A model generated the notes under the pieces. The model did not search any database, was not told where the DNA came from, and saw only the letters and a program-made list of their open reading frames with translations. Positions 1 to 64,000 of a stretch of 64,000 nt of DNA are shown in pieces. The position numbers and the translations under genes are program-made. Source of the DNA: an uncultured delta proteobacterium (lineage in GTDB: Bacteria; Desulfobacterota; Desulfobacteria; Desulfobacterales; JAHEIW01); assembly GCA_963706575.1 (NCBI GenBank), contig CAVPNL010000013.1, forward strand, positions 44,513-108,512. The letters run 5' to 3'. Numbering within the stretch: the first letter of the stretch is position 1; every line of letters starts with the position of its first letter.

Positions 1-231
1 TCACGCTGGTTGACCATTCATTCGACTATTCTCACACACCTTCAAGCGACCGTTCACCTCTGATCCGTCCGAGCCACCAAAAAAACGCTGATCTACTTTC
101 TGACTCCGATTGCAACAGCTTAGCGACACCAAAAAAATAATGACGTAAAACCCATCAAGGGGGAGATGGGCATCCAAGACAACAGCACGCTGATTAGGGG
201 GACGCTGTGTACCGTTTGTCTTGCATAAATG

Positions 232-265
232 GCCGAGTTGCCTCTTATGGGCGGCTCGGTTTTTT
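232..265 (+). terminator. Intrinsic terminator-like hairpin in the leader of the surface-protein gene
   Basis: Stem gccgagttgcc (232-242) / ggcggctcggt (250-260) with G-U pairs, followed by TTTTT. It ends about 25 nt before ATG 291. Confidence 0.6.
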
Positions 266-290
266 GATTTGCACAAAAAGGAGGTATGTC

Positions 291-2905
291 ATGAGGAGCT
301 TATTCATTAAGGTATATAAGCAATTAGGTTCGAAAAAACTACTGCTTAAATTGGCCGGGGTTTTATTTGTTCTCTTTTTCTTTTCCCTGAGTGCGAATGC
401 TGCTGTTGGAAACGTATTCGTCATCGTTCGGAAGGCTAGCGCGCCAGATGTTTATCCAGATATTCAGGTAAAAACGATTAGCATATCAGATTATAATTAC
501 GAATATGAATTGTATCAGTTGACCTTTAATGTCTCTGCAGGTGACTATTTGGGTTTTTCGCTCGGTTTTGATAATTACACAGACAATCCCGGTTCCGTTT
601 TGTACGACAAGGTTGAACTCAATGGCCCTTCGGGGGCAGTCGCAATTCCTAACTCGGGCTTCGAACAGGGCACAACAGGTTGGAACAAAAGCTGTCCCCC
701 ATGGGCAATTTCCACATTTACGGTCTCCGATGATGCCTATGAAGGTTCAAAGGCGGCGAATGTGACGGTTAACAATGCTTCCAATAATGGGTTTTGTTCA
801 ATCCGCAATGACCCGAATATCGCTATCGTTGAGACCGGGACCTACACGTTGAGTCTCTACGCCAAAGTGATAGAAGAGGAATTTCCGCCCGATGAAATTT
901 TCGCCATGGAAGTAGGCAACTGGTGGATATATGGCTCGAACAGCGAAAAAAGGGTTACCAGGCTAGATCAAACAACCTTCCGAAAAGATACTTATGAGGT
1001 AGAGTTTTTAGAAAACAGTATTTCCTTTGGGAAAGAATGGTACGAACCTTTTAAAGGAGAATTGAGATGGTGGGGATTTTTCGATGACGGTCAATTATTC
1101 AAATTTGATAATGGTCTTGTGGTGGCATGGTTCCCCGCCTCAGTGGGCGAGCTTCGTGAGTCTTCCACGGGGGCAGTCGGCTATAGTGGAAGTGTTAACA
1201 TGACCGTTGATGTGATGGCCGTTGAGCAATTATCACTTAGCTTTGGTACTCTAGACGCTTACAAATTACGCTATAGGCTTACGGACAGCGAGCCGGGTAC
1301 AGAGGTCCTAACTTATTATTACTGGTTGGTGCCATATTTAGGTATTGTAAAAATGGAATATGAGGGGGAATCAGAGCAACTTACATCCTTTGCCATCGGC
1401 GGCGGAACGATAACTCAGGATACCGACACGGATGGTGACGGTCTTAAGGATTATGAGGAACTCAGTATATATAACACGGACAGGCTGGACGCCGATACGG
1501 ATGATGACGGTCTTACCGATGGCGAGGAAGTAAACACTCATGATACGGATCCAAACGATAACGATACAGATGATGATGGTCTTACTGATGGGGAGGAAGT
1601 CAATACCCATGGTACAGATCCAACTAACGAAGATACAGACAATGACGGCCTTAGCGATGGTGATGAAATCAATACCCACAACACCGATCCAAACAACGAA
1701 GATACAGATGGAGATGAACTTAATGATGGGGATGAAATCGCCATCGGTACTGATCCGAACAACTCTGATACCGATGGAGATGGAATGCCCGATGGCTGGG
1801 AGGATGATCACGGCTTAGATCCATTGACTGATGATGCAGACGCTGACCCGGATGGAGACGGTTTAACAAACTTCGAAGAATACGGGTTGGGAAGACACCC
1901 GACTAACGTGGAACCGGATGCACCGGTACTTTTACTGCCCGATGATGCAGAAACCGATATTTTACTGACACCGCAACTGCAAACGCAGAGTTTTTCGGAT
2001 ATGGACGGGCATGACCACAGCCTGACCCATTGGCAGATCGGCAAACGCATCGGAAATCCCGAACCCTGCACAGAGGAATCATTTACCAATTCTGACTACA
2101 TGGTATTTGATGCCACCTCCGACACCCAACTGACCCTGTTTAACGTGCCGGATTTACTTTTAGATGTCGACACCGGTTATTGCTGGCGGGCTAGATTCAC
2201 AGACACCGGCAATGCCACATCTGAATGGGCTGACCCGTTTTCATTTACAACAGTTGCGCAGTCTGAAGACGATCAAAATGATAACGGGATCCCCGATGAT
2301 CAGGAAGCTGACTGTCTGGGGATATTTGATCCTGGTGAGGTGCCGCCAAATACCGTGTGCGTTGATACGCTGGTGGGCAACGCCCAGGTCGGCATAGAAC
2401 CTTCAGCCAATATTGTCAGCATCGATGCCTTTCGGTCAGTTGATCCCCAGGAGATTCCGGAAAAACTGCAGGGAGTGGAACTGTTAATGGGATTGATGAG
2501 TTTTAAGGCAGAAGTTGACCAGGTAGGCGGTACCATGCAGATGACGTTTCACACCTCTATACCGATGCCCATTGAGGCTGAATGCTATAGATATGACCCC
2601 GTCAATGGTTGGCATAATTATTCCGCGCATATGGTAGCAATCAGTCCTGATAGAAAAGCGATAACCTTGGAGTACAAGGATGGGGATTTTGGTGATTTGG
2701 ATGGGGTTGCAAATAAATTCATTATCGATCCGTCGGTTTTGGCGTTGCTGCCGCCGGAGGTGGCGGTGGCGGTGGTGGCGGTGGGTGCCTGATCTCCACC
2801 GCTGCATACGGGTTCCGTATGCTAAAAGAATCATTGGCCTTAGTACTTCTTTTCGGACTTTTGATGTTCGGTCTTTTAGAGTTTAGAAAGAAGTTTAAGA
2901 AATAA
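291..2905 (+). CDS. Secreted/surface protein: carbohydrate-binding-like N-terminal region, TSP3-like Ca-binding repeats, choice-of-anchor-U-like domain, Gly-rich C-terminal sorting signal (frameshift near 2730)
   Basis: AGGAGG RBS before ATG 291; signal peptide ending SANA; DTDxDGLxDxxE repeats; DGDFGDLDGVANKFIIDP motif. A shifted frame continues GFGVAAAG-polyG-CLISTAAYG, a TM helix and RKKFKK to TAA at 2903-2905. Confidence 0.8.
1419..1907 (+). repeat. About 7 tandem ~69-bp coding repeats (DTDxDGLxDGEE...TDP, TSP3-like Ca-binding)
   Basis: Units such as DTDDDGLTDGEEVNTHDTDPNDN and DTDDDGLTDGEEVNTHGTDPTNE are visible in the translation. Confidence 0.9.
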
Positions 2906-2930
2906 AAATACATTTCCGTTTTTGTGCTAA

Positions 2931-2965
2931 AAAGGCAGAGTCTTAGGAGGCTCTGCCTTTGTTTT
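2931..2965 (+). terminator. Rho-independent terminator
   Basis: aaaggcagagtct / aggctctgccttt stem followed by GTTTT, just after the frame-corrected stop at 2905. Confidence 0.75.
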
Positions 2966-3113
2966 ATGAAGCACTGTGGGGTGTTTGCAAAGAAGATGAG
3001 ACAAACACTTACGCCTAATAATAACCATGAAACTATTTTTGCTTTGTAAATATTTTTATTAACTCGCTAAGCTTTCGATTTAACTACTTAATTTCAGATA
3101 CGCCCAAAACCAG

Positions 3114-3130
3114 GTCAACGCTTGTTGCAC
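3114..3130. promoter_or_regulatory. Putative upstream activator site GTCAAC-N4-GTTGCAC
   Basis: gtcaacgcttgttgcac; a near-identical copy lies at 12229-12245 at almost the same distance from a sigma-54 motif. Confidence 0.55.
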
Positions 3131-3320
3131 CTCTCATTGAATTCGGTTCCTGAATCACTCGCGCCCCCGCTTACCACCTGCCAGGTTTTTTCTTAAAAAT
3201 CCAGCTGAACAAACCCTATCAATAAATATAAAGCAAATTAACTAGTTATTGTTGACTGCCTTTCTGTATTCCTTCTCGCTGAACGATCTTCCTCCACCAG
3301 TTTAGAGAAATATGACTACC

Positions 3321-3336
3321 TGGCATATCACTTGCT
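3321..3336 (+). promoter_or_regulatory. Sigma-54 (-24/-12) promoter
   Basis: TGGCAT-ATCAC-TTGCT fits TGGCAC-N5-TTGCW, about 105 nt before ATG 3442. Confidence 0.75.
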
Positions 3337-3441
3337 CTGGATTGTAAGCAATAGCGGCAAGGTAGATAAAATTTTGATCAATTCGCATGACGAACTGAGG
3401 CTTTTTCTAACAAGAAATATTCATAAATCCGGGAGAAAAAA

Positions 3442-6400
3442 ATGGAAAAGATGCATTCAAAAAAATACTGCGTGGGCATTGATATCGGTTCAGTCAGTCT
3501 GAACTGTATTGTTATCAACACGGACAAGGAAGTCGTTTATGAATCTGCCTATAAGAGGCACTTTGGAAAAATTGATGAAGAGATTTTAAGTCTGGTTGAG
3601 AGATTGTTTCAGAAATTTGGGGAAAACCGGATTCAATCCATTTCTTTCACAGGCAGCCACGGCAAAAAGCTGGCTGAAAAATTGGGCGTCTTTTATGAGT
3701 TTGAAACCATCAGTCAGGTATTGGGCACCCTTCACCTGATTCCGGATGCAAAGAGTCTCATCTGTATGGGAGGCCAGGATACGGCTTTACTTCAAATTCA
3801 TCACGATGGAGATAGATGGGAGCTCGAAAGCTTTAACGCCAACGGGCCCTGTGCTTCGGGCACCGGATCCTTTCTTGATCAACAGGCAGAACGTTTGGCC
3901 ACCGCTTTGTACGAAAAGAACAAGGAAACATCTCAAAACCATATTGACAGGATTTTAAATGACTTCATCCACCTGGGTCTTAAAAGCGAAAAACCCGCCA
4001 ATGTGGCCTGCCGTTGCACCGTCTTTACCAAATCCGACATGATTCATCTTCAGAACAAGGGCGAAAAGCTTGAAGATATTATTTACGGTCTGCATGTCGG
4101 CAATGCCAGAAACTATGTCAGCACGATTGTCTGCAACCAGATGCTTGAAGATCCGATCATATTTGTGGGCGGGTTGTCCAAAAACGAATTACAGGTAAAA
4201 GCGTTTCAGGACTACTATCCGGACCTGATCGTCCCGCCGCATAACACCTCCACCGGCGCGCTCGGCGTTGCCTTAAAAGCCCTGGAGTTAAAAAGAGAAG
4301 GATACCTTTGATCTTGGCGACCTGAAAAAAGCAAACCTTCGCGGGGATATTGCAGTGCCCAAGGCCCCCAGGCTGGTCTTGAAAAAAACCAAACTGCCGA
4401 ATCCCCAACCATCCCGCAGAAAATTTTTGGCGATCAGAACCCGGGCCTTCCTCGGTATCGATATTGGCTCGACAACCACCAAATATGCGTTGATAGACGA
4501 AAACCATCATTTAATCCACAAAAGCTATGTGCATACCCGGGGAAAACCGATCGAGGTGACCCAGAAACTTTTAAAGCACATCATGGATGAGCTGGACGAT
4601 AAAGTCGAGATCATGGGAGTGGCCACCACCGGCTCGGGAAGATATGTGGTCGGTGACTTTTTAAATGTGGATTTAACGATTGACGAAATCACCGCCCATG
4701 CCCGGGGGGCGGTCGAAATTGATCCCGAAGTGGACACCATTTTTGAAATCGGCGGCCAGGACTCGAAATACATTTCACTGGTCAACGCTAACCCGCTTGA
4801 TTTCGACATGAACAAAGTTTGTGCAGCCGGCACCGGCAGCTTCCTGCATGAGCTGGCCAATAAATACGGCATCAATATTGTCGGTGAATTTCAGGATATT
4901 GCCCTTTCTTCCAGGACACCGGTCAAACTCACCGATCGCTGCACCGTTTTTATGGAATCAGACCTGGTCTCCTATTACCAGAAAGGCGCATCCCGCGAAG
5001 ACCTGATGGCCGGTCTTTGCTACGCCATCGTGCATAATTATTTGAACCGGGTTGTCGGCAAACGAAATATCGGGCGGCGGATTATGTTTTTGGGGGGCCC
5101 TTCTTTAAATAAAGGCGTTGTGGCGGCCTTTGAAAATGTTCTGGGCCATGGCCTGCTCGTTCCGCTTCACAGAGAGGTCCTCGGGGCCTATGGAGCGGCC
5201 ATCTGTGTTCAGCAAAAAATGCAATCTGAAGACAAAGACCGCAGCACCTTCAGAGGAATGCACAGCGCAATTCATGATCGCATGAACTTCAAGGAGAAAG
5301 TGTGCCGAGTTGACCCAAATTGCCATAATCAGTGCAAGCTCAAAATCTATCAATTTGACAATCGGCGAAGTATCTGGGGCGGCGAATGCGGCCGCCACGA
5401 GTTAGCACGAAACCTTAGCAAAGGAAAAGACAATTATTTTAAACTCAGACGGATGCTGTGGGAAACCCACATGGCCGGTGTGTACAAAGAACTGGAAGAT
5501 CAGCCGCTGATGGAAATTGAGGGTCGCCCGACAATCGGGATGCAACGGGCACTTTACGGCCATCAGACGGCAATCCTGTGGGCCCATTTTTTTGACCGGC
5601 TCGGATATCGCCTGGTGCTCACACCACCCACCAGCGCCCGCGTATCCACCAAGGGGGTAGAGAAGGCGGTGGACGGCGTTTGTTACCCCGTCAAAGTCTC
5701 CTATGGCCATATCGAGCAACTGGCGGGCAAAACAAGATATCTTTTTATTCCAAGCCTGACCAAGATGCCGACACCGAAGCCATCTGAGACCGGATTTTAC
5801 TGCCCCATGGTTCAGAGCAATTCGTATATGGTTCGTATGACCTTCGACCTGGACCGGGTATCAATCCTAAATCCGGTTCTTAATCTGAAATACGACCCCG
5901 CTACCCTTGCGGTGGAAATATACCGGCAAATGGGTACACGGCTGGGTTTATCTAAAAAATTGATAAGTAAAGCGTTGTCCTATGCAATTGAACGGCAGCG
6001 GCAATTCGTGGCGGACATGTATCAACAGGGAGGCAAAATTCTTCGAAAACTGGATTCAAATGAACCCATCATGGTGGTTAGCGGTCGTCCCTATAATCTT
6101 TACGACGACAGGTTGAATCTAAGGCTCGGCCAAAACCTGGCCAAGCTTGGCATCGCAGCGTTGCCGATGGATTTTATCGACGCCGGCGCGGTGGACCTGG
6201 CGGAATTTCCCGCGATGTTCTGGGGTTTGGGCGCTCAGATCCTCAAAACGGCAAAGATCGTAGCCAGAAACTCAAACTATTTCGGTTTGCATTTGACCAA
6301 TTTCGGCTGTGGTGCGGATTCATTTGTTGAGCACTTTTACAAATCCATCATGGGAGACAAGGCCTATTTAATCCTTGAATTAGATGAGCACAGCGCCGCT

Positions 6401-6508
6401 GCCGGTGTTATGACACGGCTCGAAGCTTATAAAAACGTGATCGAAAACAGCATGCAAGCGTCGCAACTCGCAACCCAATTACAAAAGATCCATTCACAAA
6501 AGAGGTAA
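3442..6508 (+). CDS. Acyl-CoA dehydratase activase (2x BcrAD_BadFG + DUF2229), PlsA/Ger-like; split by a +1 frameshift near 4300
   Basis: GIDIGSVS and GIDIGSTTTK ATPase motifs, GGQD, CASGTGSFL/CAAGTGSFL, CTVF, CYPVKVSYGH, FYCP, NFGCGAD. Removing one base at gaag-gat joins ORF 3442-4311 to 4355-6508 (ELKRE-DTFDLGDLKKANLRGDIAVP). Confidence 0.85.
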
Positions 6509-6512
6509 AAAA

Positions 6513-7886
6513 ATGAAATCAAAACAACAAGGTAATTTCGATTCGCCGACAAACCGCATTGGCAAGTTTCATCTTCAGAATAAGACCGTCCTGATCCCCG
6601 AGATGAACCGTATCGCCGCTCACCTGATTGCGGCAACTTTCAGAAGTTTTGGCAGCAATGCAAGGGTGCTGAAAACTTACCATGGTCTTGATCTGGGCAA
6701 AAAGTACACTTCCGGCAAGGAATGCTTCCCCTGCCAGGTTACGCTGGGAGACATTCTGCTTTTCCTCAAAACCGAGCAGGAGAGACTGGGCGCCGCCTTT
6801 GATCCGGAAGATTATCTGTATTTTTTGCCGGAGTCCGACGGGCCCTGTCGATTCGGCATGTACAATACGTTCCAGCGAATGGTGTTGGATTCTTTTCCGG
6901 GACTCGAGCGGGTCAGAATCGTTTCGATCACTGCCAAAGACGGCTATTCACTTGAAGGGGTGATTGAACAGGAACGCATGCTAGCTTTCAGAAAGGCAAG
7001 CTATATTGCCGTGGTGGTGGCCGACATCATGGAACGGCTTCTGTGGCGCATCAGGCCCTATGAAACTCAGGAAGGCATCACGGATGAATTTATTAAAAAA
7101 TCCATGTGGCATATGGAATCAATTTTTGAAACCCACGCGCTCACCAACGATTTTGGCCGGATACTGAATGAACTCGAAGAAATTACCAAAAATGGGAAAA
7201 CCCTGATTGATCCTGCGATTCCGACCAAACCGCTGATCGGGATTGTGGGCGAAATTTTTTTAAGAATGCATGTTGATTCCAATCAGGATGTGATCCGGGT
7301 TCTTGAAAAGCACGGCGCTGAAGTCGTTAATTCCTCACTGGCCGAATGGGTGAATTATATCACATACGGGCAATTAAGAGAGAACAGGATCAACTTCCGC
7401 TTAAACCTGAAACAACTTAACTTCGGCCGCTTAAAACATCATTTTCAAAAGATCATCAGCTTCGGTGGAGATCTTTTTTACCAGGAAATGAGACAAAAAC
7501 AGTTCTATAACCGCGCCACCCGGCTGATTGATTTTGAACACGATCATAAAGTGAGCCATCTGGAAAAGCTGCTCAAGAAAGAAGATATCTTTACCTTTGA
7601 TGTCACCACGGAAACCTGTCTGAGCATCGCGGCCATCCTGCAATTTGTTAAAGAAGGCTACAATGGCGTTGTCAATGTATATCCCTTCACCTGCATGCCG
7701 GGCATGACCACCTCGGCCATTGTAAAGCCGGTTCTGAACCGCATGAGAGTCCCCTATCTGGATACGCCCTATGACGGAAGCTTTCAGCCGGGTCGGGAAA
7801 CCGCATTAAGGACGTTCATGCATCAGGTCACCCAGCATTTCCAACGCCATGGCAGAAAAGGCATCATTCAGAAACGTGCGGCCTGA
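6513..7886 (+). CDS. 2-hydroxyacyl-CoA dehydratase family protein (PlsR-like partner)
   Basis: GKECFPC, GPCRFGMY, IGIVGEIFLR and PFTCMP motifs; starts 4 nt after the activase stop. Confidence 0.85.
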   Translation: MKSKQQGNFDSPTNRIGKFHLQNKTVLIPEMNRIAAHLIAATFRSFGSNARVLKTYHGLDLGKKYTSGKECFPCQVTLGDILLFLKTEQERLGAAFDPEDYLYFLPESDGPCRFGMYNTFQRMVLDSFPGLERVRIVSITAKDGYSLEGVIEQERMLAFRKASYIAVVVADIMERLLWRIRPYETQEGITDEFIKKSMWHMESIFETHALTNDFGRILNELEEITKNGKTLIDPAIPTKPLIGIVGEIFLRMHVDSNQDVIRVLEKHGAEVVNSSLAEWVNYITYGQLRENRINFRLNLKQLNFGRLKHHFQKIISFGGDLFYQEMRQKQFYNRATRLIDFEHDHKVSHLEKLLKKEDIFTFDVTTETCLSIAAILQFVKEGYNGVVNVYPFTCMPGMTTSAIVKPVLNRMRVPYLDTPYDGSFQPGRETALRTFMHQVTQHFQRHGRKGIIQKRAA

Positions 7887-7908
7887 ACCCGCAATACGGT
7901 CTAGCGAT

Positions 7909-9090
7909 ATGCTTTTAAGTCAATTAGAAAGCAAAGTGCAACCAGCGCCTCGACGACCTGAAAATTCTGTTCCGGGTCCGGTTAAACCGTCGGCCCTATC
8001 AGAAAATAATGTTCAAAAATTCGGTATCTACCGGCTGGTCGGCGGCGGACTGATTTTCATTGGATTAACGGCGGGCATATTCTGGTACCAATTTTCTGAG
8101 ATACCGATGGGCCAGCGTCCTCCGATTTGGCAGCAGCTGCAATGGCGCTATTTGTTCTGGCTATTGATCTTTCTTCCCGTCGAAACATTTGCGGCCGGTT
8201 TGCGGATCTGGGTGATCAGCCGCGCACTGCAGCCCGGCGTGAGTTTATGGACCTGTTTGAAGGCCGAGTGGGCCAACCTGGGTCTTGCCATGCTGACGCC
8301 TTCACAGACCGGTGGGGGGGTCGGTCAGATTTACATGCTGAGTCGTGGGGGCATGAATCTTGGTACCGCCCTGACTGTCAGTTTAATTTCCTTTTTGGGC
8401 AGCATGGTCGTTTTATTGTTTATTGGTATTTACTCGCTGCTGATCGCCAAAGTCGACCATTTGGTCGTCTTCTTCCAGGGGGCCCTGCTTATCTTTTTAC
8501 TTATTTTTGCGGTGGTGATTGTTGCAGTCTGCTGGCCCGGATCCCTGCGTTTTGTGATTTCGGGGATTTGCAGGGGGATCCAGAAGATATGTGACAAAAA
8601 ACACTCACCGAAGAACATCGGTTTACCGCAAAATTCCAGAATCAACCGCTTGACGAATCAGCTGCACAATTTTTCGGAAAAACTGATCGCTCTCTGCTAT
8701 ATGCACCAGGTCAACATGTGCCGGTTTTTCAGTCAGGATAAGGCCAGTTTTGCATGGGTGTGCTTCTTGAGCATCGTCTTTATGCTTTCACGTTCCATTA
8801 TGGCGTTTTTGTGTCTTCGCTTTCTCGGAATTCAAGCATCCAGCCTATTGAGTGTAATCGAAACCCAGTTAAGCCTGATATTCCTGATATACTTCGCGCC
8901 CACTCCGGGAAGTTCGGGCCTGGCTGAAGGCGCGTCGATGTTAATGATGAATGGCGCCATGTCGGCAGGGTTGGTGCCCTATTATAATCTGCTGTGGCGC
9001 TGTTCGACACTTTATCTGCCGGCCATCGCCGGACTGGTTTTTCTGTCGTGGGCGATTATTCAAGATACGCGCCGGGTCGTTGACCGCTGA
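7909..9090 (+). CDS. Lysylphosphatidylglycerol-synthase TM (UPF0104, flippase-like) membrane protein; alternative start 7849
   Basis: Multiple TM helices; LTPSQTGG, PTPGSSGLAEG and LLWR motifs. Confidence 0.8.
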   Translation: MLLSQLESKVQPAPRRPENSVPGPVKPSALSENNVQKFGIYRLVGGGLIFIGLTAGIFWYQFSEIPMGQRPPIWQQLQWRYLFWLLIFLPVETFAAGLRIWVISRALQPGVSLWTCLKAEWANLGLAMLTPSQTGGGVGQIYMLSRGGMNLGTALTVSLISFLGSMVVLLFIGIYSLLIAKVDHLVVFFQGALLIFLLIFAVVIVAVCWPGSLRFVISGICRGIQKICDKKHSPKNIGLPQNSRINRLTNQLHNFSEKLIALCYMHQVNMCRFFSQDKASFAWVCFLSIVFMLSRSIMAFLCLRFLGIQASSLLSVIETQLSLIFLIYFAPTPGSSGLAEGASMLMMNGAMSAGLVPYYNLLWRCSTLYLPAIAGLVFLSWAIIQDTRRVVDR

Positions 9091-9198
9091 CAGCGTAAGA
9101 TAGATGAGTCCGGTAGATTTCGAAATGCAACATCAACGCGATGTATTCAATCAAGCCTCTTGAAAAATCTTTAAATTAAGTCTAAACAATAACTTGAT

Positions 9199-9458
9199 TA
9201 GAAGTGGTTTCAAAACCTCAGATCAGGTTCCCCGCTTTAACGCGGGATTGCACGTCTTTATTTTATCAAATTAATGTGTGCATCAAAGTAAGGCGCAGGC
9301 CGATCGGGAAAGTCGTTGTTCTCAGCATACATGATGGGCTAGTATGTGAGCATTTACCGGAGGCTGTGCTGCACCCTTATTTAAAAAATCAGATGCGAAT
9401 CCCGCTTGCGGGGCAACGCAGCCATTGGGCCTCAGATGGGGTTTTGAAACCACTTCTA
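9199..9458. mobile_element. MITE-like element, about 260 bp
   Basis: Perfect 19-bp terminal inverted repeat tagaagtggtttcaaaacc (9199-9217) / ggttttgaaaccacttcta (9440-9458), including flanking TA; no transposase; internal hairpins. Confidence 0.75.
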
Positions 9459-9638
9459 GATGAATATGGGACAATGTGCTGCCGGCTAACTCTTGCCGAT
9501 TGCAGGGGTTTTGATCTCGGTACATGGTGCCTCGAAGATCGTGCGGGTTTAGAAAGAAAAAGATTTCTTTTCGGGTAATTTCCATCAGACGGTGAGATCC
9601 GGTTCAGGTTTGCAGCGTTTATCCTGCGTGCCTGAAAA

Positions 9639-12082
9639 ATGCAAGAAAGGAGATACAAATTGCATCCGAAGAATTTGAAAATCTTCATTGGGATAGGGCT
9701 TCTTATTTTTGTGTTGACCTCATCGGCCTGGTCGCAAAATCCTCTAATGCTCAAAACCGGCAAGAAACGGGCAGATGCCAAAAATGCCGAAAACGTTTCG
9801 CTGCCCAAGCCCCTGACTGCAGAAAACATCGATCATATCGTTGCCGGTCTCAGTGACGCGCAGGTCCGACGATTGTTAATCAATGAGCTTACGTTGCAGG
9901 CACAGAAAGAGACGCCTGTCGAGGCGAAACCGGAAGGCATCGCCGGTTTCATCCATAAGATAAGAAACCTGACCGCTTTGCTGCAAACCCGCATTGAATT
10001 TATCCGCTCTGGCGGCAGCGCGGCGCCGCAAGAATTCGAGGGCATATACGCCTTTCTTGCCAGGGGTGAACGCGGGACGAAAACCGTGCCCCAGGTCATT
10101 TTGAGTGTCGCCGCGGTGCTGGCCGGAGGTTTGCTGATCGAATGGCTGTTCGTGCTCTACACTGCAGCGGCGCGGCGCCGCATCACATCGAGCGTGCCTT
10201 CCGGATGGATCGCCAAAATCGGATCCCTGGGCTCGCGGGCCCTGCTGGATTTAACGGCCATCATCATCTTCATCGCCGCGGCCGTAATCCTTTTTTTCTT
10301 TTTTTTGGACCGCACTGCCGGCCAGCGCGTGCTTTTGGCCGCTTACCTGGCGGGCTTGGCATTTTTCCAGGTCGCCTATCTGGTATTGCGATTTTTCCTG
10401 GCCCCGCGCACACCCGCACTGCGGTTTCTGCCGTTCAGCGACGAAACCGCAGTGTATCTCCATTACTGGCTCCTGGCGCTGACCTTCGTTCTCTGCTTCG
10501 GTAATGTGACCAGAGGTGTGATGGGCCTGGCGGGCGCCACCGAGTTGACGCAGCTCAAGTTCGGCACGCTGTCTGGTTTGATCGCGGCCGCGATGATCAT
10601 CTGGATGATTGTGCAGAAACGCAAGGCAGCGGCAGCCGCATTCAGCGAGGGTCTGCCGGAAGCCAGCCTGCGCTACCGGTTGGCTCAGAAGTGGCATCAC
10701 TTTGCCGTTTTTGCTGTCTTAGTGCTCCTGGCCGCTGCCATCAGCAGCTCGATTTTGGGTACGGCCTCGAACCAGGCGATACTGACCCTGCTGATGGTAA
10801 TCCTTTACTTTATGCTGGACTGGATTCTGCGTTTGATGCTGGAGGCGGCTTTCGGCATCGTGGAGCAGCCCGAGGAGCAGCCGGTGGCTGCTGAAGCAGC
10901 GGCCGACGAGCCGGAAGATGATATTGAAACTGAAGACGCCGGAGTGCCGGCCGCAGAAGCCTCAAAGGATAAACCGGCCCCCGGCGGCCGCCTGGAACTC
11001 GACCGCATGAAAGGTCCGCTGCGCACCGCCCTGCGTCTGGCCCTGGCGGTATTGCTGTTTTTCTGGATCCTTGACATCTGGAACCTTGATCTCCCGATCG
11101 GAGAGGCGGTGGTCCGGACCCTGATAAAGATTTTGGTGGTCGTGCTGATCTGTTACGTTGCCTGGGGCCTGGTGAACGCTGCGATCATGCGCCGGATGCG
11201 CGACGAGATGCCGGAGGAGGATGAGGAACAGGAAGAGGGCGGCGCCGGCGGCTCGCGCATCGCCACCCTGCTCCTGCTGCTGCGCAAGTTCATGCTGGTG
11301 GTCATTATCGTCATGGCCAGTCTGATTGTTTTATCGGCCCTGGGGGTGAACATCGGCCCCCTGATTGCCGGCGCCGGTGTCTTCGGCCTGGCGATCGGCT
11401 TCGGCGCCCAGACGCTGGTCAAGGACATTATCTCGGGGGTGTTTTACCTCATGGACGATGCCTTCCGGGTCGGCGACTATCTGGAGGTTTCCGGCACCAA
11501 GGGAACGGTGGAGCACATTTCGCTGCGCTCCCTCAGGCTGCGCAACCCGCGGGGCCAGGTCTATTTCATTCCTTTCGGCGACCTCAAGCTGGTGACCAAC
11601 CTCAGCCGCGACTACGTCATCATGAAGCTCGACTTCCGGGTGCGCTATGACGCCGACGTGGAAAAAATTCGCAAGATTATCAAGAAAAAAGTCTATCAAA
11701 AAATCGCCGAAGATCCCGAGCTGGGGCCCAAACTGATGGAACCGATCAAATCCCAGGGCGTGCGGGAGATGGATGACTCGGCCATGGTCATGCGGGTCAA
11801 ATACAAAACCAAGCCGGGCGATCAGTTTGCCATCCGCAAAGAAGTTTACCACCTCATGCAGGAAGCGTTCAGGGAAGAAGGCATAGAGTTTGCGCATCGA
11901 AACGTGACCGTGTACATGCCGCCGGAGGCCAGCGAGGCGGCGCGCAGGCGGCGGATGAAGACCAGCAAAAAGATGCGAAGGCAAACAGCGAAATTCAGCG
12001 CCAGGCCGCTGCAGCGGCAGCGTTGGCAGCCATTCAGGCCCAGGAGGAGGCAGAGAAAGCCAAGAAGAAATCTGAAAAATAA
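9639..12082 (+). CDS. mscS: Large MscS-family mechanosensitive channel (C-terminal frameshift near 11943)
   Basis: GAGVFGLAIGFGAQTLVKD and GTVEHISLRS motifs. The shifted frame gives DEDQQKDAKANSEIQRQAAAAAALAAIQAQEEAEKAKKKSEK with stop at 12082. Confidence 0.85.
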
Positions 12083-12181
12083 GACCTTTTTTACGCACTG
12101 CACCTTTTAAACCCTTGAAAGCCTTGCAACCCACCCGAACGGTGCAACTTTATTTGCATTGTAAACCTCTCCTTTCCTACC

Positions 12182-12194
12182 TAACCCATTGATT
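12182..12194. promoter_or_regulatory. IHF consensus site
   Basis: TAACCCATTGATT matches YAA-N4-TTGATW in an AT-rich intergenic region upstream of a sigma-54 promoter. Confidence 0.5.
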
Positions 12195-12228
12195 TAATAT
12201 ATTATAATTAAAATTACAGGGTTACAGA

Positions 12229-12245
12229 GTCAACTTATGTTGCAC
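12229..12245. promoter_or_regulatory. Putative upstream activator site GTCAAC-N4-GTTGCAC
   Basis: gtcaacttatgttgcac, matching 3114-3130. Confidence 0.55.
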
Positions 12246-12432
12246 CCTCATAACAAGCAATTTTAGATCGGATTTTGCTTGTCTAAACAGGAATTAATCT
12301 TTTTCAATTCAGATTCCATTTTCAATTCAAAACATATCCTGTTGAAATTAATAGGATAAATTTCCAACACGCTGTTTTCTTTAGTCTCCGGAAAATTATT
12401 AAAGGCACAAAAATAAGAGATCTAAACGTTTT

Positions 12433-12448
12433 TGGAACAACAGTTGCT
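12433..12448 (+). promoter_or_regulatory. Sigma-54 (-24/-12) promoter
   Basis: TGGAAC-AACAG-TTGCT, 86 nt before ATG 12535. Confidence 0.7.
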
Positions 12449-12534
12449 CTTTGATTGATTAAGAAAAGGAAAGAGCAATCAATCTAAGGCCAATCATTAG
12501 AATATCGTTTTAAACTTTATTAAGGGAGCCCATC

Positions 12535-13002
12535 ATGAAAATTTCATCTAAAGTGCGAGGACTAATCATAGCCGCAATCATTTTACCGCTAACGGGTTGC
12601 ATGAGCGCACATCAGCACTACCAGCAAACCCATGGTGCTCAGGAGCGCCAAATGACAATTGGTATCGTGCAGAAAGAAATAAGGAACGGTATGTCGGCTG
12701 CTGAAGTAGCCGAGGTACTGGGGTCACCCAACATTGTGACAACCGATGGCGAAGGTCGCGAGGTCTGGGTTTATGATAAGATTTCGACCGATGTGACGTA
12801 TTCAAATGATTCCGGGGGCGCAGGCGTTATTCTTTTAATTGGCGGCGCAACCGGCGGTACTGCCGGTGGAGGGCTCGGTTCGGGAAATTACAGTCGATCT
12901 GCAGGCGCTCAATCCAAGACCCAGCGAACCTTGACCGTGATAATTAAGTTCGATGAACAGAATAAGGTGCGTGACTTCGCATATCATTCCAGCAGGTTTT
13001 AA
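12535..13002 (+). CDS. Lipoprotein with BamE/SmpA-like domain and Gly-rich insert
   Basis: Lipobox LTGC; IRNGMSAAEVAEVLGSP...EVWVY...LTVIIKFD pattern. Confidence 0.75.
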   Translation: MKISSKVRGLIIAAIILPLTGCMSAHQHYQQTHGAQERQMTIGIVQKEIRNGMSAAEVAEVLGSPNIVTTDGEGREVWVYDKISTDVTYSNDSGGAGVILLIGGATGGTAGGGLGSGNYSRSAGAQSKTQRTLTVIIKFDEQNKVRDFAYHSSRF

Positions 13003-13014
13003 CAAGGAGAAAGT

Positions 13015-13551
13015 GTGATGAAATTGCGTAGAACTTTCAAAATAAGCGTAATTTTAATCTGCCTGAGCTCCTTTTTGGCCTGTCAGAATAAGATCCTCAG
13101 AGAAGCGCTCACATTGTCACCTGAATCTCTTAAAGACCGCCAATTGCAGACAAGACTATTTGAAGGCAGCGATGAAAAGAAGATACTGACTGCATCTGCG
13201 GCCGTGCTTCAGGATCTGGGCTTTAACATCGACGAGACAGAGGTCAGCGCCGGTGTTATCGCGTGTTCCCGAGAAAGGGATGTTACAGATTCCAAGGAAG
13301 TGGTGCTGTCAATAGCGCTTTTGTTCCTGGGTATTTATCTTCCCTATGCCGAAAAACAAAAAGTGTTCGCCTCACTGGTAACGAGGCCCTTGAGCCATAA
13401 AAGAATTGCTGTTCGTATTACCTTTCAACACATGGTCTGGAATAGTGATCATGTCCAGATCAAAAACGAGCAGATTAATGAGCCTGAAATCTACCAGGAG
13501 TTTTTTTCCAAGCTTTCAAAGTCAGTTTTCCTGGTAGCTCATGAGATATAG
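13015..13551 (+). CDS. Lipoprotein of unknown function (paralog of the next gene)
   Basis: Lipobox FLAC; LQTRLF...LQDLGFNID...PEIYQEFFSKLSK. Confidence 0.8.
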   Translation: MMKLRRTFKISVILICLSSFLACQNKILREALTLSPESLKDRQLQTRLFEGSDEKKILTASAAVLQDLGFNIDETEVSAGVIACSRERDVTDSKEVVLSIALLFLGIYLPYAEKQKVFASLVTRPLSHKRIAVRITFQHMVWNSDHVQIKNEQINEPEIYQEFFSKLSKSVFLVAHEI

Positions 13552-13561
13552 GAGGCCTGTT

Positions 13562-13984
13562 ATGGAAAAACGTGTCCTGATCATATTTAGCCTGATCTTT
13601 GTTCTCGCTATTGCAGCCTGCGCCGGAAGGCAGAAAAACATCCTTGAAACGACCGAATCTCAGGTGAAGCTGCGGAGCATGCAAAGCCGCGTGTTTGACA
13701 TGAGTGATCAAAACCGCCTGCTACGAACCATCATAGCGACTATGCAAGATTTGGGATTTGTGATTGACGACGCCGAAGAGTCTCTCGGAACTGTTTCAGG
13801 TACAAAACGTTCCGTTTATTTCTTACGGATGACCGTATCGATTCGACCCAGAGGAACCCATCAAATGATTGTTCGCAGCAATATGCAGTTTAACTGGGCG
13901 TCCATAGAAGACCCGGAACCCTATCAACATTTTTTTTCAACATTATCCAAGGGGCTTTTCCTGGAAGCACAACCGATAGAGTAA
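13562..13984 (+). CDS. Lipoprotein of unknown function (paralog of the previous gene)
   Basis: GGAGG RBS; lipobox IAAC; MQSRVF...MQDLGFVID...PEPYQHFFSTLSK. Confidence 0.8.
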   Translation: MEKRVLIIFSLIFVLAIAACAGRQKNILETTESQVKLRSMQSRVFDMSDQNRLLRTIIATMQDLGFVIDDAEESLGTVSGTKRSVYFLRMTVSIRPRGTHQMIVRSNMQFNWASIEDPEPYQHFFSTLSKGLFLEAQPIE

Positions 13985-14032
13985 ATCAGCGGTTATCAGC
14001 GATTAACGGGCAAAAAAGCCAGGGCATTTTAA

Positions 14033-14061
14033 TTGACAGACTTACGCCGGCATAATATTGT
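14033..14061 (+). promoter_or_regulatory. Sigma-70-type promoter for the sensor kinase
   Basis: TTGACA, 17-nt spacer, TATTGT. Confidence 0.5.
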
Positions 14062-14084
14062 TTTTAATGGGGATTCTTTATCCA

Positions 14085-16622
14085 ATGCCGCATTTAAAGA
14101 ACCGACATAATTTATTCATCATCTCACTGCCGCTTATCATTGCCTATCTGATATTCTTCAGCGCCTGTATCAATGATTCTCCCCGACGAATTCCGCCCAA
14201 AGCGCTCAAGGGTGTTCTCGATCTCAGCGACTGGGACCTCAAAGAAGACGGTCCGGTTGATCTTATCGGTGAGTATGAATTTTACTGGTTGCAACACCTG
14301 CTGCCGGATGATTTTTCTAAAACAAATCCGGGGGAGAAAACAGAATTCATTAAAGTGCCCGGGTATTGGACTGGTTATAAATTGGGAGGCATGGAACTGC
14401 CTGGGCATGGATACGTTACCTACCGTCTAAACATTGTGCTAAACAAACAGCAGGGACCCCTTGCTTTAAGAACGGTTGAAATTTCGAATGCCTACAGCAT
14501 CTATGTAAACGGGCAAAAGGTGGGTTCTTTGGGACAAGCCGGTAAAAGTCGCGAGACGACCGTTCCGCGGCAATTCCCCCAGATCATAGATTTTGAGCTC
14601 AAAAAAAATCAAATGGAACTCATCATTCAGGTTTCCAATTTCCACCACAGACGCGGTGGAATCTGGGAAGTTATTCAACTGGGAAGAGAAAAAGATCTGC
14701 GCGCAGCCTGGGAGAGAAGGCTTAGCTTTGATCTGCTTTTGATCGGCAGTATTATGCTGATGGGCCTTTACCATCTGGGGCTTTTTATGGTCAGAAAAAA
14801 GGACCGTTCACCACTTTACTTCAGCATCTTCTGCATCCTGCTTGCACTGAGGACGCTCACCACCGGTGGAAGATATCTCGTTCTTTCTTTCCCTGATCTA
14901 AGCTGGGAACTTATGATCAAGTTCGAATATCTTTCATTTTATCTGGCCGTCCCGGCTTTCGGGATGTTTATGCGATCGATTTTTCAGAAATTTTCAGAAG
15001 GATTTCTTCGTTCCATAGAAATGCTGGCAATTGCTTTTGCAGGTGTTGTCATCTTTACCCCGGCAAGATTCTTCTCACATACCCTCAACATATACGAAAT
15101 CATTATCCTGATGACAGTTATATACGGGCTATACGTGATCATTGCCTCTTTGAACCAGAAGCGAATTGAGGCATCCGTATTTCTTCTCGGGTTTGTTATC
15201 TTATGTCTTACAATCATTAATGACATGCTGCATGTTGAAAATATCATACAAACAGGCTTTTTTACCCAGTTTGGCTTTTTTTTCTTTATTCTGTCCCAGG
15301 CGTTTCTTCTCTCCTATCGTCACTCAATAGCCTTGACAACAGTTGAAACCCAACAGATAGAATTAAGAGATACGCTTGAATCCCTTAAAGCCGAAATCAT
15401 CGATCGGGTGCAGGCTGAAGAAGCACTGCGTGAAAGTGAAGAAAAATACCGAACTATCCTCCAAAGTATCGAGGAAGGGTATTACGAGGTCGACCTGGCC
15501 GGCAACCTGACCTTCTTCAATGATTCCTTGTGCAAGCATCTTAAATATTCAAAGGATGAGCTCATGGGAATGAACAACCGGCAGTTTACCAGCAAAGAAA
15601 CTGTCGAGCGGGTATATAAAACATTTAATTCGGTCTTCAAAACCGGAAAGGCCGCAACGGCATTTGACTGGGAGATGATCGCCAAAGACGGTAGTAAAAA
15701 ATTTGTCGAACTGTCTGTATCTTTAATACGGGATTCGGAAGGCCAGCCGGTGGGGTTTCGGGGAGTGGCGCGAGACATTAGCGAACGCAAAAAAGCCGAG
15801 GAACAGGCCAAACTCCATCAACACCAGCTCATGCAGGCCAGTAAGATGGTGGCATTGGGCACGCTGGTTTCCGGTGTGGCCCATGAGGTGAACAACCCCA
15901 ACAATTTTATCATGTTGAATTCCCCCATTTTAAAAGAAGCCTGGGACAATGCCCTGCCGATCCTGCAAAAGTATTATGAGGAAAATGGTGATTTCCTCGT
16001 CGGCGGCATGAATTACAGCGAGATGCGCGAAAATATTCCCACCCTGTTTTCCGGCATATCCGACGGTGCCAGACGGATAAAACAAATTGTTGATGACCTC
16101 AAGAATTATGTAAGGGATAACACCGCCGATCTGACCCAGTCGGTCGATATCAATGAAGTATTAAAGTCAGCCGTTTCGCTGCTCTCCAATATGATCAAAA
16201 AATCCACCAATAAATTTTCAATCGAATATGGCAAAAATTTGCCGCAGTTACGCGGAAATTTCCAGCGACTCGAGCAGGTCATGATAAACTTAGTTCAAAA
16301 TGCCTGCCAGGCGCTGCCGGATGCTCAAAAAGGTATTTTTATTACCATCCAATTTGATCGTAAAGCCTCAAATATCGTCATTAACGTTCGCGATGAAGGC
16401 ATGGGAATTCCTCCCGAGACGCTTCTGAATATTACCGACCCGTTTTTTACGACCAAACACGATTCCGGTGGTGTCGGGCTGGGCCTGTCAATTTCTTCAA
16501 AGATCGTTGAAGAGCATGGCGGTACCCTGAACTTCAAATCAGAAATCGGTGCCGGCACAACGGCAGAGATCACCCTGCCTGTTGATCGAAAAAATCAAAC
16601 CGTGAAAGGGAAACCAGAATGA
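14085..16622 (+). CDS. Sensor histidine kinase (7TM-DISM-like extracellular/7TM input, PAS, HisKA, HATPase)
   Basis: Extracellular beta-sandwich motifs (VPGYW, QVSNFHHRRGG), 7 TM segments, PAS, VAHEVNNP H-box, DPFFTTK, GLGLS. Start could be 14058 or 14067. Confidence 0.9.
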   Translation: MPHLKNRHNLFIISLPLIIAYLIFFSACINDSPRRIPPKALKGVLDLSDWDLKEDGPVDLIGEYEFYWLQHLLPDDFSKTNPGEKTEFIKVPGYWTGYKLGGMELPGHGYVTYRLNIVLNKQQGPLALRTVEISNAYSIYVNGQKVGSLGQAGKSRETTVPRQFPQIIDFELKKNQMELIIQVSNFHHRRGGIWEVIQLGREKDLRAAWERRLSFDLLLIGSIMLMGLYHLGLFMVRKKDRSPLYFSIFCILLALRTLTTGGRYLVLSFPDLSWELMIKFEYLSFYLAVPAFGMFMRSIFQKFSEGFLRSIEMLAIAFAGVVIFTPARFFSHTLNIYEIIILMTVIYGLYVIIASLNQKRIEASVFLLGFVILCLTIINDMLHVENIIQTGFFTQFGFFFFILSQAFLLSYRHSIALTTVETQQIELRDTLESLKAEIIDRVQAEEALRESEEKYRTILQSIEEGYYEVDLAGNLTFFNDSLCKHLKYSKDELMGMNNRQFTSKETVERVYKTFNSVFKTGKAATAFDWEMIAKDGSKKFVELSVSLIRDSEGQPVGFRGVARDISERKKAEEQAKLHQHQLMQASKMVALGTLVSGVAHEVNNPNNFIMLNSPILKEAWDNALPILQKYYEENGDFLVGGMNYSEMRENIPTLFSGISDGARRIKQIVDDLKNYVRDNTADLTQSVDINEVLKSAVSLLSNMIKKSTNKFSIEYGKNLPQLRGNFQRLEQVMINLVQNACQALPDAQKGIFITIQFDRKASNIVINVRDEGMGIPPETLLNITDPFFTTKHDSGGVGLGLSISSKIVEEHGGTLNFKSEIGAGTTAEITLPVDRKNQTVKGKPE

Positions 16623-18049
16623 CTGAATCAACCTATCCGCAATTTCCCGTCATGATGGTCGATGATGAAGCCCAGGCCATAACCAGTTTTGAAATGGCGC
16701 TGCGCTCGGCAAATATGAATAACTTCATTCGCTGTCATGACAGCCGCGATGTCATACCGCTGCTTTCCAGCCAGGAGATCGAAGTTATGCTGCTGGACTT
16801 GAGAATGCCGCATATATCGGGTGAAGAGCTGCTTCCGATCATAACCAGTGACTACCCTGAAATTCCGGTTGTCGTTATAACCGGATCAAACGATGTGGAT
16901 ACGGCCGTAAAGTGTATGCAATACGGCGCATTTGACTACATACTTAAGCCGGTTGAGAAAAGCCGTCTGATTGGTGGCGTCAAGCGGGCGGTCGAACTGC
17001 GAGAATTGCAGCGTGAAAATCAGTTGCTCAAAGCCCATGTATTGTCGGACAAACTGGAAAAGCCGGAAGCCTTCTCAGAAATTATTACGGTCAGCACCAG
17101 CATGCGGTCCATTTTTCAATATATGGAGGCCATCGCCAACAGCCCGCGGCCGGTGTCGATAACCGGAGAAACCGGTGTCGGCAAAGAATTGGTCGCTAAA
17201 GCCGTTCACACCTTAAGCAACCGTAAAGGCGATTTCGTGCCCGTGAACGTGGCCGGCCTGGACGATCATGTTTTTGCGGATACCCTCTTTGGCCACAAAA
17301 AGGGCGCTTTTACGGACGCCCGCGAAGCACGCAGCGGTCTAATTGAGCGGGCAGCGGGGGGCACCCTTTTTCTGGATGAAATCGGAGATATGAGCACGAC
17401 TTCCCAGGTCAAGCTGTTGCGTCTTTTACAGGAGGGGGATTTTTTCCCGCTGGGATCGGATGTGACCAAACGTTCCGATGCGCGTATCGTGGTGGCCACG
17501 AATCAAGACCTTGATGCACTGCAGTCATCCGGACAGTTTCGCAAAGATCTGTATTACCGGCTATGTGATCATCAAATTCACATACCGCCGCTGCGCAGGC
17601 GACGGGAGGATCTGGCGGTTCTGGTTGAGCATTTTTTGGAAAAGGCGTCTAAAACGTTAGATAAAAAGAAACCGACACCACCGCTAGAACTGATCACACT
17701 GCTATCAACCTATCATTTTCCCGGAAATATCAGAGAACTCGAATCCATGATCTTTGATGCGGTCAGCAGCCATGCATCCGGCAAGCTGTCCATGGACTCG
17801 TTTAAAGCCCATTTATCCAAGGTTTCCGTGACCGATGCGCCGGATTCACCCCTCGAAAAAGGAGCACTGATCAGCTTCTCGCATCAATTGCCCACGCTTA
17901 AACAAATCGAACAATTGTTGATTGATGAAGCCCTTAAAAGAGCCAACGACAATCAATCCATTGCGGCGCTGAGTTTGGGAATATCGCGTCAGGCCTTGAA
18001 CAAGCGCCTTAAAAAAATGGCCGAGCAGCAAGATTCCGCATCACAATAA
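16619..18049 (+). CDS. Sigma-54-dependent NtrC-family response regulator
   Basis: Receiver domain, GETGVGKE, GAFTDA, TLFLDEIG, FRKDLYYRL, Fis-type HTH; ATGA overlap with the kinase. Confidence 0.95.
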   Translation: MTESTYPQFPVMMVDDEAQAITSFEMALRSANMNNFIRCHDSRDVIPLLSSQEIEVMLLDLRMPHISGEELLPIITSDYPEIPVVVITGSNDVDTAVKCMQYGAFDYILKPVEKSRLIGGVKRAVELRELQRENQLLKAHVLSDKLEKPEAFSEIITVSTSMRSIFQYMEAIANSPRPVSITGETGVGKELVAKAVHTLSNRKGDFVPVNVAGLDDHVFADTLFGHKKGAFTDAREARSGLIERAAGGTLFLDEIGDMSTTSQVKLLRLLQEGDFFPLGSDVTKRSDARIVVATNQDLDALQSSGQFRKDLYYRLCDHQIHIPPLRRRREDLAVLVEHFLEKASKTLDKKKPTPPLELITLLSTYHFPGNIRELESMIFDAVSSHASGKLSMDSFKAHLSKVSVTDAPDSPLEKGALISFSHQLPTLKQIEQLLIDEALKRANDNQSIAALSLGISRQALNKRLKKMAEQQDSASQ

Positions 18050-18178
18050 GATCATAGCACGCCTGTATTGCCGACGCATGCGCACGATATTTGTTCTTGA
18101 TTACCGCAAAATTCAGATGATAAAACAAATTAAATTCTCTTATTCGGTTATGCAGAAAGCCCAAGTTAAGCTCTTTCA

Positions 18179-18250
18179 ACCACGAAGCGCACGAAGGACA
18201 CGAAAAGGGATTTTAAATTTATTCTATCCTACCTTCGTGATCTTCGTGGT
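18179..18250. repeat. Tandem-repeat-armed palindrome (CACGAAGnn units)
   Basis: accacgaagcgcacgaaggacacgaa ... cttcgtgatcttcgtggt around an AT-rich spacer. Confidence 0.7.
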
Positions 18251-18354
18251 GAGATAACTATCGGAGGTATTCAACTGGAGATTTCCAGATAACCACATTC
18301 TCTTATTTTTCGAAAATATTTGTTTGGGTTATCAATTAGAAAGGTTAAGTTGCT

Positions 18355-19071
18355 ATGCCTGAAATCCGAATTGATCCTAAAATATTTGAGGATTATCCCT
18401 CTTTCCGGCGCGGGATTGTCATCGCCGGAAAAATGGATAATCAGGGTCACTCCAGCGAAATAGAGGACCTCCTGAACCGCTCAATCGCCCAGGCTGCCCA
18501 ACAACCCATTGACCTTAAAGCTGACGCGCGCACAACGGTCTGGAGTGATGCGCACCACCGCTTTGGTTCAAATCCGAATAAATTCCCGCCGGCGCATTGT
18601 GCCCTATTAAAGCGTGTTCAAAAACCGGGTGCCGCAATACCGTTTATCAACAAAGTGGTGGCGATTATGAACATCAATTCGATTCAGGATGTAACACCGG
18701 TGGGTGGAGATGACGTTGTTCGGGCCAATGGTAGCCTGGAACTGCGATATGCGGACGGCAGCGAGAACTTTACTCCGCTGGGCCGCCCCGATAGTAGCGA
18801 GCACCCCGTTGCCGGGGAAGTTATCTATCTGGTACCCGAATCAAACGAGGTGATGTGCCGGCGCTGGAACTGGCGTAATGGGCATCACACCCGTATTGCC
18901 GAAGATACCCGGTCAATCGTCATGAATATCGACAGCCTCGGAGAGGACAGTGAAAGACGGGCGATTGCGACCCGCGACCGGGTGGCACAGATGCTTGAGG
19001 CCTACTGTCAGGCTAAAGTTGCCACAACACTGCTTGCTCCTGAAAAGCCGAGCTACTCATTTAATCTATAA
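18355..19071 (+). CDS. Stand-alone B3/4 (PheRS-beta editing-like) domain protein
   Basis: NPNKFPP..ALLKRV, IPFINKVV, PVGGDD and MCRRWNWR motifs. Confidence 0.85.
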   Translation: MPEIRIDPKIFEDYPSFRRGIVIAGKMDNQGHSSEIEDLLNRSIAQAAQQPIDLKADARTTVWSDAHHRFGSNPNKFPPAHCALLKRVQKPGAAIPFINKVVAIMNINSIQDVTPVGGDDVVRANGSLELRYADGSENFTPLGRPDSSEHPVAGEVIYLVPESNEVMCRRWNWRNGHHTRIAEDTRSIVMNIDSLGEDSERRAIATRDRVAQMLEAYCQAKVATTLLAPEKPSYSFNL

Positions 19072-19213
19072 TTTGCAGGCAGTTGGATCAAGTTTTTAAA
19101 AGAAGTGCCGATATCATTAAGGAATGTTTGCCAGAAGATACCTGGCTCACGGCCTTGGCCATGGGAAGCCGAACATATAAAATTCAAACTTTAGTATGCA
19201 CGGTATATGAGTA

Positions 19214-19816
19214 ATGGATGATAACCCCGAAAATAGAATCAATGCTCGTATCAAGTACAAGTCGCCGGTGACGATCGAAAATTTAAAAGCCGGCATCATT
19301 TATCAGGCCAGAATGCTCAATTTCAGCAAGTATGGATTGTATTTTGAGGCCGACAGTTTGCTGGGTCTTGGCGATGAGGTTTTTATCGGTATTGAATATT
19401 CGCCATATGCTGATTCGCAGGATACTTACGAGTGTGTGCGGGCAAAAATCATGTGGCGCCGGGAATTGCCGACTTCCTTTTTTAAATATGGTTATGGTGT
19501 TAAATACAGCATTGATTATGATAAGCAAAAATTGCGAAACGGCAGTTTGAAAATCGTAGAGGATCAAAGAAAGCACGTCCGAAAACGTTATTCCAAGCAC
19601 ATCATTTTTTCTACCCGGAATAAAATTCTCAGTGGAATTACCAAAGACATCAGCCCTTCCGGCGTATTTATCGAAACCCAGGACCGTTTAGAAGTGGGAC
19701 AGACCGTCACGCTCGTTGTCCCATTAAAAAATGATCGAAAAGCCAAAATAAAGAGTGAGATCATCTGGGCCGGCCCGGAAGGTTTCGGGGTAAAATTTTT
19801 GCAAATTAAAAAATAG
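19214..19816 (+). CDS. Tandem PilZ domain protein
   Basis: RINAR...NFSKYG and RKHVR...DISPSG motifs. Confidence 0.85.
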   Translation: MDDNPENRINARIKYKSPVTIENLKAGIIYQARMLNFSKYGLYFEADSLLGLGDEVFIGIEYSPYADSQDTYECVRAKIMWRRELPTSFFKYGYGVKYSIDYDKQKLRNGSLKIVEDQRKHVRKRYSKHIIFSTRNKILSGITKDISPSGVFIETQDRLEVGQTVTLVVPLKNDRKAKIKSEIIWAGPEGFGVKFLQIKK

Positions 19817-19957
19817 GCGTCCACCGATTCCCCATTTCCCATTTCCCATAACGTTACATTTACTTAACTTTTCAATTGTTGTAGGATGCCATGGTGACAT
19901 CATCACCGTATCCCTTTTGCGCATTCTTTGAGGTCAACAATAAATTAGGAGGGTAAA

Positions 19958-20548
19958 ATGACCGCAGTAATTATTATCGGGGGCATCATTCTTTTGGCAA
20001 TTATAATTGTAGCTGCTATTTACAACAGCCTGATTACACTTCGAAACCGCTACAAAAATTCTTTTTCGCAAATCGATGTCCAGCTCAAACGCCGCTATGA
20101 CCTGATCCCCAATCTGGTTGAAACGGCCAAAGGTTATATGAAGCATGAACGCGAAACCCTGGAGGCCGTCATCAACGCCAGAAACAGCGCCTTGAGTGCC
20201 AGCCAGAAAGCATCCGGAAATCCCGGAGATCCGGCTGCCATGAAAGACCTGGCCAGTGCCGAGACCTTACTGACAGGGACGTTAGGCCGCCTGTTTGCGC
20301 TCGCTGAAAATTATCCTGATTTGAAAGCCAATGAAAACATGCTGCAGCTGCAGGAAGAGTTAACGTCGACTGAAAACCGGGTTGCCTTCGCACGTCAGGC
20401 CTTTAACGACGCAGTGACCGCTTACAATATTGCCTGCGAAAAATTTCCCCATACGATCATCGCGGGCATGTTTAATTTTTCACCGGCTCAATTGCTGGAA
20501 TCCACCGAAGCTCCCGAAGAAAGAAAAGCACCTAAAGTTTCCTTTTAA
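19958..20548 (+). CDS. lemA: LemA family protein
   Basis: IDVQLKRRYDLIPNLVET, ENYPDLKAN, TENRVAFARQ. Confidence 0.95.
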   Translation: MTAVIIIGGIILLAIIIVAAIYNSLITLRNRYKNSFSQIDVQLKRRYDLIPNLVETAKGYMKHERETLEAVINARNSALSASQKASGNPGDPAAMKDLASAETLLTGTLGRLFALAENYPDLKANENMLQLQEELTSTENRVAFARQAFNDAVTAYNIACEKFPHTIIAGMFNFSPAQLLESTEAPEERKAPKVSF

Positions 20549-20620
20549 GAATTATAAAAAAAGTATTTAACACTCGATGGCAGAGTTCTATTCCTAATAT
20601 AATTGCTCACAACAATAAGT

Positions 20621-20747
20621 GAGCTAAAATTAAAAATGAGCTAAAATGCCTAAAGTTATGGTTTCGCTGCGCTCCGCCTTTTATTATATAAATGATAGAA
20701 TGCCTCAATTTTAGGCATTTTAGCTCATTTTAGGCATTTTAGGCATT
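20621..20747. repeat. Tandem-repeat-armed palindrome (CTAAAATGC/GAG units)
   Basis: gagctaaaatgcctaaagtt ... ttttaggcattttagctcattttaggcattttaggc; a related single arm lies at 39358-39400. Confidence 0.7.
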
Positions 20748-20820
20748 TCTAACTTTTGAACACCTTTTGTACTTTTTTTCTCCGCTCTCGAAGAGAAGCT
20801 GCTAACTTTGAATTAGAGCA

Positions 20821-22734
20821 ATGGATTTTTTTAAAGAACAGGATAAATCACGAACAAAAACCACCCAGTTAATCGGTTTATTTATCCTGGCCGTTGTGGC
20901 TGTCGTATTGGCGGTTTACGTGATTGCCGTCATGGTTTTGTTTTTTTACGGCGCCCGCCAGCCGGGTTTCAACCCGAACAACTTTCACTGGATCCAGCCC
21001 CGTTTGGGATTCTGGGTGGTCAGCGTCACCCTGCTGATTATTTTTATCTCAAGCGCAGCTAAAATTATCGCCTTGGCGAAAGGCGGCAGCGCCGTTGCTG
21101 AAAACCTGGGCGGAAGACTCATCAATGCGTCTGCCACCGATCGTGATGAACGCAGGCTGATAAACGTTGTCGAAGAAATGTCGCTTGCTGCCGGTGTCCC
21201 TGTGCCTCAAGTTTATATCCTTGACCGCGAAAAAGGCATCAACGCCTTTGCTGCCGGCTACTCGCCCAATGATGCGGCGGTGGCCGTTACCCGCGGATGT
21301 TTAACCCAACTGAGCCGTAATGAGCTTCAAGGCGTCATTGCCCATGAATTCAGCCATATCCTAAACGGTGATATGCGCTTAAATATTCGCCTGATCGGTT
21401 TTCTTAGCGGAATTATGGTACTTGCCCAGATTGGATATCTTATTCTGCGATCCAGATCCAGCAGCCGAAAAAGCGGGGCCCAGATTGTTGTGGTGGGATT
21501 GGGCCTGCTGATCATCGGATTTGTGGGTCAATTATTCGGCAGGATGATCCAGGCAGCGGTATCGCGTCAGAGAGAATTTTTCGCGGATGCCTCATCGGTG
21601 CAATTCACGCGAAATCCCAGGGGAATTGCAGAGGCGCTAAAAAAAATCGGCGGATTTATGACGGGATCCAGAATTGAATCACCCAACGCCGGAGAGATCT
21701 GTCATATGTTCTTTGGTAAAGCCATTCGAACATTGTTTGCCACCCACCCGCCATTAACCGACAGAATTTATCGACTGCAACCCGATTTCAACGGCCAGTT
21801 TATCCCGCTGGCGATTTCGGATGAAGAACCTGCGTCGCTGGCGTCTGAGCCCCCAAAATCTGAGTTGGATGCAGCCATGCAGCCTGTAGCAGGATTTGTG
21901 ATCGGCGCCGACTCCGTTATCAAGCGACCGGGAAATATAACGCCGCAAAATCTTAACCGCAGCCGGCAGCTTTTGGCCGCAATCCCGGAACCGGTCAAAA
22001 ACGAACTCAGCGACACCCTGGGGTCAATCTGCGTCACCTGCGCCCTATTATTGGAAAAGGATTCGACCTTAAAAGCAAGGCAGATCAAAAGCCTGCACAA
22101 AGTTGCGCCTGAGGACGTAATTCGGCATATTTTGCTCCTCGAAAACGAATTGAAAGATATCAATCCCCAGTTGCGGCTTCCCATCCTGGATCTTGCCATG
22201 CCGGTTTTACGACAGATGTCCGCCCGTCAGTATGCAAAATTCCATGAGCTTGTTCAAATCCTCGCGGAGGCCGACGCCAAACTCTCTCTTTTTGAATTTG
22301 CGCTGCTGGAAATCATCACGCATCGGCTGGGAGCGACCTTCAGACGTCATAAAAGGGAAGTGATTTATAAAAACATCGAGTCACTCGCAGGTGATGCCGT
22401 CAATATCCTTTCAAAGCTGGCCCACGTGGGGCATCCCGCAGAGGTTGCAGCCCAGGCCGCTTTTAATTCCGGATGGTCGAAATTGCATATCAGCGCTTCA
22501 ACTCGGGACTGGGACATGCTGCCGGCCGGCAAGGTGTCGTTTAGCGTGCTGCGGGTGGCCCTGAAACGGTTTTCGCATGCCACCCCGGGGGTTAAAAAAG
22601 CCATCCTGGATGCCTGTGCCCACTGCGTGCTGCATGACAAAAAGGTGACGGTCGAAGAGGCGGAGCTTTTGCGCGCCGTTGCCTATACGTTAGACATACC
22701 GCTACCACCATTTCTCGAAGCCTTTGGTGAATAA
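20821..22734 (+). CDS. M48 (HtpX-like) zinc metalloprotease with TerB-like C-terminal extension
   Basis: INAFAAG, HEFSH, SRQREFFADA, FATHPPL; follows lemA. Confidence 0.9.
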   Translation: MDFFKEQDKSRTKTTQLIGLFILAVVAVVLAVYVIAVMVLFFYGARQPGFNPNNFHWIQPRLGFWVVSVTLLIIFISSAAKIIALAKGGSAVAENLGGRLINASATDRDERRLINVVEEMSLAAGVPVPQVYILDREKGINAFAAGYSPNDAAVAVTRGCLTQLSRNELQGVIAHEFSHILNGDMRLNIRLIGFLSGIMVLAQIGYLILRSRSSSRKSGAQIVVVGLGLLIIGFVGQLFGRMIQAAVSRQREFFADASSVQFTRNPRGIAEALKKIGGFMTGSRIESPNAGEICHMFFGKAIRTLFATHPPLTDRIYRLQPDFNGQFIPLAISDEEPASLASEPPKSELDAAMQPVAGFVIGADSVIKRPGNITPQNLNRSRQLLAAIPEPVKNELSDTLGSICVTCALLLEKDSTLKARQIKSLHKVAPEDVIRHILLLENELKDINPQLRLPILDLAMPVLRQMSARQYAKFHELVQILAEADAKLSLFEFALLEIITHRLGATFRRHKREVIYKNIESLAGDAVNILSKLAHVGHPAEVAAQAAFNSGWSKLHISASTRDWDMLPAGKVSFSVLRVALKRFSHATPGVKKAILDACAHCVLHDKKVTVEEAELLRAVAYTLDIPLPPFLEAFGE

Positions 22735-22793
22735 ACCCGATTGCAGAAAAAATTAGTTGTAAGCGCAATAAAAAAATTGGCTACTTCTCGTGT

Positions 22794-23351
22794 TCAGGGC
22801 GGTTCGGTAGCGGATAAGATGCGGCGCGCGGTCCAATAGTATTTTCCCCAGTAGGTTGGGTCGATTTTCGAAAGCGTCACACCTTTGTTTTTGGAGGCGT
22901 GCACAAATTCGGATTCGCCTAAATAAATCCCGACGTGACGCGGATAAGTCGGCGGTTTAAAAAACACCAGATCTCCGGCCTGCAGTTCCTTAAAGGGTAT
23001 CGGCCGCCCCTGCCTTGCCTGCGTTTTAGTGGTCCGCGGCAAATCAACCTTAAAAACATCTTTATAAACCGCTTTCACAAAGCCGGAACAATCGATCCCC
23101 CGGCTGCCGGTCCCCCCCAGGTGATGCCGGGTTCCCTTCCATCTACCATATTCCTGGCGCAGGCGTTTCTCGATCTCAGCATCATTAAAATGCGATTTGA
23201 CGGCTGGAGGATGCGTGGTTCCTGTGGTTGTCACGCGAGACTGTTTTGGGGATGTCGCACACGCCGAAATCAGAAAAAATACTGCCAGGACAATCAATCC
23301 ATGAAAGCTTAAAGATTTATAACTGCAACAGATTTTAAACGCGCGTTCCAT
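22794..23351 (-). CDS. NlpC/P60 lipoprotein peptidase
   Basis: Lipobox ISAC; GIDCSGF, HVGIY and FVHAS catalytic motifs. Confidence 0.9.
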   Translation of the reverse strand: MERAFKICCSYKSLSFHGLIVLAVFFLISACATSPKQSRVTTTGTTHPPAVKSHFNDAEIEKRLRQEYGRWKGTRHHLGGTGSRGIDCSGFVKAVYKDVFKVDLPRTTKTQARQGRPIPFKELQAGDLVFFKPPTYPRHVGIYLGESEFVHASKNKGVTLSKIDPTYWGKYYWTARRILSATEPP

Positions 23352-23448
23352 TTTTTGTTCCCTATTTTACAATCGCTAAATATGTTTATTAATAAATGAG
23401 AGCTTTCTATGGTTACAGATCGGCTAAAATCCCGATTTCTTGAGTTTT

Positions 23449-23464
23449 AGCAAAGCATGTGCCT
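23449..23464 (-). promoter_or_regulatory. Possible sigma-54 promoter for the NlpC/P60 gene
   Basis: The minus strand reads AGGCAC-ATGCT-TTGCT (GG-N10-GC), about 100 nt upstream of the start codon. Confidence 0.5.
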
Positions 23465-23629
23465 GCACTAAGCCGCACAAATTCGTGCCTATGTTTATTG
23501 GAGACGGCCAGTCGGTCTGTAAAGTCGACAGATCGATTCGATTTCAAAAAAAGGAGTGCGGAAAAGTTGCCTATGCAAAACCGTGTTTTACTATTAGAAG
23601 AGGTATTCAAATTTAATGGAGGAAAATCT

Positions 23630-24082
23630 ATGCGTACCATAATCATAGCTTTTATTTTGGTGATCGTATCTGCTCTGTCGCTATCAGCGGAACCCGGCCT
23701 AATCAGCTTAAAAAGTTCGCATGACGTCAGAAATACAGCCGATCGTCTGGAAACGGTTTTAAAAGAAAAAGGGATGACCGTATTTTTGCGGATCAATCAT
23801 AGCGAAGGTGCCCGCAAGGTGGGTGAAAAATTGCGGCCGACGCAATTGGTGATATTCGGTAATCCGAAAGTCGGTACGCCCCTGATGCAATGCAGCCAGA
23901 CGGTGGCAATAGACCTTCCGCAAAAGGCACTCATCTGGCAGGATGAAAGCGGGCAGGTATGGCTGACCTACAATGATCCCCAATACCTGGCGGCACGTCA
24001 CGGAATCGATGGCTGCCAGGCGGTAGTCGTGAAGGTGCAAACCGCACTTAAAAATTTTACCCAGGCCGCCACGCAGCCTTAA
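23630..24082 (+). CDS. DUF302 domain periplasmic protein
   Basis: GGAGG RBS; signal peptide; IFGNPKVGTPLMQ...IDLPQK. Confidence 0.9.
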   Translation: MRTIIIAFILVIVSALSLSAEPGLISLKSSHDVRNTADRLETVLKEKGMTVFLRINHSEGARKVGEKLRPTQLVIFGNPKVGTPLMQCSQTVAIDLPQKALIWQDESGQVWLTYNDPQYLAARHGIDGCQAVVVKVQTALKNFTQAATQP

Positions 24083-24102
24083 ACCGCCGAAGGAAATCAT
24101 CT

Positions 24103-24882
24103 ATGTTCGATTGCGCCTACCTGATTGAAATCCTAACCCCCCTGAGATCCGATCAAGAAAACGTCAAAGAAAATATGGGGCGTTTTGCCGGGCGTTACCG
24201 CCGCATTATGGATTCAGGCTGCGGGGTGTCTATTCCGGACAATCCCATGGGCCGGCCGCGCTATAATGCCCTGGAAGCAATCGATAGTTGCGGCCTCTCG
24301 ATCGATCCGCAAAGAATGGTAATAAACCTAAATACGTTCCACACCAAAGACGAACTGGATGGTGTGCTCAGCAGGGCCTCATCAATGGGTGTCAAATATC
24401 TTCTGATTATCCGGGGTGATGGTGGACCGGACTTGGCAAAGCTCAATCCCCAGAGCATTGGCGGGCAAAAGACCATCGCAACATCCATTGACCTGATCCG
24501 CTACATCAACACAGGGTATGCGGATAGCTTTATCACCGGTGCGGCCTTCAACCCGTATAATCCGATCGATTTTGAAACCCGGCGGTTGCAACAAAAGATG
24601 GCAGCGGGCGCCAAATTTATCATCACCCAACCGATCATCGGCCAGGATCCCCATGTGGATGCACTTCAAAATTTGGGTATCCCCGTTGTCATCGAAGCCT
24701 GGATGTCAAAGAATATCGATCTTCTGTATAAGAGTGTTCGAAAACAGAAAGATGCGTCATCCGAGGTGTATGATCCCGCACAAAACCTAAAAGTTCTGCA
24801 CGACGCCTACCCGCAAAACTGTGTGTATCTTTCGATGCTCAGCTTTAAACAGGACTGGAAGCATCTCCTGCCGAAGTTATAG
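24103..24882 (+). CDS. Short, divergent methylenetetrahydrofolate-reductase-family flavoprotein
   Basis: SIPDNP, IIRGDG, GAAFNPY and AGAKFIITQP motifs. Confidence 0.75.
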   Translation: MFDCAYLIEILTPLRSDQENVKENMGRFAGRYRRIMDSGCGVSIPDNPMGRPRYNALEAIDSCGLSIDPQRMVINLNTFHTKDELDGVLSRASSMGVKYLLIIRGDGGPDLAKLNPQSIGGQKTIATSIDLIRYINTGYADSFITGAAFNPYNPIDFETRRLQQKMAAGAKFIITQPIIGQDPHVDALQNLGIPVVIEAWMSKNIDLLYKSVRKQKDASSEVYDPAQNLKVLHDAYPQNCVYLSMLSFKQDWKHLLPKL

Positions 24883-25058
24883 AAGCGGTTGCCGGTTGTC
24901 TGAGTGTAAAAATTCTGAATTTCAACTTACCCTTCCAAGCTCGAAACTTCAAAGGCTCGCTTGATTCCCGATGATCAATCGTTATCATATTAGAAGGATA
25001 GGTTTCAGACATTGTATGCAGGACACATCGTTTTAGAAGCGCATGAAATGGAGATGAT

Positions 25059-25316
25059 ATGTTGAATCAAACAGAATCAGTGAAATCCCGAATTGATCCG
25101 GTGTGCGGCATGTCCGTAAATCCCGGGACGACAAAAATAATAGCGACCATCGAAGGACGGCAGTATTATTTCTGCGCGGAAGGCTGCCGCAAGGCATTTG
25201 AGGAAAACCCTGGAAAATATATCGAGCCGGAATGTGCAAAACCCAAAAGCTGGTGGGGGCGCTATATGGCCAAACTTCAGAAAGCCACTGGCGGCAAGCC
25301 GATGAAATGCCACTGA
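25059..25316 (+). CDS. YHS/TRASH metal-binding protein
   Basis: DPVCGMSV...YYFCAEGC...F..NP.KY; C-terminal KCH. Confidence 0.9.
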   Translation: MLNQTESVKSRIDPVCGMSVNPGTTKIIATIEGRQYYFCAEGCRKAFEENPGKYIEPECAKPKSWWGRYMAKLQKATGGKPMKCH

Positions 25317-25389
25317 TCCTTATTTTCAAAAAGCGCCGCTCAAACGACCGAGCCGGATAAACACAGCCCCTCAGCCGGTAGCAGGATGG

Positions 25390-25962
25390 TTAACGGGAAT
25401 TGCCGGTATCATATTGGTTGAGAAGTTTCTGGACCCCTTTGAAATACGGCAAATGCGGACGCATGTATTTGAAAAATATACGGCAAAGGATGTATATTGG
25501 AATGAAGGTGAAGATATATCCTACCGACTTTCCGAAAATCAGCGACAGCGGAAATGCCAGATCAAACTGCACCTCGGAAAATCTCGTCTGCATCCACCCC
25601 AGTGCAAATGGTATGGGCCACAGGATCCCGGCGGAATAGGCCACCATCGTAAAGAAGTGCTTTCCCCAGACATCGGTCGCCTGCTTGTTTAAAGATTTGT
25701 AACCGTCTTTGTCCCCGGCACGGTAAGCCGCTATGGAAAGCATCTCCTTTTCCTTCATTTCCTTGGACATGGAATCCAAATAACGCTTGTTGAACCGGAT
25801 GGCCAGGGAAATGCTCAACTCGCCGATGACAATGCAAATAAACGCAAGGATCGTGGTGCCGATGAAATAGTCGATAAGGCCATAACCCGAGATTCGGTAA
25901 AAGGTGATCAAAAAGCTGTCCGCCTGCAGGGCAAGCGTATCAAAAAGGCCGTAGATATCCAT
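25390..25962 (-). CDS. Membrane protein, TM-coiled-coil-TM-TM topology (DUF106/EMC3-like?)
   Basis: Hydrophobic helix, charged helical hairpin, then two further TM segments; co-oriented downstream of the TauE gene. Confidence 0.7.
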   Translation of the reverse strand: MDIYGLFDTLALQADSFLITFYRISGYGLIDYFIGTTILAFICIVIGELSISLAIRFNKRYLDSMSKEMKEKEMLSIAAYRAGDKDGYKSLNKQATDVWGKHFFTMVAYSAGILWPIPFALGWMQTRFSEVQFDLAFPLSLIFGKSVGYIFTFIPIYILCRIFFKYMRPHLPYFKGVQKLLNQYDTGNSR

Positions 25963-26136
25963 GAATATCTTTTGGTTAAAGTTGCTGCCCTTCTTCGCCC
26001 CAATGTTCCCAATTTGCAAAAGAGCGCTTTACCTTAACATTTCAGCGGATGGGGGATTAACCTGCGGCTGTTCGGGACCGAACTCAAATAGATGTTCGGC
26101 CCCGAACCCGCTACACTCAGAGCGCCCGAGGGCCTA

Positions 26137-27280
26137 TCATAGCATTTGAATGCCGAAAAAGCCTCGCAGGGTGTATCTTAAGCCGATGTACAGCGCCAAA
26201 ACGATGAATATCCCTTTTAAGACCTTGGCGGGTATGTACTTGCCGGTCCTCGGTCCGATCATGGAACCAATGAAGATGCCGATCAACTCCGCTCCGATCA
26301 GGGTCCAATGGACCACGACTCCCTTCAAGACCATGAAATTGAAGATGGCAAAAATCATACCGATCAACACCGAAAGCGCCGAAGTTCCCGCCACCACGAA
26401 CATGGGCAGCCCGACCACGCTGGTCAGGAAGGGCACGTAGAGAAATCCGCCGCCGACACCCAAAAATGAGGCAATACAGGAAATAAAAAACCCACCGACG
26501 AAGGCCCATATCGGACTGAAGGTGAATTTTTGTCCGAAAAAGGAAAATTCGGTTTTGACTAAACTCCATTTCAGCGTTTTGATGCCCTGCTCGGTGATGT
26601 CCTTTTTTTCTTTGATGCTTGCTTCAAATGCCTTGGCCGCCTCCTGGGAGGATTTCTTTTTGGCCTGTCCCTTGGGGGTCATTTCGTAGATCATGAACCC
26701 GCCGATGACAAAAACGCACAGCCCGAACCAGCCCTGATATTGCGAGAAGCTGATTTTGCCCGCCGTGGTAAAAACCACCAGCAGGGTGGCAAAAAGGGCT
26801 CCAATCCCCATGAAAAAACCCAGGGCTGTGACCAGCCGTTTTTGCCGGGCGTAGTTGATGCTGGATACCAGGGCTGATAGGCCCACCAGCCACTGATTGG
26901 AAACCCGGATGCTGTCGGTAACAAGCTTGTTCAAACCCGGCGCAGACGCTTTAAAGGTCTTGGCATAGGTACCGAGTCCATAGATGGTCATGTGGCCGAC
27001 GCCGGCCATGATTCCCCCAAAGGCGCCGACGGTGGAGAAAATCCAACCCACCCAGATGGCCCACAAAAGACCGATAATGGGATTCAGCTTCGGGGACCGC
27101 CCGGAATGCCCAGATAGCCCTTCTCCGCATCGGGATTGATCTGTCCTTTTTCGGTCCCCTGAGCTGCTTTGCGATCGCTTCCTCCACCGTCTCGGCTGAG
27201 GCATCACCGGCTAAAATAAATGGGACAGCTAATGTGAAAAGCAGCAAAATCGATCCGACAACCAAAATAGTTTTCCTCAT
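26137..27280 (-). CDS. TauE/SafE (sulfite exporter family) membrane protein; two frameshifts near 27170 and 27092
   Basis: GGAGG RBS before ATG 27280; the signal-like N-terminus joins PKLNPIIGLLWAIWVGWIFSTVGAFGG; FLGVGGGFLYVP, AGTSAL. Confidence 0.8.
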
Positions 27281-27484
27281 GTCCTCCCTCCTTAAAATGT
27301 GAATTGATCAGTTAGCCCTAAAGGCCTGTCTCATGCAGCTGTTTTGTATTTAAACACCATTACGATATGATTTGATATCAGCAGATTAATAGTTCCCAGA
27401 TTCGGAAGTCCTTAAAAATTGGATATTTTTGAATAATTAAAGTAAACTGAAGTTTAATTCATAAAGGCCTCATGTTCATATCAG

Positions 27485-27502
27485 TGCAATAAAAACATTG
27501 CA
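27485..27502. promoter_or_regulatory. Palindromic operator candidate TGCAAT-N6-ATTGCA in a divergent promoter region
   Basis: Perfect 6-bp arms between the TauE gene and the Mo-enzyme operon. Confidence 0.4.
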
Positions 27503-27789
27503 ATTTTATTTTTTTTCAGCATTGTTTACCATTCTTTTTGACTTAACTTTTTTCCCATTATCTAATATAACGTATCAAAATTATGAATAGATTGCAGATC
27601 TTCTACCAGGAGCCGCAATCGGTGCTAAAACCGGTGCAAGCTGTTATAATTATTGCTGAAGCAGAATCAAATGGTAAAGTGCCGTTTTCGAAATGGGCAC
27701 TATTCGGATCGCATCATATATTGCTTTTTGTTCAAGGATTTTGTAATGAGTCCAATTTGAAATTTTACTGCGGAGGAGAAATTAAAGTC

Positions 27790-29894
27790 ATGAAAGAATC
27801 GGTATTCAGTATTTGCGGAATGTGCACGGTCAGATGCCCCATTCAAGTCGAGGTTGAAGACGGGGTTGTCAAATGGATTGAAGGCAACCCCCAGGATCCG
27901 GGTATGGCCGGACGCCTGTGTGCCAAAGGCTCCGCCGGCCTTGCCATGCTTTATGACTACGAAAGACCCCAGCACCCCATGATCAGAGAAGGCAAGCGCG
28001 GAGAAGGCAAATGGAAAAAGGCCACCTGGGATGAAGCCCTGGACTATATCGCCAAAAAATTGAAAGCCATCATCAAAAAGGATGGTGCCAGGAGCAATTG
28101 CGCTGAGTGATCGCGGCGGACCGTTTCGCGATATCCACCGCAGTTTTCTGAGGGCCATCGGTTCGCCCAACTACTTCAACCACGATTGCACCTGTGCACG
28201 CAACGTTCAGCATGCCGCCCTGTCGCTTTTTGGCTCCGGCCGCAAGACCTTTAATTATGATTACGGCAACTGCAAGCATCTGGTTCTATACGGCCGCAAT
28301 GTATTTGAGTCCTCTGCGGGTCAAAGCAGGCCGGTAAAATTATGGACATGCTCGATAAGGGCGGAAAAATTACCTACATCGACCCGCGGGCAGCCGGCAC
28401 CGCCATGAAGGCCACCCGATACTGGGCGATTCGCCCGGGCACGGACTATGCCCTCAACCTGGGAATTATCCACACGGTGCTGCGCGGACAAGCTCTATGA
28501 TGCCGAATTCGTCAGACAGTGGGTGTTGGGATTAAAAGAGCTGGAATCATTTGTGTCTCCTACACACCGGAGTGGGCCGCTCAGGAAACCGGAATTCCGG
28601 CCAGATGAAATCATTGCATTTGCGCATGAAATCGCCGAGGATCGACCGGCGGTCATTTTCCATCCGGGCTGGATGGTGGCCCGATATACCGGATTCGTTT
28701 TACGCAATCCGATCGATCTATATCTCTGAACGCTCTGATGGGTGCATTCGAATCGCCCGGCGCGACTCTTTTTCCAGAAGGGCCCCGGGGATGTCGGAGA
28801 AAAGGGCCTGAAATCCCTGATGGATACCATCCCCAAGCCCGAAGAAAAACGGGTGGACGGATGCGGCTGGAAATACAAGCATTTCGAAGCCGGACCGGGA
28901 TTGTTGCATTTGATGTATCAGGCAATTTTGAGCAAAGAACCCTATCCCATTAAAGCCTATATCGCTTTTCGACATGACCCCTTGCTGTCGTTGCCGGACC
29001 CGGAAGCCCAGAAGAAAGTATTCGATAAACTGGATCTGCTGGTCTCGATAGACGCTAATTACAGCGAGACGGCCTGGTATGCCGACGTGCTGCTGCCGTC
29101 GGCGACCTATCTGGAAAAATCAAGCGTTTTATCAACCGGTAAGGGCCTCAAACCCCAGTTTCAGATGCGGCAAAAGGCGGTGGATCCCCGTAACGAGGCC
29201 AAACCCGACTGGTGGATTTTCAAATCATTGGCCGAGCGCCTCGGGGTCGGTAAATATTTTAAATTCAGCGATATCGAAGAGTTCTGGGAATGGCAGCTGG
29301 AAGGCACTGGCGTCTCGGTGACAGATCTGGAAAAAAAGGGATCCGTCGCCCTGACCGATAAGCCCGTCTGGTGGGATCGCCTGCAAAGATCTTAAATTCA
29401 AAACGCCTTCGGAAAAAATTGAATTTGTGTCCAGCCGCCTGGCCGAAAGCGACATCGAATCGTTCAAACCCTATGAGCGCCCGAAACAACCGGAGCCGGG
29501 ATATTTTCGACTGGCATTCGGCAGAAGCCCGGTCCATACCCACGGCCGCACTCAGAACAACCCGGTCCTCAGCGAAATCATGCCCGAAAATTCATTATGG
29601 ATCAATGTTGATGAGGCTGCTAAACTGGAAATCTCCGATGGTGACCGGGTTCAGGTCACATCTTCCGACGGCAGCCACAGCGGCACCATAAAGGCCTTTG
29701 TTACCGAATTTATCCATCCGGAGTCGGTGTTCATGGTCCATGGTTTTGGCCGCAAGGTCCCTTGGCAGACCCGCGGGTACAACAAAGGGCTGGGTGATTA
29801 TCGCTTTGAAACTGGCCTGCTGGATGTTTATGACCCGGTCGGCGGCGCCATCGCGCTGATGGAGTGTTTCGTTAAAGTTGAAAAAGTCTCATAA
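27790..29894 (+). CDS. Molybdopterin (DMSO reductase family, PhsA/PsrA-like) catalytic subunit without Tat signal; many frameshifts (probable sequencing indels)
   Basis: CGMCTVRC...LCAKG Fe-S motif; GSPNYFNHDCTC; IDPR...IRPGTD; SETAWYADVLLP...YLEK; molydopterin-binding C-terminus HTHGRTQNN. Pieces are spread over all three frames. Confidence 0.8.
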
Positions 29895-29919
29895 CAGAAA
29901 TGGAATCGGAGGAATATCC

Positions 29920-30423
29920 ATGAGCAAATATTACATCTACCAGGATACCCGGCGATGCATCGGGTGCTTCAGCTGCGAGTCCCATTGCAAAATGAAAAAC
30001 AATCTGCCGATCGGGCCGCGTCTAACCCAGATTGTTTCGGTCGGTCCTAAAAAAGTCAACAATTTGCCCCGTATGGCCTGGGTGTTCATGCCGTGCTTCC
30101 ACTGCCAGGATCCGTGGTGTGTGTCGGCCTGCCCGACCGGGGCCATGCAGAAACGGCCAAAGGATGGCATCGTATTTGTCGAATCCGAACTGTGTGTGGG
30201 CTGCAAGGCCTGCATTACCGCCTGTCCCTGGGGGACACCGCAATGGAATCCGCAGACGGGTAAAGCCGTTAAATGCGATTATTGTATGGACCGCGTTGAC
30301 CAGGGTTTGCAACCGGCCTGCGTCACCAAATGCATCACCAAATGCCTTCATTTCGGTGAACCGTCAATTAAATCTAAGAGCCGGAGAGAACGACACGCTC
30401 AGCAGGTTGCCGATTTTGACTAA
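29920..30423 (+). CDS. 4Fe-4S dicluster electron-transfer subunit (DmsB/PsrB-like)
   Basis: CIGCFSC..C, CFHCQDPWCVSACP, CVGCKACITACP, KCDYC. Confidence 0.95.
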   Translation: MSKYYIYQDTRRCIGCFSCESHCKMKNNLPIGPRLTQIVSVGPKKVNNLPRMAWVFMPCFHCQDPWCVSACPTGAMQKRPKDGIVFVESELCVGCKACITACPWGTPQWNPQTGKAVKCDYCMDRVDQGLQPACVTKCITKCLHFGEPSIKSKSRRERHAQQVADFD

Positions 30424-30510
30424 AACCGAAACAATTCATTTGGATGAATCGCATCTGCGTTGAATTTAGGGATCAGCTAATAGCGCATTTTCGGCATAGG
30501 AGAGGAAAAA

Positions 30511-32667
30511 ATGCCCGCTCAGATCTGCCCGGTTCACCAGACCGTCACAACGCTCGGTGAAATGATCAACGCCGGCCGGTTGAAAACCCCCCGCAATCGT
30601 TGGACAGTAGAAGAAATACGAACACTTTTCAATGATATTGCCTGGGGCAATGCCGGCGCCGAGCATCTACCGGCGGTAGAGGCCAAATTGCAGCAATTAA
30701 AATCAGAGTGCGCCGATGACGCCTGTCGTGAAGTTGCCGATTTTATCGAATCAGCGGTTTCCCAAAATCGGGAAGTTTTCACCAGTCATATCGATACCCA
30801 CAACTGCCCCACGGGCGAATGTGTGAAACTCGCACCGGCGCCCTGCCAGATGACCTGTCCCGCCGGGCTGGATATCCCCACCTATGTCACCCTGATTGGC
30901 TTGGGCCGAGATGCCGAAGCCATCGATGTCATTCGCAAAGATTGCCCTTTCCCCTGGGTCTGCGGGCTGGTTTGTACCCGCCCCTGTGAGTTTATGTGTG
31001 TGCGAGGCCGCATCGACACGTCGATCGCCATTAAAAACCTCAAAGGCTTCGCGGCCGAGCGGGCCATGTCGGAAGGCAGTTATCGGAATCCTTCAAGGGA
31101 GCCCGCCAAAAACAAAAAGGTGGGGGTGATCGGCGCCGGGCCCGCAGGGCTGAGCGCTGCCTATTATCTGGCACTGAAAGGTTATGGTGTCCGCGTTATC
31201 GAACAGCACCCGGTGGCCGGGGGTATGCTGTTGCTGGGCATTCCCCGCTATCGGTTGCCGCGCGAAATCATCGACCGTGAAGTCGAAATGCTGCGAAACC
31301 TGGGGGTCGAATTCAGCTTTGACACACGTTTTGGAACCGACATCACATTTGATCAATTAAAAGCGGAAGGCTTTGCAGCCTTTTTCTTTGCAATCGGCGC
31401 GCATCTGTCATTTCAATTGAACATTCCCGGTGAGAAGGATTTTTCACAGGTGATTGAGGCGGTCGATTTTTTACGGCAGGTGGCCCTGGGCGATCGCCAC
31501 CCCCCCGGAAAAAAAGTCATCGTTATCGGCGGCGGCAATGTGGCCATTGATGCTGCCCGGACCTGTTTGCGCCTGGGCTGCGAATCCGTAGTCCTGGCGT
31601 ACCGGCGAACAAGGGCGGAAATGCCGGCCGACATAGAGGAGATTGAGCAGGCGGAAGAAGAAGGTGCCCGATTCGAATTTTTAAACATTCCTTTAGAGAT
31701 TGTTGGCAGCCAGGGCCGGCTTGAAGGTCTCAAATGCCTGCGGGCCAAATTGGTGAGCATCGAGGGACAGGACCGTAAATTTCCAAAAGCCATCGATGGC
31801 AGTGATTTTGTCATCAAAGCCGATGCGGTGATTCCGGCCATCGGCCAGCAGGTGGATGCCGCCAGTCTGGAATCTGTGGCCGGACTGGATTGGACCCGTC
31901 GCAAAACCATTCAGATCAATACGGTCACCACCGAAACCGGCGTAGCGGGTATTTTTGCAGCCGGTGACGCCGCTACCGGACCGGCCACGGTCATCGAAGC
32001 CATCGGCGGCGGCAAGCGGGCGGCAGAATCCATACACCGCTATCTGTCCGGAATACCCCAGCCAAAAATGCCGCCGGTCCCCAGCCGCCGGGGACGAATC
32101 GAATGGTTGAAGGTGCCCGCTACCACAAAAATGACCCTGAAGCGACCCGATATGCCATTGCTCAATATCGACCGGCGACGGACGACGTTTCAGCAGGTCG
32201 AGTTGGGCTACTCGGAAAACATGGCACGGGAGGAAGCACGCCGCTGTTTGCGTTGTGATATCTGTCTGCGCTGCGGGAAATGTGTCGAGATCTGCCGCGA
32301 TAAAATGGGGGTGGATGCGCTGCAAATGGGTTATTTTGACTTTGACCATCCGGTCGCAACAGATTATAGAGTCACCGAAGAACGCTGTATTCTGTGTGGT
32401 GCCTGTGCCACCAATTGTCCCACCGGTGCCATGAAAATGGAAGATAGAGATGATGAACGGGTATTGTCGCTTTGCGGCACGATCCTCAATCGCCAAAAAC
32501 TGCTGCACTGTGAGATGTGCGGAACCGTTTTGGGACCGGCACGCTATCTTGATTTTGTTAAAAGCCGCACCCGGGCAGTGGCCCGGGTAGCTGACGATCG
32601 CAATTTGTGCGAAATATGTGCCAGGCGGTCAACCGCCAAATCCAGCGCCGATGATGCACCGGTCTGA
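30511..32667 (+). CDS. GltD/NfnB-like FAD/NAD(P)H oxidoreductase with extra Fe-S domains
   Basis: PCQMTCPAGLDIP, CGLVCTRPCEFMC, GAGPAG, GGGNVAID, YRR, EARRCLRC, C-terminal ferredoxin motifs. Confidence 0.9.
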   Translation: MPAQICPVHQTVTTLGEMINAGRLKTPRNRWTVEEIRTLFNDIAWGNAGAEHLPAVEAKLQQLKSECADDACREVADFIESAVSQNREVFTSHIDTHNCPTGECVKLAPAPCQMTCPAGLDIPTYVTLIGLGRDAEAIDVIRKDCPFPWVCGLVCTRPCEFMCVRGRIDTSIAIKNLKGFAAERAMSEGSYRNPSREPAKNKKVGVIGAGPAGLSAAYYLALKGYGVRVIEQHPVAGGMLLLGIPRYRLPREIIDREVEMLRNLGVEFSFDTRFGTDITFDQLKAEGFAAFFFAIGAHLSFQLNIPGEKDFSQVIEAVDFLRQVALGDRHPPGKKVIVIGGGNVAIDAARTCLRLGCESVVLAYRRTRAEMPADIEEIEQAEEEGARFEFLNIPLEIVGSQGRLEGLKCLRAKLVSIEGQDRKFPKAIDGSDFVIKADAVIPAIGQQVDAASLESVAGLDWTRRKTIQINTVTTETGVAGIFAAGDAATGPATVIEAIGGGKRAAESIHRYLSGIPQPKMPPVPSRRGRIEWLKVPATTKMTLKRPDMPLLNIDRRRTTFQQVELGYSENMAREEARRCLRCDICLRCGKCVEICRDKMGVDALQMGYFDFDHPVATDYRVTEERCILCGACATNCPTGAMKMEDRDDERVLSLCGTILNRQKLLHCEMCGTVLGPARYLDFVKSRTRAVARVADDRNLCEICARRSTAKSSADDAPV

Positions 32668-32705
32668 AACCGACAGAACAAATGGTAATGCATTAAAGCA
32701 TTAAA

Positions 32706-32939
32706 ATGAAAGTCAGGGTGAAACATATGGTTTTTCGTCGCGGTCAAAAAGTCGAAATCTTCAAACGCTCCACTGATGAGAGCTGGGAAAGCTACATGGA
32801 TGCATATGTGGGTCTGCACGGTATCATCACCGACCCGGACAGCACCATAAATGACCCGGATGCCCTCGTGGAAGTGAGTTTGGAGGGCAAGGGCACCCAC
32901 CGTTTTCCGCAGGATTGCATTCGGCTGCTGGAGGACTGA
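32706..32939 (+). CDS. Small hypothetical protein (SH3/KOW-like beta pattern); alternative start 32727
   Basis: Fills the gap in a co-oriented operon; FRRGQKVEI...VGLHGII...VEVSL...HRFPQDCIRL. Confidence 0.65.
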   Translation: MKVRVKHMVFRRGQKVEIFKRSTDESWESYMDAYVGLHGIITDPDSTINDPDALVEVSLEGKGTHRFPQDCIRLLED

Positions 32940-32987
32940 CAAAGGACTTTTGGCAAATACCCGATTGAATTTACAAGCACAAGGTCC

Positions 32988-33437
32988 ATGAAAGTACATG
33001 AATTGTTGCCTCTAAAATCTCGCCCGGTTTACACGCTTAGCAGTGATCAAACCGTCGATGATGCCATCAATCTAATGACGGCAAAAAAGGCAGGTGCCTT
33101 GATCGTCACCGAAGCCGATCATCCGGTGGGCATATTCGCGGAAAGGGATGTCTTCCGGGCTCACATTCGAGACAAAACCGCTGCGTTTACGGATATTAAG
33201 CTGAAAGATGCGATGAGTCCTAAATTGTTGATGGCCAAAATGGAAGACGAGGTCGGCAGCGTCATGTCCATGATGATTCAGGCCAATATCAAGCACATGC
33301 CGGTTATCGCAGAAAATCAAATCGTTGGCATGCTGACACTTCCGGATCTTATCGAACACCAGTTCGATATGCTCACGGAAGAGCTTCATCATCTTCGAGA
33401 ATACATTGAGGATCTGCATCATGCCGGGCGCGATTGA
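32988..33437 (+). CDS. CBS domain pair protein
   Basis: VGIFAERD, IKHMPV, VGML. Confidence 0.9.
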   Translation: MKVHELLPLKSRPVYTLSSDQTVDDAINLMTAKKAGALIVTEADHPVGIFAERDVFRAHIRDKTAAFTDIKLKDAMSPKLLMAKMEDEVGSVMSMMIQANIKHMPVIAENQIVGMLTLPDLIEHQFDMLTEELHHLREYIEDLHHAGRD

Positions 33438-33523
33438 CCGGTCGCCTCGCTTCTGCTGTGAACGCCGGTGGATACCCGCAACCCGCAGCTGCCTGCTGCC
33501 TTTTTTCGCATGAGGATCAAAAC

Positions 33524-34285
33524 ATGATCAAGATCATAATCGATGGACGCGAATATGAGGCTGAAAAGGACATAAGCGTCCTGGAAATCGCCAGAATCAA
33601 CCATATCCCCATTCCCACCCTGTGCTTCCATCCGTCCCTCAGACCCTCGGGATCCTGCAGATTATGCGCTGTGGAGGTGCCGGGAAGAGCGACGGGCCGG
33701 CAGATAACCATGTTATCCTGCATTCTGAAGGTAAAAGATGGCTTGGTCGTGAAGACTCAGGGGGAGGCGGTTCGGCGCGCCCGCAGCCGGGCGTTTCGAA
33801 ATCTGTTGAATATGGCGCCTCAGGCCAAACGCATTATCGATCTGGCAAAAGCCTACGATATTGACCCGGGTCCGCCGCCGGACGGTTGCGTGCGCTGCCG
33901 TCTGTGTATCCGGGTGTGTAAAGAAATTGTGGGGCCCGCTGCGCTGAAAATGGAAAAACGCGACGGGCTCAATTTTGTCGTCCCCGTCGAGGGCCGCTGC
34001 ATCGGCTGTATGACCTGTGCCAATATTTGCCCCACCGATGTGATCAGCGCGGTTGATTCCGAAAATGTCAGAACCATATCGATTCGGGATGAAATCATCG
34101 GTAAACATCCGCTGGAACGCTGTGAAGGCTGCGGCAAACTGTTCGCGACCCCGAAGTTTTTAGAACATATCCACAAGCGCACCGCCACTCACATCGACAC
34201 CAAATCTCACCATACATATTGCCCCACCTGCACCAAACTGTTTTCAGACCGCGTCGAGACGTTTAAAAAAAGACCCGGTAAATAA
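33524..34285 (+). CDS. NuoG/HndD-N-terminal-like 2Fe-2S + 4Fe-4S protein
   Basis: IPTLCFH, GSCRLCAVE, CVRCRLCIRVC, CIGCMTCANICP, CEGC...CPTC. Confidence 0.9.
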   Translation: MIKIIIDGREYEAEKDISVLEIARINHIPIPTLCFHPSLRPSGSCRLCAVEVPGRATGRQITMLSCILKVKDGLVVKTQGEAVRRARSRAFRNLLNMAPQAKRIIDLAKAYDIDPGPPPDGCVRCRLCIRVCKEIVGPAALKMEKRDGLNFVVPVEGRCIGCMTCANICPTDVISAVDSENVRTISIRDEIIGKHPLERCEGCGKLFATPKFLEHIHKRTATHIDTKSHHTYCPTCTKLFSDRVETFKKRPGK

Positions 34286-34287
34286 TC

Positions 34288-34437
34288 GAGGAGTCGGGGT
34301 GTTTTCCCGTCATGCCCGCGTAAGCGGTCATCCAGCCTTCGTCCCCGCGCATGCGGAGATCCAAAACAAAAAAACATTTCTGGATTCCCGCCTGCGCGGG
34401 AATGACAAGTCTTGAATAAAAAACACTCCGACCCATC
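34288..34437. repeat. Composite REP-like palindromic element (GTCATGCCCGCG...CGCGGGAATGAC core with outer inverted repeats)
   Basis: Closely similar copy at 54144-54291; partial copies at 46722-46770 and 57795-57821. Confidence 0.8.
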
Positions 34438-34578
34438 AAATAATCATCGGGTGAGAACATCTTTCAGTTTCAAACAGGCCCTTATCGCCGCAACCCTTTT
34501 CATCGGGCTTTGAATGGTTACATTGATCGTATTGACTCAATTTCCGAACTGCTGTTTCCAAGAAAGATAATTGTGAAG

Positions 34579-35937
34579 ATGAACCCGGCTGAAGCGAATT
34601 TGCAAATCGATAACAAAGAAAGCAATCAATACGCCATCCCGCATCCGACATTCGGGGAGGCGTTCAGATTCTGGGTAAAGCTCGGCTTTATCAGCTTTGG
34701 CGGACCGGCCGGACAGATCTCGATCATGCATCACGAACTGGTGGATCAAAAAAAGTGGGTCAGCAACGAACGTTTTCTCAATGCGTTGAACTATTGTATG
34801 CTGCTGCCCGGCCCCGAAGCCCAGCAACTGGCCACATACATCGGCTGGCTGCTGCACAGGCTCCCCGGCGGTATTATCGCCGGCGCATTTTTCGTTATTC
34901 CATCCATCTTTATCCTGTTCGCTCTAAGCTACACCTATGCCGCATTCGGCACGATTCCCTGGGTGGCCTCTGTGTTCAGCGGGTTGAAAGCGGCCATCAT
35001 GGCAATCGTCGTATCGGCGGTGATCAAGATCGGCAAAAAGGCCCTCAAGAACAGTGTCATGGTAGGCATTGCCGCCCTTTCGTTTATTGCGATTTTTTTT
35101 CTCAAGGTCCCATTTCCGCTGATCGTTCTGGGCGCCGGCCTCCTTGGTCTGGTCGGCCGTTATGCCATACCGGCAAAATTTGATGCCATCAAAGGCAAGG
35201 ATGCTCGCGATTTCGATTCAGGTTATGTGCAGATTTGCGAAGATACTGAGGTGTGTCACATCAATCCGTCCACCAAAAGAAATATTATTCTCATCGCCGT
35301 ATTTGTTCTGCTGTGGTTGGCGCCGGTGATGATGCTTTATGTCTTTCTGCCGCATCGTGTTTTTTACACCGAAGCGCTGTTTTTTACCAAGGCTGCTTTT
35401 TTAACTTTCGGGGGCGCCTATGCCGTTCTGGCTTACATCGCCCAGGCAGGGGTCGAACAGTATGCCTGGCTGACGGGCCCACAGATGATCGACGGTTTGG
35501 GACTGGCCGAAACCACTCCCGGCCCCCTGATTATGGTCGTTCAGTTTGTCGGTTTTATGGCCGGATGGAATCATCCTGCAGGCTGGAGCCCGGTTGTCGG
35601 GGGGGTGGTCGGTTCACTGGTCGCCACTTACTTTACCTTTCTGCCGTGCTTTCTGCTTATTTTTCTGGGTGGTCCATATATCGAAAAATTTCGTGACAAT
35701 GCCACCCTGTCCGCTGCCCTTTCCAGCATCACCGCCGCCGTGGTCGGTGTCGTTCTCAATCTGGCGGTTTGGTTCGGGCTCCAGGTGCTCATGCCTGCCG
35801 ATGCAGGCTTCAACTGGTTTGCCGCCGCCATCGGATTGGCTGCCTTTGCATCGATACAGTGGCTTAAGGTTGGCATGACGACGGTCATCGCAGCCGCGGG
35901 TATAATCGGATTCATCTGGTATCAGTTAATTTTTTAA
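34579..35937 (+). CDS. chrA: Long-chain chromate efflux transporter
   Basis: GFISFGGPAGQI, LLPGPEAQQLA, TFGGAYAVL, AETTPGP. Confidence 0.9.
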   Translation: MNPAEANLQIDNKESNQYAIPHPTFGEAFRFWVKLGFISFGGPAGQISIMHHELVDQKKWVSNERFLNALNYCMLLPGPEAQQLATYIGWLLHRLPGGIIAGAFFVIPSIFILFALSYTYAAFGTIPWVASVFSGLKAAIMAIVVSAVIKIGKKALKNSVMVGIAALSFIAIFFLKVPFPLIVLGAGLLGLVGRYAIPAKFDAIKGKDARDFDSGYVQICEDTEVCHINPSTKRNIILIAVFVLLWLAPVMMLYVFLPHRVFYTEALFFTKAAFLTFGGAYAVLAYIAQAGVEQYAWLTGPQMIDGLGLAETTPGPLIMVVQFVGFMAGWNHPAGWSPVVGGVVGSLVATYFTFLPCFLLIFLGGPYIEKFRDNATLSAALSSITAAVVGVVLNLAVWFGLQVLMPADAGFNWFAAAIGLAAFASIQWLKVGMTTVIAAAGIIGFIWYQLIF

Positions 35938-35959
35938 CCGTCGCTTCCAAATAGCCGCC

Positions 35960-36343
35960 TTACGCTTTTTCAACCCGGGCAGCAATGGATCCACCCATTT
36001 CTCCGAGTGCCATCCAGTCTCCTTGAACATTCCCAACGGTTAAAATGGGAACCGCCGCCTCGGGGGCATCACCGCTGCTGGCCGGCGTGGGGCCGAAAAA
36101 CAGGCAGAACCACTGGTTGGGTGCATGCCAGCCCAAATCACCAACATTCATGACCGTGCCCTTCTCACCGGGATGGTCCCCGAAATCCACCGTTGGCGGC
36201 CCGTAATACTCATCCCCCCAGCGACTGCCGCTCCATTCGAATGGCAGTGCGTCGGCCGCCGCTTTTCCGGCGGGCGTATCGTTAAACTCTCCTTTGAGCT
36301 CGAGATCACCGATTTTAACAATGATGGGTGTGGGCATTTGCAT
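35960..36343 (-). CDS. Cyclophilin-like (TM1367/DUF369-type) protein
   Basis: RWGDEYY, GDLGW...FCLFFGPTPAS. Confidence 0.85.
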   Translation of the reverse strand: MQMPTPIIVKIGDLELKGEFNDTPAGKAAADALPFEWSGSRWGDEYYGPPTVDFGDHPGEKGTVMNVGDLGWHAPNQWFCLFFGPTPASSGDAPEAAVPILTVGNVQGDWMALGEMGGSIAARVEKA

Positions 36344-36693
36344 GTTTCTCCTTTCTGCTCTGTAAGCAAATTCCTATAATATCCCTCGACTATTGTAAAG
36401 ATTGCGCAGATCTTGCCTTAATTCAAAATTCCCTCAAGAATATTTCGGGAATGCCGATATTTAGGGATGCAGGAGCAGTCACCTTTTAAGAAAGATCCCG
36501 CAGACAAGATATAAAACCAGGAGACCCCATATGAATCGTAGTTGTCGAAAAGGGCTCATCGCGGCCTTGACCATTCCGGACAGTTAAAGAAAAAGAAATC
36601 TAAAAAATGGGTCAAAGCAAAATAAAAAAGCCGTCACTAATATGGATTTGCCGAAGGCTATCCGTAACAGCAAAATTAATCAGGTGAAAAATA

Positions 36694-36936
36694 ATGGAAA
36701 CCATCGAAATAAAATCCGTCAAATCCTGGAAACGGGATGTTATCGAGTATTTTGAGGACCTAAAATTTATTTGCAGTGATTACAATCGCACGATTTTAAG
36801 ATATCTGGGCAAATTAAACCGCCTGCTGCATGAAGAACGCATTGACCAGTCCGAATATGATGACCTCAAAAAAAGCCTGCTGAAAGCCTCAGAAGCGATC
36901 AATGATGTCCCGCGGACCATCCTCGACATAAGGTAG
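36694..36936 (+). CDS. Hypothetical helical protein
   Basis: AGGTGA RBS-like sequence, plausible composition, no competing gene. Confidence 0.6.
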   Translation: METIEIKSVKSWKRDVIEYFEDLKFICSDYNRTILRYLGKLNRLLHEERIDQSEYDDLKKSLLKASEAINDVPRTILDIR

Positions 36937-37147
36937 GGTTCGGGATTCAGAGGTTCACTGTTCTGGGTTTTGGATATTACCGGATTTAACATACTGTTGC
37001 ATTAGTTGCATTAGTTTCATTTGTTTTATTGGTTAAATTTTGACCAATCGAACCAATGGAACCAATCAAACCAATTAAACAAAAAATAATTTGCCTGAAA
37101 CCTAAAATCCGAACCTTTAAATTTTTGAACCTTTGAACCCTGAACCT
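36936..37147. repeat. Nested tandem-repeat palindromes (GGTTCA/TGAACC outer arms, ATTGGTT/AACCAAT inner arms)
   Basis: Between convergent genes; the same arm types occur at 41538-41607, 46635-46653, 49063-49083 and 57598-57730. Confidence 0.7.
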
Positions 37148-37155
37148 GTTGCCAC

Positions 37156-38088
37156 TTAGATCTCTTTCCGAATCGGATACACCGGTGCTTCTTTGCGGGG
37201 TTTCAGATGCACAACCAGAATGCCCGCCACAATTAACGCCAGGGCAATCAGAATCTTCGAGGTAATCGGTTCCCCCAGCACCAGCCCACCCAGAGCGACC
37301 CCGGCGATCGGCATAATAAAAATAAATGAATGCAGGGCCACCGCCCCATATTTTTGAAGCAAGGTATTCCAGGCCACAAACCCGAAAGCTGCCGTCACCA
37401 GACTCTGATATAAAACTGCGCCGATAACCTGAAGATTGAGTTTATATATCATCGGTCTATCCCACAAAAGGGCTTCCACAAAAAAAATAGGGACCGCAAA
37501 AACCATGGAATAGAGGGTTATATGCACCGCGCTAAAGGCACTGATGATTCGTTTCAGGTAAATTACACTGCATGCCCAGATAACGGTGGCTGAAAGGATA
37601 ATGAGATCCCCTGCTCTGAAATCCGCCGTCACCCCTTTCTTTTCGGCGAACATGAAAGCCACCCCGCTGAAACCCAAAAGGATACCAAAAAATTTCCATC
37701 GGGTAATTCGATCACCGGGTATAAAAAAATGGGCGAGGAACAGAACCCAAAACGGAAGTAGATTGGCGATCAACGTACCGCGAGATGCATTGGATTTACT
37801 GAGTCCGAGATAGAACAGGGACAGCTGGACTACAAAAAGTGCCGCCAGGATCAGGAGCTGATAAAACTGGCCTTTTTTAAACGCCAGGGATTGCCCGGTG
37901 GCTCTGGCCCATATATAAATGGCAAGGGATGCAATACTGAACCGAATTGCCGCGGTCGTGAAAACACCCACGCCGCAAAAGGCCAATTTGATCGCCACCG
38001 CATTGGCACCAAATAAAATGCATAAAAATGCCGACAAAATGCCGGCAAGAAAAGAAAATTCCGGGTTATCGCTTTTCGGTTTGTTCAT
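37156..38088 (-). CDS. DMT/EamA family transporter
   Basis: About 10 TM helices in two EamA repeats; LGEPIT. Confidence 0.9.
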   Translation of the reverse strand: MNKPKSDNPEFSFLAGILSAFLCILFGANAVAIKLAFCGVGVFTTAAIRFSIASLAIYIWARATGQSLAFKKGQFYQLLILAALFVVQLSLFYLGLSKSNASRGTLIANLLPFWVLFLAHFFIPGDRITRWKFFGILLGFSGVAFMFAEKKGVTADFRAGDLIILSATVIWACSVIYLKRIISAFSAVHITLYSMVFAVPIFFVEALLWDRPMIYKLNLQVIGAVLYQSLVTAAFGFVAWNTLLQKYGAVALHSFIFIMPIAGVALGGLVLGEPITSKILIALALIVAGILVVHLKPRKEAPVYPIRKEI

Positions 38089-38096
38089 CGCAACAT

Positions 38097-39284
38097 TTAA
38101 ACCACGCCCGTCTGCTTTCCCACTTTTGTAAATGCCGTTATTGCCATATCGAGCTCTGCCGTAGTGAGGGCGGCTGAAATCTGAACCCGGATTCGGGCCT
38201 TGCCTTGGGGCACCACCGGATAGGAAAATGCAATCACATAAACACCTTCGGCCAGCATCGCTTCCGCCATCCGCACGGCCACTTTGGCATCACCCAGCAT
38301 AATCGGCACAATCGGATGATCTCCCGGATTGATCTTAAAACCAGCTTTGGTCATGCCATCTCGGAAATGGGCTGTGTTGCGCGCCAATCGGTCCCGCAAT
38401 TCGGTTGAGGCACTGAGGGTTTCAAGCACTTTGAAAACAGCGGCGGCAATGCCCGGAGCCAGTGTATTGGAAAAGAGGTAGGGACGCGAGCGCTGCCGCA
38501 GGATATCGACAATTTCCCGTCGCCCGCTGGTAAACCCGCCGGATGCGCCGCCCAGCGCTTTGCCGAAAGTGGAGGTAACAATATCCACCCGGTCCATGAC
38601 GCCGTGGTATTCGGGGGTGCCACGGCCGGTTTTTCCGATAAAGCCGGTCGAGTGCGAATCGTCTACCATCACCAGCGCCTCGTAGCGGTCTGCCAGGTCG
38701 CAGATGCCTTTCAAATCCGCCATGATGCCATCCATCGAAAAGGATCCATCGGTGGCAATCAATCGGAACCGGGCATCCTGCGCCTCTTTCAGCTTGGCCG
38801 CCAGATCCTTCATATCATTGTTTTTGTAACGAAACCGCCTGGCCTTGCAAAGGCGAATACCGTCGATGATGCTGGCATGATTGAGCTCATCAGAGATGAC
38901 GGCATCCTCAGAGCCCAAAAGGGTTTCAAAAAGGCCGGCATTGGCATCAAAGCAGGAAGAATAAAGAATCGTGTCCTCGGTACCGAGAAACTCGGACACC
39001 TTTTGTTCAAGCTGTTTGTGCAGTTGCTGGGTGCCGCAAATAAAGCGCACCGAAGAAAGACCATAACCCCATTGCTCCAGGCCCGCTTTGGACGCCTCCA
39101 CCAGTTCCTGGGTGCCGGCCAGGCCCAGATAATTATTGGCGCAAAGATTGATCACCTGGCGGCCATCGGCCAGCTGAACCCTGGCCCCCTGACGTCCGGC
39201 AATGACACGCTCGTCTTTAAAAAGGCCACTGTCGCGAATCTGCTCTATCTCTTTGATCAGATGATCTTTTATCTTACCGTACAT
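38097..39284 (-). CDS. kbl: Glycine C-acetyltransferase (2-amino-3-ketobutyrate CoA ligase)
   Basis: [46 protein letters not shown]. Confidence 0.95.
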
Positions 39285-39357
39285 GTTTTCTCCTCTTCAA
39301 CGCTCTAGCAAAACAAAAAGTTTATCATTTCAGATTACACTTAAGGGCTAATTGAGC

Positions 39358-39514
39358 GAGTGCCTAAAATGCCTAAATTGAACTAAAGTGACTAAAGTTG
39401 AAAAATTCTGTCCATTTAATATTATTGCTCACGCAAAGCCGCTAAGCCGCAAAGAAAGATAATTTAAATTTTAAAAAATCTTGGAATCTTTGCGTCTTTG
39501 CGCCTTTGCGTGAG
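39358..39514. repeat. CTAAA-type arm plus CGCAAAG-type palindrome
   Basis: tgcctaaaatgcctaaa...; ctcacgcaaagccgctaagccgcaaag (39428) / ctttgcgtctttgcgcctttgcgtgag (to 39514). Confidence 0.7.
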
Positions 39515-39538
39515 GCTTAAATCTCTCGCTCGTTTTTG

Positions 39539-40582
39539 TCAATCTTCAGTCCAATTAAGAATGACCTTGCCCGATTTACCGGATCGCATGATCTTAAAGG
39601 CTTTTTCATAGTCGGTATAATTAAACCGGTGGGTAATGACCGGGCTGATATCCAGACCGGTCTGGATCATGGCGGTCATTTTATACCAGGTTTCATACAT
39701 TTCACGGCCGTAGATCCCTTTAAGGGTGAGACCGTTAAAAATGACCAGATCCCAGTCAATGACCGTATCCGCAGGCAAGATCCCCAGCATGGCGATTTTG
39801 GCCCCATGACACATGTTGGTCAGCATCGAGCGCAGCGCATCCGGATTGCCCGACATCTCCAGACCCACGTCAAAGCCCTCCTTCATGCCCAGCTTTTTCT
39901 GGGCATCTTCAATCTTTTGCGTGCGTATGTCCAGCGTCAGGGTGGCGCCCATTTTTTTTGCGAGCTTTAAGCGATAGGGGATCACATCGGTGACCACCAC
40001 ATAACGGGCACCGGCATGTTTGGCAATCGCGGTGGCCATACAGCCAATGGGCCCGGCACCGGTGATAAGCACATCTTCGCCGAGCACATCAAACGAAACC
40101 GCAGTGTGGGTGGCGTTGCCCAGCGGGTCAAAACAGGTGATCATATCCAGCGGGATATGGGGATCGCAATACCAGATGTTGGTGACCGGGAGGCTTAAAT
40201 ACTCGGCAAAAGCGCCAGGTCGGTTAACCCCCACACCGCTGGTGCGCATGCACAGGTGGCGTCGGCCGGCCAGACAGTTTCGGCAGCGGCCGCAAACCAC
40301 GTGGCCTTCACCGGAAACCAGGTCGCCAGGCTTAAAATCATGGACATTGTCACCGATCTCGGCCACCCGCCCCACAAACTCATGGCCCACCGGCATCGGC
40401 ACCGGAATGGTTTTTCGAGCCCACTCGTTCCAGTTATAAATGTGCACATCCGTTCCGCAGATCGCGGTTTTGCGGATCTTTACAAGCACATCGTTGATAC
40501 CGATCTCCGGAACGGGCACTTCTTCCAACCAGAGCCCCGGTTCAGGCTTGGCCTTCACCAATGCTTTCATTTTAGCGGTCAT
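39539..40582 (-). CDS. tdh: L-threonine 3-dehydrogenase
   Basis: [36 protein letters not shown]; adjacent to kbl. Confidence 0.97.
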
Positions 40583-40894
40583 GCAAACCTCCGGGCTTTT
40601 GTGTCTGAGTGTAGCAACCGACGTTGCCGCTGCCGGTTGAATCCTTCAGCGGGTACGAAACGCCATTTCACAACCTTATTTCATACCATCTTCTGTGATG
40701 GGTCACAAATCAAATCTATTGATGATTTATTCATAATATATTAAAGATCAAACAATTTCCGATAGGAATGGTTTAAAGCCATGCGTTTCAGATTAGGCGC
40801 CACTTCAAGGCCAATCGCACAAAAAGGATTGGTTATTATTGATGATGCGAATTGAAACGCGGGCCACTGGATACGTAAATAATAAGGAGGTGTA

Positions 40895-41533
40895 ATGATG
40901 TCATTTAAGGCGCTTTGCCAGGCTGTAGAATCCGGCAACACTGCTGATGCTGAAGGTCTGACACGCAAATTTCTGGACGAGGGCAAAGATCCTCTGGAAA
41001 TGATTGCAGCACTCACAGAGACAATGAATAAGCTTGGCGAGCTGTTCGAGCGTCTGGAAATATTTCTTCCCCAATTGATACTGGCAGGGGAGGCCTTAAC
41101 AGCTTCAGTCGAAATTCTGCGCCCCAAGATAATGGCGGCAGGGGAACAGGGAGCCCCCAAGGGCAGGGTTGTCATCGGTGTTGTCAAGGGTGATCTACAT
41201 GCAATCGGAAAGAATATCGTGAAGTTGATGCTCGATACCAACGGATTCGAGGTAAAGGACCTGGGATACGATGTGGATTCACTCACCTTTATCAAAGAGG
41301 CCGAGGCCATGGGAGCAGATATCATCGGAGCGTCATCTCTGATGACCACCACCATGCCGGGGCAGAAGGAAATCATAGAACTCTTGAAAGAGAAGGGACT
41401 CAGAGACCGATACAAAGTGGTAATCGGTGGGGCGCCCACAGGTCAGGAGTGGGCGGACCAAATCGGCGCAGACTTGTGGTGCGAGGATGCCACCTCAGCG
41501 CCCAAGAAGATGGCCGAGCTTTTGGGCAAGTAA
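40895..41533 (+). CDS. Corrinoid (B12-binding) methyltransferase cognate protein, MtmC/MtbC-like
   Basis: GDLHAIGKNIV (DxHxxG), SSLMTTT, IGGA; B12-binding cap domain. Confidence 0.95.
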   Translation: MMSFKALCQAVESGNTADAEGLTRKFLDEGKDPLEMIAALTETMNKLGELFERLEIFLPQLILAGEALTASVEILRPKIMAAGEQGAPKGRVVIGVVKGDLHAIGKNIVKLMLDTNGFEVKDLGYDVDSLTFIKEAEAMGADIIGASSLMTTTMPGQKEIIELLKEKGLRDRYKVVIGGAPTGQEWADQIGADLWCEDATSAPKKMAELLGK

Positions 41534-41537
41534 GGCG

Positions 41538-41607
41538 GGTTCAAAGGTTCAGGGTTCAGCGTTCAAGGTTGTTTTAACCCAGAACCCTGAACCTCTGAAC
41601 CCTGAAC
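41538..41607. repeat. GGTTCA/TGAACC tandem-repeat palindrome
   Basis: ggttcaaaggttcagggttcagcgttc / gaaccctgaacctctgaaccctgaac. Confidence 0.7.
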
Positions 41608-41686
41608 TCTTAGGCTTTTCATATTGGAATTTAGTATATCGACGAATACAGAAGACACGATTGAAAAAAAATAAGGAGAATCCACC

Positions 41687-43069
41687 ATGTCTACTCCCTA
41701 TCGTCTCTGGGAAATTTTGCAGCGGTCCTATACAGGCCCACATTGCGAAGAAGATGATTTTTTGCCAAAAATATTTACACCCAAGCTGCAGGAAGTCATA
41801 AAAAAATATGAGATAACCTATGATCCAAAAACCCCGGTGCCGGCTGACGACGATCTGGCGGACAGGGTGTGGCAGGCCGGCTGGGAATTGTTCCGCGAGG
41901 TGGGCCTCTACAACACGAACACCCACCGGATCATTAAAGTCTCCGACGATGAAATCAAAGAAGCGCTCTATATGACGACAGGGGCATACTGGGTCGGCGC
42001 CGGAAAGGACGCTGTGTTATGGAAATACCGCCAGGTGGAGGATCGCGAGCCGCCATTTTGCATCTTCAGCCCCGACATAACCTGTGATGAAAATCTGCAC
42101 CACTCCATGTGCCTCGCTTATCTTAAAGAGCCGCTTCTGGATGGCTTTTGTGCCCCAATCCTGGAGGACTCTATCGGCCAGCTTATCTCATCGGGCTCAC
42201 CGACTGAAATAAACGGGTGCACCCAGCACATATACAACCTTCGTCTGGCGGCAAAGCAAGTCGGCCGGCCCGGTGTTTTTTTGGTTGCTGTCGGGACCGC
42301 CGAGCACGACACCGGTCAGATTGCCGTGTCTGACAACGAGTGGGGGGTGCGAACCACCGATTCCCGGCTCGTCGGAACGCTAACCGAGTTTAAAACGGCG
42401 GACACCCTGCTCAACCGGGTAACCCACTACGCGCAATACGGGTGTTATACCGGCAACCTTACAGGCCCTATCTACGGGGGCTGGTGTATGGGTTCGGAGG
42501 GGGTTGCCGTTACGCTGGTGGCCTACAGTCTCAGCGGTCTGTGCATCCATGGTGCGGTCTATAACCAGCATTTTCCCTTTCACCTGCATTGGGGCTCCAA
42601 TACAACCAGAGAGCTTCTTTGGCCGATCAGTGTGGCCGGTCAGGCCATGGCGCGCAACAGCAAGCTCCTGCATACCTCCAACGGATTCTCAAACGCAGGC
42701 CCCATGACGGAAATGGTCTTATACGAAACCGCATGTCATGCCCTTGTCAGCACGGTATCGGGATGGCACCTGTGGGAAATGGCCTCGGCTCGCAATAAAT
42801 ATAGAAATCGGGCAACCCCGATGGAGGCCCGCATCGGTATGGAAGTCGGCCATGCCGTTGCAGGTCAGGGAATGACAAGAGAGCAGGCCAACGAGCTGGC
42901 TCTGAGGCTGTTGTCAAAATATGAAGAAAACGCAGCCGATGCCCCTATGGGCAAAGAATACCCGGAATGCTACGACGTGGCCACGGCACTGCCGACCACC
43001 GAGCACTTTGATATGTACCGCCGCATCAAGGATGAGCTGGCTGAAATGGGTATCGAATTCCCATACTAA
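41687..43069 (+). CDS. Monomethylamine:corrinoid methyltransferase (MtmB) family protein lacking pyrrolysine
   Basis: MtmB-like blocks GRPG, PIYGG, HLHWGSNTTRE, AGPMTEM, MEAR, APMGK...ECYDV; uninterrupted 460-aa ORF with no in-frame TAG. Confidence 0.85.
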   Translation: MSTPYRLWEILQRSYTGPHCEEDDFLPKIFTPKLQEVIKKYEITYDPKTPVPADDDLADRVWQAGWELFREVGLYNTNTHRIIKVSDDEIKEALYMTTGAYWVGAGKDAVLWKYRQVEDREPPFCIFSPDITCDENLHHSMCLAYLKEPLLDGFCAPILEDSIGQLISSGSPTEINGCTQHIYNLRLAAKQVGRPGVFLVAVGTAEHDTGQIAVSDNEWGVRTTDSRLVGTLTEFKTADTLLNRVTHYAQYGCYTGNLTGPIYGGWCMGSEGVAVTLVAYSLSGLCIHGAVYNQHFPFHLHWGSNTTRELLWPISVAGQAMARNSKLLHTSNGFSNAGPMTEMVLYETACHALVSTVSGWHLWEMASARNKYRNRATPMEARIGMEVGHAVAGQGMTREQANELALRLLSKYEENAADAPMGKEYPECYDVATALPTTEHFDMYRRIKDELAEMGIEFPY

Positions 43070-43120
43070 GGTATGGGCGGTTGATATGAAAAAGCGAAAA
43101 TTTCCTTTCCAATAAATCAA

Positions 43121-43951
43121 TTGTCCGATATGTCTACTGGAATGTCCCAATCATACCAAGAACTCCGGTTAAAACTGAAGCGTTCCCCGGTGATGGATGT
43201 CACCAAATTCCTGATGGTTGTGGCGGTAATCATCTGGGTTATGGCTCGCGGGACGCAGCAACTCGGTTATAACTGGCAATGGTACCAGATTCCCAAATAT
43301 ATCTTTCAGTTACAGGACGGCGAATTTTCTTTTGGACCCCTTCTGTTCGGGTTGTCCGTGACGTTTCGGATTACCGCCTGGGGTCTTGTATTGTCTATGA
43401 CCATCGGATTGGTGACCGCCCTTTTACGGCTATCCAACTCTTTCTTGGCCAGGATCGTTGCCAGAGGATATCTGGAACTCATCCGAAACACACCGCTTCT
43501 GGTCCAAATCTTTTTCCTTTACTTTGTCCTGGCCCCCATCTTCGGCTTCAGCCGTTTTTTTGCAGGCGTCCTCGCGCTGAGTCTTTTCGAAGGTGCCTAT
43601 GTCTCGGAAATTTTTCGCGCGGGCATCGTGTCCATTCACAAAGGCCAGTGGGAAGCAGCCCACAGCCTGGGGCTGAGCATATTTGACACCTACCGCTGCA
43701 TCATTCTGCCACAGGCGATCCGTCGTATTCTTCCTCCCCTTACCAGCCAGGCTATATCACTGATCAAAGACTCGGCCCTTGTCAGCACAATTGCTATTTA
43801 TGATTTGACCATGGAAGGCAGAGCAGTTATCGCCGAAACATTTCTGACATTTGAGATCTGGTTCACGGTTGCTTTCATGTACCTCATTATTACGATAACG
43901 CTATCTATTGCTGTCAATACCCTGGAAAATCGATTTCGCATTCAGACCTGA
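43121..43951 (+). CDS. Polar amino acid ABC transporter permease
   Basis: IRNTPLLVQ, AYVSEIFRAG, GQWEAA, LIKDSAL. Confidence 0.95.
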   Translation: MSDMSTGMSQSYQELRLKLKRSPVMDVTKFLMVVAVIIWVMARGTQQLGYNWQWYQIPKYIFQLQDGEFSFGPLLFGLSVTFRITAWGLVLSMTIGLVTALLRLSNSFLARIVARGYLELIRNTPLLVQIFFLYFVLAPIFGFSRFFAGVLALSLFEGAYVSEIFRAGIVSIHKGQWEAAHSLGLSIFDTYRCIILPQAIRRILPPLTSQAISLIKDSALVSTIAIYDLTMEGRAVIAETFLTFEIWFTVAFMYLIITITLSIAVNTLENRFRIQT

Positions 43952-43972
43952 GGCGACCAGGAGGAGCTGTCT

Positions 43973-44725
43973 GTGATAGAAAAGAAACTGGGTGATTATA
44001 TTGTGACGGTGGATAAGATCGGCAAAACATTTCCCAACGGTGTTTGTGCCTTGCGTGATTTTTCCACCCGAATCCGCCGCAGTGAGGTGGTGGTCATCAT
44101 CGGCCCATCCGGTTCGGGGAAATCCACCTTTCTGCGTTGCCTCAACGGATTGGAAGAGATCGATAACGGTTCCATCGTTATTGACAGGATGCCGCTCGAC
44201 GAAAATAAAAAAAATAGACTGGAGATCCGCAAGGAAGTCGGCATGGTTTTCCAGTCGTTCAATCTGTTCCCCCATAAAACCGTGCTCGGAAACATAACAC
44301 TGGCTCCCGGGCTGGTCCGTAAAAAAAGCAAGGATGAGGCCAGAAAAATGGCGATGGACCTCCTGATGAAAGTTAATATTTCGGAAAAAGCGGACAGTTA
44401 CCCTTCTCAGCTGAGCGGGGGCCAGCAGCAGCGGGTAGCGATCGCCAGAGCACTGGCAATGCGCCCGAAAGTCATGATGTTCGATGAAGCCACTTCCGCC
44501 CTGGATCCTGAAATGATTGGCGAGGTTTTGGACGTTATGAAAAACCTTGCCAGAGAAGGAATGACCATGATCGTAGTCACCCATGAAATGGGCTTTGCCC
44601 GTGAGGTCAGCGACCGGGTGATCTTTATGGAAGACGGTTGCATTGTCGAAGAAGGAACGGCAGAGCATTTTTTCTCAAACCCGCAGAAAGAGCGGACCAA
44701 GCTTTTTCTCAGTCAAATTTTATAG
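43973..44725 (+). CDS. Polar amino acid ABC transporter ATPase (GlnQ-like)
   Basis: [27 protein letters not shown]. Confidence 0.97.
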
Positions 44726-44813
44726 ATGTATTTGTATTTATGCATCCAAATAGCGAATAACCAATAACTATTAACTAACAACAAATAGCATTGAATTATT
44801 AAAGGAGGGAAAG

Positions 44814-45641
44814 ATGAAAAAACAATTCTTCGTTTCAGTCATTGTGCTTGTTGGTGTTCTCGTTTTCAGCCTGGCTGCCAGCACGTCTGCCGGAGAGATC
44901 CAGAGAAAGCTGACGACAGAAAGCGCCATCGAACAAATCGCCAAACGCGGTGTCATCAAGGTGGGTATGGACGTTTTCGTGCCATGGGCCATGAAAGATA
45001 AAAAGGGAGAATTAATCGGCTTTGAGATCGATATGGCCAAAAAACTGGCAGAGGATATGGGCGTCAAAATAGAGTTTATTCCGACGAAATGGTCCGGAAT
45101 TATCCCCGCCCTTATTACCGGCAAGTTTGACGTGCTTATTGGTGGAATGACAATTACGACCCAGCGCAACCTGAAGATCAATTTCACAAGACCTTATTAC
45201 TACACCGAGCAGGGGTTAATGGCGCATAAAAAGAAAGCTGCGGGCTTTAAGGTCTCCGACTTCAACAGCCCGGATGTCACCATCGCCGCCAGATTAGGGT
45301 CAACCGCCGCCGTTGCTGCAAAGCAGCAATTTCCAAAAGCAAAACTTCGCCTCTTTGATGACGAACCTGCGGCTGTTCAGGAGCTGCGCAATGGTAACGT
45401 GCACGCCATGGTTTCGGCGCAACCACTGCCGTCAAGCACAGCCCTGGAATACCCCGATACGATCATGGTTTATGACGAAGTTATGATGCTTGAGGCGATC
45501 GGCATTGGCGTTCGCAAGGGCGACAGCGATACCCTCAACCTGGTTAACAACTGGATTGAAATTAACCGAAACAACGGGTGGATTCAGGGCAAATACGCAT
45601 ACTGGTTCAAATCACAGGACTGGAAGAGTCTGATTGAATAG
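44814..45641 (+). CDS. Polar amino acid ABC substrate-binding protein (SBP family 3)
   Basis: Signal peptide; GFEIDMAK, WSGIIPAL, GMTITTQR. Confidence 0.95.
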   Translation: MKKQFFVSVIVLVGVLVFSLAASTSAGEIQRKLTTESAIEQIAKRGVIKVGMDVFVPWAMKDKKGELIGFEIDMAKKLAEDMGVKIEFIPTKWSGIIPALITGKFDVLIGGMTITTQRNLKINFTRPYYYTEQGLMAHKKKAAGFKVSDFNSPDVTIAARLGSTAAVAAKQQFPKAKLRLFDDEPAAVQELRNGNVHAMVSAQPLPSSTALEYPDTIMVYDEVMMLEAIGIGVRKGDSDTLNLVNNWIEINRNNGWIQGKYAYWFKSQDWKSLIE

Positions 45642-45653
45642 CCTTTCAAAAAT

Positions 45654-45696
45654 CATCGCTGCGTCAGGGCTGGAAACCAGCCCTGACGCAGCGATG
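45654..45696. other. Perfect 20-bp stem-loop after the SBP gene (probable mRNA-stabilising or attenuating hairpin)
   Basis: catcgctgcgtcagggctgg-aaa-ccagccctgacgcagcgatg with no clear U-tract on the + strand. Confidence 0.7.
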
Positions 45697-45739
45697 GAAG
45701 TTATTCGTTATTTGTCGAAAAGGAACTAAGAGAAATACG

Positions 45740-46624
45740 GTGCTGCAAAAGAAAAGCAAAATTTCAACCCTTGACGTGCTTGTATTGCTCACCCTTCTCG
45801 GGGGGCTCACATATATTATCTATCAGGTCAAGGTCAAGCTCAACTATAACTGGCAATGGGGAATCATCCCCCAGTATCTCTTTCGCTACGATGCCGAATC
45901 CGGAAAGTGGGTGTCCAACTATCTGATCCATGGGCTCATGACCACCCTGCGGCTGAGCTTCTGGGGCACCCTGCTGGCCACCATCCTCGGCACGGTGATG
46001 GGGCTGCTGCGCGTGAGCAAAAGCCTGTTTCACCGAATGATCGCGCGTTCCTATGTTGAGCTCATGCGCAACCTTCCGCCACTGGTCATTATCTTCATTT
46101 TCTATTTTTTTATTAGCGACCAGATAATGCCGATTATCGGCATTGACGATTTCCTCAGATCCAGTTCTCCAGGAACACAGCGGCTCTTTGAGACGCTCTT
46201 TTCACCGCCGCAATATGCATCTGCCTTCATTTCCGCTCTTCTCACACTGGCTATTTTCGAGGGCGCCTATATCACAGAGATCGTGCGAGCAGGAATCGAG
46301 TCTGTGGAGAAAGGACAGTGGGAGGCATCCCATGCCCTGGGCCTGTCAAAATATCATAATATGCGCCATATTATTCTACCCCAGGCGATGCAACGCCTCC
46401 TGCCGGCCCTTGCCGGCCAATTTATCTCTCTGATCAAGGATTCGGCCATTGTTTCCGTGATATCGATCCAGGAGCTATCCTACCAGGGAACGCAATTAAT
46501 GGCTTCCACCTATCTGACGATCGAAATCTGGGTTACGATTACCGCCCTTTATCTGGTTATGACCCTGACCTTTTCCCTCGGCGTCGGAAAACTCGAAGCA
46601 TATATGGCTCGAAGTCAGGCCTGA
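45740..46624 (+). CDS. Polar amino acid ABC transporter permease
   Basis: MRNLPPLV, AYITEIVRAG, GQWEAS, LIKDSAI. Confidence 0.95.
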   Translation: MLQKKSKISTLDVLVLLTLLGGLTYIIYQVKVKLNYNWQWGIIPQYLFRYDAESGKWVSNYLIHGLMTTLRLSFWGTLLATILGTVMGLLRVSKSLFHRMIARSYVELMRNLPPLVIIFIFYFFISDQIMPIIGIDDFLRSSSPGTQRLFETLFSPPQYASAFISALLTLAIFEGAYITEIVRAGIESVEKGQWEASHALGLSKYHNMRHIILPQAMQRLLPALAGQFISLIKDSAIVSVISIQELSYQGTQLMASTYLTIEIWVTITALYLVMTLTFSLGVGKLEAYMARSQA

Positions 46625-46958
46625 TTCAATTAAAAGGTTCAGGGTTTCGAGTTTAGTTGATTCATTAAATGGCCGAATGGTCAATTAGTTTATCTTTCGT
46701 TAATTCGTCAAATATTTATTTGAGGGATCGGGGAGTTTTACCGTCATGCCCGCGCCAGGCGAGCATCCAGTATTTGCAGCATAAAGGAAAATCATACACG
46801 CCGGTAATACCATCCACATACCTGTGGTTTAGGCGAATTTGTGATATTTTATGATATCAGGCACTCAACCCAAAGTTACAGCCCTTGTAAAATCTTGAAG
46901 ATTTGCGTATGACTGATCCAACCCATAACGGATAATAGTCTAAAAAGAGTGCTAATTA

Positions 46959-49011
46959 ATGAAATCCATTCGAATCATTTTATTTTTATTGTTTGCCGGT
47001 CTTTTGACGGTTGTCCCATTTACCAACGCCGAGGATAAAACACCGGTGACCCAAACAAAGAATAAACAATCCATTGCCATATCCGAGGCAATGGACGATG
47101 TAATGATCCAGGAGGTCACCAAGGTCAAGGAAGAGTTTAGCCAGAAAGTACGCTCGCTTTTCGACCGCCATCCGCTCGGCTGGGATCTGAATACCATCGC
47201 TTACTTATCCCGTCTGGCGCTTTCTTTGCCGGGGAAACTTCCCGTATTTACCCGTATGGTGATCGAGCAAAGCCGGGTGCTGGGCGTGATCGGCTCCATC
47301 CTTGTTTTGGTGTTTTTTTCCGCTGTCCTGTACAGCCTGCTTGGTCAGCGGCGGGTGATGCGCCGGGTAGAACGGCGCGTCGAACCGCTGTCCAGGTTCA
47401 TTCCGGAAGCCACTTATCCGTTCGTTATGTCCGGTATCAAAGTGGTCGTTTCCGCCTTGATCCCACTGTCGCTGCTCGGTGCATTTGTCCTGATCAACGT
47501 CATGATCGACTATTCGGCGGTCTGGTTTCAACTTGTCGGGCGGCTGCTCGGATTCTGGGCGGTCGGTGCCCTTTTGCTGCGGTTGCTGAAGGAATCCCTG
47601 ACCCGCGACCTGTTTAAGGTAACCGCACAGCACGGTCGGACCATTTATCGTTGGACACGGCTGGCATTGCTGTACGCGATTTTCGGCGTGGCCATATACT
47701 GGACGGCGGAAGTTTTCAAGATACGAGATGATGTTCTGGCGCTTTTGCGTTTCGCGATATCGGTTTCCGTCTCAGTCGTTCTGTTGATCCTGCATCTAAA
47801 CAAGAAAGCCTTTATATCGTTTTTACCGTAAGCTGTCGATTCGAGGCTATACGCAGTTTCGAAGCTTTCTGGAACGGTATTACTTTCCGCTGCTGTTTGT
47901 GTCGTTTCTGGCTGCTCTGTTATGGTGCGTTGGATATCGCGACTTAGGCCGGCTGGTGTTGATCAAGATCTGGTTCACCGGTGCTGCGTTTGTTCTAATT
48001 ATGCTGCTATATAACACCTTGCAGCGCTTTCTGAACAATTGGTTTCAGCGGTTGGACCACACTGATGAAAACGCCCGGATGTTCGTCAACACATTGCGGT
48101 CAATTCTCAAGTATGCCACCATTGCGGCGACCCTGATCATTGGTCTTAACATGCTCGGGTTATTGAATCCCCTGCAGCGTATCATGTCCTTTCCGATTTT
48201 TCAGCTCGGCGATAAAACTGTCACATTCTGGCTCATTATCATGGCGATACTAAGCCTCCTGGCTATTTTTGCGGTCTCCCGCCTGGCACAATCTTACTTT
48301 GACTACAAGGTGTATCCCTCTTTCGGCATCGATCCGGGTCTGGGGTATGCACTCAACACGGTATTCAAATTCGTCGCTCTCGGGATCGGATTTTTAATTG
48401 CACTGAATATCCTGGGGATCAACCTTCGCTTTTTCTTGGTCTTTGCCGGCGCCATCGGTATCGGTGTCGGTCTCGGGCTTCAGAATATGGCTGCCAATGT
48501 GATCAGCGGCTTTAGCATCATTTTCGGCGGGAAAATCCGCAAGGGTGACTGGATCGAGGTCGGGTCCATGCTCGGAGAAGTGACGGATATTTACCTGCGA
48601 GCCACCAAAGTGCGAACCCGGGATAATATCGAGTACCTGGTTCCCAATTCCAATATTATTTCCAACACCATGGTGAATTATTCATTGTCGTCACCGCTGA
48701 TCCGTATTGAGCTGCCCGTTGGCGTTTCATACAAGGCTGATCCGCGCCAAGTTGAAAATATTCTACTGGCTGCTGCGGAAAACGAGCCGCTTGTCGAAAA
48801 AATCCATATTCCGGCGGTACGCTTTGTCGAATATGCCGACAATTCCATCAATTTCGAATTACTCATCTGGATTAACGTACGCAAAACGCCGCGACGCAAG
48901 GTACGAAGCGACCTTTATTTTGTCATATTCGAAGAGCTTGCCAAAGCCGGAATTGAGATCCCGTTTCCCCAAAGAGACATACATATCCGCTCAAAAGTGG
49001 ATCCAGTCTGA
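46959..49011 (+). CDS. MscS/MscK-like mechanosensitive channel; +1 frameshift near 47829
   Basis: Removing the T in ccg-T-aag joins the two ORFs (FLP-KLSIRGYTQF...); GAIGIGVGLGLQN, IRKGDWIEV, IPFPQRD. Confidence 0.85.
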
Positions 49012-49056
49012 GTAGCAACAAATTATTTAACCATATCCCCTGAAATCCATTCTCTG

Positions 49057-50316
49057 CTATCTAACCTCTGAACCTTTGAACGGTGACAAGGGCCCTTTTT
49101 GCCTGTTGCTGAGGAAATCAACCGCGCAACAGGCTTGAATTGCTGCGCCCAGAGGCATGACCTCCTCATTAAAATCAAAAAAGGGGCTGTGAAGCGGGTG
49201 GATGAAACCCAGAGCGGGATTTGCGGTTCCCAGGAGCCAGTGAGCACCGGGAACCTTCTGATGGAAGTAGGCGACATCTTCCCCGGTCATGCTGGGGGAT
49301 TGCTTGTCGATGACGTTGTCGACCGGCAGAATTTTGCATGCAGAATCCTTGAATTCCGCAGCCAGCTCCGGATGGTTGAATACCGACGGATATTCCATCT
49401 TAATTTCCAGGCGGTGGGTCCCACCGCTCGTCCGGGCCACACCCCGCGCCACCTGGTCCAATTCAGCGGCCAGCGCTTCGCGCTTCTCCGGATCGAGGGT
49501 CCGGATGGAGCCTGTCAGCGTGACCTCTTCAGGTATAATGTTACTGGCCGTTCCCCCGTGAACCGTACAAAATGAAAGGATCGCGGGATCCAGGGGATTT
49601 ACTTTCCGGGTAACAATGGTTTGACCGGCCATGATCACCATTGCGGCCATGATGACCGGATCCACGCCTTCATGGGGGCTGGCGACATGGCAGCCTTTGC
49701 CGATCATTCTTAGAACAAATTCCGCCGATGAGATCGTGCAGAAGCCGGGTTTTATCCCGATGGTGCCTTCCGGCAAATCGGGGTTCAGGTGCAGTGAAAA
49801 GATTCCATCGACATCGGGATTTCTAAGGGCACCATCCTTTATCATGGGTATGGCACCGCCGGGCGCCTGATCCTCGCTGGGCTGAAAGACGAACTTGACG
49901 CTGCCCTTGAGTCGATCCGAAAACTTGCAGAGCAAACTGGCGGTCCCCAGCAGGATGGCCGTGTGCCCGTCGTGACCGCAGCAATGCGCAACACCGGATT
50001 TGGTCGAAGCATAGGGAACGGCATTTTTTTCTTCCATCGGAAGTGCATCCATGTCGGCACGCAGGGCAACACATTTTCCCGCCTCCTTGGCTGAGAGGGT
50101 GGCGACAACGCCATGACCGCCGATACCGCTGTGCACATCGAGTCCGAGATGCTTTAAATAGTCGGCAACAATGCGGGATGTTCGAACTTCTTGCGTCCCG
50201 AGGTCGGGGTGCTTATGCAGGTCTCTGCGGATTTCACGCATCTGGTTTAGGAGATTTCCGGCTTCCTGTAAAAAACGATGTGGCTTCACGATATGCAAAT
50301 CTTTTTTCTGCTTCAC
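49057..50316 (-). CDS. M20 family amidohydrolase
   Basis: RRDLHKHPDL, LRADMDALP, HCCGHDGH, FQPSED, GEDVAY, LHSP; GTG start with GGGAG RBS. Confidence 0.9.
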   Translation of the reverse strand: MKQKKDLHIVKPHRFLQEAGNLLNQMREIRRDLHKHPDLGTQEVRTSRIVADYLKHLGLDVHSGIGGHGVVATLSAKEAGKCVALRADMDALPMEEKNAVPYASTKSGVAHCCGHDGHTAILLGTASLLCKFSDRLKGSVKFVFQPSEDQAPGGAIPMIKDGALRNPDVDGIFSLHLNPDLPEGTIGIKPGFCTISSAEFVLRMIGKGCHVASPHEGVDPVIMAAMVIMAGQTIVTRKVNPLDPAILSFCTVHGGTASNIIPEEVTLTGSIRTLDPEKREALAAELDQVARGVARTSGGTHRLEIKMEYPSVFNHPELAAEFKDSACKILPVDNVIDKQSPSMTGEDVAYFHQKVPGAHWLLGTANPALGFIHPLHSPFFDFNEEVMPLGAAIQACCAVDFLSNRQKGPLSPFKGSEVR

Positions 50317-50332
50317 CTTGGCTCCCTTTGTG

Positions 50333-52396
50333 TTAAGGGATCTTCTCAATCCGGACGGGAATGGCTTTTAACAGGGGAAAACCGCTGATCGGGTCATTGA
50401 TATTATCGTAGGTTACCAGATTAACATTGCTATCCTGCCAGCCGTGTGGGATTTCAACGAAACCCGGAAGAATTTGTGCGTCGTTGGCTATTTTTACCCG
50501 GACTTGCACCGCGCCGATTTCCGATACGACCCTGACCTGTTCCGTGTTTTCAATTCCCAGGCTGGCGGCATCTTCAGGATTCATCTCCATTTCTGCGACG
50601 GGAAAGGCTTTACGAAACTTTGGAATATTATGATATCTCGAGTGGTAGTAGAGCGGGTTGCGTGCGCCGGTGTTTAGTACAAAAGGAAAATCGTTGCTGG
50701 GATTACGAAGGTAACGGGGCGCGATATACTCCGGGATTTCGGGGAGATTGAGTTCTTTCAAATATTGTGATGTAAATTCAATCTTTCCGGACCTCGTCGG
50801 GAAGGGCCGGGCTTCATATTTCTTATAACACATGGGTTTGTAAACAATACCTTCGGAATGTTTTTGCAGCGCTTCCAGAGAAATGCCGGTCGGCTCCAGA
50901 ATCCAGCGGTTCACCTCTTCTTCGTTTTTCCACGGAAAATATTCTTTCCCAAAACCGAGGCGGTGGGCCAGATCATGCCACAGTGAGTACTCATCATGCA
51001 CACCCTCAATCTCCGCCACTTTGGCGGTCAGCACAACCCTTTGGTATTTTGGATGAAAATGGAGCTCAGATCTTTCAAGAAAGCTGGCCGCCGGCAGAAC
51101 ATAATGCGCCAGCTGGGCCGTTTCAGTGAGGAACAGATCATTTACCACCAGAAGTTCCAGTGACGAAAGCGCCTGAACAACTTTTCTTGTATTGGGATTG
51201 TTAATCGCCGGATTGGCTGCGGTCATGATGATTCCTTTGAGGGGGTATTCACCGTTTCCGAGCATGTAATCCATGGCTGTCATGGTGTGGCACTCCCAGC
51301 GGTAATCATAAAGGACCGGAAACTTATCCGCCCCGATCGGCTTCTGATCGCGGAGTGAAATCTCGTCACATAAGGAGAGTTTGCGCTCTCCCAGTGCTTC
51401 AGGCCAGGTGAATCCCCCTTTGATATCAAGCGCGCCGCAGAGGGCTACCAGGCAAGCAATCGTGCGGACGTCGTTGACACCATTTTCCTGGTGTTCTAAC
51501 CCGATTCCCGGAAAAATCGTTATCCGGGGAAGGCTGGCCGAAACCGCTTCGGCGAGCGCATTAAAAGTTTGGCGGTCAACCCCGGTCTGTTGCTGCACGA
51601 ATTCCGCGGTAAATTTCTCGGTGCAGCGCGCAAATGCTTCAAAGCCGAGGCAATATTTGTCTACAAATTCTTGATCATAGGCATTGGCTTTTATCAGGTG
51701 CCGACACAATCCCCAGGCCAGGGTGCCGTCGGTCCCGGGGCGGGGGCGCACAATGATATCGGCTCTTTTTGTGGTTTTATTCAGACGCGGATCGATTACA
51801 ATGAGTTTAGCACCCCGCTTTTGGGCTATCGCAACCTCGCGCATATACGTCGGATGGCTTACGGAGAGATTGGATCCCCATAAGATGATGAGATCCGCAT
51901 CTTCAAATTCCGGATGAGAATTCCAGAAACCGTGCACCAAGAGAAAACCCAGGTAACGGCCATTAAAACAGACAGAATCATTAGACAGATAATTGGGAGA
52001 TCCAAAGGCATGGATAAACCGTCTGGCATAATCTTCTTCCTGTAAGTATCCGATCCCCTCTCCCTTCCAGACACCCATGGACCGGGCGCCACATTCCTGC
52101 CGGATACGAAGAATCTTTTCGGCAATTTCGTCAAAAGCCTGCTCCCGGGAAATTTTTATGAAAGAACCATCAGGTTTTTTCTTAAGCGGGCTTAAGAGTC
52201 GATCCTCATGATAAAATAGTTCCTTGGCCGCCTGGCCCTTCACGCAGATCGGCCCCTGATTTGCCGGATGCTCGTCCAGAGCGGAAAAATTCACAATCGC
52301 CCCATCACGGATATGCACATTCATACCACAGCGAACACCGCACTGGCGGCACAGGGTTTGGACGGTACCGTTTTTAATAGATGTGTTTACCTTCAT
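50333..52396 (-). CDS. Cytoplasmic molybdopterin/tungstopterin oxidoreductase (acetylene-hydratase-like clade, substrate unknown)
   Basis: CRQCGVRC...ICVKG, GSPNYLSNDSVC, PRPGTD, TETAQLAHYVLPAASFLE, molydopterin-binding C-terminus; no Tat motif. Confidence 0.85.
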   Translation of the reverse strand: MKVNTSIKNGTVQTLCRQCGVRCGMNVHIRDGAIVNFSALDEHPANQGPICVKGQAAKELFYHEDRLLSPLKKKPDGSFIKISREQAFDEIAEKILRIRQECGARSMGVWKGEGIGYLQEEDYARRFIHAFGSPNYLSNDSVCFNGRYLGFLLVHGFWNSHPEFEDADLIILWGSNLSVSHPTYMREVAIAQKRGAKLIVIDPRLNKTTKRADIIVRPRPGTDGTLAWGLCRHLIKANAYDQEFVDKYCLGFEAFARCTEKFTAEFVQQQTGVDRQTFNALAEAVSASLPRITIFPGIGLEHQENGVNDVRTIACLVALCGALDIKGGFTWPEALGERKLSLCDEISLRDQKPIGADKFPVLYDYRWECHTMTAMDYMLGNGEYPLKGIIMTAANPAINNPNTRKVVQALSSLELLVVNDLFLTETAQLAHYVLPAASFLERSELHFHPKYQRVVLTAKVAEIEGVHDEYSLWHDLAHRLGFGKEYFPWKNEEEVNRWILEPTGISLEALQKHSEGIVYKPMCYKKYEARPFPTRSGKIEFTSQYLKELNLPEIPEYIAPRYLRNPSNDFPFVLNTGARNPLYYHSRYHNIPKFRKAFPVAEMEMNPEDAASLGIENTEQVRVVSEIGAVQVRVKIANDAQILPGFVEIPHGWQDSNVNLVTYDNINDPISGFPLLKAIPVRIEKIP

Positions 52397-52570
52397 CGGT
52401 GAAGCGGTCTCAATTTCAGCATGATAAATGCGACTCTCAAAAAGAGTAAAATGGAGCAATATACAAGGCAAACTGGATTGTCAACAACGATTGCAGAGGA
52501 TGCTATGTGTAAATTCCTTCACCTTTTTTGCCGGATCTTCAATCGTTTCTCTCAAGATCTCCTCCACAGT

Positions 52571-54100
52571 TTATTGAAGTGGGCCGACCTGTTTTTCAAC
52601 CGCGTTAAGTATCTTACCACTGCGCATCAGCTGTTTGACGGCGGCAATATCGGTTGAAATAATTCGGTCTTTATCCAAATGGGAAACTGTCTTTCGGATA
52701 GCCTGGTAAGCGGCCAGAGTGCCTTCACCGGGTTTCATATTGGTAAACAAATCCAGCGCCTGGGCTGCGCTTAGCAATTCAATTGCAATGACATCTTCGG
52801 CATTGCTGGTGATCTCCCGGCATTTGCGGGCGGAAATTGTTCCCATGGAAACATGGTCTTCCTTATTGGCAGAGGTGGGGATCGAATCGATACTGGCCGG
52901 ATGACAGAGCACTTTGTTTTCCGAAACCAGCGCAGCGGCAGTGTATTGCGCCAGCATGAGTCCCGAATTCAGCCCACCATCATCCACCAGAAATGCCGGT
53001 AGACCACTGAGCATGGGATTGACCAAGCGCTCAATGCGCCGCTCGGAGATATTGGCCAGTTCGGAAATTGCCATACCAAGAAAATCCATGGCCATGGCAA
53101 CCGGCTGGCCGTGGAAGTTACCGCCCAGCAAAAACTCTTCAGTGTCTGCAAAAACCAGCGGATTGTTAGTGGATGAATTCATCTCGGTTTCGATTACCCG
53201 CCGGCAATAGCGGATGGCATCCCGGGTGGCACCGTGAACCTGGGGCGAACATCTTAAGGTATAAGCATCCTGGACGCGGGCGCAATCTTCATGGGAAGTG
53301 ATGATTTCACTGTTCTGTGTGATTCGGGCCATATTGTCGGCCGCCGCCGCCTGACCGGGATGGGGCCGCACCTTATGGATCTTGGGGTCAAATTCGGTGC
53401 GGCTGCCCATCAGCACCTCCAGGCTCATGGCAGCGGCGATGTCGGTCAATTTGGCCAGCAGACCGGCATCATAGACCGCCAGTCCGCCAATGGCGGTCAT
53501 GACCTGGGTGCCGTTGACCAGCGCCAGGCCCTCACCGGCTTCGAGCTGCAGCGACTTCATACCACATTTGCTGAGTGCTTGTCGACCGGACAGCCTCTGG
53601 CCTTTGAAAAAAGCCTCTCCCAGACCGATAAGAACCAGGCTAAGATGCGCCAGCGGCGCCAGATCGCCGCTGGCACCCACCGAGCCTTTTTCAGGAATAA
53701 GCGGACACACCCCCCAGTTCAAAAGGGCGACCAGCTGTTGTACGGTTGATAGGCGAATACCGGAATGCCCCCTGGCCAGGTCTTTTATTCGCAACGCCAG
53801 TACGGCTCTGACGGTTTCCTCATCAAAAGGCCTGCCGACACCGGCGGCATGGCTCATCAGTATGTTTTTTTGAAGTCGACGGGTATCCACTTTGGATATG
53901 GCGACATCACTGAGGGCGCCAAATCCGGTGGTGATCCCATAGATTCTTTTCTCATCCTGTACCCAGCGTTCGATCAGATGCCGGCTTTTTTGAATCTGCT
54001 TTTCAGCATCGGCGGTCAATTGAACCTTAGCGCCCCTGCGCGCAATGGCAATCAGGTTTTCCAGGGTCATCCCTTCCACACCGAGAGATATGGTCTTCAT
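52571..54100 (-). CDS. hutH: Histidine ammonia-lyase
   Basis: YGITTGFG, MSHAAGVG, GSVGASGDLAPL (MIO), QDAYTLRC, GGNFHG. Confidence 0.95.
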   Translation of the reverse strand: MKTISLGVEGMTLENLIAIARRGAKVQLTADAEKQIQKSRHLIERWVQDEKRIYGITTGFGALSDVAISKVDTRRLQKNILMSHAAGVGRPFDEETVRAVLALRIKDLARGHSGIRLSTVQQLVALLNWGVCPLIPEKGSVGASGDLAPLAHLSLVLIGLGEAFFKGQRLSGRQALSKCGMKSLQLEAGEGLALVNGTQVMTAIGGLAVYDAGLLAKLTDIAAAMSLEVLMGSRTEFDPKIHKVRPHPGQAAAADNMARITQNSEIITSHEDCARVQDAYTLRCSPQVHGATRDAIRYCRRVIETEMNSSTNNPLVFADTEEFLLGGNFHGQPVAMAMDFLGMAISELANISERRIERLVNPMLSGLPAFLVDDGGLNSGLMLAQYTAAALVSENKVLCHPASIDSIPTSANKEDHVSMGTISARKCREITSNAEDVIAIELLSAAQALDLFTNMKPGEGTLAAYQAIRKTVSHLDKDRIISTDIAAVKQLMRSGKILNAVEKQVGPLQ

Positions 54101-54143
54101 GGTATTGGCCTCGCTTTTGTAGATATTACCGCAATAACTTGTT

Positions 54144-54291
54144 GAGGGGTCGGAGCGTTTTTCCGTCATGCCCGCGCAGGCGGGTATCCAGGCCCTGTCC
54201 CCGCGCAGGCGGGGATCCAAACAGAAGAACATTTCTGGATTCCCGCCTGCGCGGGCATGACAAACTTGGAAGGACGAAACTCCCCGACGCC
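54144..54291. repeat. Composite REP-like palindromic element (copy 2)
   Basis: Same architecture and similar sequence to 34288-34437. Confidence 0.8.
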
Positions 54292-54526
54292 GGAATCCAA
54301 TAGCACTAATTTTTAAACTGGCTCAATGGGCCAGCCGGCTCAACCGGTGAACTTTATAGTTGATTGAAATCGCTTGGAATTAGAATAGACGGTTGAACAG
54401 AGCGTTGTCAAATATTACCTTGAAACGACTATCAATACAAGTTATCCTGCCGGTCATTGACAGCGGTTTGCTTCCTTTCTTTTCATCCCGACAATTTGAA
54501 ACGATCATTTTAGAGGAATACTTGCC

Positions 54527-56620
54527 ATGACAAACAATCAACAGGTCTCAAAGGCCATGACGGTCAAACTGGAAGATATTTTTGAGGATCTGCCGCCGAT
54601 GCCGCAATTTGCTACCGGCATCCGCCGGGCGCCCAGCCGACATTTTACGCTGAACTTAAAGGATACCCAGCTCGCCCTGAAAAACGCCCTGCGCTATGTT
54701 CCGGAACGCTGGCATCAGCAGCTGGCACCCGAATTTCTGGAAGAACTGCTTACTCGTGGACGGATATATGGTTACCGGTTCCGGCCTGAGGGACATATCA
54801 AAGGTCTGCCGATCGACGAATACCGCGGCCGTTGTGTCGAGGGCCAGGCCTTTCAGGTCATGATTGACAACAACCTGGACTTTGATATCGCACTGTATCC
54901 TTACGAACTGGTTACTTACGGAGAAACCGGCCAGGTCTGTCAAAACTGGATGCAATATCGCCTGATTAAAAAATACCTCGAAGCACTGAGCCGGGAGCAA
55001 ACCCTGGTTGTGGAGTCCGGCCACCCCCTGGGACTTTTCAAGTCATCGCCGCGGGCACCCCGCGCGATCGTCACCAACGGCCTGATGGTGGGTCGATTTG
55101 ACGATCCGCAAAACTGGAACCGGGCGGCGGCTTTAGGGGTTTCCAACTACGGCCAGATGACAGCCGGCGGCTGGATGTACATCGGGCCCCAGGGGATTGT
55201 GCACGGAACTTACAGCACCATCTTGAATGCCGGCCGGGACAAACTCGGCATTCCGGCCGATCAGGATTTGACAGGGCGCTTATTTGTCACTTCCGGTCTC
55301 GGGGGTATGAGCGGTGCCCAGGGCAAGGCCATCGAAATTGCCAACGGGGTGGGCATTATAGCGGAAGTCGACTATTCCCGGATTCAGACTCGCCTCGAGC
55401 AGGGGTGGATTGGACAGGCAATTGAAGATCCAGCCGAAGCATTCAAGGTCGCCGTAAAATATCAGCAGCAAAAAAAGAGTGCCACCATCGCCTTTTACGG
55501 CAATGTGGTCGATCTGCTTGAATATGCAGCCAACAACAATGTAAAGATCGATCTGTTATCGGATCAAACCTCCTGCCATGCAGTTTATGAGGGCGGTTAT
55601 TGCCCCCAGGGAATTTCATTTAAAGAAAGAACCGAATTGCTACAATCCGGCCATGCCGGTTTTAAAGAAATGGTTGATGCCACCCTGCGGCGCCATTACG
55701 AGCTTATCAAAATCCTGACGGAGCGCGGCACCTATTTTTTTGATTATGGCAACAGTTTCTTAAAAGCCGTCTTTGATGCCGGCGTCAATGAAATTTGTAA
55801 AAACGGTACGGATCCCATTGACGGCTTTATCTTCCAGTCCTACGTCGAAGACATTATGGGGCCGATCCTTTTCGACTATGGGTACGGTCCTTTCCGCTGG
55901 GTGTGTTTGAGCGGCAAAGAAGAAGATTTGAAGAAAACCGATCGGGCGGCCATGGAGTGCATCGATCCCGAAAGACGATTTCAAGATAGAGATAACTATG
56001 TGTGGATTCGGGATGCTGAGAAAAACAAGCTGGTGGTGGGCACCCGGGCCCGAATTTTATACCAGGACGCCATGGGGCGCATGAACATCGCTTTGAAATT
56101 TAATGAGATGGTGCGCAACGGTAAAATCGGGCCGGTGATGATGGGCCGCGACCATCATGATACCGGAGGCACGGATTCGCCTTTCAGGGAAACCGCCAAT
56201 ATCAAAGACGGCAGCAACATCACCGCCGATATGGCGATCCAGTGCTATGCCGGCAATGCCGCCCGGGGCATGAGTCTGGTGGCCCTGCATAACGGCGGAG
56301 GCGTGGGCATCGGCAATGCCATCAACGGTGGTTTCGGACTGGTGCTGGACGGCAGCAAGCGGGTCGATGCGGTCATCCGCCGCGCCATTCCCTGGGATGT
56401 GATGGGCGGCGTCGCCCGGCGCGCATGGGCCCGCAATGAAAATTCGATCGACACCAGCATCCAGTATAACCGGATGCGTAAAGGATCAGACCATATCACC
56501 ATACCCTATATCGCCGATGACAACATGGTGGCGGATCTGGTCACCAAAGCATTTGCTGACTTAAAAAATAATTTACCGCAGAGACGCAGAGGCCGCAGAG
56601 AAAATATTTCTTTTAATTAA
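54527..56620 (+). CDS. hutU: Urocanate hydratase (long type)
   Basis: YPYELVTYG, YGQMTAGGWMYIGPQGIVHGT, GLGGMSGAQ, SDQTSCH, LHNGGGVG. Confidence 0.97.
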   Translation: MTNNQQVSKAMTVKLEDIFEDLPPMPQFATGIRRAPSRHFTLNLKDTQLALKNALRYVPERWHQQLAPEFLEELLTRGRIYGYRFRPEGHIKGLPIDEYRGRCVEGQAFQVMIDNNLDFDIALYPYELVTYGETGQVCQNWMQYRLIKKYLEALSREQTLVVESGHPLGLFKSSPRAPRAIVTNGLMVGRFDDPQNWNRAAALGVSNYGQMTAGGWMYIGPQGIVHGTYSTILNAGRDKLGIPADQDLTGRLFVTSGLGGMSGAQGKAIEIANGVGIIAEVDYSRIQTRLEQGWIGQAIEDPAEAFKVAVKYQQQKKSATIAFYGNVVDLLEYAANNNVKIDLLSDQTSCHAVYEGGYCPQGISFKERTELLQSGHAGFKEMVDATLRRHYELIKILTERGTYFFDYGNSFLKAVFDAGVNEICKNGTDPIDGFIFQSYVEDIMGPILFDYGYGPFRWVCLSGKEEDLKKTDRAAMECIDPERRFQDRDNYVWIRDAEKNKLVVGTRARILYQDAMGRMNIALKFNEMVRNGKIGPVMMGRDHHDTGGTDSPFRETANIKDGSNITADMAIQCYAGNAARGMSLVALHNGGGVGIGNAINGGFGLVLDGSKRVDAVIRRAIPWDVMGGVARRAWARNENSIDTSIQYNRMRKGSDHITIPYIADDNMVADLVTKAFADLKNNLPQRRRGRRENISFN

Positions 56621-56660
56621 AAATGATAAAAAACCTCTGCGAACTCTGCGCCTCTGCGGT
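56575..56660. repeat. CGCAGAG-type palindrome overlapping the hutU 3' end
   Basis: accgcagagacgcagaggccgcagag / ctctgcgaactctgcgcctctgcggt. Confidence 0.75.
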
Positions 56661-56688
56661 GAAATAAAATAAATTCCAGGAGATAGAT

Positions 56689-57594
56689 ATGGCAGCCATG
56701 AAGAAAATCATCGAATGTGTGCCCAATTTCAGCGAGGGCCGCAATCCGGAAAACATCGAAAAAATTGTCGCGCCCTTTCGAGGAAAAAAAGGCGTTAAAC
56801 TTCTCGACTATCAAACAGACGAGGATCACAACCGCATGGTCGTTACCGTGGTAGGAGAACCGAATGGGTTAAAAGCAGCCGTTATCGAGGCTGTGGGCTG
56901 TGCCATCGATGTCATCGATATGCGCACCCACCAGGGCCAGCATCCGCGAATGGGTGCCACCGACGTCGTTCCGTTTATTCCGATCAAAAATATCAGCGTG
57001 GAAGAAGCCATTGCGTTTTCCAAAGAAATCGCTGAAGAAGTAGCCCAAAAATATTCACTGCCCATTTTCCTTTACGAAAAATCAGCAAGCCGCCCCGAAA
57101 GACAGAATCTGGCCCATATCCGCAAAGGTCAGTTTGAGGGCATGGCTGAAAAAATCAAACAACCGCAATGGAAACCGGACTTCGGTCCGCAAAAGATTCA
57201 TTCCAGTGCCGGGGTGACGGCCATGGGCGCCAGAATGCCGCTGGTTGCCTACAATGTCAATCTGGACAGCAGCAACATCGAGATCGCCAACGAAATTGCC
57301 AGAAAGGTGCGGCACATCAGCGGCGGCCTGCGATACTGCAAGGGGATCGGCATTGAATTAAAAGATCGGGGGGTGGTGCAGGTATCGATGAACATGACCG
57401 ATTACACCCGGACAGCGCTATACCGCGTCTTTGAGCTCATCAAAGTCGAAGCCCGCCGCCACGGCGTCAATGTTATCGGCAGTGAAATCGTCGGCCTGGT
57501 TCCCATGGAGGCTCTGATGGATACAGCCGCCTATTATCTGAGATTGGAAGATTTTTCAATGGAACAGGTGCTGGAAGCCCGCATCTGGGAGTAA
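56689..57594 (+). CDS. ftcD: Glutamate formimidoyltransferase
   Basis: IECVPNFSEGR, DHNRMV, HPRMGATDVVPF, QVSMN. Confidence 0.95.
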   Translation: MAAMKKIIECVPNFSEGRNPENIEKIVAPFRGKKGVKLLDYQTDEDHNRMVVTVVGEPNGLKAAVIEAVGCAIDVIDMRTHQGQHPRMGATDVVPFIPIKNISVEEAIAFSKEIAEEVAQKYSLPIFLYEKSASRPERQNLAHIRKGQFEGMAEKIKQPQWKPDFGPQKIHSSAGVTAMGARMPLVAYNVNLDSSNIEIANEIARKVRHISGGLRYCKGIGIELKDRGVVQVSMNMTDYTRTALYRVFELIKVEARRHGVNVIGSEIVGLVPMEALMDTAAYYLRLEDFSMEQVLEARIWE

Positions 57595-57597
57595 AGC

Positions 57598-57821
57598 CGT
57601 CAGGTGTTACAACTGTTTAATTGGTTTGATTGGTTTAATTCGTTCAATTGATTTAGTTTTAAGTCAACCAATTCAACCAATGAAACAAATAAAATTAATT
57701 TAACAGGTCCTTGAACCCCTGACACCTGAAATCAGAAGTAGGGCCGGCCTCCGCGCCGGCCAGGAAAAGGCGGCCGCAGAGGGCCGCCCTACTTGTCATT
57801 CCCGCGAAGGCGGGAATCCAG
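57598..57821. repeat. Stack of repeats: nested ATTGGTT/AACCAAT palindrome, GTAG-type REP pair (57738-57792), GTCATTCCCGCG REP half (57795-57821)
   Basis: gtagggccggcctccgcgccggcc...gagggccgccctac immediately followed by gtcattcccgcgaaggcgggaatccag. Confidence 0.75.
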
Positions 57822-57850
57822 AAATATTTTGCAGACGAAGAGAAAAAATC

Positions 57851-59140
57851 ATGAACGGAAATATGATCATCAAAAATGCTGCTGAACTGGTGACCTGCAG
57901 CGGGTTTAGTGCCAAAAAGGGCAAAGAAATGGCCGATCTGCACATCATAGAAGATGGCGCTGTCATCATCAAGGAAGGCTTAATCGAGACCGTCGGCCAA
58001 ACCGGGGATATTGAGAAGCAGTTTAAAAAAAGCGGCGCGGATCATTCCGATTTTGATATCATCGATGCCCGGGGCAAAGCCGTATTGCCGGGGTTTGTCG
58101 ATTCTCACACCCATCTGGTGTTTGGCGGTTACCGGGCTGAAGAGTTTTCCTGGCGCCTGCGCGGCGACAGTTATATGGAAATTATGCAGCGCGGCGGCGG
58201 TATTGTGAATACGGTAAACGCCACCCGGCAGGCCTCGGCCGAGGAATTGTTGCAATCCGGCATCAAACGGCTGAATTCCATGCTGTCGTTTGGCGTTACC
58301 ACCGTGGAGGGCAAAAGCGGATACGGACTGGACCGCGAGACCGAAATCAAGCAACTGGAAGTGATGGCCCGCCTGAACCAAATTCACTACCTCGATGTGG
58401 TGCCGACCTTTTTGGGCGCCCATGCGGTTCCGCAAGAATATAAAAGCAAGCAGGAGGCGTTCATTGATTTTATGGCGACCGACGTTCTGCCCCGGGTGGC
58501 CGATCAAAATCTGGCGGAATTCTGTGATATTTTCTGTGAAAAAAGCGTTTTTTCGGTTGAACAATCCAGACACCTGCTGGCCCGGGCAAAGGAACTGGGC
58601 CTCAAGTTAAAATTGCATGCGGATGAAATCGTGCAACTGGGCGGAGCCGAACTGGCAGCCGAGCTGGGGGCGGTATCGGCGGATCATTTACTGCAGGCAT
58701 CCGACCAGGGCATCAAAGACATGGCGGCAGCCGGTGTCGTGGCAACTCTGCTGCCGGCCACCGCTTTCAGCCTTAAAGAATCATATGCCAATGGTCGAAA
58801 AATGATAGATTCAAATTGTGCCGTGGCGCTGGCGACCGATTTTAATCCGGGTAGCTGTTTTACGGAGTCCATCCCGCTGGTGTTTGCGCTGGCCACGCTT
58901 CATATGAACATTTCCACTGAAGAAGCCGTTAGTGCCTTGACCATAAACGGCGCCGCCGCCCTCAGCCGGGCAGATCAAATCGGCAGCATCGATAGCGGCA
59001 AAAAGGGTGACCTGGTCGTTTTGGAATTTCCGTCTTACACCTATATTCCATATCATCTGGGAGTCAGCACCATCGAAAAGGTGATCAAACAGGGCAACCT
59101 GGTTTTTGATAAAGAAAAAGGAGGAATCATCCATTGCTAA
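57851..59140 (+). CDS. hutI: Imidazolonepropionase
   Basis: PGFVDSHTH, EGKSGYGL, FLGAHA, LHADE, ATDFNPG. Confidence 0.97.
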   Translation: MNGNMIIKNAAELVTCSGFSAKKGKEMADLHIIEDGAVIIKEGLIETVGQTGDIEKQFKKSGADHSDFDIIDARGKAVLPGFVDSHTHLVFGGYRAEEFSWRLRGDSYMEIMQRGGGIVNTVNATRQASAEELLQSGIKRLNSMLSFGVTTVEGKSGYGLDRETEIKQLEVMARLNQIHYLDVVPTFLGAHAVPQEYKSKQEAFIDFMATDVLPRVADQNLAEFCDIFCEKSVFSVEQSRHLLARAKELGLKLKLHADEIVQLGGAELAAELGAVSADHLLQASDQGIKDMAAAGVVATLLPATAFSLKESYANGRKMIDSNCAVALATDFNPGSCFTESIPLVFALATLHMNISTEEAVSALTINGAAALSRADQIGSIDSGKKGDLVVLEFPSYTYIPYHLGVSTIEKVIKQGNLVFDKEKGGIIHC

Positions 59141-59751
59141 AAGACTTAACCATAACCGAATTCTTAGAACAAACGGCATCGGCAGAACCATTGCCCGGCG
59201 GCGGCTGCACCGCGGCGCTCAGCGCGGCCCTGGCAGCCAGCCTGACAGAAATGGTGGCCAATCTAACCATCGGCCGCAAAGAATTTCAGGCTGTGGAAGA
59301 CGAAATGAAAAAAATTGCGCAAGCCGCAGCGGATCTGAGGAAAAAATTGCAGAACGATATCGACAATGATGCGCAGGCTTACCGGGAAGTGCTGGCGGCC
59401 TTTAAGCTGCCGAAAAACACGGACGACGAAAAAAAACAGCGCTCCAGTGCCATTCAGCAAGCATTCAAAACCGCTGCAACGGTGCCACTGGGCGTAGCAC
59501 GGGATGCGCTCAAAATAATGGATTTGGCTTCCCGGGCGATCGCACAGGGAAATCAAAATGCGGTTAGCGATGGAGCGGTTGGTGTTCTGGCTTCGCGGAC
59601 GGCGGCCCTGGCAGCGCTTTACAATGTAAAAATTAATTTAAGTGCCATTAAAGACCCGGACTTCGTAAAAGAATTGACCCGCGAAAGCGAAAACCTTGAA
59701 AACCAGGTAATCAAGAAGGAAAAAGAAATCCTGGCGCATATGAAAATTTAG
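59134..59751 (+). CDS. Formiminotetrahydrofolate cyclodeaminase/cyclohydrolase family protein
   Basis: PLPGGG..AAL, MVANLTIG, GNQNAVSD, NVKINL; TTG start after GGAGG. Confidence 0.9.
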   Translation: MLKDLTITEFLEQTASAEPLPGGGCTAALSAALAASLTEMVANLTIGRKEFQAVEDEMKKIAQAAADLRKKLQNDIDNDAQAYREVLAAFKLPKNTDDEKKQRSSAIQQAFKTAATVPLGVARDALKIMDLASRAIAQGNQNAVSDGAVGVLASRTAALAALYNVKINLSAIKDPDFVKELTRESENLENQVIKKEKEILAHMKI

Positions 59752-59767
59752 CTTTCAGCGAACGCTG

Positions 59768-60157
59768 TTAAGCATTATTTTTTTTCTTCAATAAGGTTTC
59801 GAGATTGGCGAAGGGCTTATGGATGGGAGCAATCTCCTGCTCGCCGCCCGGCGCCGCCTCGTCAAACCCATCCTGATCCAGATATCGCGAGTGCTCATTG
59901 TCGTGGCAGTAGAGACACAGCAGTTCCCAGTTGCTTCCGTCTGGCGGATTGTTCTCGTGGTTGTGGTCTTTGTGATGGACCGTGAGCTCACGAAGCTTTT
60001 TGCCTTCGAATTCACGCCCGCAGCGCGCACAGATCCAGGGAAAAATCTTGAGCGCTTGCTCCCGATAACCCTGCTCCCGTTGCTGCCGGCTGCGCCGGGC
60101 CTCAGAAACAATCCGTTCCATTTTGCCTTGGTCTAAATTTATTTTCTTCGATGGCAT
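59768..60157 (-). CDS. YajD-family HNH nuclease
   Basis: YREQALKIFPWICARCGREF, LTVHHKDHNH, NWELLCLYCHDNEH. Confidence 0.9.
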   Translation of the reverse strand: MPSKKINLDQGKMERIVSEARRSRQQREQGYREQALKIFPWICARCGREFEGKKLRELTVHHKDHNHENNPPDGSNWELLCLYCHDNEHSRYLDQDGFDEAAPGGEQEIAPIHKPFANLETLLKKKNNA

Positions 60158-60299
60158 CAGTTGATCCTCGCGTTGTGTCATTTAAACCAGGCCGAATGGC
60201 GCGGATCACCGCAATCAAGGCCTCTAAAATCAGGCGCTGCGGGTCAACTCCGCAGGCAAATATCATCGGCAACCGCTTCCAGCGGGAATTCGCTAATCC

Positions 60300-60890
60300 T
60301 TATTCCGGTCTCGTATAAATCTGCAAATAATTATCAGGCCCGACTTCTGTATAACGTTTTTGTTTAAAGCCGTAGGCCGATAAAATTTTAACAACCTCTT
60401 CCGGCGACAACTTCACACGTTTCGGAGGCCCCGGCGGTCCCTCCTTTTTATAGAACTCAACAATAGCCAAAACACCATTGGGTTTCATCACCCTGAGAAT
60501 TTCTTTCATCACGGGCCGCTCAACCTTATCGCCGACAAAATCATGCAGCACCGTGGCCATCAGGCAGACATCCACACAATCATTTTCAACCGGAATGCTT
60601 TGAGCGGCATCGCTGACAAACGTCGTCAGGTTTTGGATCCCTTTTGAATCAGCTTCTTTTCTTAAGCTGGAAATCCCCTCTTCCCATAAATCAACCGCAT
60701 ATACCTGACCGTCTTTGCCGACGATATCTGCAGCCGCCAGTGAATAGGCGCCCCAGCCACAGGCAACATCCAGAAATGTGGTTCCTTTTTTTAAATCGAT
60801 CTCACGAAAAAATTTTGCCGTATCAATCAGCCCAAAACTGCTTTTACCGGCACCCGTCGGTTTGGTTTCGTGATGCTGCGTCATTGTCAT
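60300..60890 (-). CDS. Class I SAM-dependent methyltransferase
   Basis: FLDVACGWG, VYAVD, RVMKPNG. Confidence 0.9.
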   Translation of the reverse strand: MTMTQHHETKPTGAGKSSFGLIDTAKFFREIDLKKGTTFLDVACGWGAYSLAAADIVGKDGQVYAVDLWEEGISSLRKEADSKGIQNLTTFVSDAAQSIPVENDCVDVCLMATVLHDFVGDKVERPVMKEILRVMKPNGVLAIVEFYKKEGPPGPPKRVKLSPEEVVKILSAYGFKQKRYTEVGPDNYLQIYTRPE

Positions 60891-60914
60891 TCTCCAGATT
60901 CAGTCAGTTGAATA

Positions 60915-62234
60915 TCAGCTTTTCGATAAAGGGAAAAATAAAGATACAGTTGTTCCCTCTTCCGGCCCGCTGTTTACCTCGATTTTACCGTCATGGGCTT
61001 CCATGATGGTTTTGCATAAGCTCAACCCCAGCCCATATCCACCGGTATCCTTGGTGCGCGATTTGTCCACACGATAAAACGGTTCGAAAATATGGGACAA
61101 TTCTTCTTCGGGGATTCCAATTCCTTTGTCCGTAATCCGTACAACGGCAAATGATTCCCGGTGTTTATATGATACCCCGATGGGCTCACTATCCGGTTGG
61201 GAATATTTGATAGCATTGTTGAGCACGTTTTCAAATACCGTTTTGATCTGCTCGGGATCCACCTCGACCTCAATCTCAGAAGGAAGATCAGCCATTTCAA
61301 TTCCCGGCGGCTGATTTTCAAAAGCCGTCAGCGTTTGTTTCAGAAGCCCTGCCAGGTTGGTGGGCTGTTTCTTTAAATTTTCATATTTATGCTGCCGGCG
61401 GGCCGTTTCCAGAATCTCGCTGACCATTTTTTCCATTTCTTCAATGTCGGCCTGAAGGCTTTGTTTCGCCTGACTGTCTTCTAAAAATTCAAGCGCCACT
61501 TTCATGCGGGTAAGTGGGGTCCGCAGCTCATGGCTGACATCTAAAAGCAGCTGCTCTTTGGTGTGCAGCATGTCCCGAATCTGCTCGGTCATATTATTAA
61601 ATGCAACCGCCAAATCCCGCAGTTCATCTGACTTTTTCAGCGGCACCCGGTGTTTCAAATTTCCCCGGCTGACTTCCTGTACGCCGGTGTTTAGCCATTT
61701 TACCGGTCGCAAAATGTATCGGATCGCAAAAAAAGCAGCTACCAAAATCACGGTTAATAGGACCAGTACGATAACCAGCAGCCGGTGTCGTGCACTGTCG
61801 ACAGGCAGATTGCGCGATACGCCGAAAATAAAACGGCCCGCCTCTTTGTCGATTTCGATTACATGTCGGCCGCGATACTTTCCAAGGCGCACATCGGGAC
61901 TTTGGCGCCACGGCGTAAAGCGGTCTTTGAAAGCCGCTGGCAGATCATCGGATGTGGTCCAGCTATGATCCGGACTTTCGTAACGAATTTCCAAAAAGGA
62001 CTGGTGGGCGATCTCTCGAGCGCGCTCCAGGGTCGGCGGGTTGCCCATATCGGCAATCAGATAATTAAGGTATTGAACGACATTTTTGTGAAACGGGCCG
62101 CCGAACTCGTTGCGGAGGTGTATGAAAAACCCGCCCACCACCACGTTAATGCATATGCCCGTAAGGATGATAACCACCAGAAGCTTGGTGAATACCGAAC
62201 GTATGATTCTGTTAAAAAAATTAATCCGCATCAT
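60915..62234 (-). CDS. HAMP-domain sensor histidine kinase (CpxA-like architecture)
   Basis: 2 TM, HAMP, VSHELRTPL, NAIKY, FEPFYR, GLGLS; overlaps the regulator's stop. Confidence 0.9.
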   Translation of the reverse strand: MMRINFFNRIIRSVFTKLLVVIILTGICINVVVGGFFIHLRNEFGGPFHKNVVQYLNYLIADMGNPPTLERAREIAHQSFLEIRYESPDHSWTTSDDLPAAFKDRFTPWRQSPDVRLGKYRGRHVIEIDKEAGRFIFGVSRNLPVDSARHRLLVIVLVLLTVILVAAFFAIRYILRPVKWLNTGVQEVSRGNLKHRVPLKKSDELRDLAVAFNNMTEQIRDMLHTKEQLLLDVSHELRTPLTRMKVALEFLEDSQAKQSLQADIEEMEKMVSEILETARRQHKYENLKKQPTNLAGLLKQTLTAFENQPPGIEMADLPSEIEVEVDPEQIKTVFENVLNNAIKYSQPDSEPIGVSYKHRESFAVVRITDKGIGIPEEELSHIFEPFYRVDKSRTKDTGGYGLGLSLCKTIMEAHDGKIEVNSGPEEGTTVSLFFPLSKS

Positions 62235-62910
62235 TTCCAATAAATACGTATCCGGTGCCCCAGACCGTCTTAATAAATTCAGGAGATTTTGGATTATCAT
62301 TAAGCTTTTGACGCAGGCGGCTGACAGCAATGTCAACTGAGCGATTAAAGGCATCACAGTCCATACCGCGCAGCTCCTGCAGAATCTGGTCACGATTCAA
62401 CACCTTGCCGGCATTTCGGGCCAGCAGGACCAAAGCAGCAAACTCATTGGTTGTCAGGTCAACGGGATTACCATCCAGCAGGGCAATGCGTTTATCCAGA
62501 TCGATGGTCAGCCGATCAAACGTCAGCGTCTGATTATCGCTGAGTTGCTGGGTGCGGCGCAGCACCGATTGAATCCGAGCCACCAGTTCCCGGGGTTCAA
62601 AGGGTTTTGCCAGGTAATCATCGGCTCCGAGCTCCAGCCCGACCACCTTATCCGTGACCTCCCCCCGGGCGGTCAACATGATAATCGGAATATTGCTGGT
62701 CTGGCGAATCGCTCTGCAGACCTCAAAACCGTCCATCTCCGGCAGCATGATGTCCAGAATCACCAAATCGGGCGAGGCCTGCCGCAGTATTTTTAAGCCT
62801 TGGGTCGGCCGGGTCGCCGTAATGGCCGCATACCCAAAGTCTTTTAAAAAATCTTTGAGCAGCTGATTCAGTTTGGCATCATCATCGATGATCAAGATGG
62901 TTGGGTTCAT
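62221..62910 (-). CDS. OmpR-family response regulator
   Basis: LDIMLP, MLTARG, GADDYLAKPF, winged helix IKTVWGTGY. Confidence 0.95.
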   Translation of the reverse strand: MNPTILIIDDDAKLNQLLKDFLKDFGYAAITATRPTQGLKILRQASPDLVILDIMLPEMDGFEVCRAIRQTSNIPIIMLTARGEVTDKVVGLELGADDYLAKPFEPRELVARIQSVLRRTQQLSDNQTLTFDRLTIDLDKRIALLDGNPVDLTTNEFAALVLLARNAGKVLNRDQILQELRGMDCDAFNRSVDIAVSRLRQKLNDNPKSPEFIKTVWGTGYVFIGNDAD

Positions 62911-62967
62911 CTGATTTTGGATTTTAGAATTTAGATTTTGATCTTGATCTTACCTGTGAAAGGCCGC

Positions 62968-63049
62968 CGGGTACGGGTTACGTGTTGCGCGTAAATCCGA
63001 AAGAGCCCGGAATTGAACAACTCGTAACCCGAAACCCGCAACCCGCAAC
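62968..63049. repeat. GGGTT(A/G)C / (G/C)AACCC heptamer-armed palindrome
   Basis: cgggttacgtgttgcg ... caactcgtaacccgaaacccgcaacccgcaac. Confidence 0.6.
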
Positions 63050-63061
63050 TGTCTATTCCCA

Positions 63062-63493
63062 TTAATCCTGATGTTTCTCATGAAAGTATTCAATCTTCGC
63101 AACCAGTTTTTCCCTTTGTTCCGCTGACAGGGTTTTGTGAAATTCGACCAGCCGGGTCATCGCCAGATCTATCATCTCATCCATCTGGGCCCGCTTCTGA
63201 GCAATGAGGCCTTTTAAATTTTCCTGGTTAATGTCCTCTTTGCGCAGTTCGGCCATAAACTCAGCATGCATGGCCTCTTTTTGGGCATGCATTTCCTTGG
63301 CCTTGGCCATAAACTCTTCTTTGATCCCATCGAGCTGCTCCCGTTGCGGATCGGTCAGGTCAAGGGTTTCGGCAATATAGTCCACCACAAATTCCAGCTT
63401 GCCCTGATGAGAGTGGGAACGACAGCCGCTAAAAACCAAAGCCCCTGAAATAAAAACACAGATCAATGCGATTGTTAAACCTTTTTTTACCAT
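63062..63493 (-). CDS. Spy/CpxP-family lipoprotein
   Basis: Lipobox FSGC; LDLTDPQ and LSAEQREK (LTxxQ) motifs; AGGAGG RBS. Confidence 0.85.
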   Translation of the reverse strand: MVKKGLTIALICVFISGALVFSGCRSHSHQGKLEFVVDYIAETLDLTDPQREQLDGIKEEFMAKAKEMHAQKEAMHAEFMAELRKEDINQENLKGLIAQKRAQMDEMIDLAMTRLVEFHKTLSAEQREKLVAKIEYFHEKHQD

Positions 63494-63596
63494 GATTCCT
63501 CCTTTGTTGTAAAACAACGATTGAGATTTTGAAAAGGAAATTAAATTATCCATGGTAAAAATATAATCAGAAAGAAAACAGAATGCTTTTCAGGGG

Positions 63597-63622
63597 TGTA
63601 ACAGTTTGTAACAATTTGTAAC
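63597..63622. promoter_or_regulatory. Triple direct repeat TGTAAC-N4 (10-bp period), OmpR/CpxR-type box
   Basis: tgtaacagtt tgtaacaatt tgtaac, about 105 nt upstream of the Spy/CpxP-like gene. Confidence 0.65.
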
Positions 63623-64000
63623 GGCATAAGAAACCAATAGCATTAAGGCATGCAAACATATCAAATTCCAGATGGGCCGGCTGTATTAAAAAAATGCTAA
63701 ACTTTTATCGCAAATTACCGATATTGGGGCTGGAAACTTCTCGGGTGCGCGTGCATCTTTTTTGTCGGGCCCTCAATTTAAATTGGGGTGTTACCGGGAA
63801 AAATAACGGCATTGGGGGAGGTTAACCGAATTATGGTTCAGTCAGCCCCTGTCCTTTTAAAGGGCAGGGGCTGTACCGAACCAGAAAACCGACTCGCCGT
63901 ATCGCACCCGAAGGTTTCGATTATATGGGCATATCATTCCAAAAGCGTTCAGGGGGGATTTCCGATAAATACAAAAACGTAAGAATAAAACCTGACTTAT

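Follow-up and report, generated by a model that had tools for sequence, protein, structure and literature searches.

The stretch of DNA analysed here (64,000 nucleotides, termed the window) encodes a methyltransferase of the MtmB family that carries valine in the place of pyrrolysine, a molybdenum/tungsten (Mo/W) enzyme that accompanies this methyltransferase across genomes, and the Hut enzymes of histidine breakdown. The substrate of the system is probably a methylated histidine of one kind or another. That MtmB, the Mo/W enzyme and the Hut enzymes form a pathway acting on a thiohistidine, with ovothiol A as the most parsimonious candidate, is a credible reading that stops just short of an even chance. 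An ovothiol A-type substrate in particular is a tentative assignment; otherwise, ergothioneine or partly demethylated forms would be the alternatives among the thiohistidines. The features concerned are as follows.

40895–41533, plus strand: B12-binding corrinoid protein, cognate to MtmB, 212 aa (PF02607 and PF02310)
41537–41602, no strand: intergenic inverted repeat with 30-nt arms, a dispersed repeat
41687–43069, plus strand: non-pyrrolysine MtmB-family methyltransferase of the "V clade", 460 aa (PF05369, E 7.5e-91)
42284–42286, plus strand: GTT codon of Val200, at the pyrrolysine-202 position (alignment with MtmB)
43121–43951, plus strand: polar amino acid ABC permease (PF00528, TIGR01726)
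43973–44725, plus strand: ABC ATPase, GlnQ-like (profile matches)
44814–45641, plus strand: solute-binding protein (SBP), family 3 (SBP_bac_3; 9E2B, E 3.7e-96)
45740–46624, plus strand: second ABC permease (profile matches)
49057–50349, minus strand: M20 amidohydrolase directly after the Mo/W gene, accessory (PF01546)
50333–52471, minus strand: bis-PGD Mo/W enzyme, acetylene-hydratase-like, predicted reductase (Pfam; 2E7Z, E 1e-69)
52571–54232, minus strand: HutH, histidine ammonia-lyase with intact Ala-Ser-Gly (MIO) (TIGR01225, 698.7 bits against a cut-off of 539)
54527–59751, plus strand: HutU, formiminotransferase, HutI and cyclodeaminase (profile matches)

The six open reading frames between 40895 and 46624, for the corrinoid protein, MtmB and four ABC proteins, are real and co-oriented, as originally predicted. 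The cognate corrinoid protein gene adjoins that of MtmB, the arrangement of three-component corrinoid demethylation, and was found in 71 of 80 related loci; its product scores 204 bits against TIGR02370, just below the cut-off of 215. Possible activators and second methyltransferases (three RACo proteins, three pterin-binding matches and acsB) are encoded in the genome, as is dsrA. A spike in depth and loose ends in unrelated contigs ruled out the inverted repeat as part of the system, and the divergent tdh-kbl-EamA genes (37156–40582), which might have pointed to, for example, O-methylthreonine use, were set aside because they are conserved near no relative. A promoter scan yielded fewer sites than in shuffled sequences. 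Contigs from RNA runs span parts of the operon at ~90–95% identity, which does not bear on expression either way.

The MtmB reading frame has no internal stop and matches PF05369 with 305.6 bits (cut-off 25) over profile positions 3–450 of 450. Val200 aligns with residue X/K202 of Methanosarcina barkeri MtmB (1L2Q and 1TV2; 1L2Q E 7e-59), which bears out the predicted valine at the pyrrolysine site, and valine fills this column in 81/81 rows (the window copy and 80 relatives at >60% identity), with all four GTN codons in use. A contig from an independent run differs by one letter over 42088–42315, where a TAG would take three; the TAG that other data might have shown at this codon was thus not seen, and a sequencing error was rejected. 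It had also been argued that the window holds no pyl genes. This proved uninformative, as the assembly (contamination 6.4%) elsewhere encodes tRNA-Pyl, a PylS scoring over its family threshold and one MttB with a TAG on contig C15. Missing pyrrolysine machinery was therefore rejected as the cause of the valine, which, because the genome encodes PylS and tRNA-Pyl, would be there by design.

Residues E205, E229 and E259 of MtmB, the acidic active-site residues of the monomethylamine methyltransferase, fall on G203, L228 and L258 when counted along the 1L2Q/1TV2 alignment, just as originally predicted. Judged by its sequence, the protein is predicted not to be a pyrrolysine-dependent monomethylamine methyltransferase, having neither UAG/Pyl202 nor the three glutamates. 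Acids remain in the pocket: across the 82 rows of the clade, D130, E206, D208 and E364 show a conservation of 97% or more, and R227, Q294, H295, N332 and W363 are further conserved polar residues. The AlphaFold model (pLDDT 90.5) agrees in fold with M. barkeri MtmB in the structure-based comparison that had been proposed (1NTH, Z 55.5, rmsd 1.7, 452 residues, 29% identity); the next-best fold family gives a Z of 22.9. In the MtmB tree the V clade comprises 82 rows with a support of 100, and it is the commonest MtmB in the host class, being present in 18 of the 22 MtmB-bearing genomes among 300.

The tightest partner of this MtmB was overlooked in the first reading: the Mo/W gene, which lies 4 kb downstream, between the operon and hutH (probable start at the ATG at 52396). 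In the survey set of 300 class-level genomes, V-clade MtmB and the Mo/W enzyme occur together in 18, MtmB only in 0, the Mo/W enzyme only in 1 and neither in 281. The Mo/W enzyme is thus encoded in 18/18 genomes with MtmB versus 1/282 without it, and Fisher values overstate this association since the genomes share kin and are not independent. The 18 genomes span 11 families, with within-family counts of 2/4 (f5), 1/8 (f9), 3/12 (f13), 2/8 (f14) and 1/19 (f16), and two genus mates have neither gene. In G120, the lone exception, the hutH next to the Mo gene is broken, and no MtmB was found. Among 50 further host genomes, spirochaetes included, the Mo/W enzyme is present in 40 and missing in 10, a group that comes with no completeness figure. 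Hosts of the clade come from sediment and estuary samples. A neighbouring MttB clade occurs in only 11/18 genomes; no linked MttB turned up in G008, a single-contig genome of 99% completeness, or in G000. Because MttB is optional, the core would consist of one demethylase and one redox enzyme, and one demethylation plus one redox step is what ovothiol A needs.

The Mo/W enzyme has acetylene hydratase 2E7Z as its best PDB match and keeps the Fe4S4 cysteines and the Cys168 ligand position. The Asp directly after the second Fe-S cysteine is catalytic in acetylene hydratase; it is present in 2E7Z and replaced by Gly in the window's enzyme, so that on sequence grounds the latter is predicted not to be an acetylene hydratase. 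At 687–712 aa (orthologues, ~690 aa) it comprises three Mo-enzyme domains only, and the predicted protein has no C-terminal cysteine desulfurase fusion of the MES type. Protein P0347, taken as MES-type by its architecture and by eye against the supplement of PMC9516567, shares 32% identity with it and ranks ~107th of 150. In the tree the two are not sisters and fall in separate clades, with weak deep nodes; the tree lends no support to MES orthology. Within the window, there is no clear ferredoxin or flavoprotein partner beside the Mo gene (such subunits occur in relatives such as L186), and ESM Atlas returned only generic Mo-enzyme clusters.

The hut genes, likewise not taken up in the first reading, would restrict the likely substrates to derivatives of histidine. 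HutH of the window is the sole copy in the assembly. The HutH family is present in 17/18 genomes with MtmB and the Mo/W enzyme, within 5 kb of one or the other gene in 10 of the 15 that could be placed; in G045 (98% complete, both genes) HutH and HutU were not found, and HutH is common anyway (at least 130/300 genomes). Spirochaetes have HisC/Ior/ACD in place of HutH. Among the 80 related loci, 19 contain hutH/U/I genes or the gene of a regulator resembling HutC (score 127, below the cut-off of 220), and 31 contain one of these or a HisC-type aminotransferase; controls gave hut genes in 1/20 SBP loci and 0/7 loci of other MtmB clades. Hut genes also lie beside the Mo gene of L122, which branches at the base of the Mo clade. 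Because all 12 of 12 neighbouring lyases keep the MIO Ala-Ser-Gly motif, the substrate must reach the lyase with a free amine. A route through trimethylammonia-lyases, which lack MIO (10.64898/2026.04.22.720169), was rejected on the same ground.

The importer adjoins MtmB in 28/80 loci (21/40 among loci of at least 15 kb) and belongs to a common family (135/300 class genomes). The closest solved relative of its SBP is 9E2B, a Desulfonauticus SBP with bound L-tryptophan, on which our literature search found no paper. The suggestion that the substrate is something other than methylamine, namely a methylated amino acid taken up by the adjacent ABC system, stands in part: sequence and neighbourhood make such an amino acid likely, and the importer half is weaker given those 28 loci and the plain tryptophan in 9E2B. 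The synteny and hut co-occurrence that had been put forward as checks are similarly partial (28 and 19 of the 80 loci). SBP residues were ruled out as a ligand clue, their columns being variable and MtmB-linked members not separable from others; the single-sequence SBP model is poor (pLDDT 43.5).

Four other readings bear on these data. MtmB might demethylate a sulfur-free methylhistidine (N-pi-methylhistidine from anserine, N-tau-methylhistidine from muscle protein, N-alpha-methylhistidine or hercynine) while the Mo/W enzyme catalyses a different reaction, for instance the reduction of an oxidised ring. We consider this unlikely, though the best of the four. It shares the hut/HisC linkage, and the M20 amidohydrolase (6/80 loci), which may free an amino acid from an amide, or another amidohydrolase (4/80) could split a beta-alanyl dipeptide; however, demethylation alone would give histidine, leaving unexplained why 0/18 MtmB genomes lack the Mo enzyme. 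Somewhat less likely still, the Mo/W enzyme could reduce the sulfoxide of an S-methylated amino acid, either methionine or S-methylcysteine, with MtmB taking the S-methyl and hut genes clustering through folate one-carbon metabolism. DMSO-reductase-family enzymes often reduce S-oxides, and gut Bacillota members nested in the Mo clade, which share its conserved motifs, lie beside NhaC transporter, PatB C-S lyase and RidA genes or aminotransferase and 2-oxoacid oxidoreductase genes, with no histidine genes beside them. Against this, genes for HutH, HutU or HisC lie alongside in a number of distinct subclades with differing gene orders, the basal one included, and other genomes have a comparable module of HutH, AOR and MttB, in which HutH is once more linked with demethylation and a metallopterin reaction. 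That the substrate is an aromatic amino acid in methylated form (N-methyltryptophan, hypaphorine or an O-methyl tyrosine derivative) and the Mo enzyme a dehydroxylase is improbable: the tryptophan in 9E2B, IorA and ADP-forming acyl-CoA synthetase (10/80 loci each) and the phenol dehydroxylation known from DMSO-reductase-family enzymes (10.1101/2025.01.17.632430) fit it, but the deltaproteobacterial loci carry HutU, HutI and a histidine-specific HutH above its equivalog cut-off. Most improbable is the case in which the neighbours are incidental and the enzyme, like MtqB, serves choline/tetramethylammonium, or else simply methylamine. The sole characterised non-pyrrolysine MtmB does demethylate choline, QMA and, slightly, methylamine (PMC13044021), but no choline/betaine transporter (BCCT, ProX-type) recurs among the 80 loci, where genes for taking up and breaking down amino acids do recur; the Mo enzyme pairing is near-perfect, and pyrrolysine and the three glutamates are replaced.

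In the thiohistidine pathway that we favor, the family 3 ABC system would import the amino acid. MtmB would then hand the methyl group over to the Co(I) centre of the neighbouring corrinoid protein, as family chemistry and the observed gene pairing suggest, and RACo, the pterin-binding methyltransferases and acsB are consistent with onward transfer to tetrahydrofolate and the Wood-Ljungdahl pathway. The Mo/W enzyme would, by analogy, cut the imidazole C-S bond reductively, giving H2S; in MES, the exchange of sulfur at the histidine ring by the Mo module is reversible (PMC9516567). Demethylation and C-S cleavage could occur in either order. HutH, HutU, HutI and FTCD, whose genes are present, would break down the histidine. 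The full scheme is tentative: anaerobic ovothiol A catabolism by removal of the ring-nitrogen methyl by an MtmB-fold enzyme and a DMSO-reductase-family imidazole C-S reductase, plus a second module (an Asn-type MtmB, MttB and a paralogous Mo enzyme) for ergothioneine or ovothiols B/C, which bear extra N-alpha methyls (PMC10903977). Counting against the thiohistidine reading, the Bacillota neighbourhoods fit an amino acid sulfoxide reductase equally well, and the closest solved SBP binds tryptophan. Our search found no paper on such a demethylation route, with ACS-journal work on ovothiol and methylhistidine lying mostly beyond its reach.

If true, an MtmB-fold enzyme would, for the first time, be taking a methyl off the nitrogen of an aromatic ring with the help of a corrinoid, and B12 enzymes would have a new type of methyl donor. 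Marine sediments would have an anaerobic thiohistidine sink, in which sulfate reducers and spirochaetes gain a methyl donor, an electron sink and a histidine source from a marine antioxidant. A widespread, uncharacterised Mo/W clade, found also in gut bacteria, would acquire a new reaction. The V clade of MtmB, for its part, is now matched to one partner enzyme and to a handful of candidate substrates that can be bought or isolated, which opens its function to direct test.

The claim of an undescribed demethylation system is weakened, as non-pyrrolysine MtmBs are in print: more than 1,000 sequences are known, one with a function, MtqB (2026; choline/tetramethylammonium) (PMC13044021). The V clade itself does not appear to be among those described. 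It shares with M. barkeri MtmB (1NTH/1L2Q/1TV2) the TIM-barrel fold and a gene beside that of the cognate corrinoid protein, but has a bacterial host, Val for Pyl202, G/L/L for E205/E229/E259 and its own conserved polar set (D130, R227, Q294, H295, N332, W363, E364). MtqB/MtqC of Methanococcoides methylutens Q3c, likewise a non-pyrrolysine MtmB homologue with its cognate corrinoid protein, shows that the family can act without pyrrolysine (PMC13044021); by description, MtqB, whose branch has a conserved Met, Cys and aromatic pocket, is a choline/QMA enzyme of a methanogen and sits close to pyrrolysine MtmBs in the tree, whereas the V clade goes with amino acid import, Mo/W and hut genes. The non-pyrrolysine MttB betaine demethylases (MtgB, MtcB, MtpB, MtyB, MthB) also perform three-component corrinoid demethylation without pyrrolysine, but belong to another family (Z ~22, 11–12% identity), and here MttB is an optional accessory. 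MES of Caldithrix abyssi resembles the Mo/W enzyme in its acetylene-hydratase-like bis-PGD module, Fe4S4 cysteines and Cys ligand position, and itself acts reversibly on a C-S bond of the histidine ring (PMC9516567), whereas the Mo/W enzyme has no fused cysteine desulfurase, a separate clade and a catabolic neighbourhood. Finally, in the gut ergothioneine route (Feng et al. 2025), as cited in 10.1101/2025.01.17.632430, PMC13405746 and a Shewanella preprint, an ergothionase and a xanthine-oxidase-family thiourocanate desulfhydrase operate, so that there too a Mo enzyme cuts the imidazole C-S bond reductively in anaerobes. As those accounts present it, an MIO-less lyase releases trimethylamine there, whereas here the lyase has MIO, a corrinoid would receive the methyls and the Mo enzyme belongs to the DMSO-reductase family.

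The six ORFs of the predicted operon were all confirmed, and the genes considered here lie as follows.

40895–46624, operon of a corrinoid protein, MtmB and four polar amino acid ABC genes
41687–43069, V-type MtmB, a 460-aa pyrrolysine-free protein with Val at the Pyl202 position
44814–45641, solute-binding protein (SBP) of the operon
49057–50349, M20 hydrolase
50333–52471, minus strand, Mo/W (bis-PGD) enzyme (Mo enzyme), co-oriented with and behind hutH, ahead of the M20 hydrolase gene and 3.7 kb off the operon
52571–54232, hutH

A profile search matched PF05369 across the whole 460-aa protein, which aligned with M. barkeri MtmB at an E-value of 7e-59. In agreement with the original prediction, Val200 (GTT, 42284–42286) pairs with Pyl202, and E205, E229 and E259 are replaced by G203, L228 and L258. 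The structure predicted from a 51-row alignment (pLDDT 90.5) overlays 1NTH (Z 55.5, rmsd 1.7), which supplies the structural comparison to MtmB. The GTT is not a misread TAG, as a contig of an independent run agrees and all 81 rows above 60% identity carry Val, using four synonymous codons. The gene is real and conserved, an artefact is ruled out, and its product is an MtmB family member outside the Pyl methylamine enzymes.

Intergenic inverted repeats lie at 41537–41607, 45654–45696 and 46630–46654, one being dispersed with a second copy downstream of the operon. The SBP gene and the last permease gene are separated by a perfect 20-bp hairpin. An MscS channel gene broken into two ORFs (46959–49011) lies downstream of the operon, ahead of the M20 gene. 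The divergently oriented threonine catabolism genes tdh-kbl-EamA (37156–40582) showed no conservation near the MtmB loci of relatives.

In a scan of species-level genomes, 85 relatives of V-type MtmB came up and 80 of them (69–97% identity) were kept; their hosts are Desulfobacterales-type bacteria, spirochaetes, one Anaerolineae and one Gemmatimonadota. Sequencing runs containing the DNA were sediment and estuary metagenomes. That pyl genes are missing holds for the window itself, but the assembly (G000; completeness 91.8%, contamination 6.4%) encodes PylS, tRNA-Pyl and a TAG-bearing MttB. It also has two further non-Pyl MtmBs, one carrying Asn and the other Thr at the Pyl position, and alongside dsrA and acsB it encodes three RACo activators and three pterin-binding proteins; from this gene content, the host is predicted to be a sulfate reducer richly equipped to scavenge methyl groups. 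The TAG-bearing MttB (C15:60144–58737) aligns in two frames and may thus contain a frameshift. The further MtmBs (L004, C12:17256–18605; L005, C4:159929–161287) both have corrinoid partners; one has an ornithine cyclodeaminase-like gene and a CoA transferase gene nearby, and the other adjoins a UroD-family gene. UroD-like, 130-aa and CobW-like genes follow MtmB in many relatives; in G000 they are on a separate contig (C6:696174–703622), accompanied by a corrinoid protein and a RACo activator.

Among 300 genomes taken from the host's class, an MtmB match was present in 22 and the V clade (at least 72%) in 18. The Mo enzyme (E 1e-170 or better) was present in 19, namely all 18 V-clade genomes and G120, leaving no genome with MtmB only, one with the Mo enzyme only and 281 with neither. 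In G120, no MtmB was found and the hutH next to the Mo gene is fragmented. The 18 genomes include kin and so are not independent, yet they fall in 11 families, and presence differs inside at least five families and inside the host genus. HutH was detected by protein query in 15 of the 18 versus 115 of the 282 others, and in 17 of the 18 after a family search; neither HutH nor HutU was found in G045. Ten of the 15 HutH genes lie within 5 kb of the MtmB or Mo gene. Among 50 host genomes selected by hand from the 80 relatives, partly overlapping the class set, 40 had the Mo enzyme. The MttB clade adjoining MtmB reached at least 64% in 11 genomes, each one of the 18, and was not found in the remaining seven or in G000 among five candidates scored per genome. 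MttB is optional to the pair.

Genes near V-type MtmB (80 loci, many short; counts for the 40 loci that reach 15 kb in brackets)
Corrinoid protein: 71
MttB: 35
Polar amino acid ABC permease: 28 (21)
UroD/MtaA-like: 26
Mo/W enzyme: 20 (14)
HutC-like regulator: 18
HisC-type aminotransferase: 12
HutH: 11
IorA: 10
ADP-forming acyl-CoA synthetase: 10
HutU: 6
M20: 6
HutI: 3

Gene order around V-type MtmB is shuffled among lineages, and the smallest loci (for example, in G239) are reduced to genes for the ABC importer, corrinoid protein, MtmB, Mo enzyme and ferredoxin. A hut gene or HutC-like regulator is present at 19 of 80 loci, or 31 when HisC is added; hut or HisC occurs at 17 of the 40 longer loci. 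Hut genes were found at 1/20 control SBP loci from genomes without V-type MtmB, hand-picked and including two chosen because their contig is shared with hutH, and at none of seven loci of other MtmB clades. The importer proposed as partner recurs as ABC permease genes. The SBP family, found in 135 of the 300 class genomes, is not specific. The closest solved relative of the SBP is tryptophan-bound.

The MIO motif is intact in 12 of 12 neighbouring lyases, while ergothionases and histidine betaine lyases are described as lacking it (10.64898/2026.04.22.720169); the product handed to the lyase is therefore likely free histidine. For the substrate, which we infer throughout, a methylated thiohistidine of the ovothiol A type is the main reading. 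Ovothiol A, present in marine invertebrates, algae and protozoa, carries a ring N-pi methyl, a ring sulfur and a free amine (PMC10903977), and would need one demethylase and one reductase jointly, neither sufficing alone. MttB would be an add-on taking extra N-alpha methyls. D130, E206, D208, E364 and R227, conserved in the V clade, could donate a proton to the ring and anchor the carboxylate.

The Mo enzyme clade (101 rows, FastTree support 100) is usually accompanied by a ferredoxin (55 of 79 metagenome loci) and a flavoprotein (53 of 79), a company that suggests the build of a reductase. An alternative is that the Mo enzyme is a sulfoxide reductase of an S-methyl amino acid. Its chief evidence is a nested gut Bacillota group, which keeps the clade's conserved motifs. 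In this group NhaC has one of three sets of companions: PatB plus RidA, an aminotransferase plus a 2-oxoacid oxidoreductase, or MttB plus a BCCT betaine carrier, the last set being consistent with ergothioneine as substrate. Hut, HisC, MtmB or MttB neighbours are spread over the Mo subclades, a basal one included. Gut metagenome loci L088 and L095–L104 hold a Bacillota operon, YheO-RidA-NhaC-PatB-flavoprotein-ferredoxin-Mo enzyme, whose Mo enzyme belongs to this clade and which has no methyltransferases. In the window, a GltD-like flavoprotein (30511–32667), 45–48% identical to proteins adjoining MtmB in five related loci, is a possible electron donor to the Mo enzyme. A second molybdopterin oxidoreductase gene (27583–30463), split into several frames and followed by a DmsB-type ferredoxin, is a pseudogene or assembly error.

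Two further arrangements were noted. In L218 (G156:C33), L219–L223 and L225, hutH precedes a gene for an AOR-family tungsten enzyme and one or two for non-Pyl MttB, a parallel module that joins demethylation to a metallopterin step in the same place as the MtmB/Mo pair; carriers are genus mates and other Desulfobacterales without the pair, and G240, which has it. A second operon (L009, L010, L041, L144, L163, L168, L170–L172, L176, L177) combines corrinoid protein, Asn-type non-Pyl MtmB, MttB and a paralogous Mo enzyme, is a candidate for a second thiohistidine, and in many genomes coexists with the Val-type module.

Aerobic N-tau-methylhistidine degradation is reportedly the subject of one paper. 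Our search, with most subscription journals outside it, found no paper on the V clade with histidine or molybdopterin, or with ovothiol or hercynine demethylation; the V-type MtmB substrate is undescribed in the literature searched. The co-occurrence counts of V-type MtmB and the Mo enzyme and the optional status of MttB come from this analysis. MtqB, acting on choline and tetramethylammonium, was the first non-Pyl MtmB to be assigned a function, and in a tree of 1,061 MtmBs the other non-Pyl members are given as of unknown function (PMC13044021). The window system is predicted to work like a three-component corrinoid demethylase. The best solved match of its Mo enzyme is acetylene hydratase, but the Asp that follows the second Fe-S cysteine in acetylene hydratase is missing. 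In gut ergothioneine catabolism, aromatic C-S reduction is reported for a molybdenum enzyme from a different family (10.1101/2025.01.17.632430). MES reversibly exchanges sulfur between ergothioneine and trimethylhistidine (PMC9516567). The Mo enzyme shares 32% identity with an MES-type protein, but the tree, whose deep nodes are weak, gives it a separate clade, not adjacent to MES.
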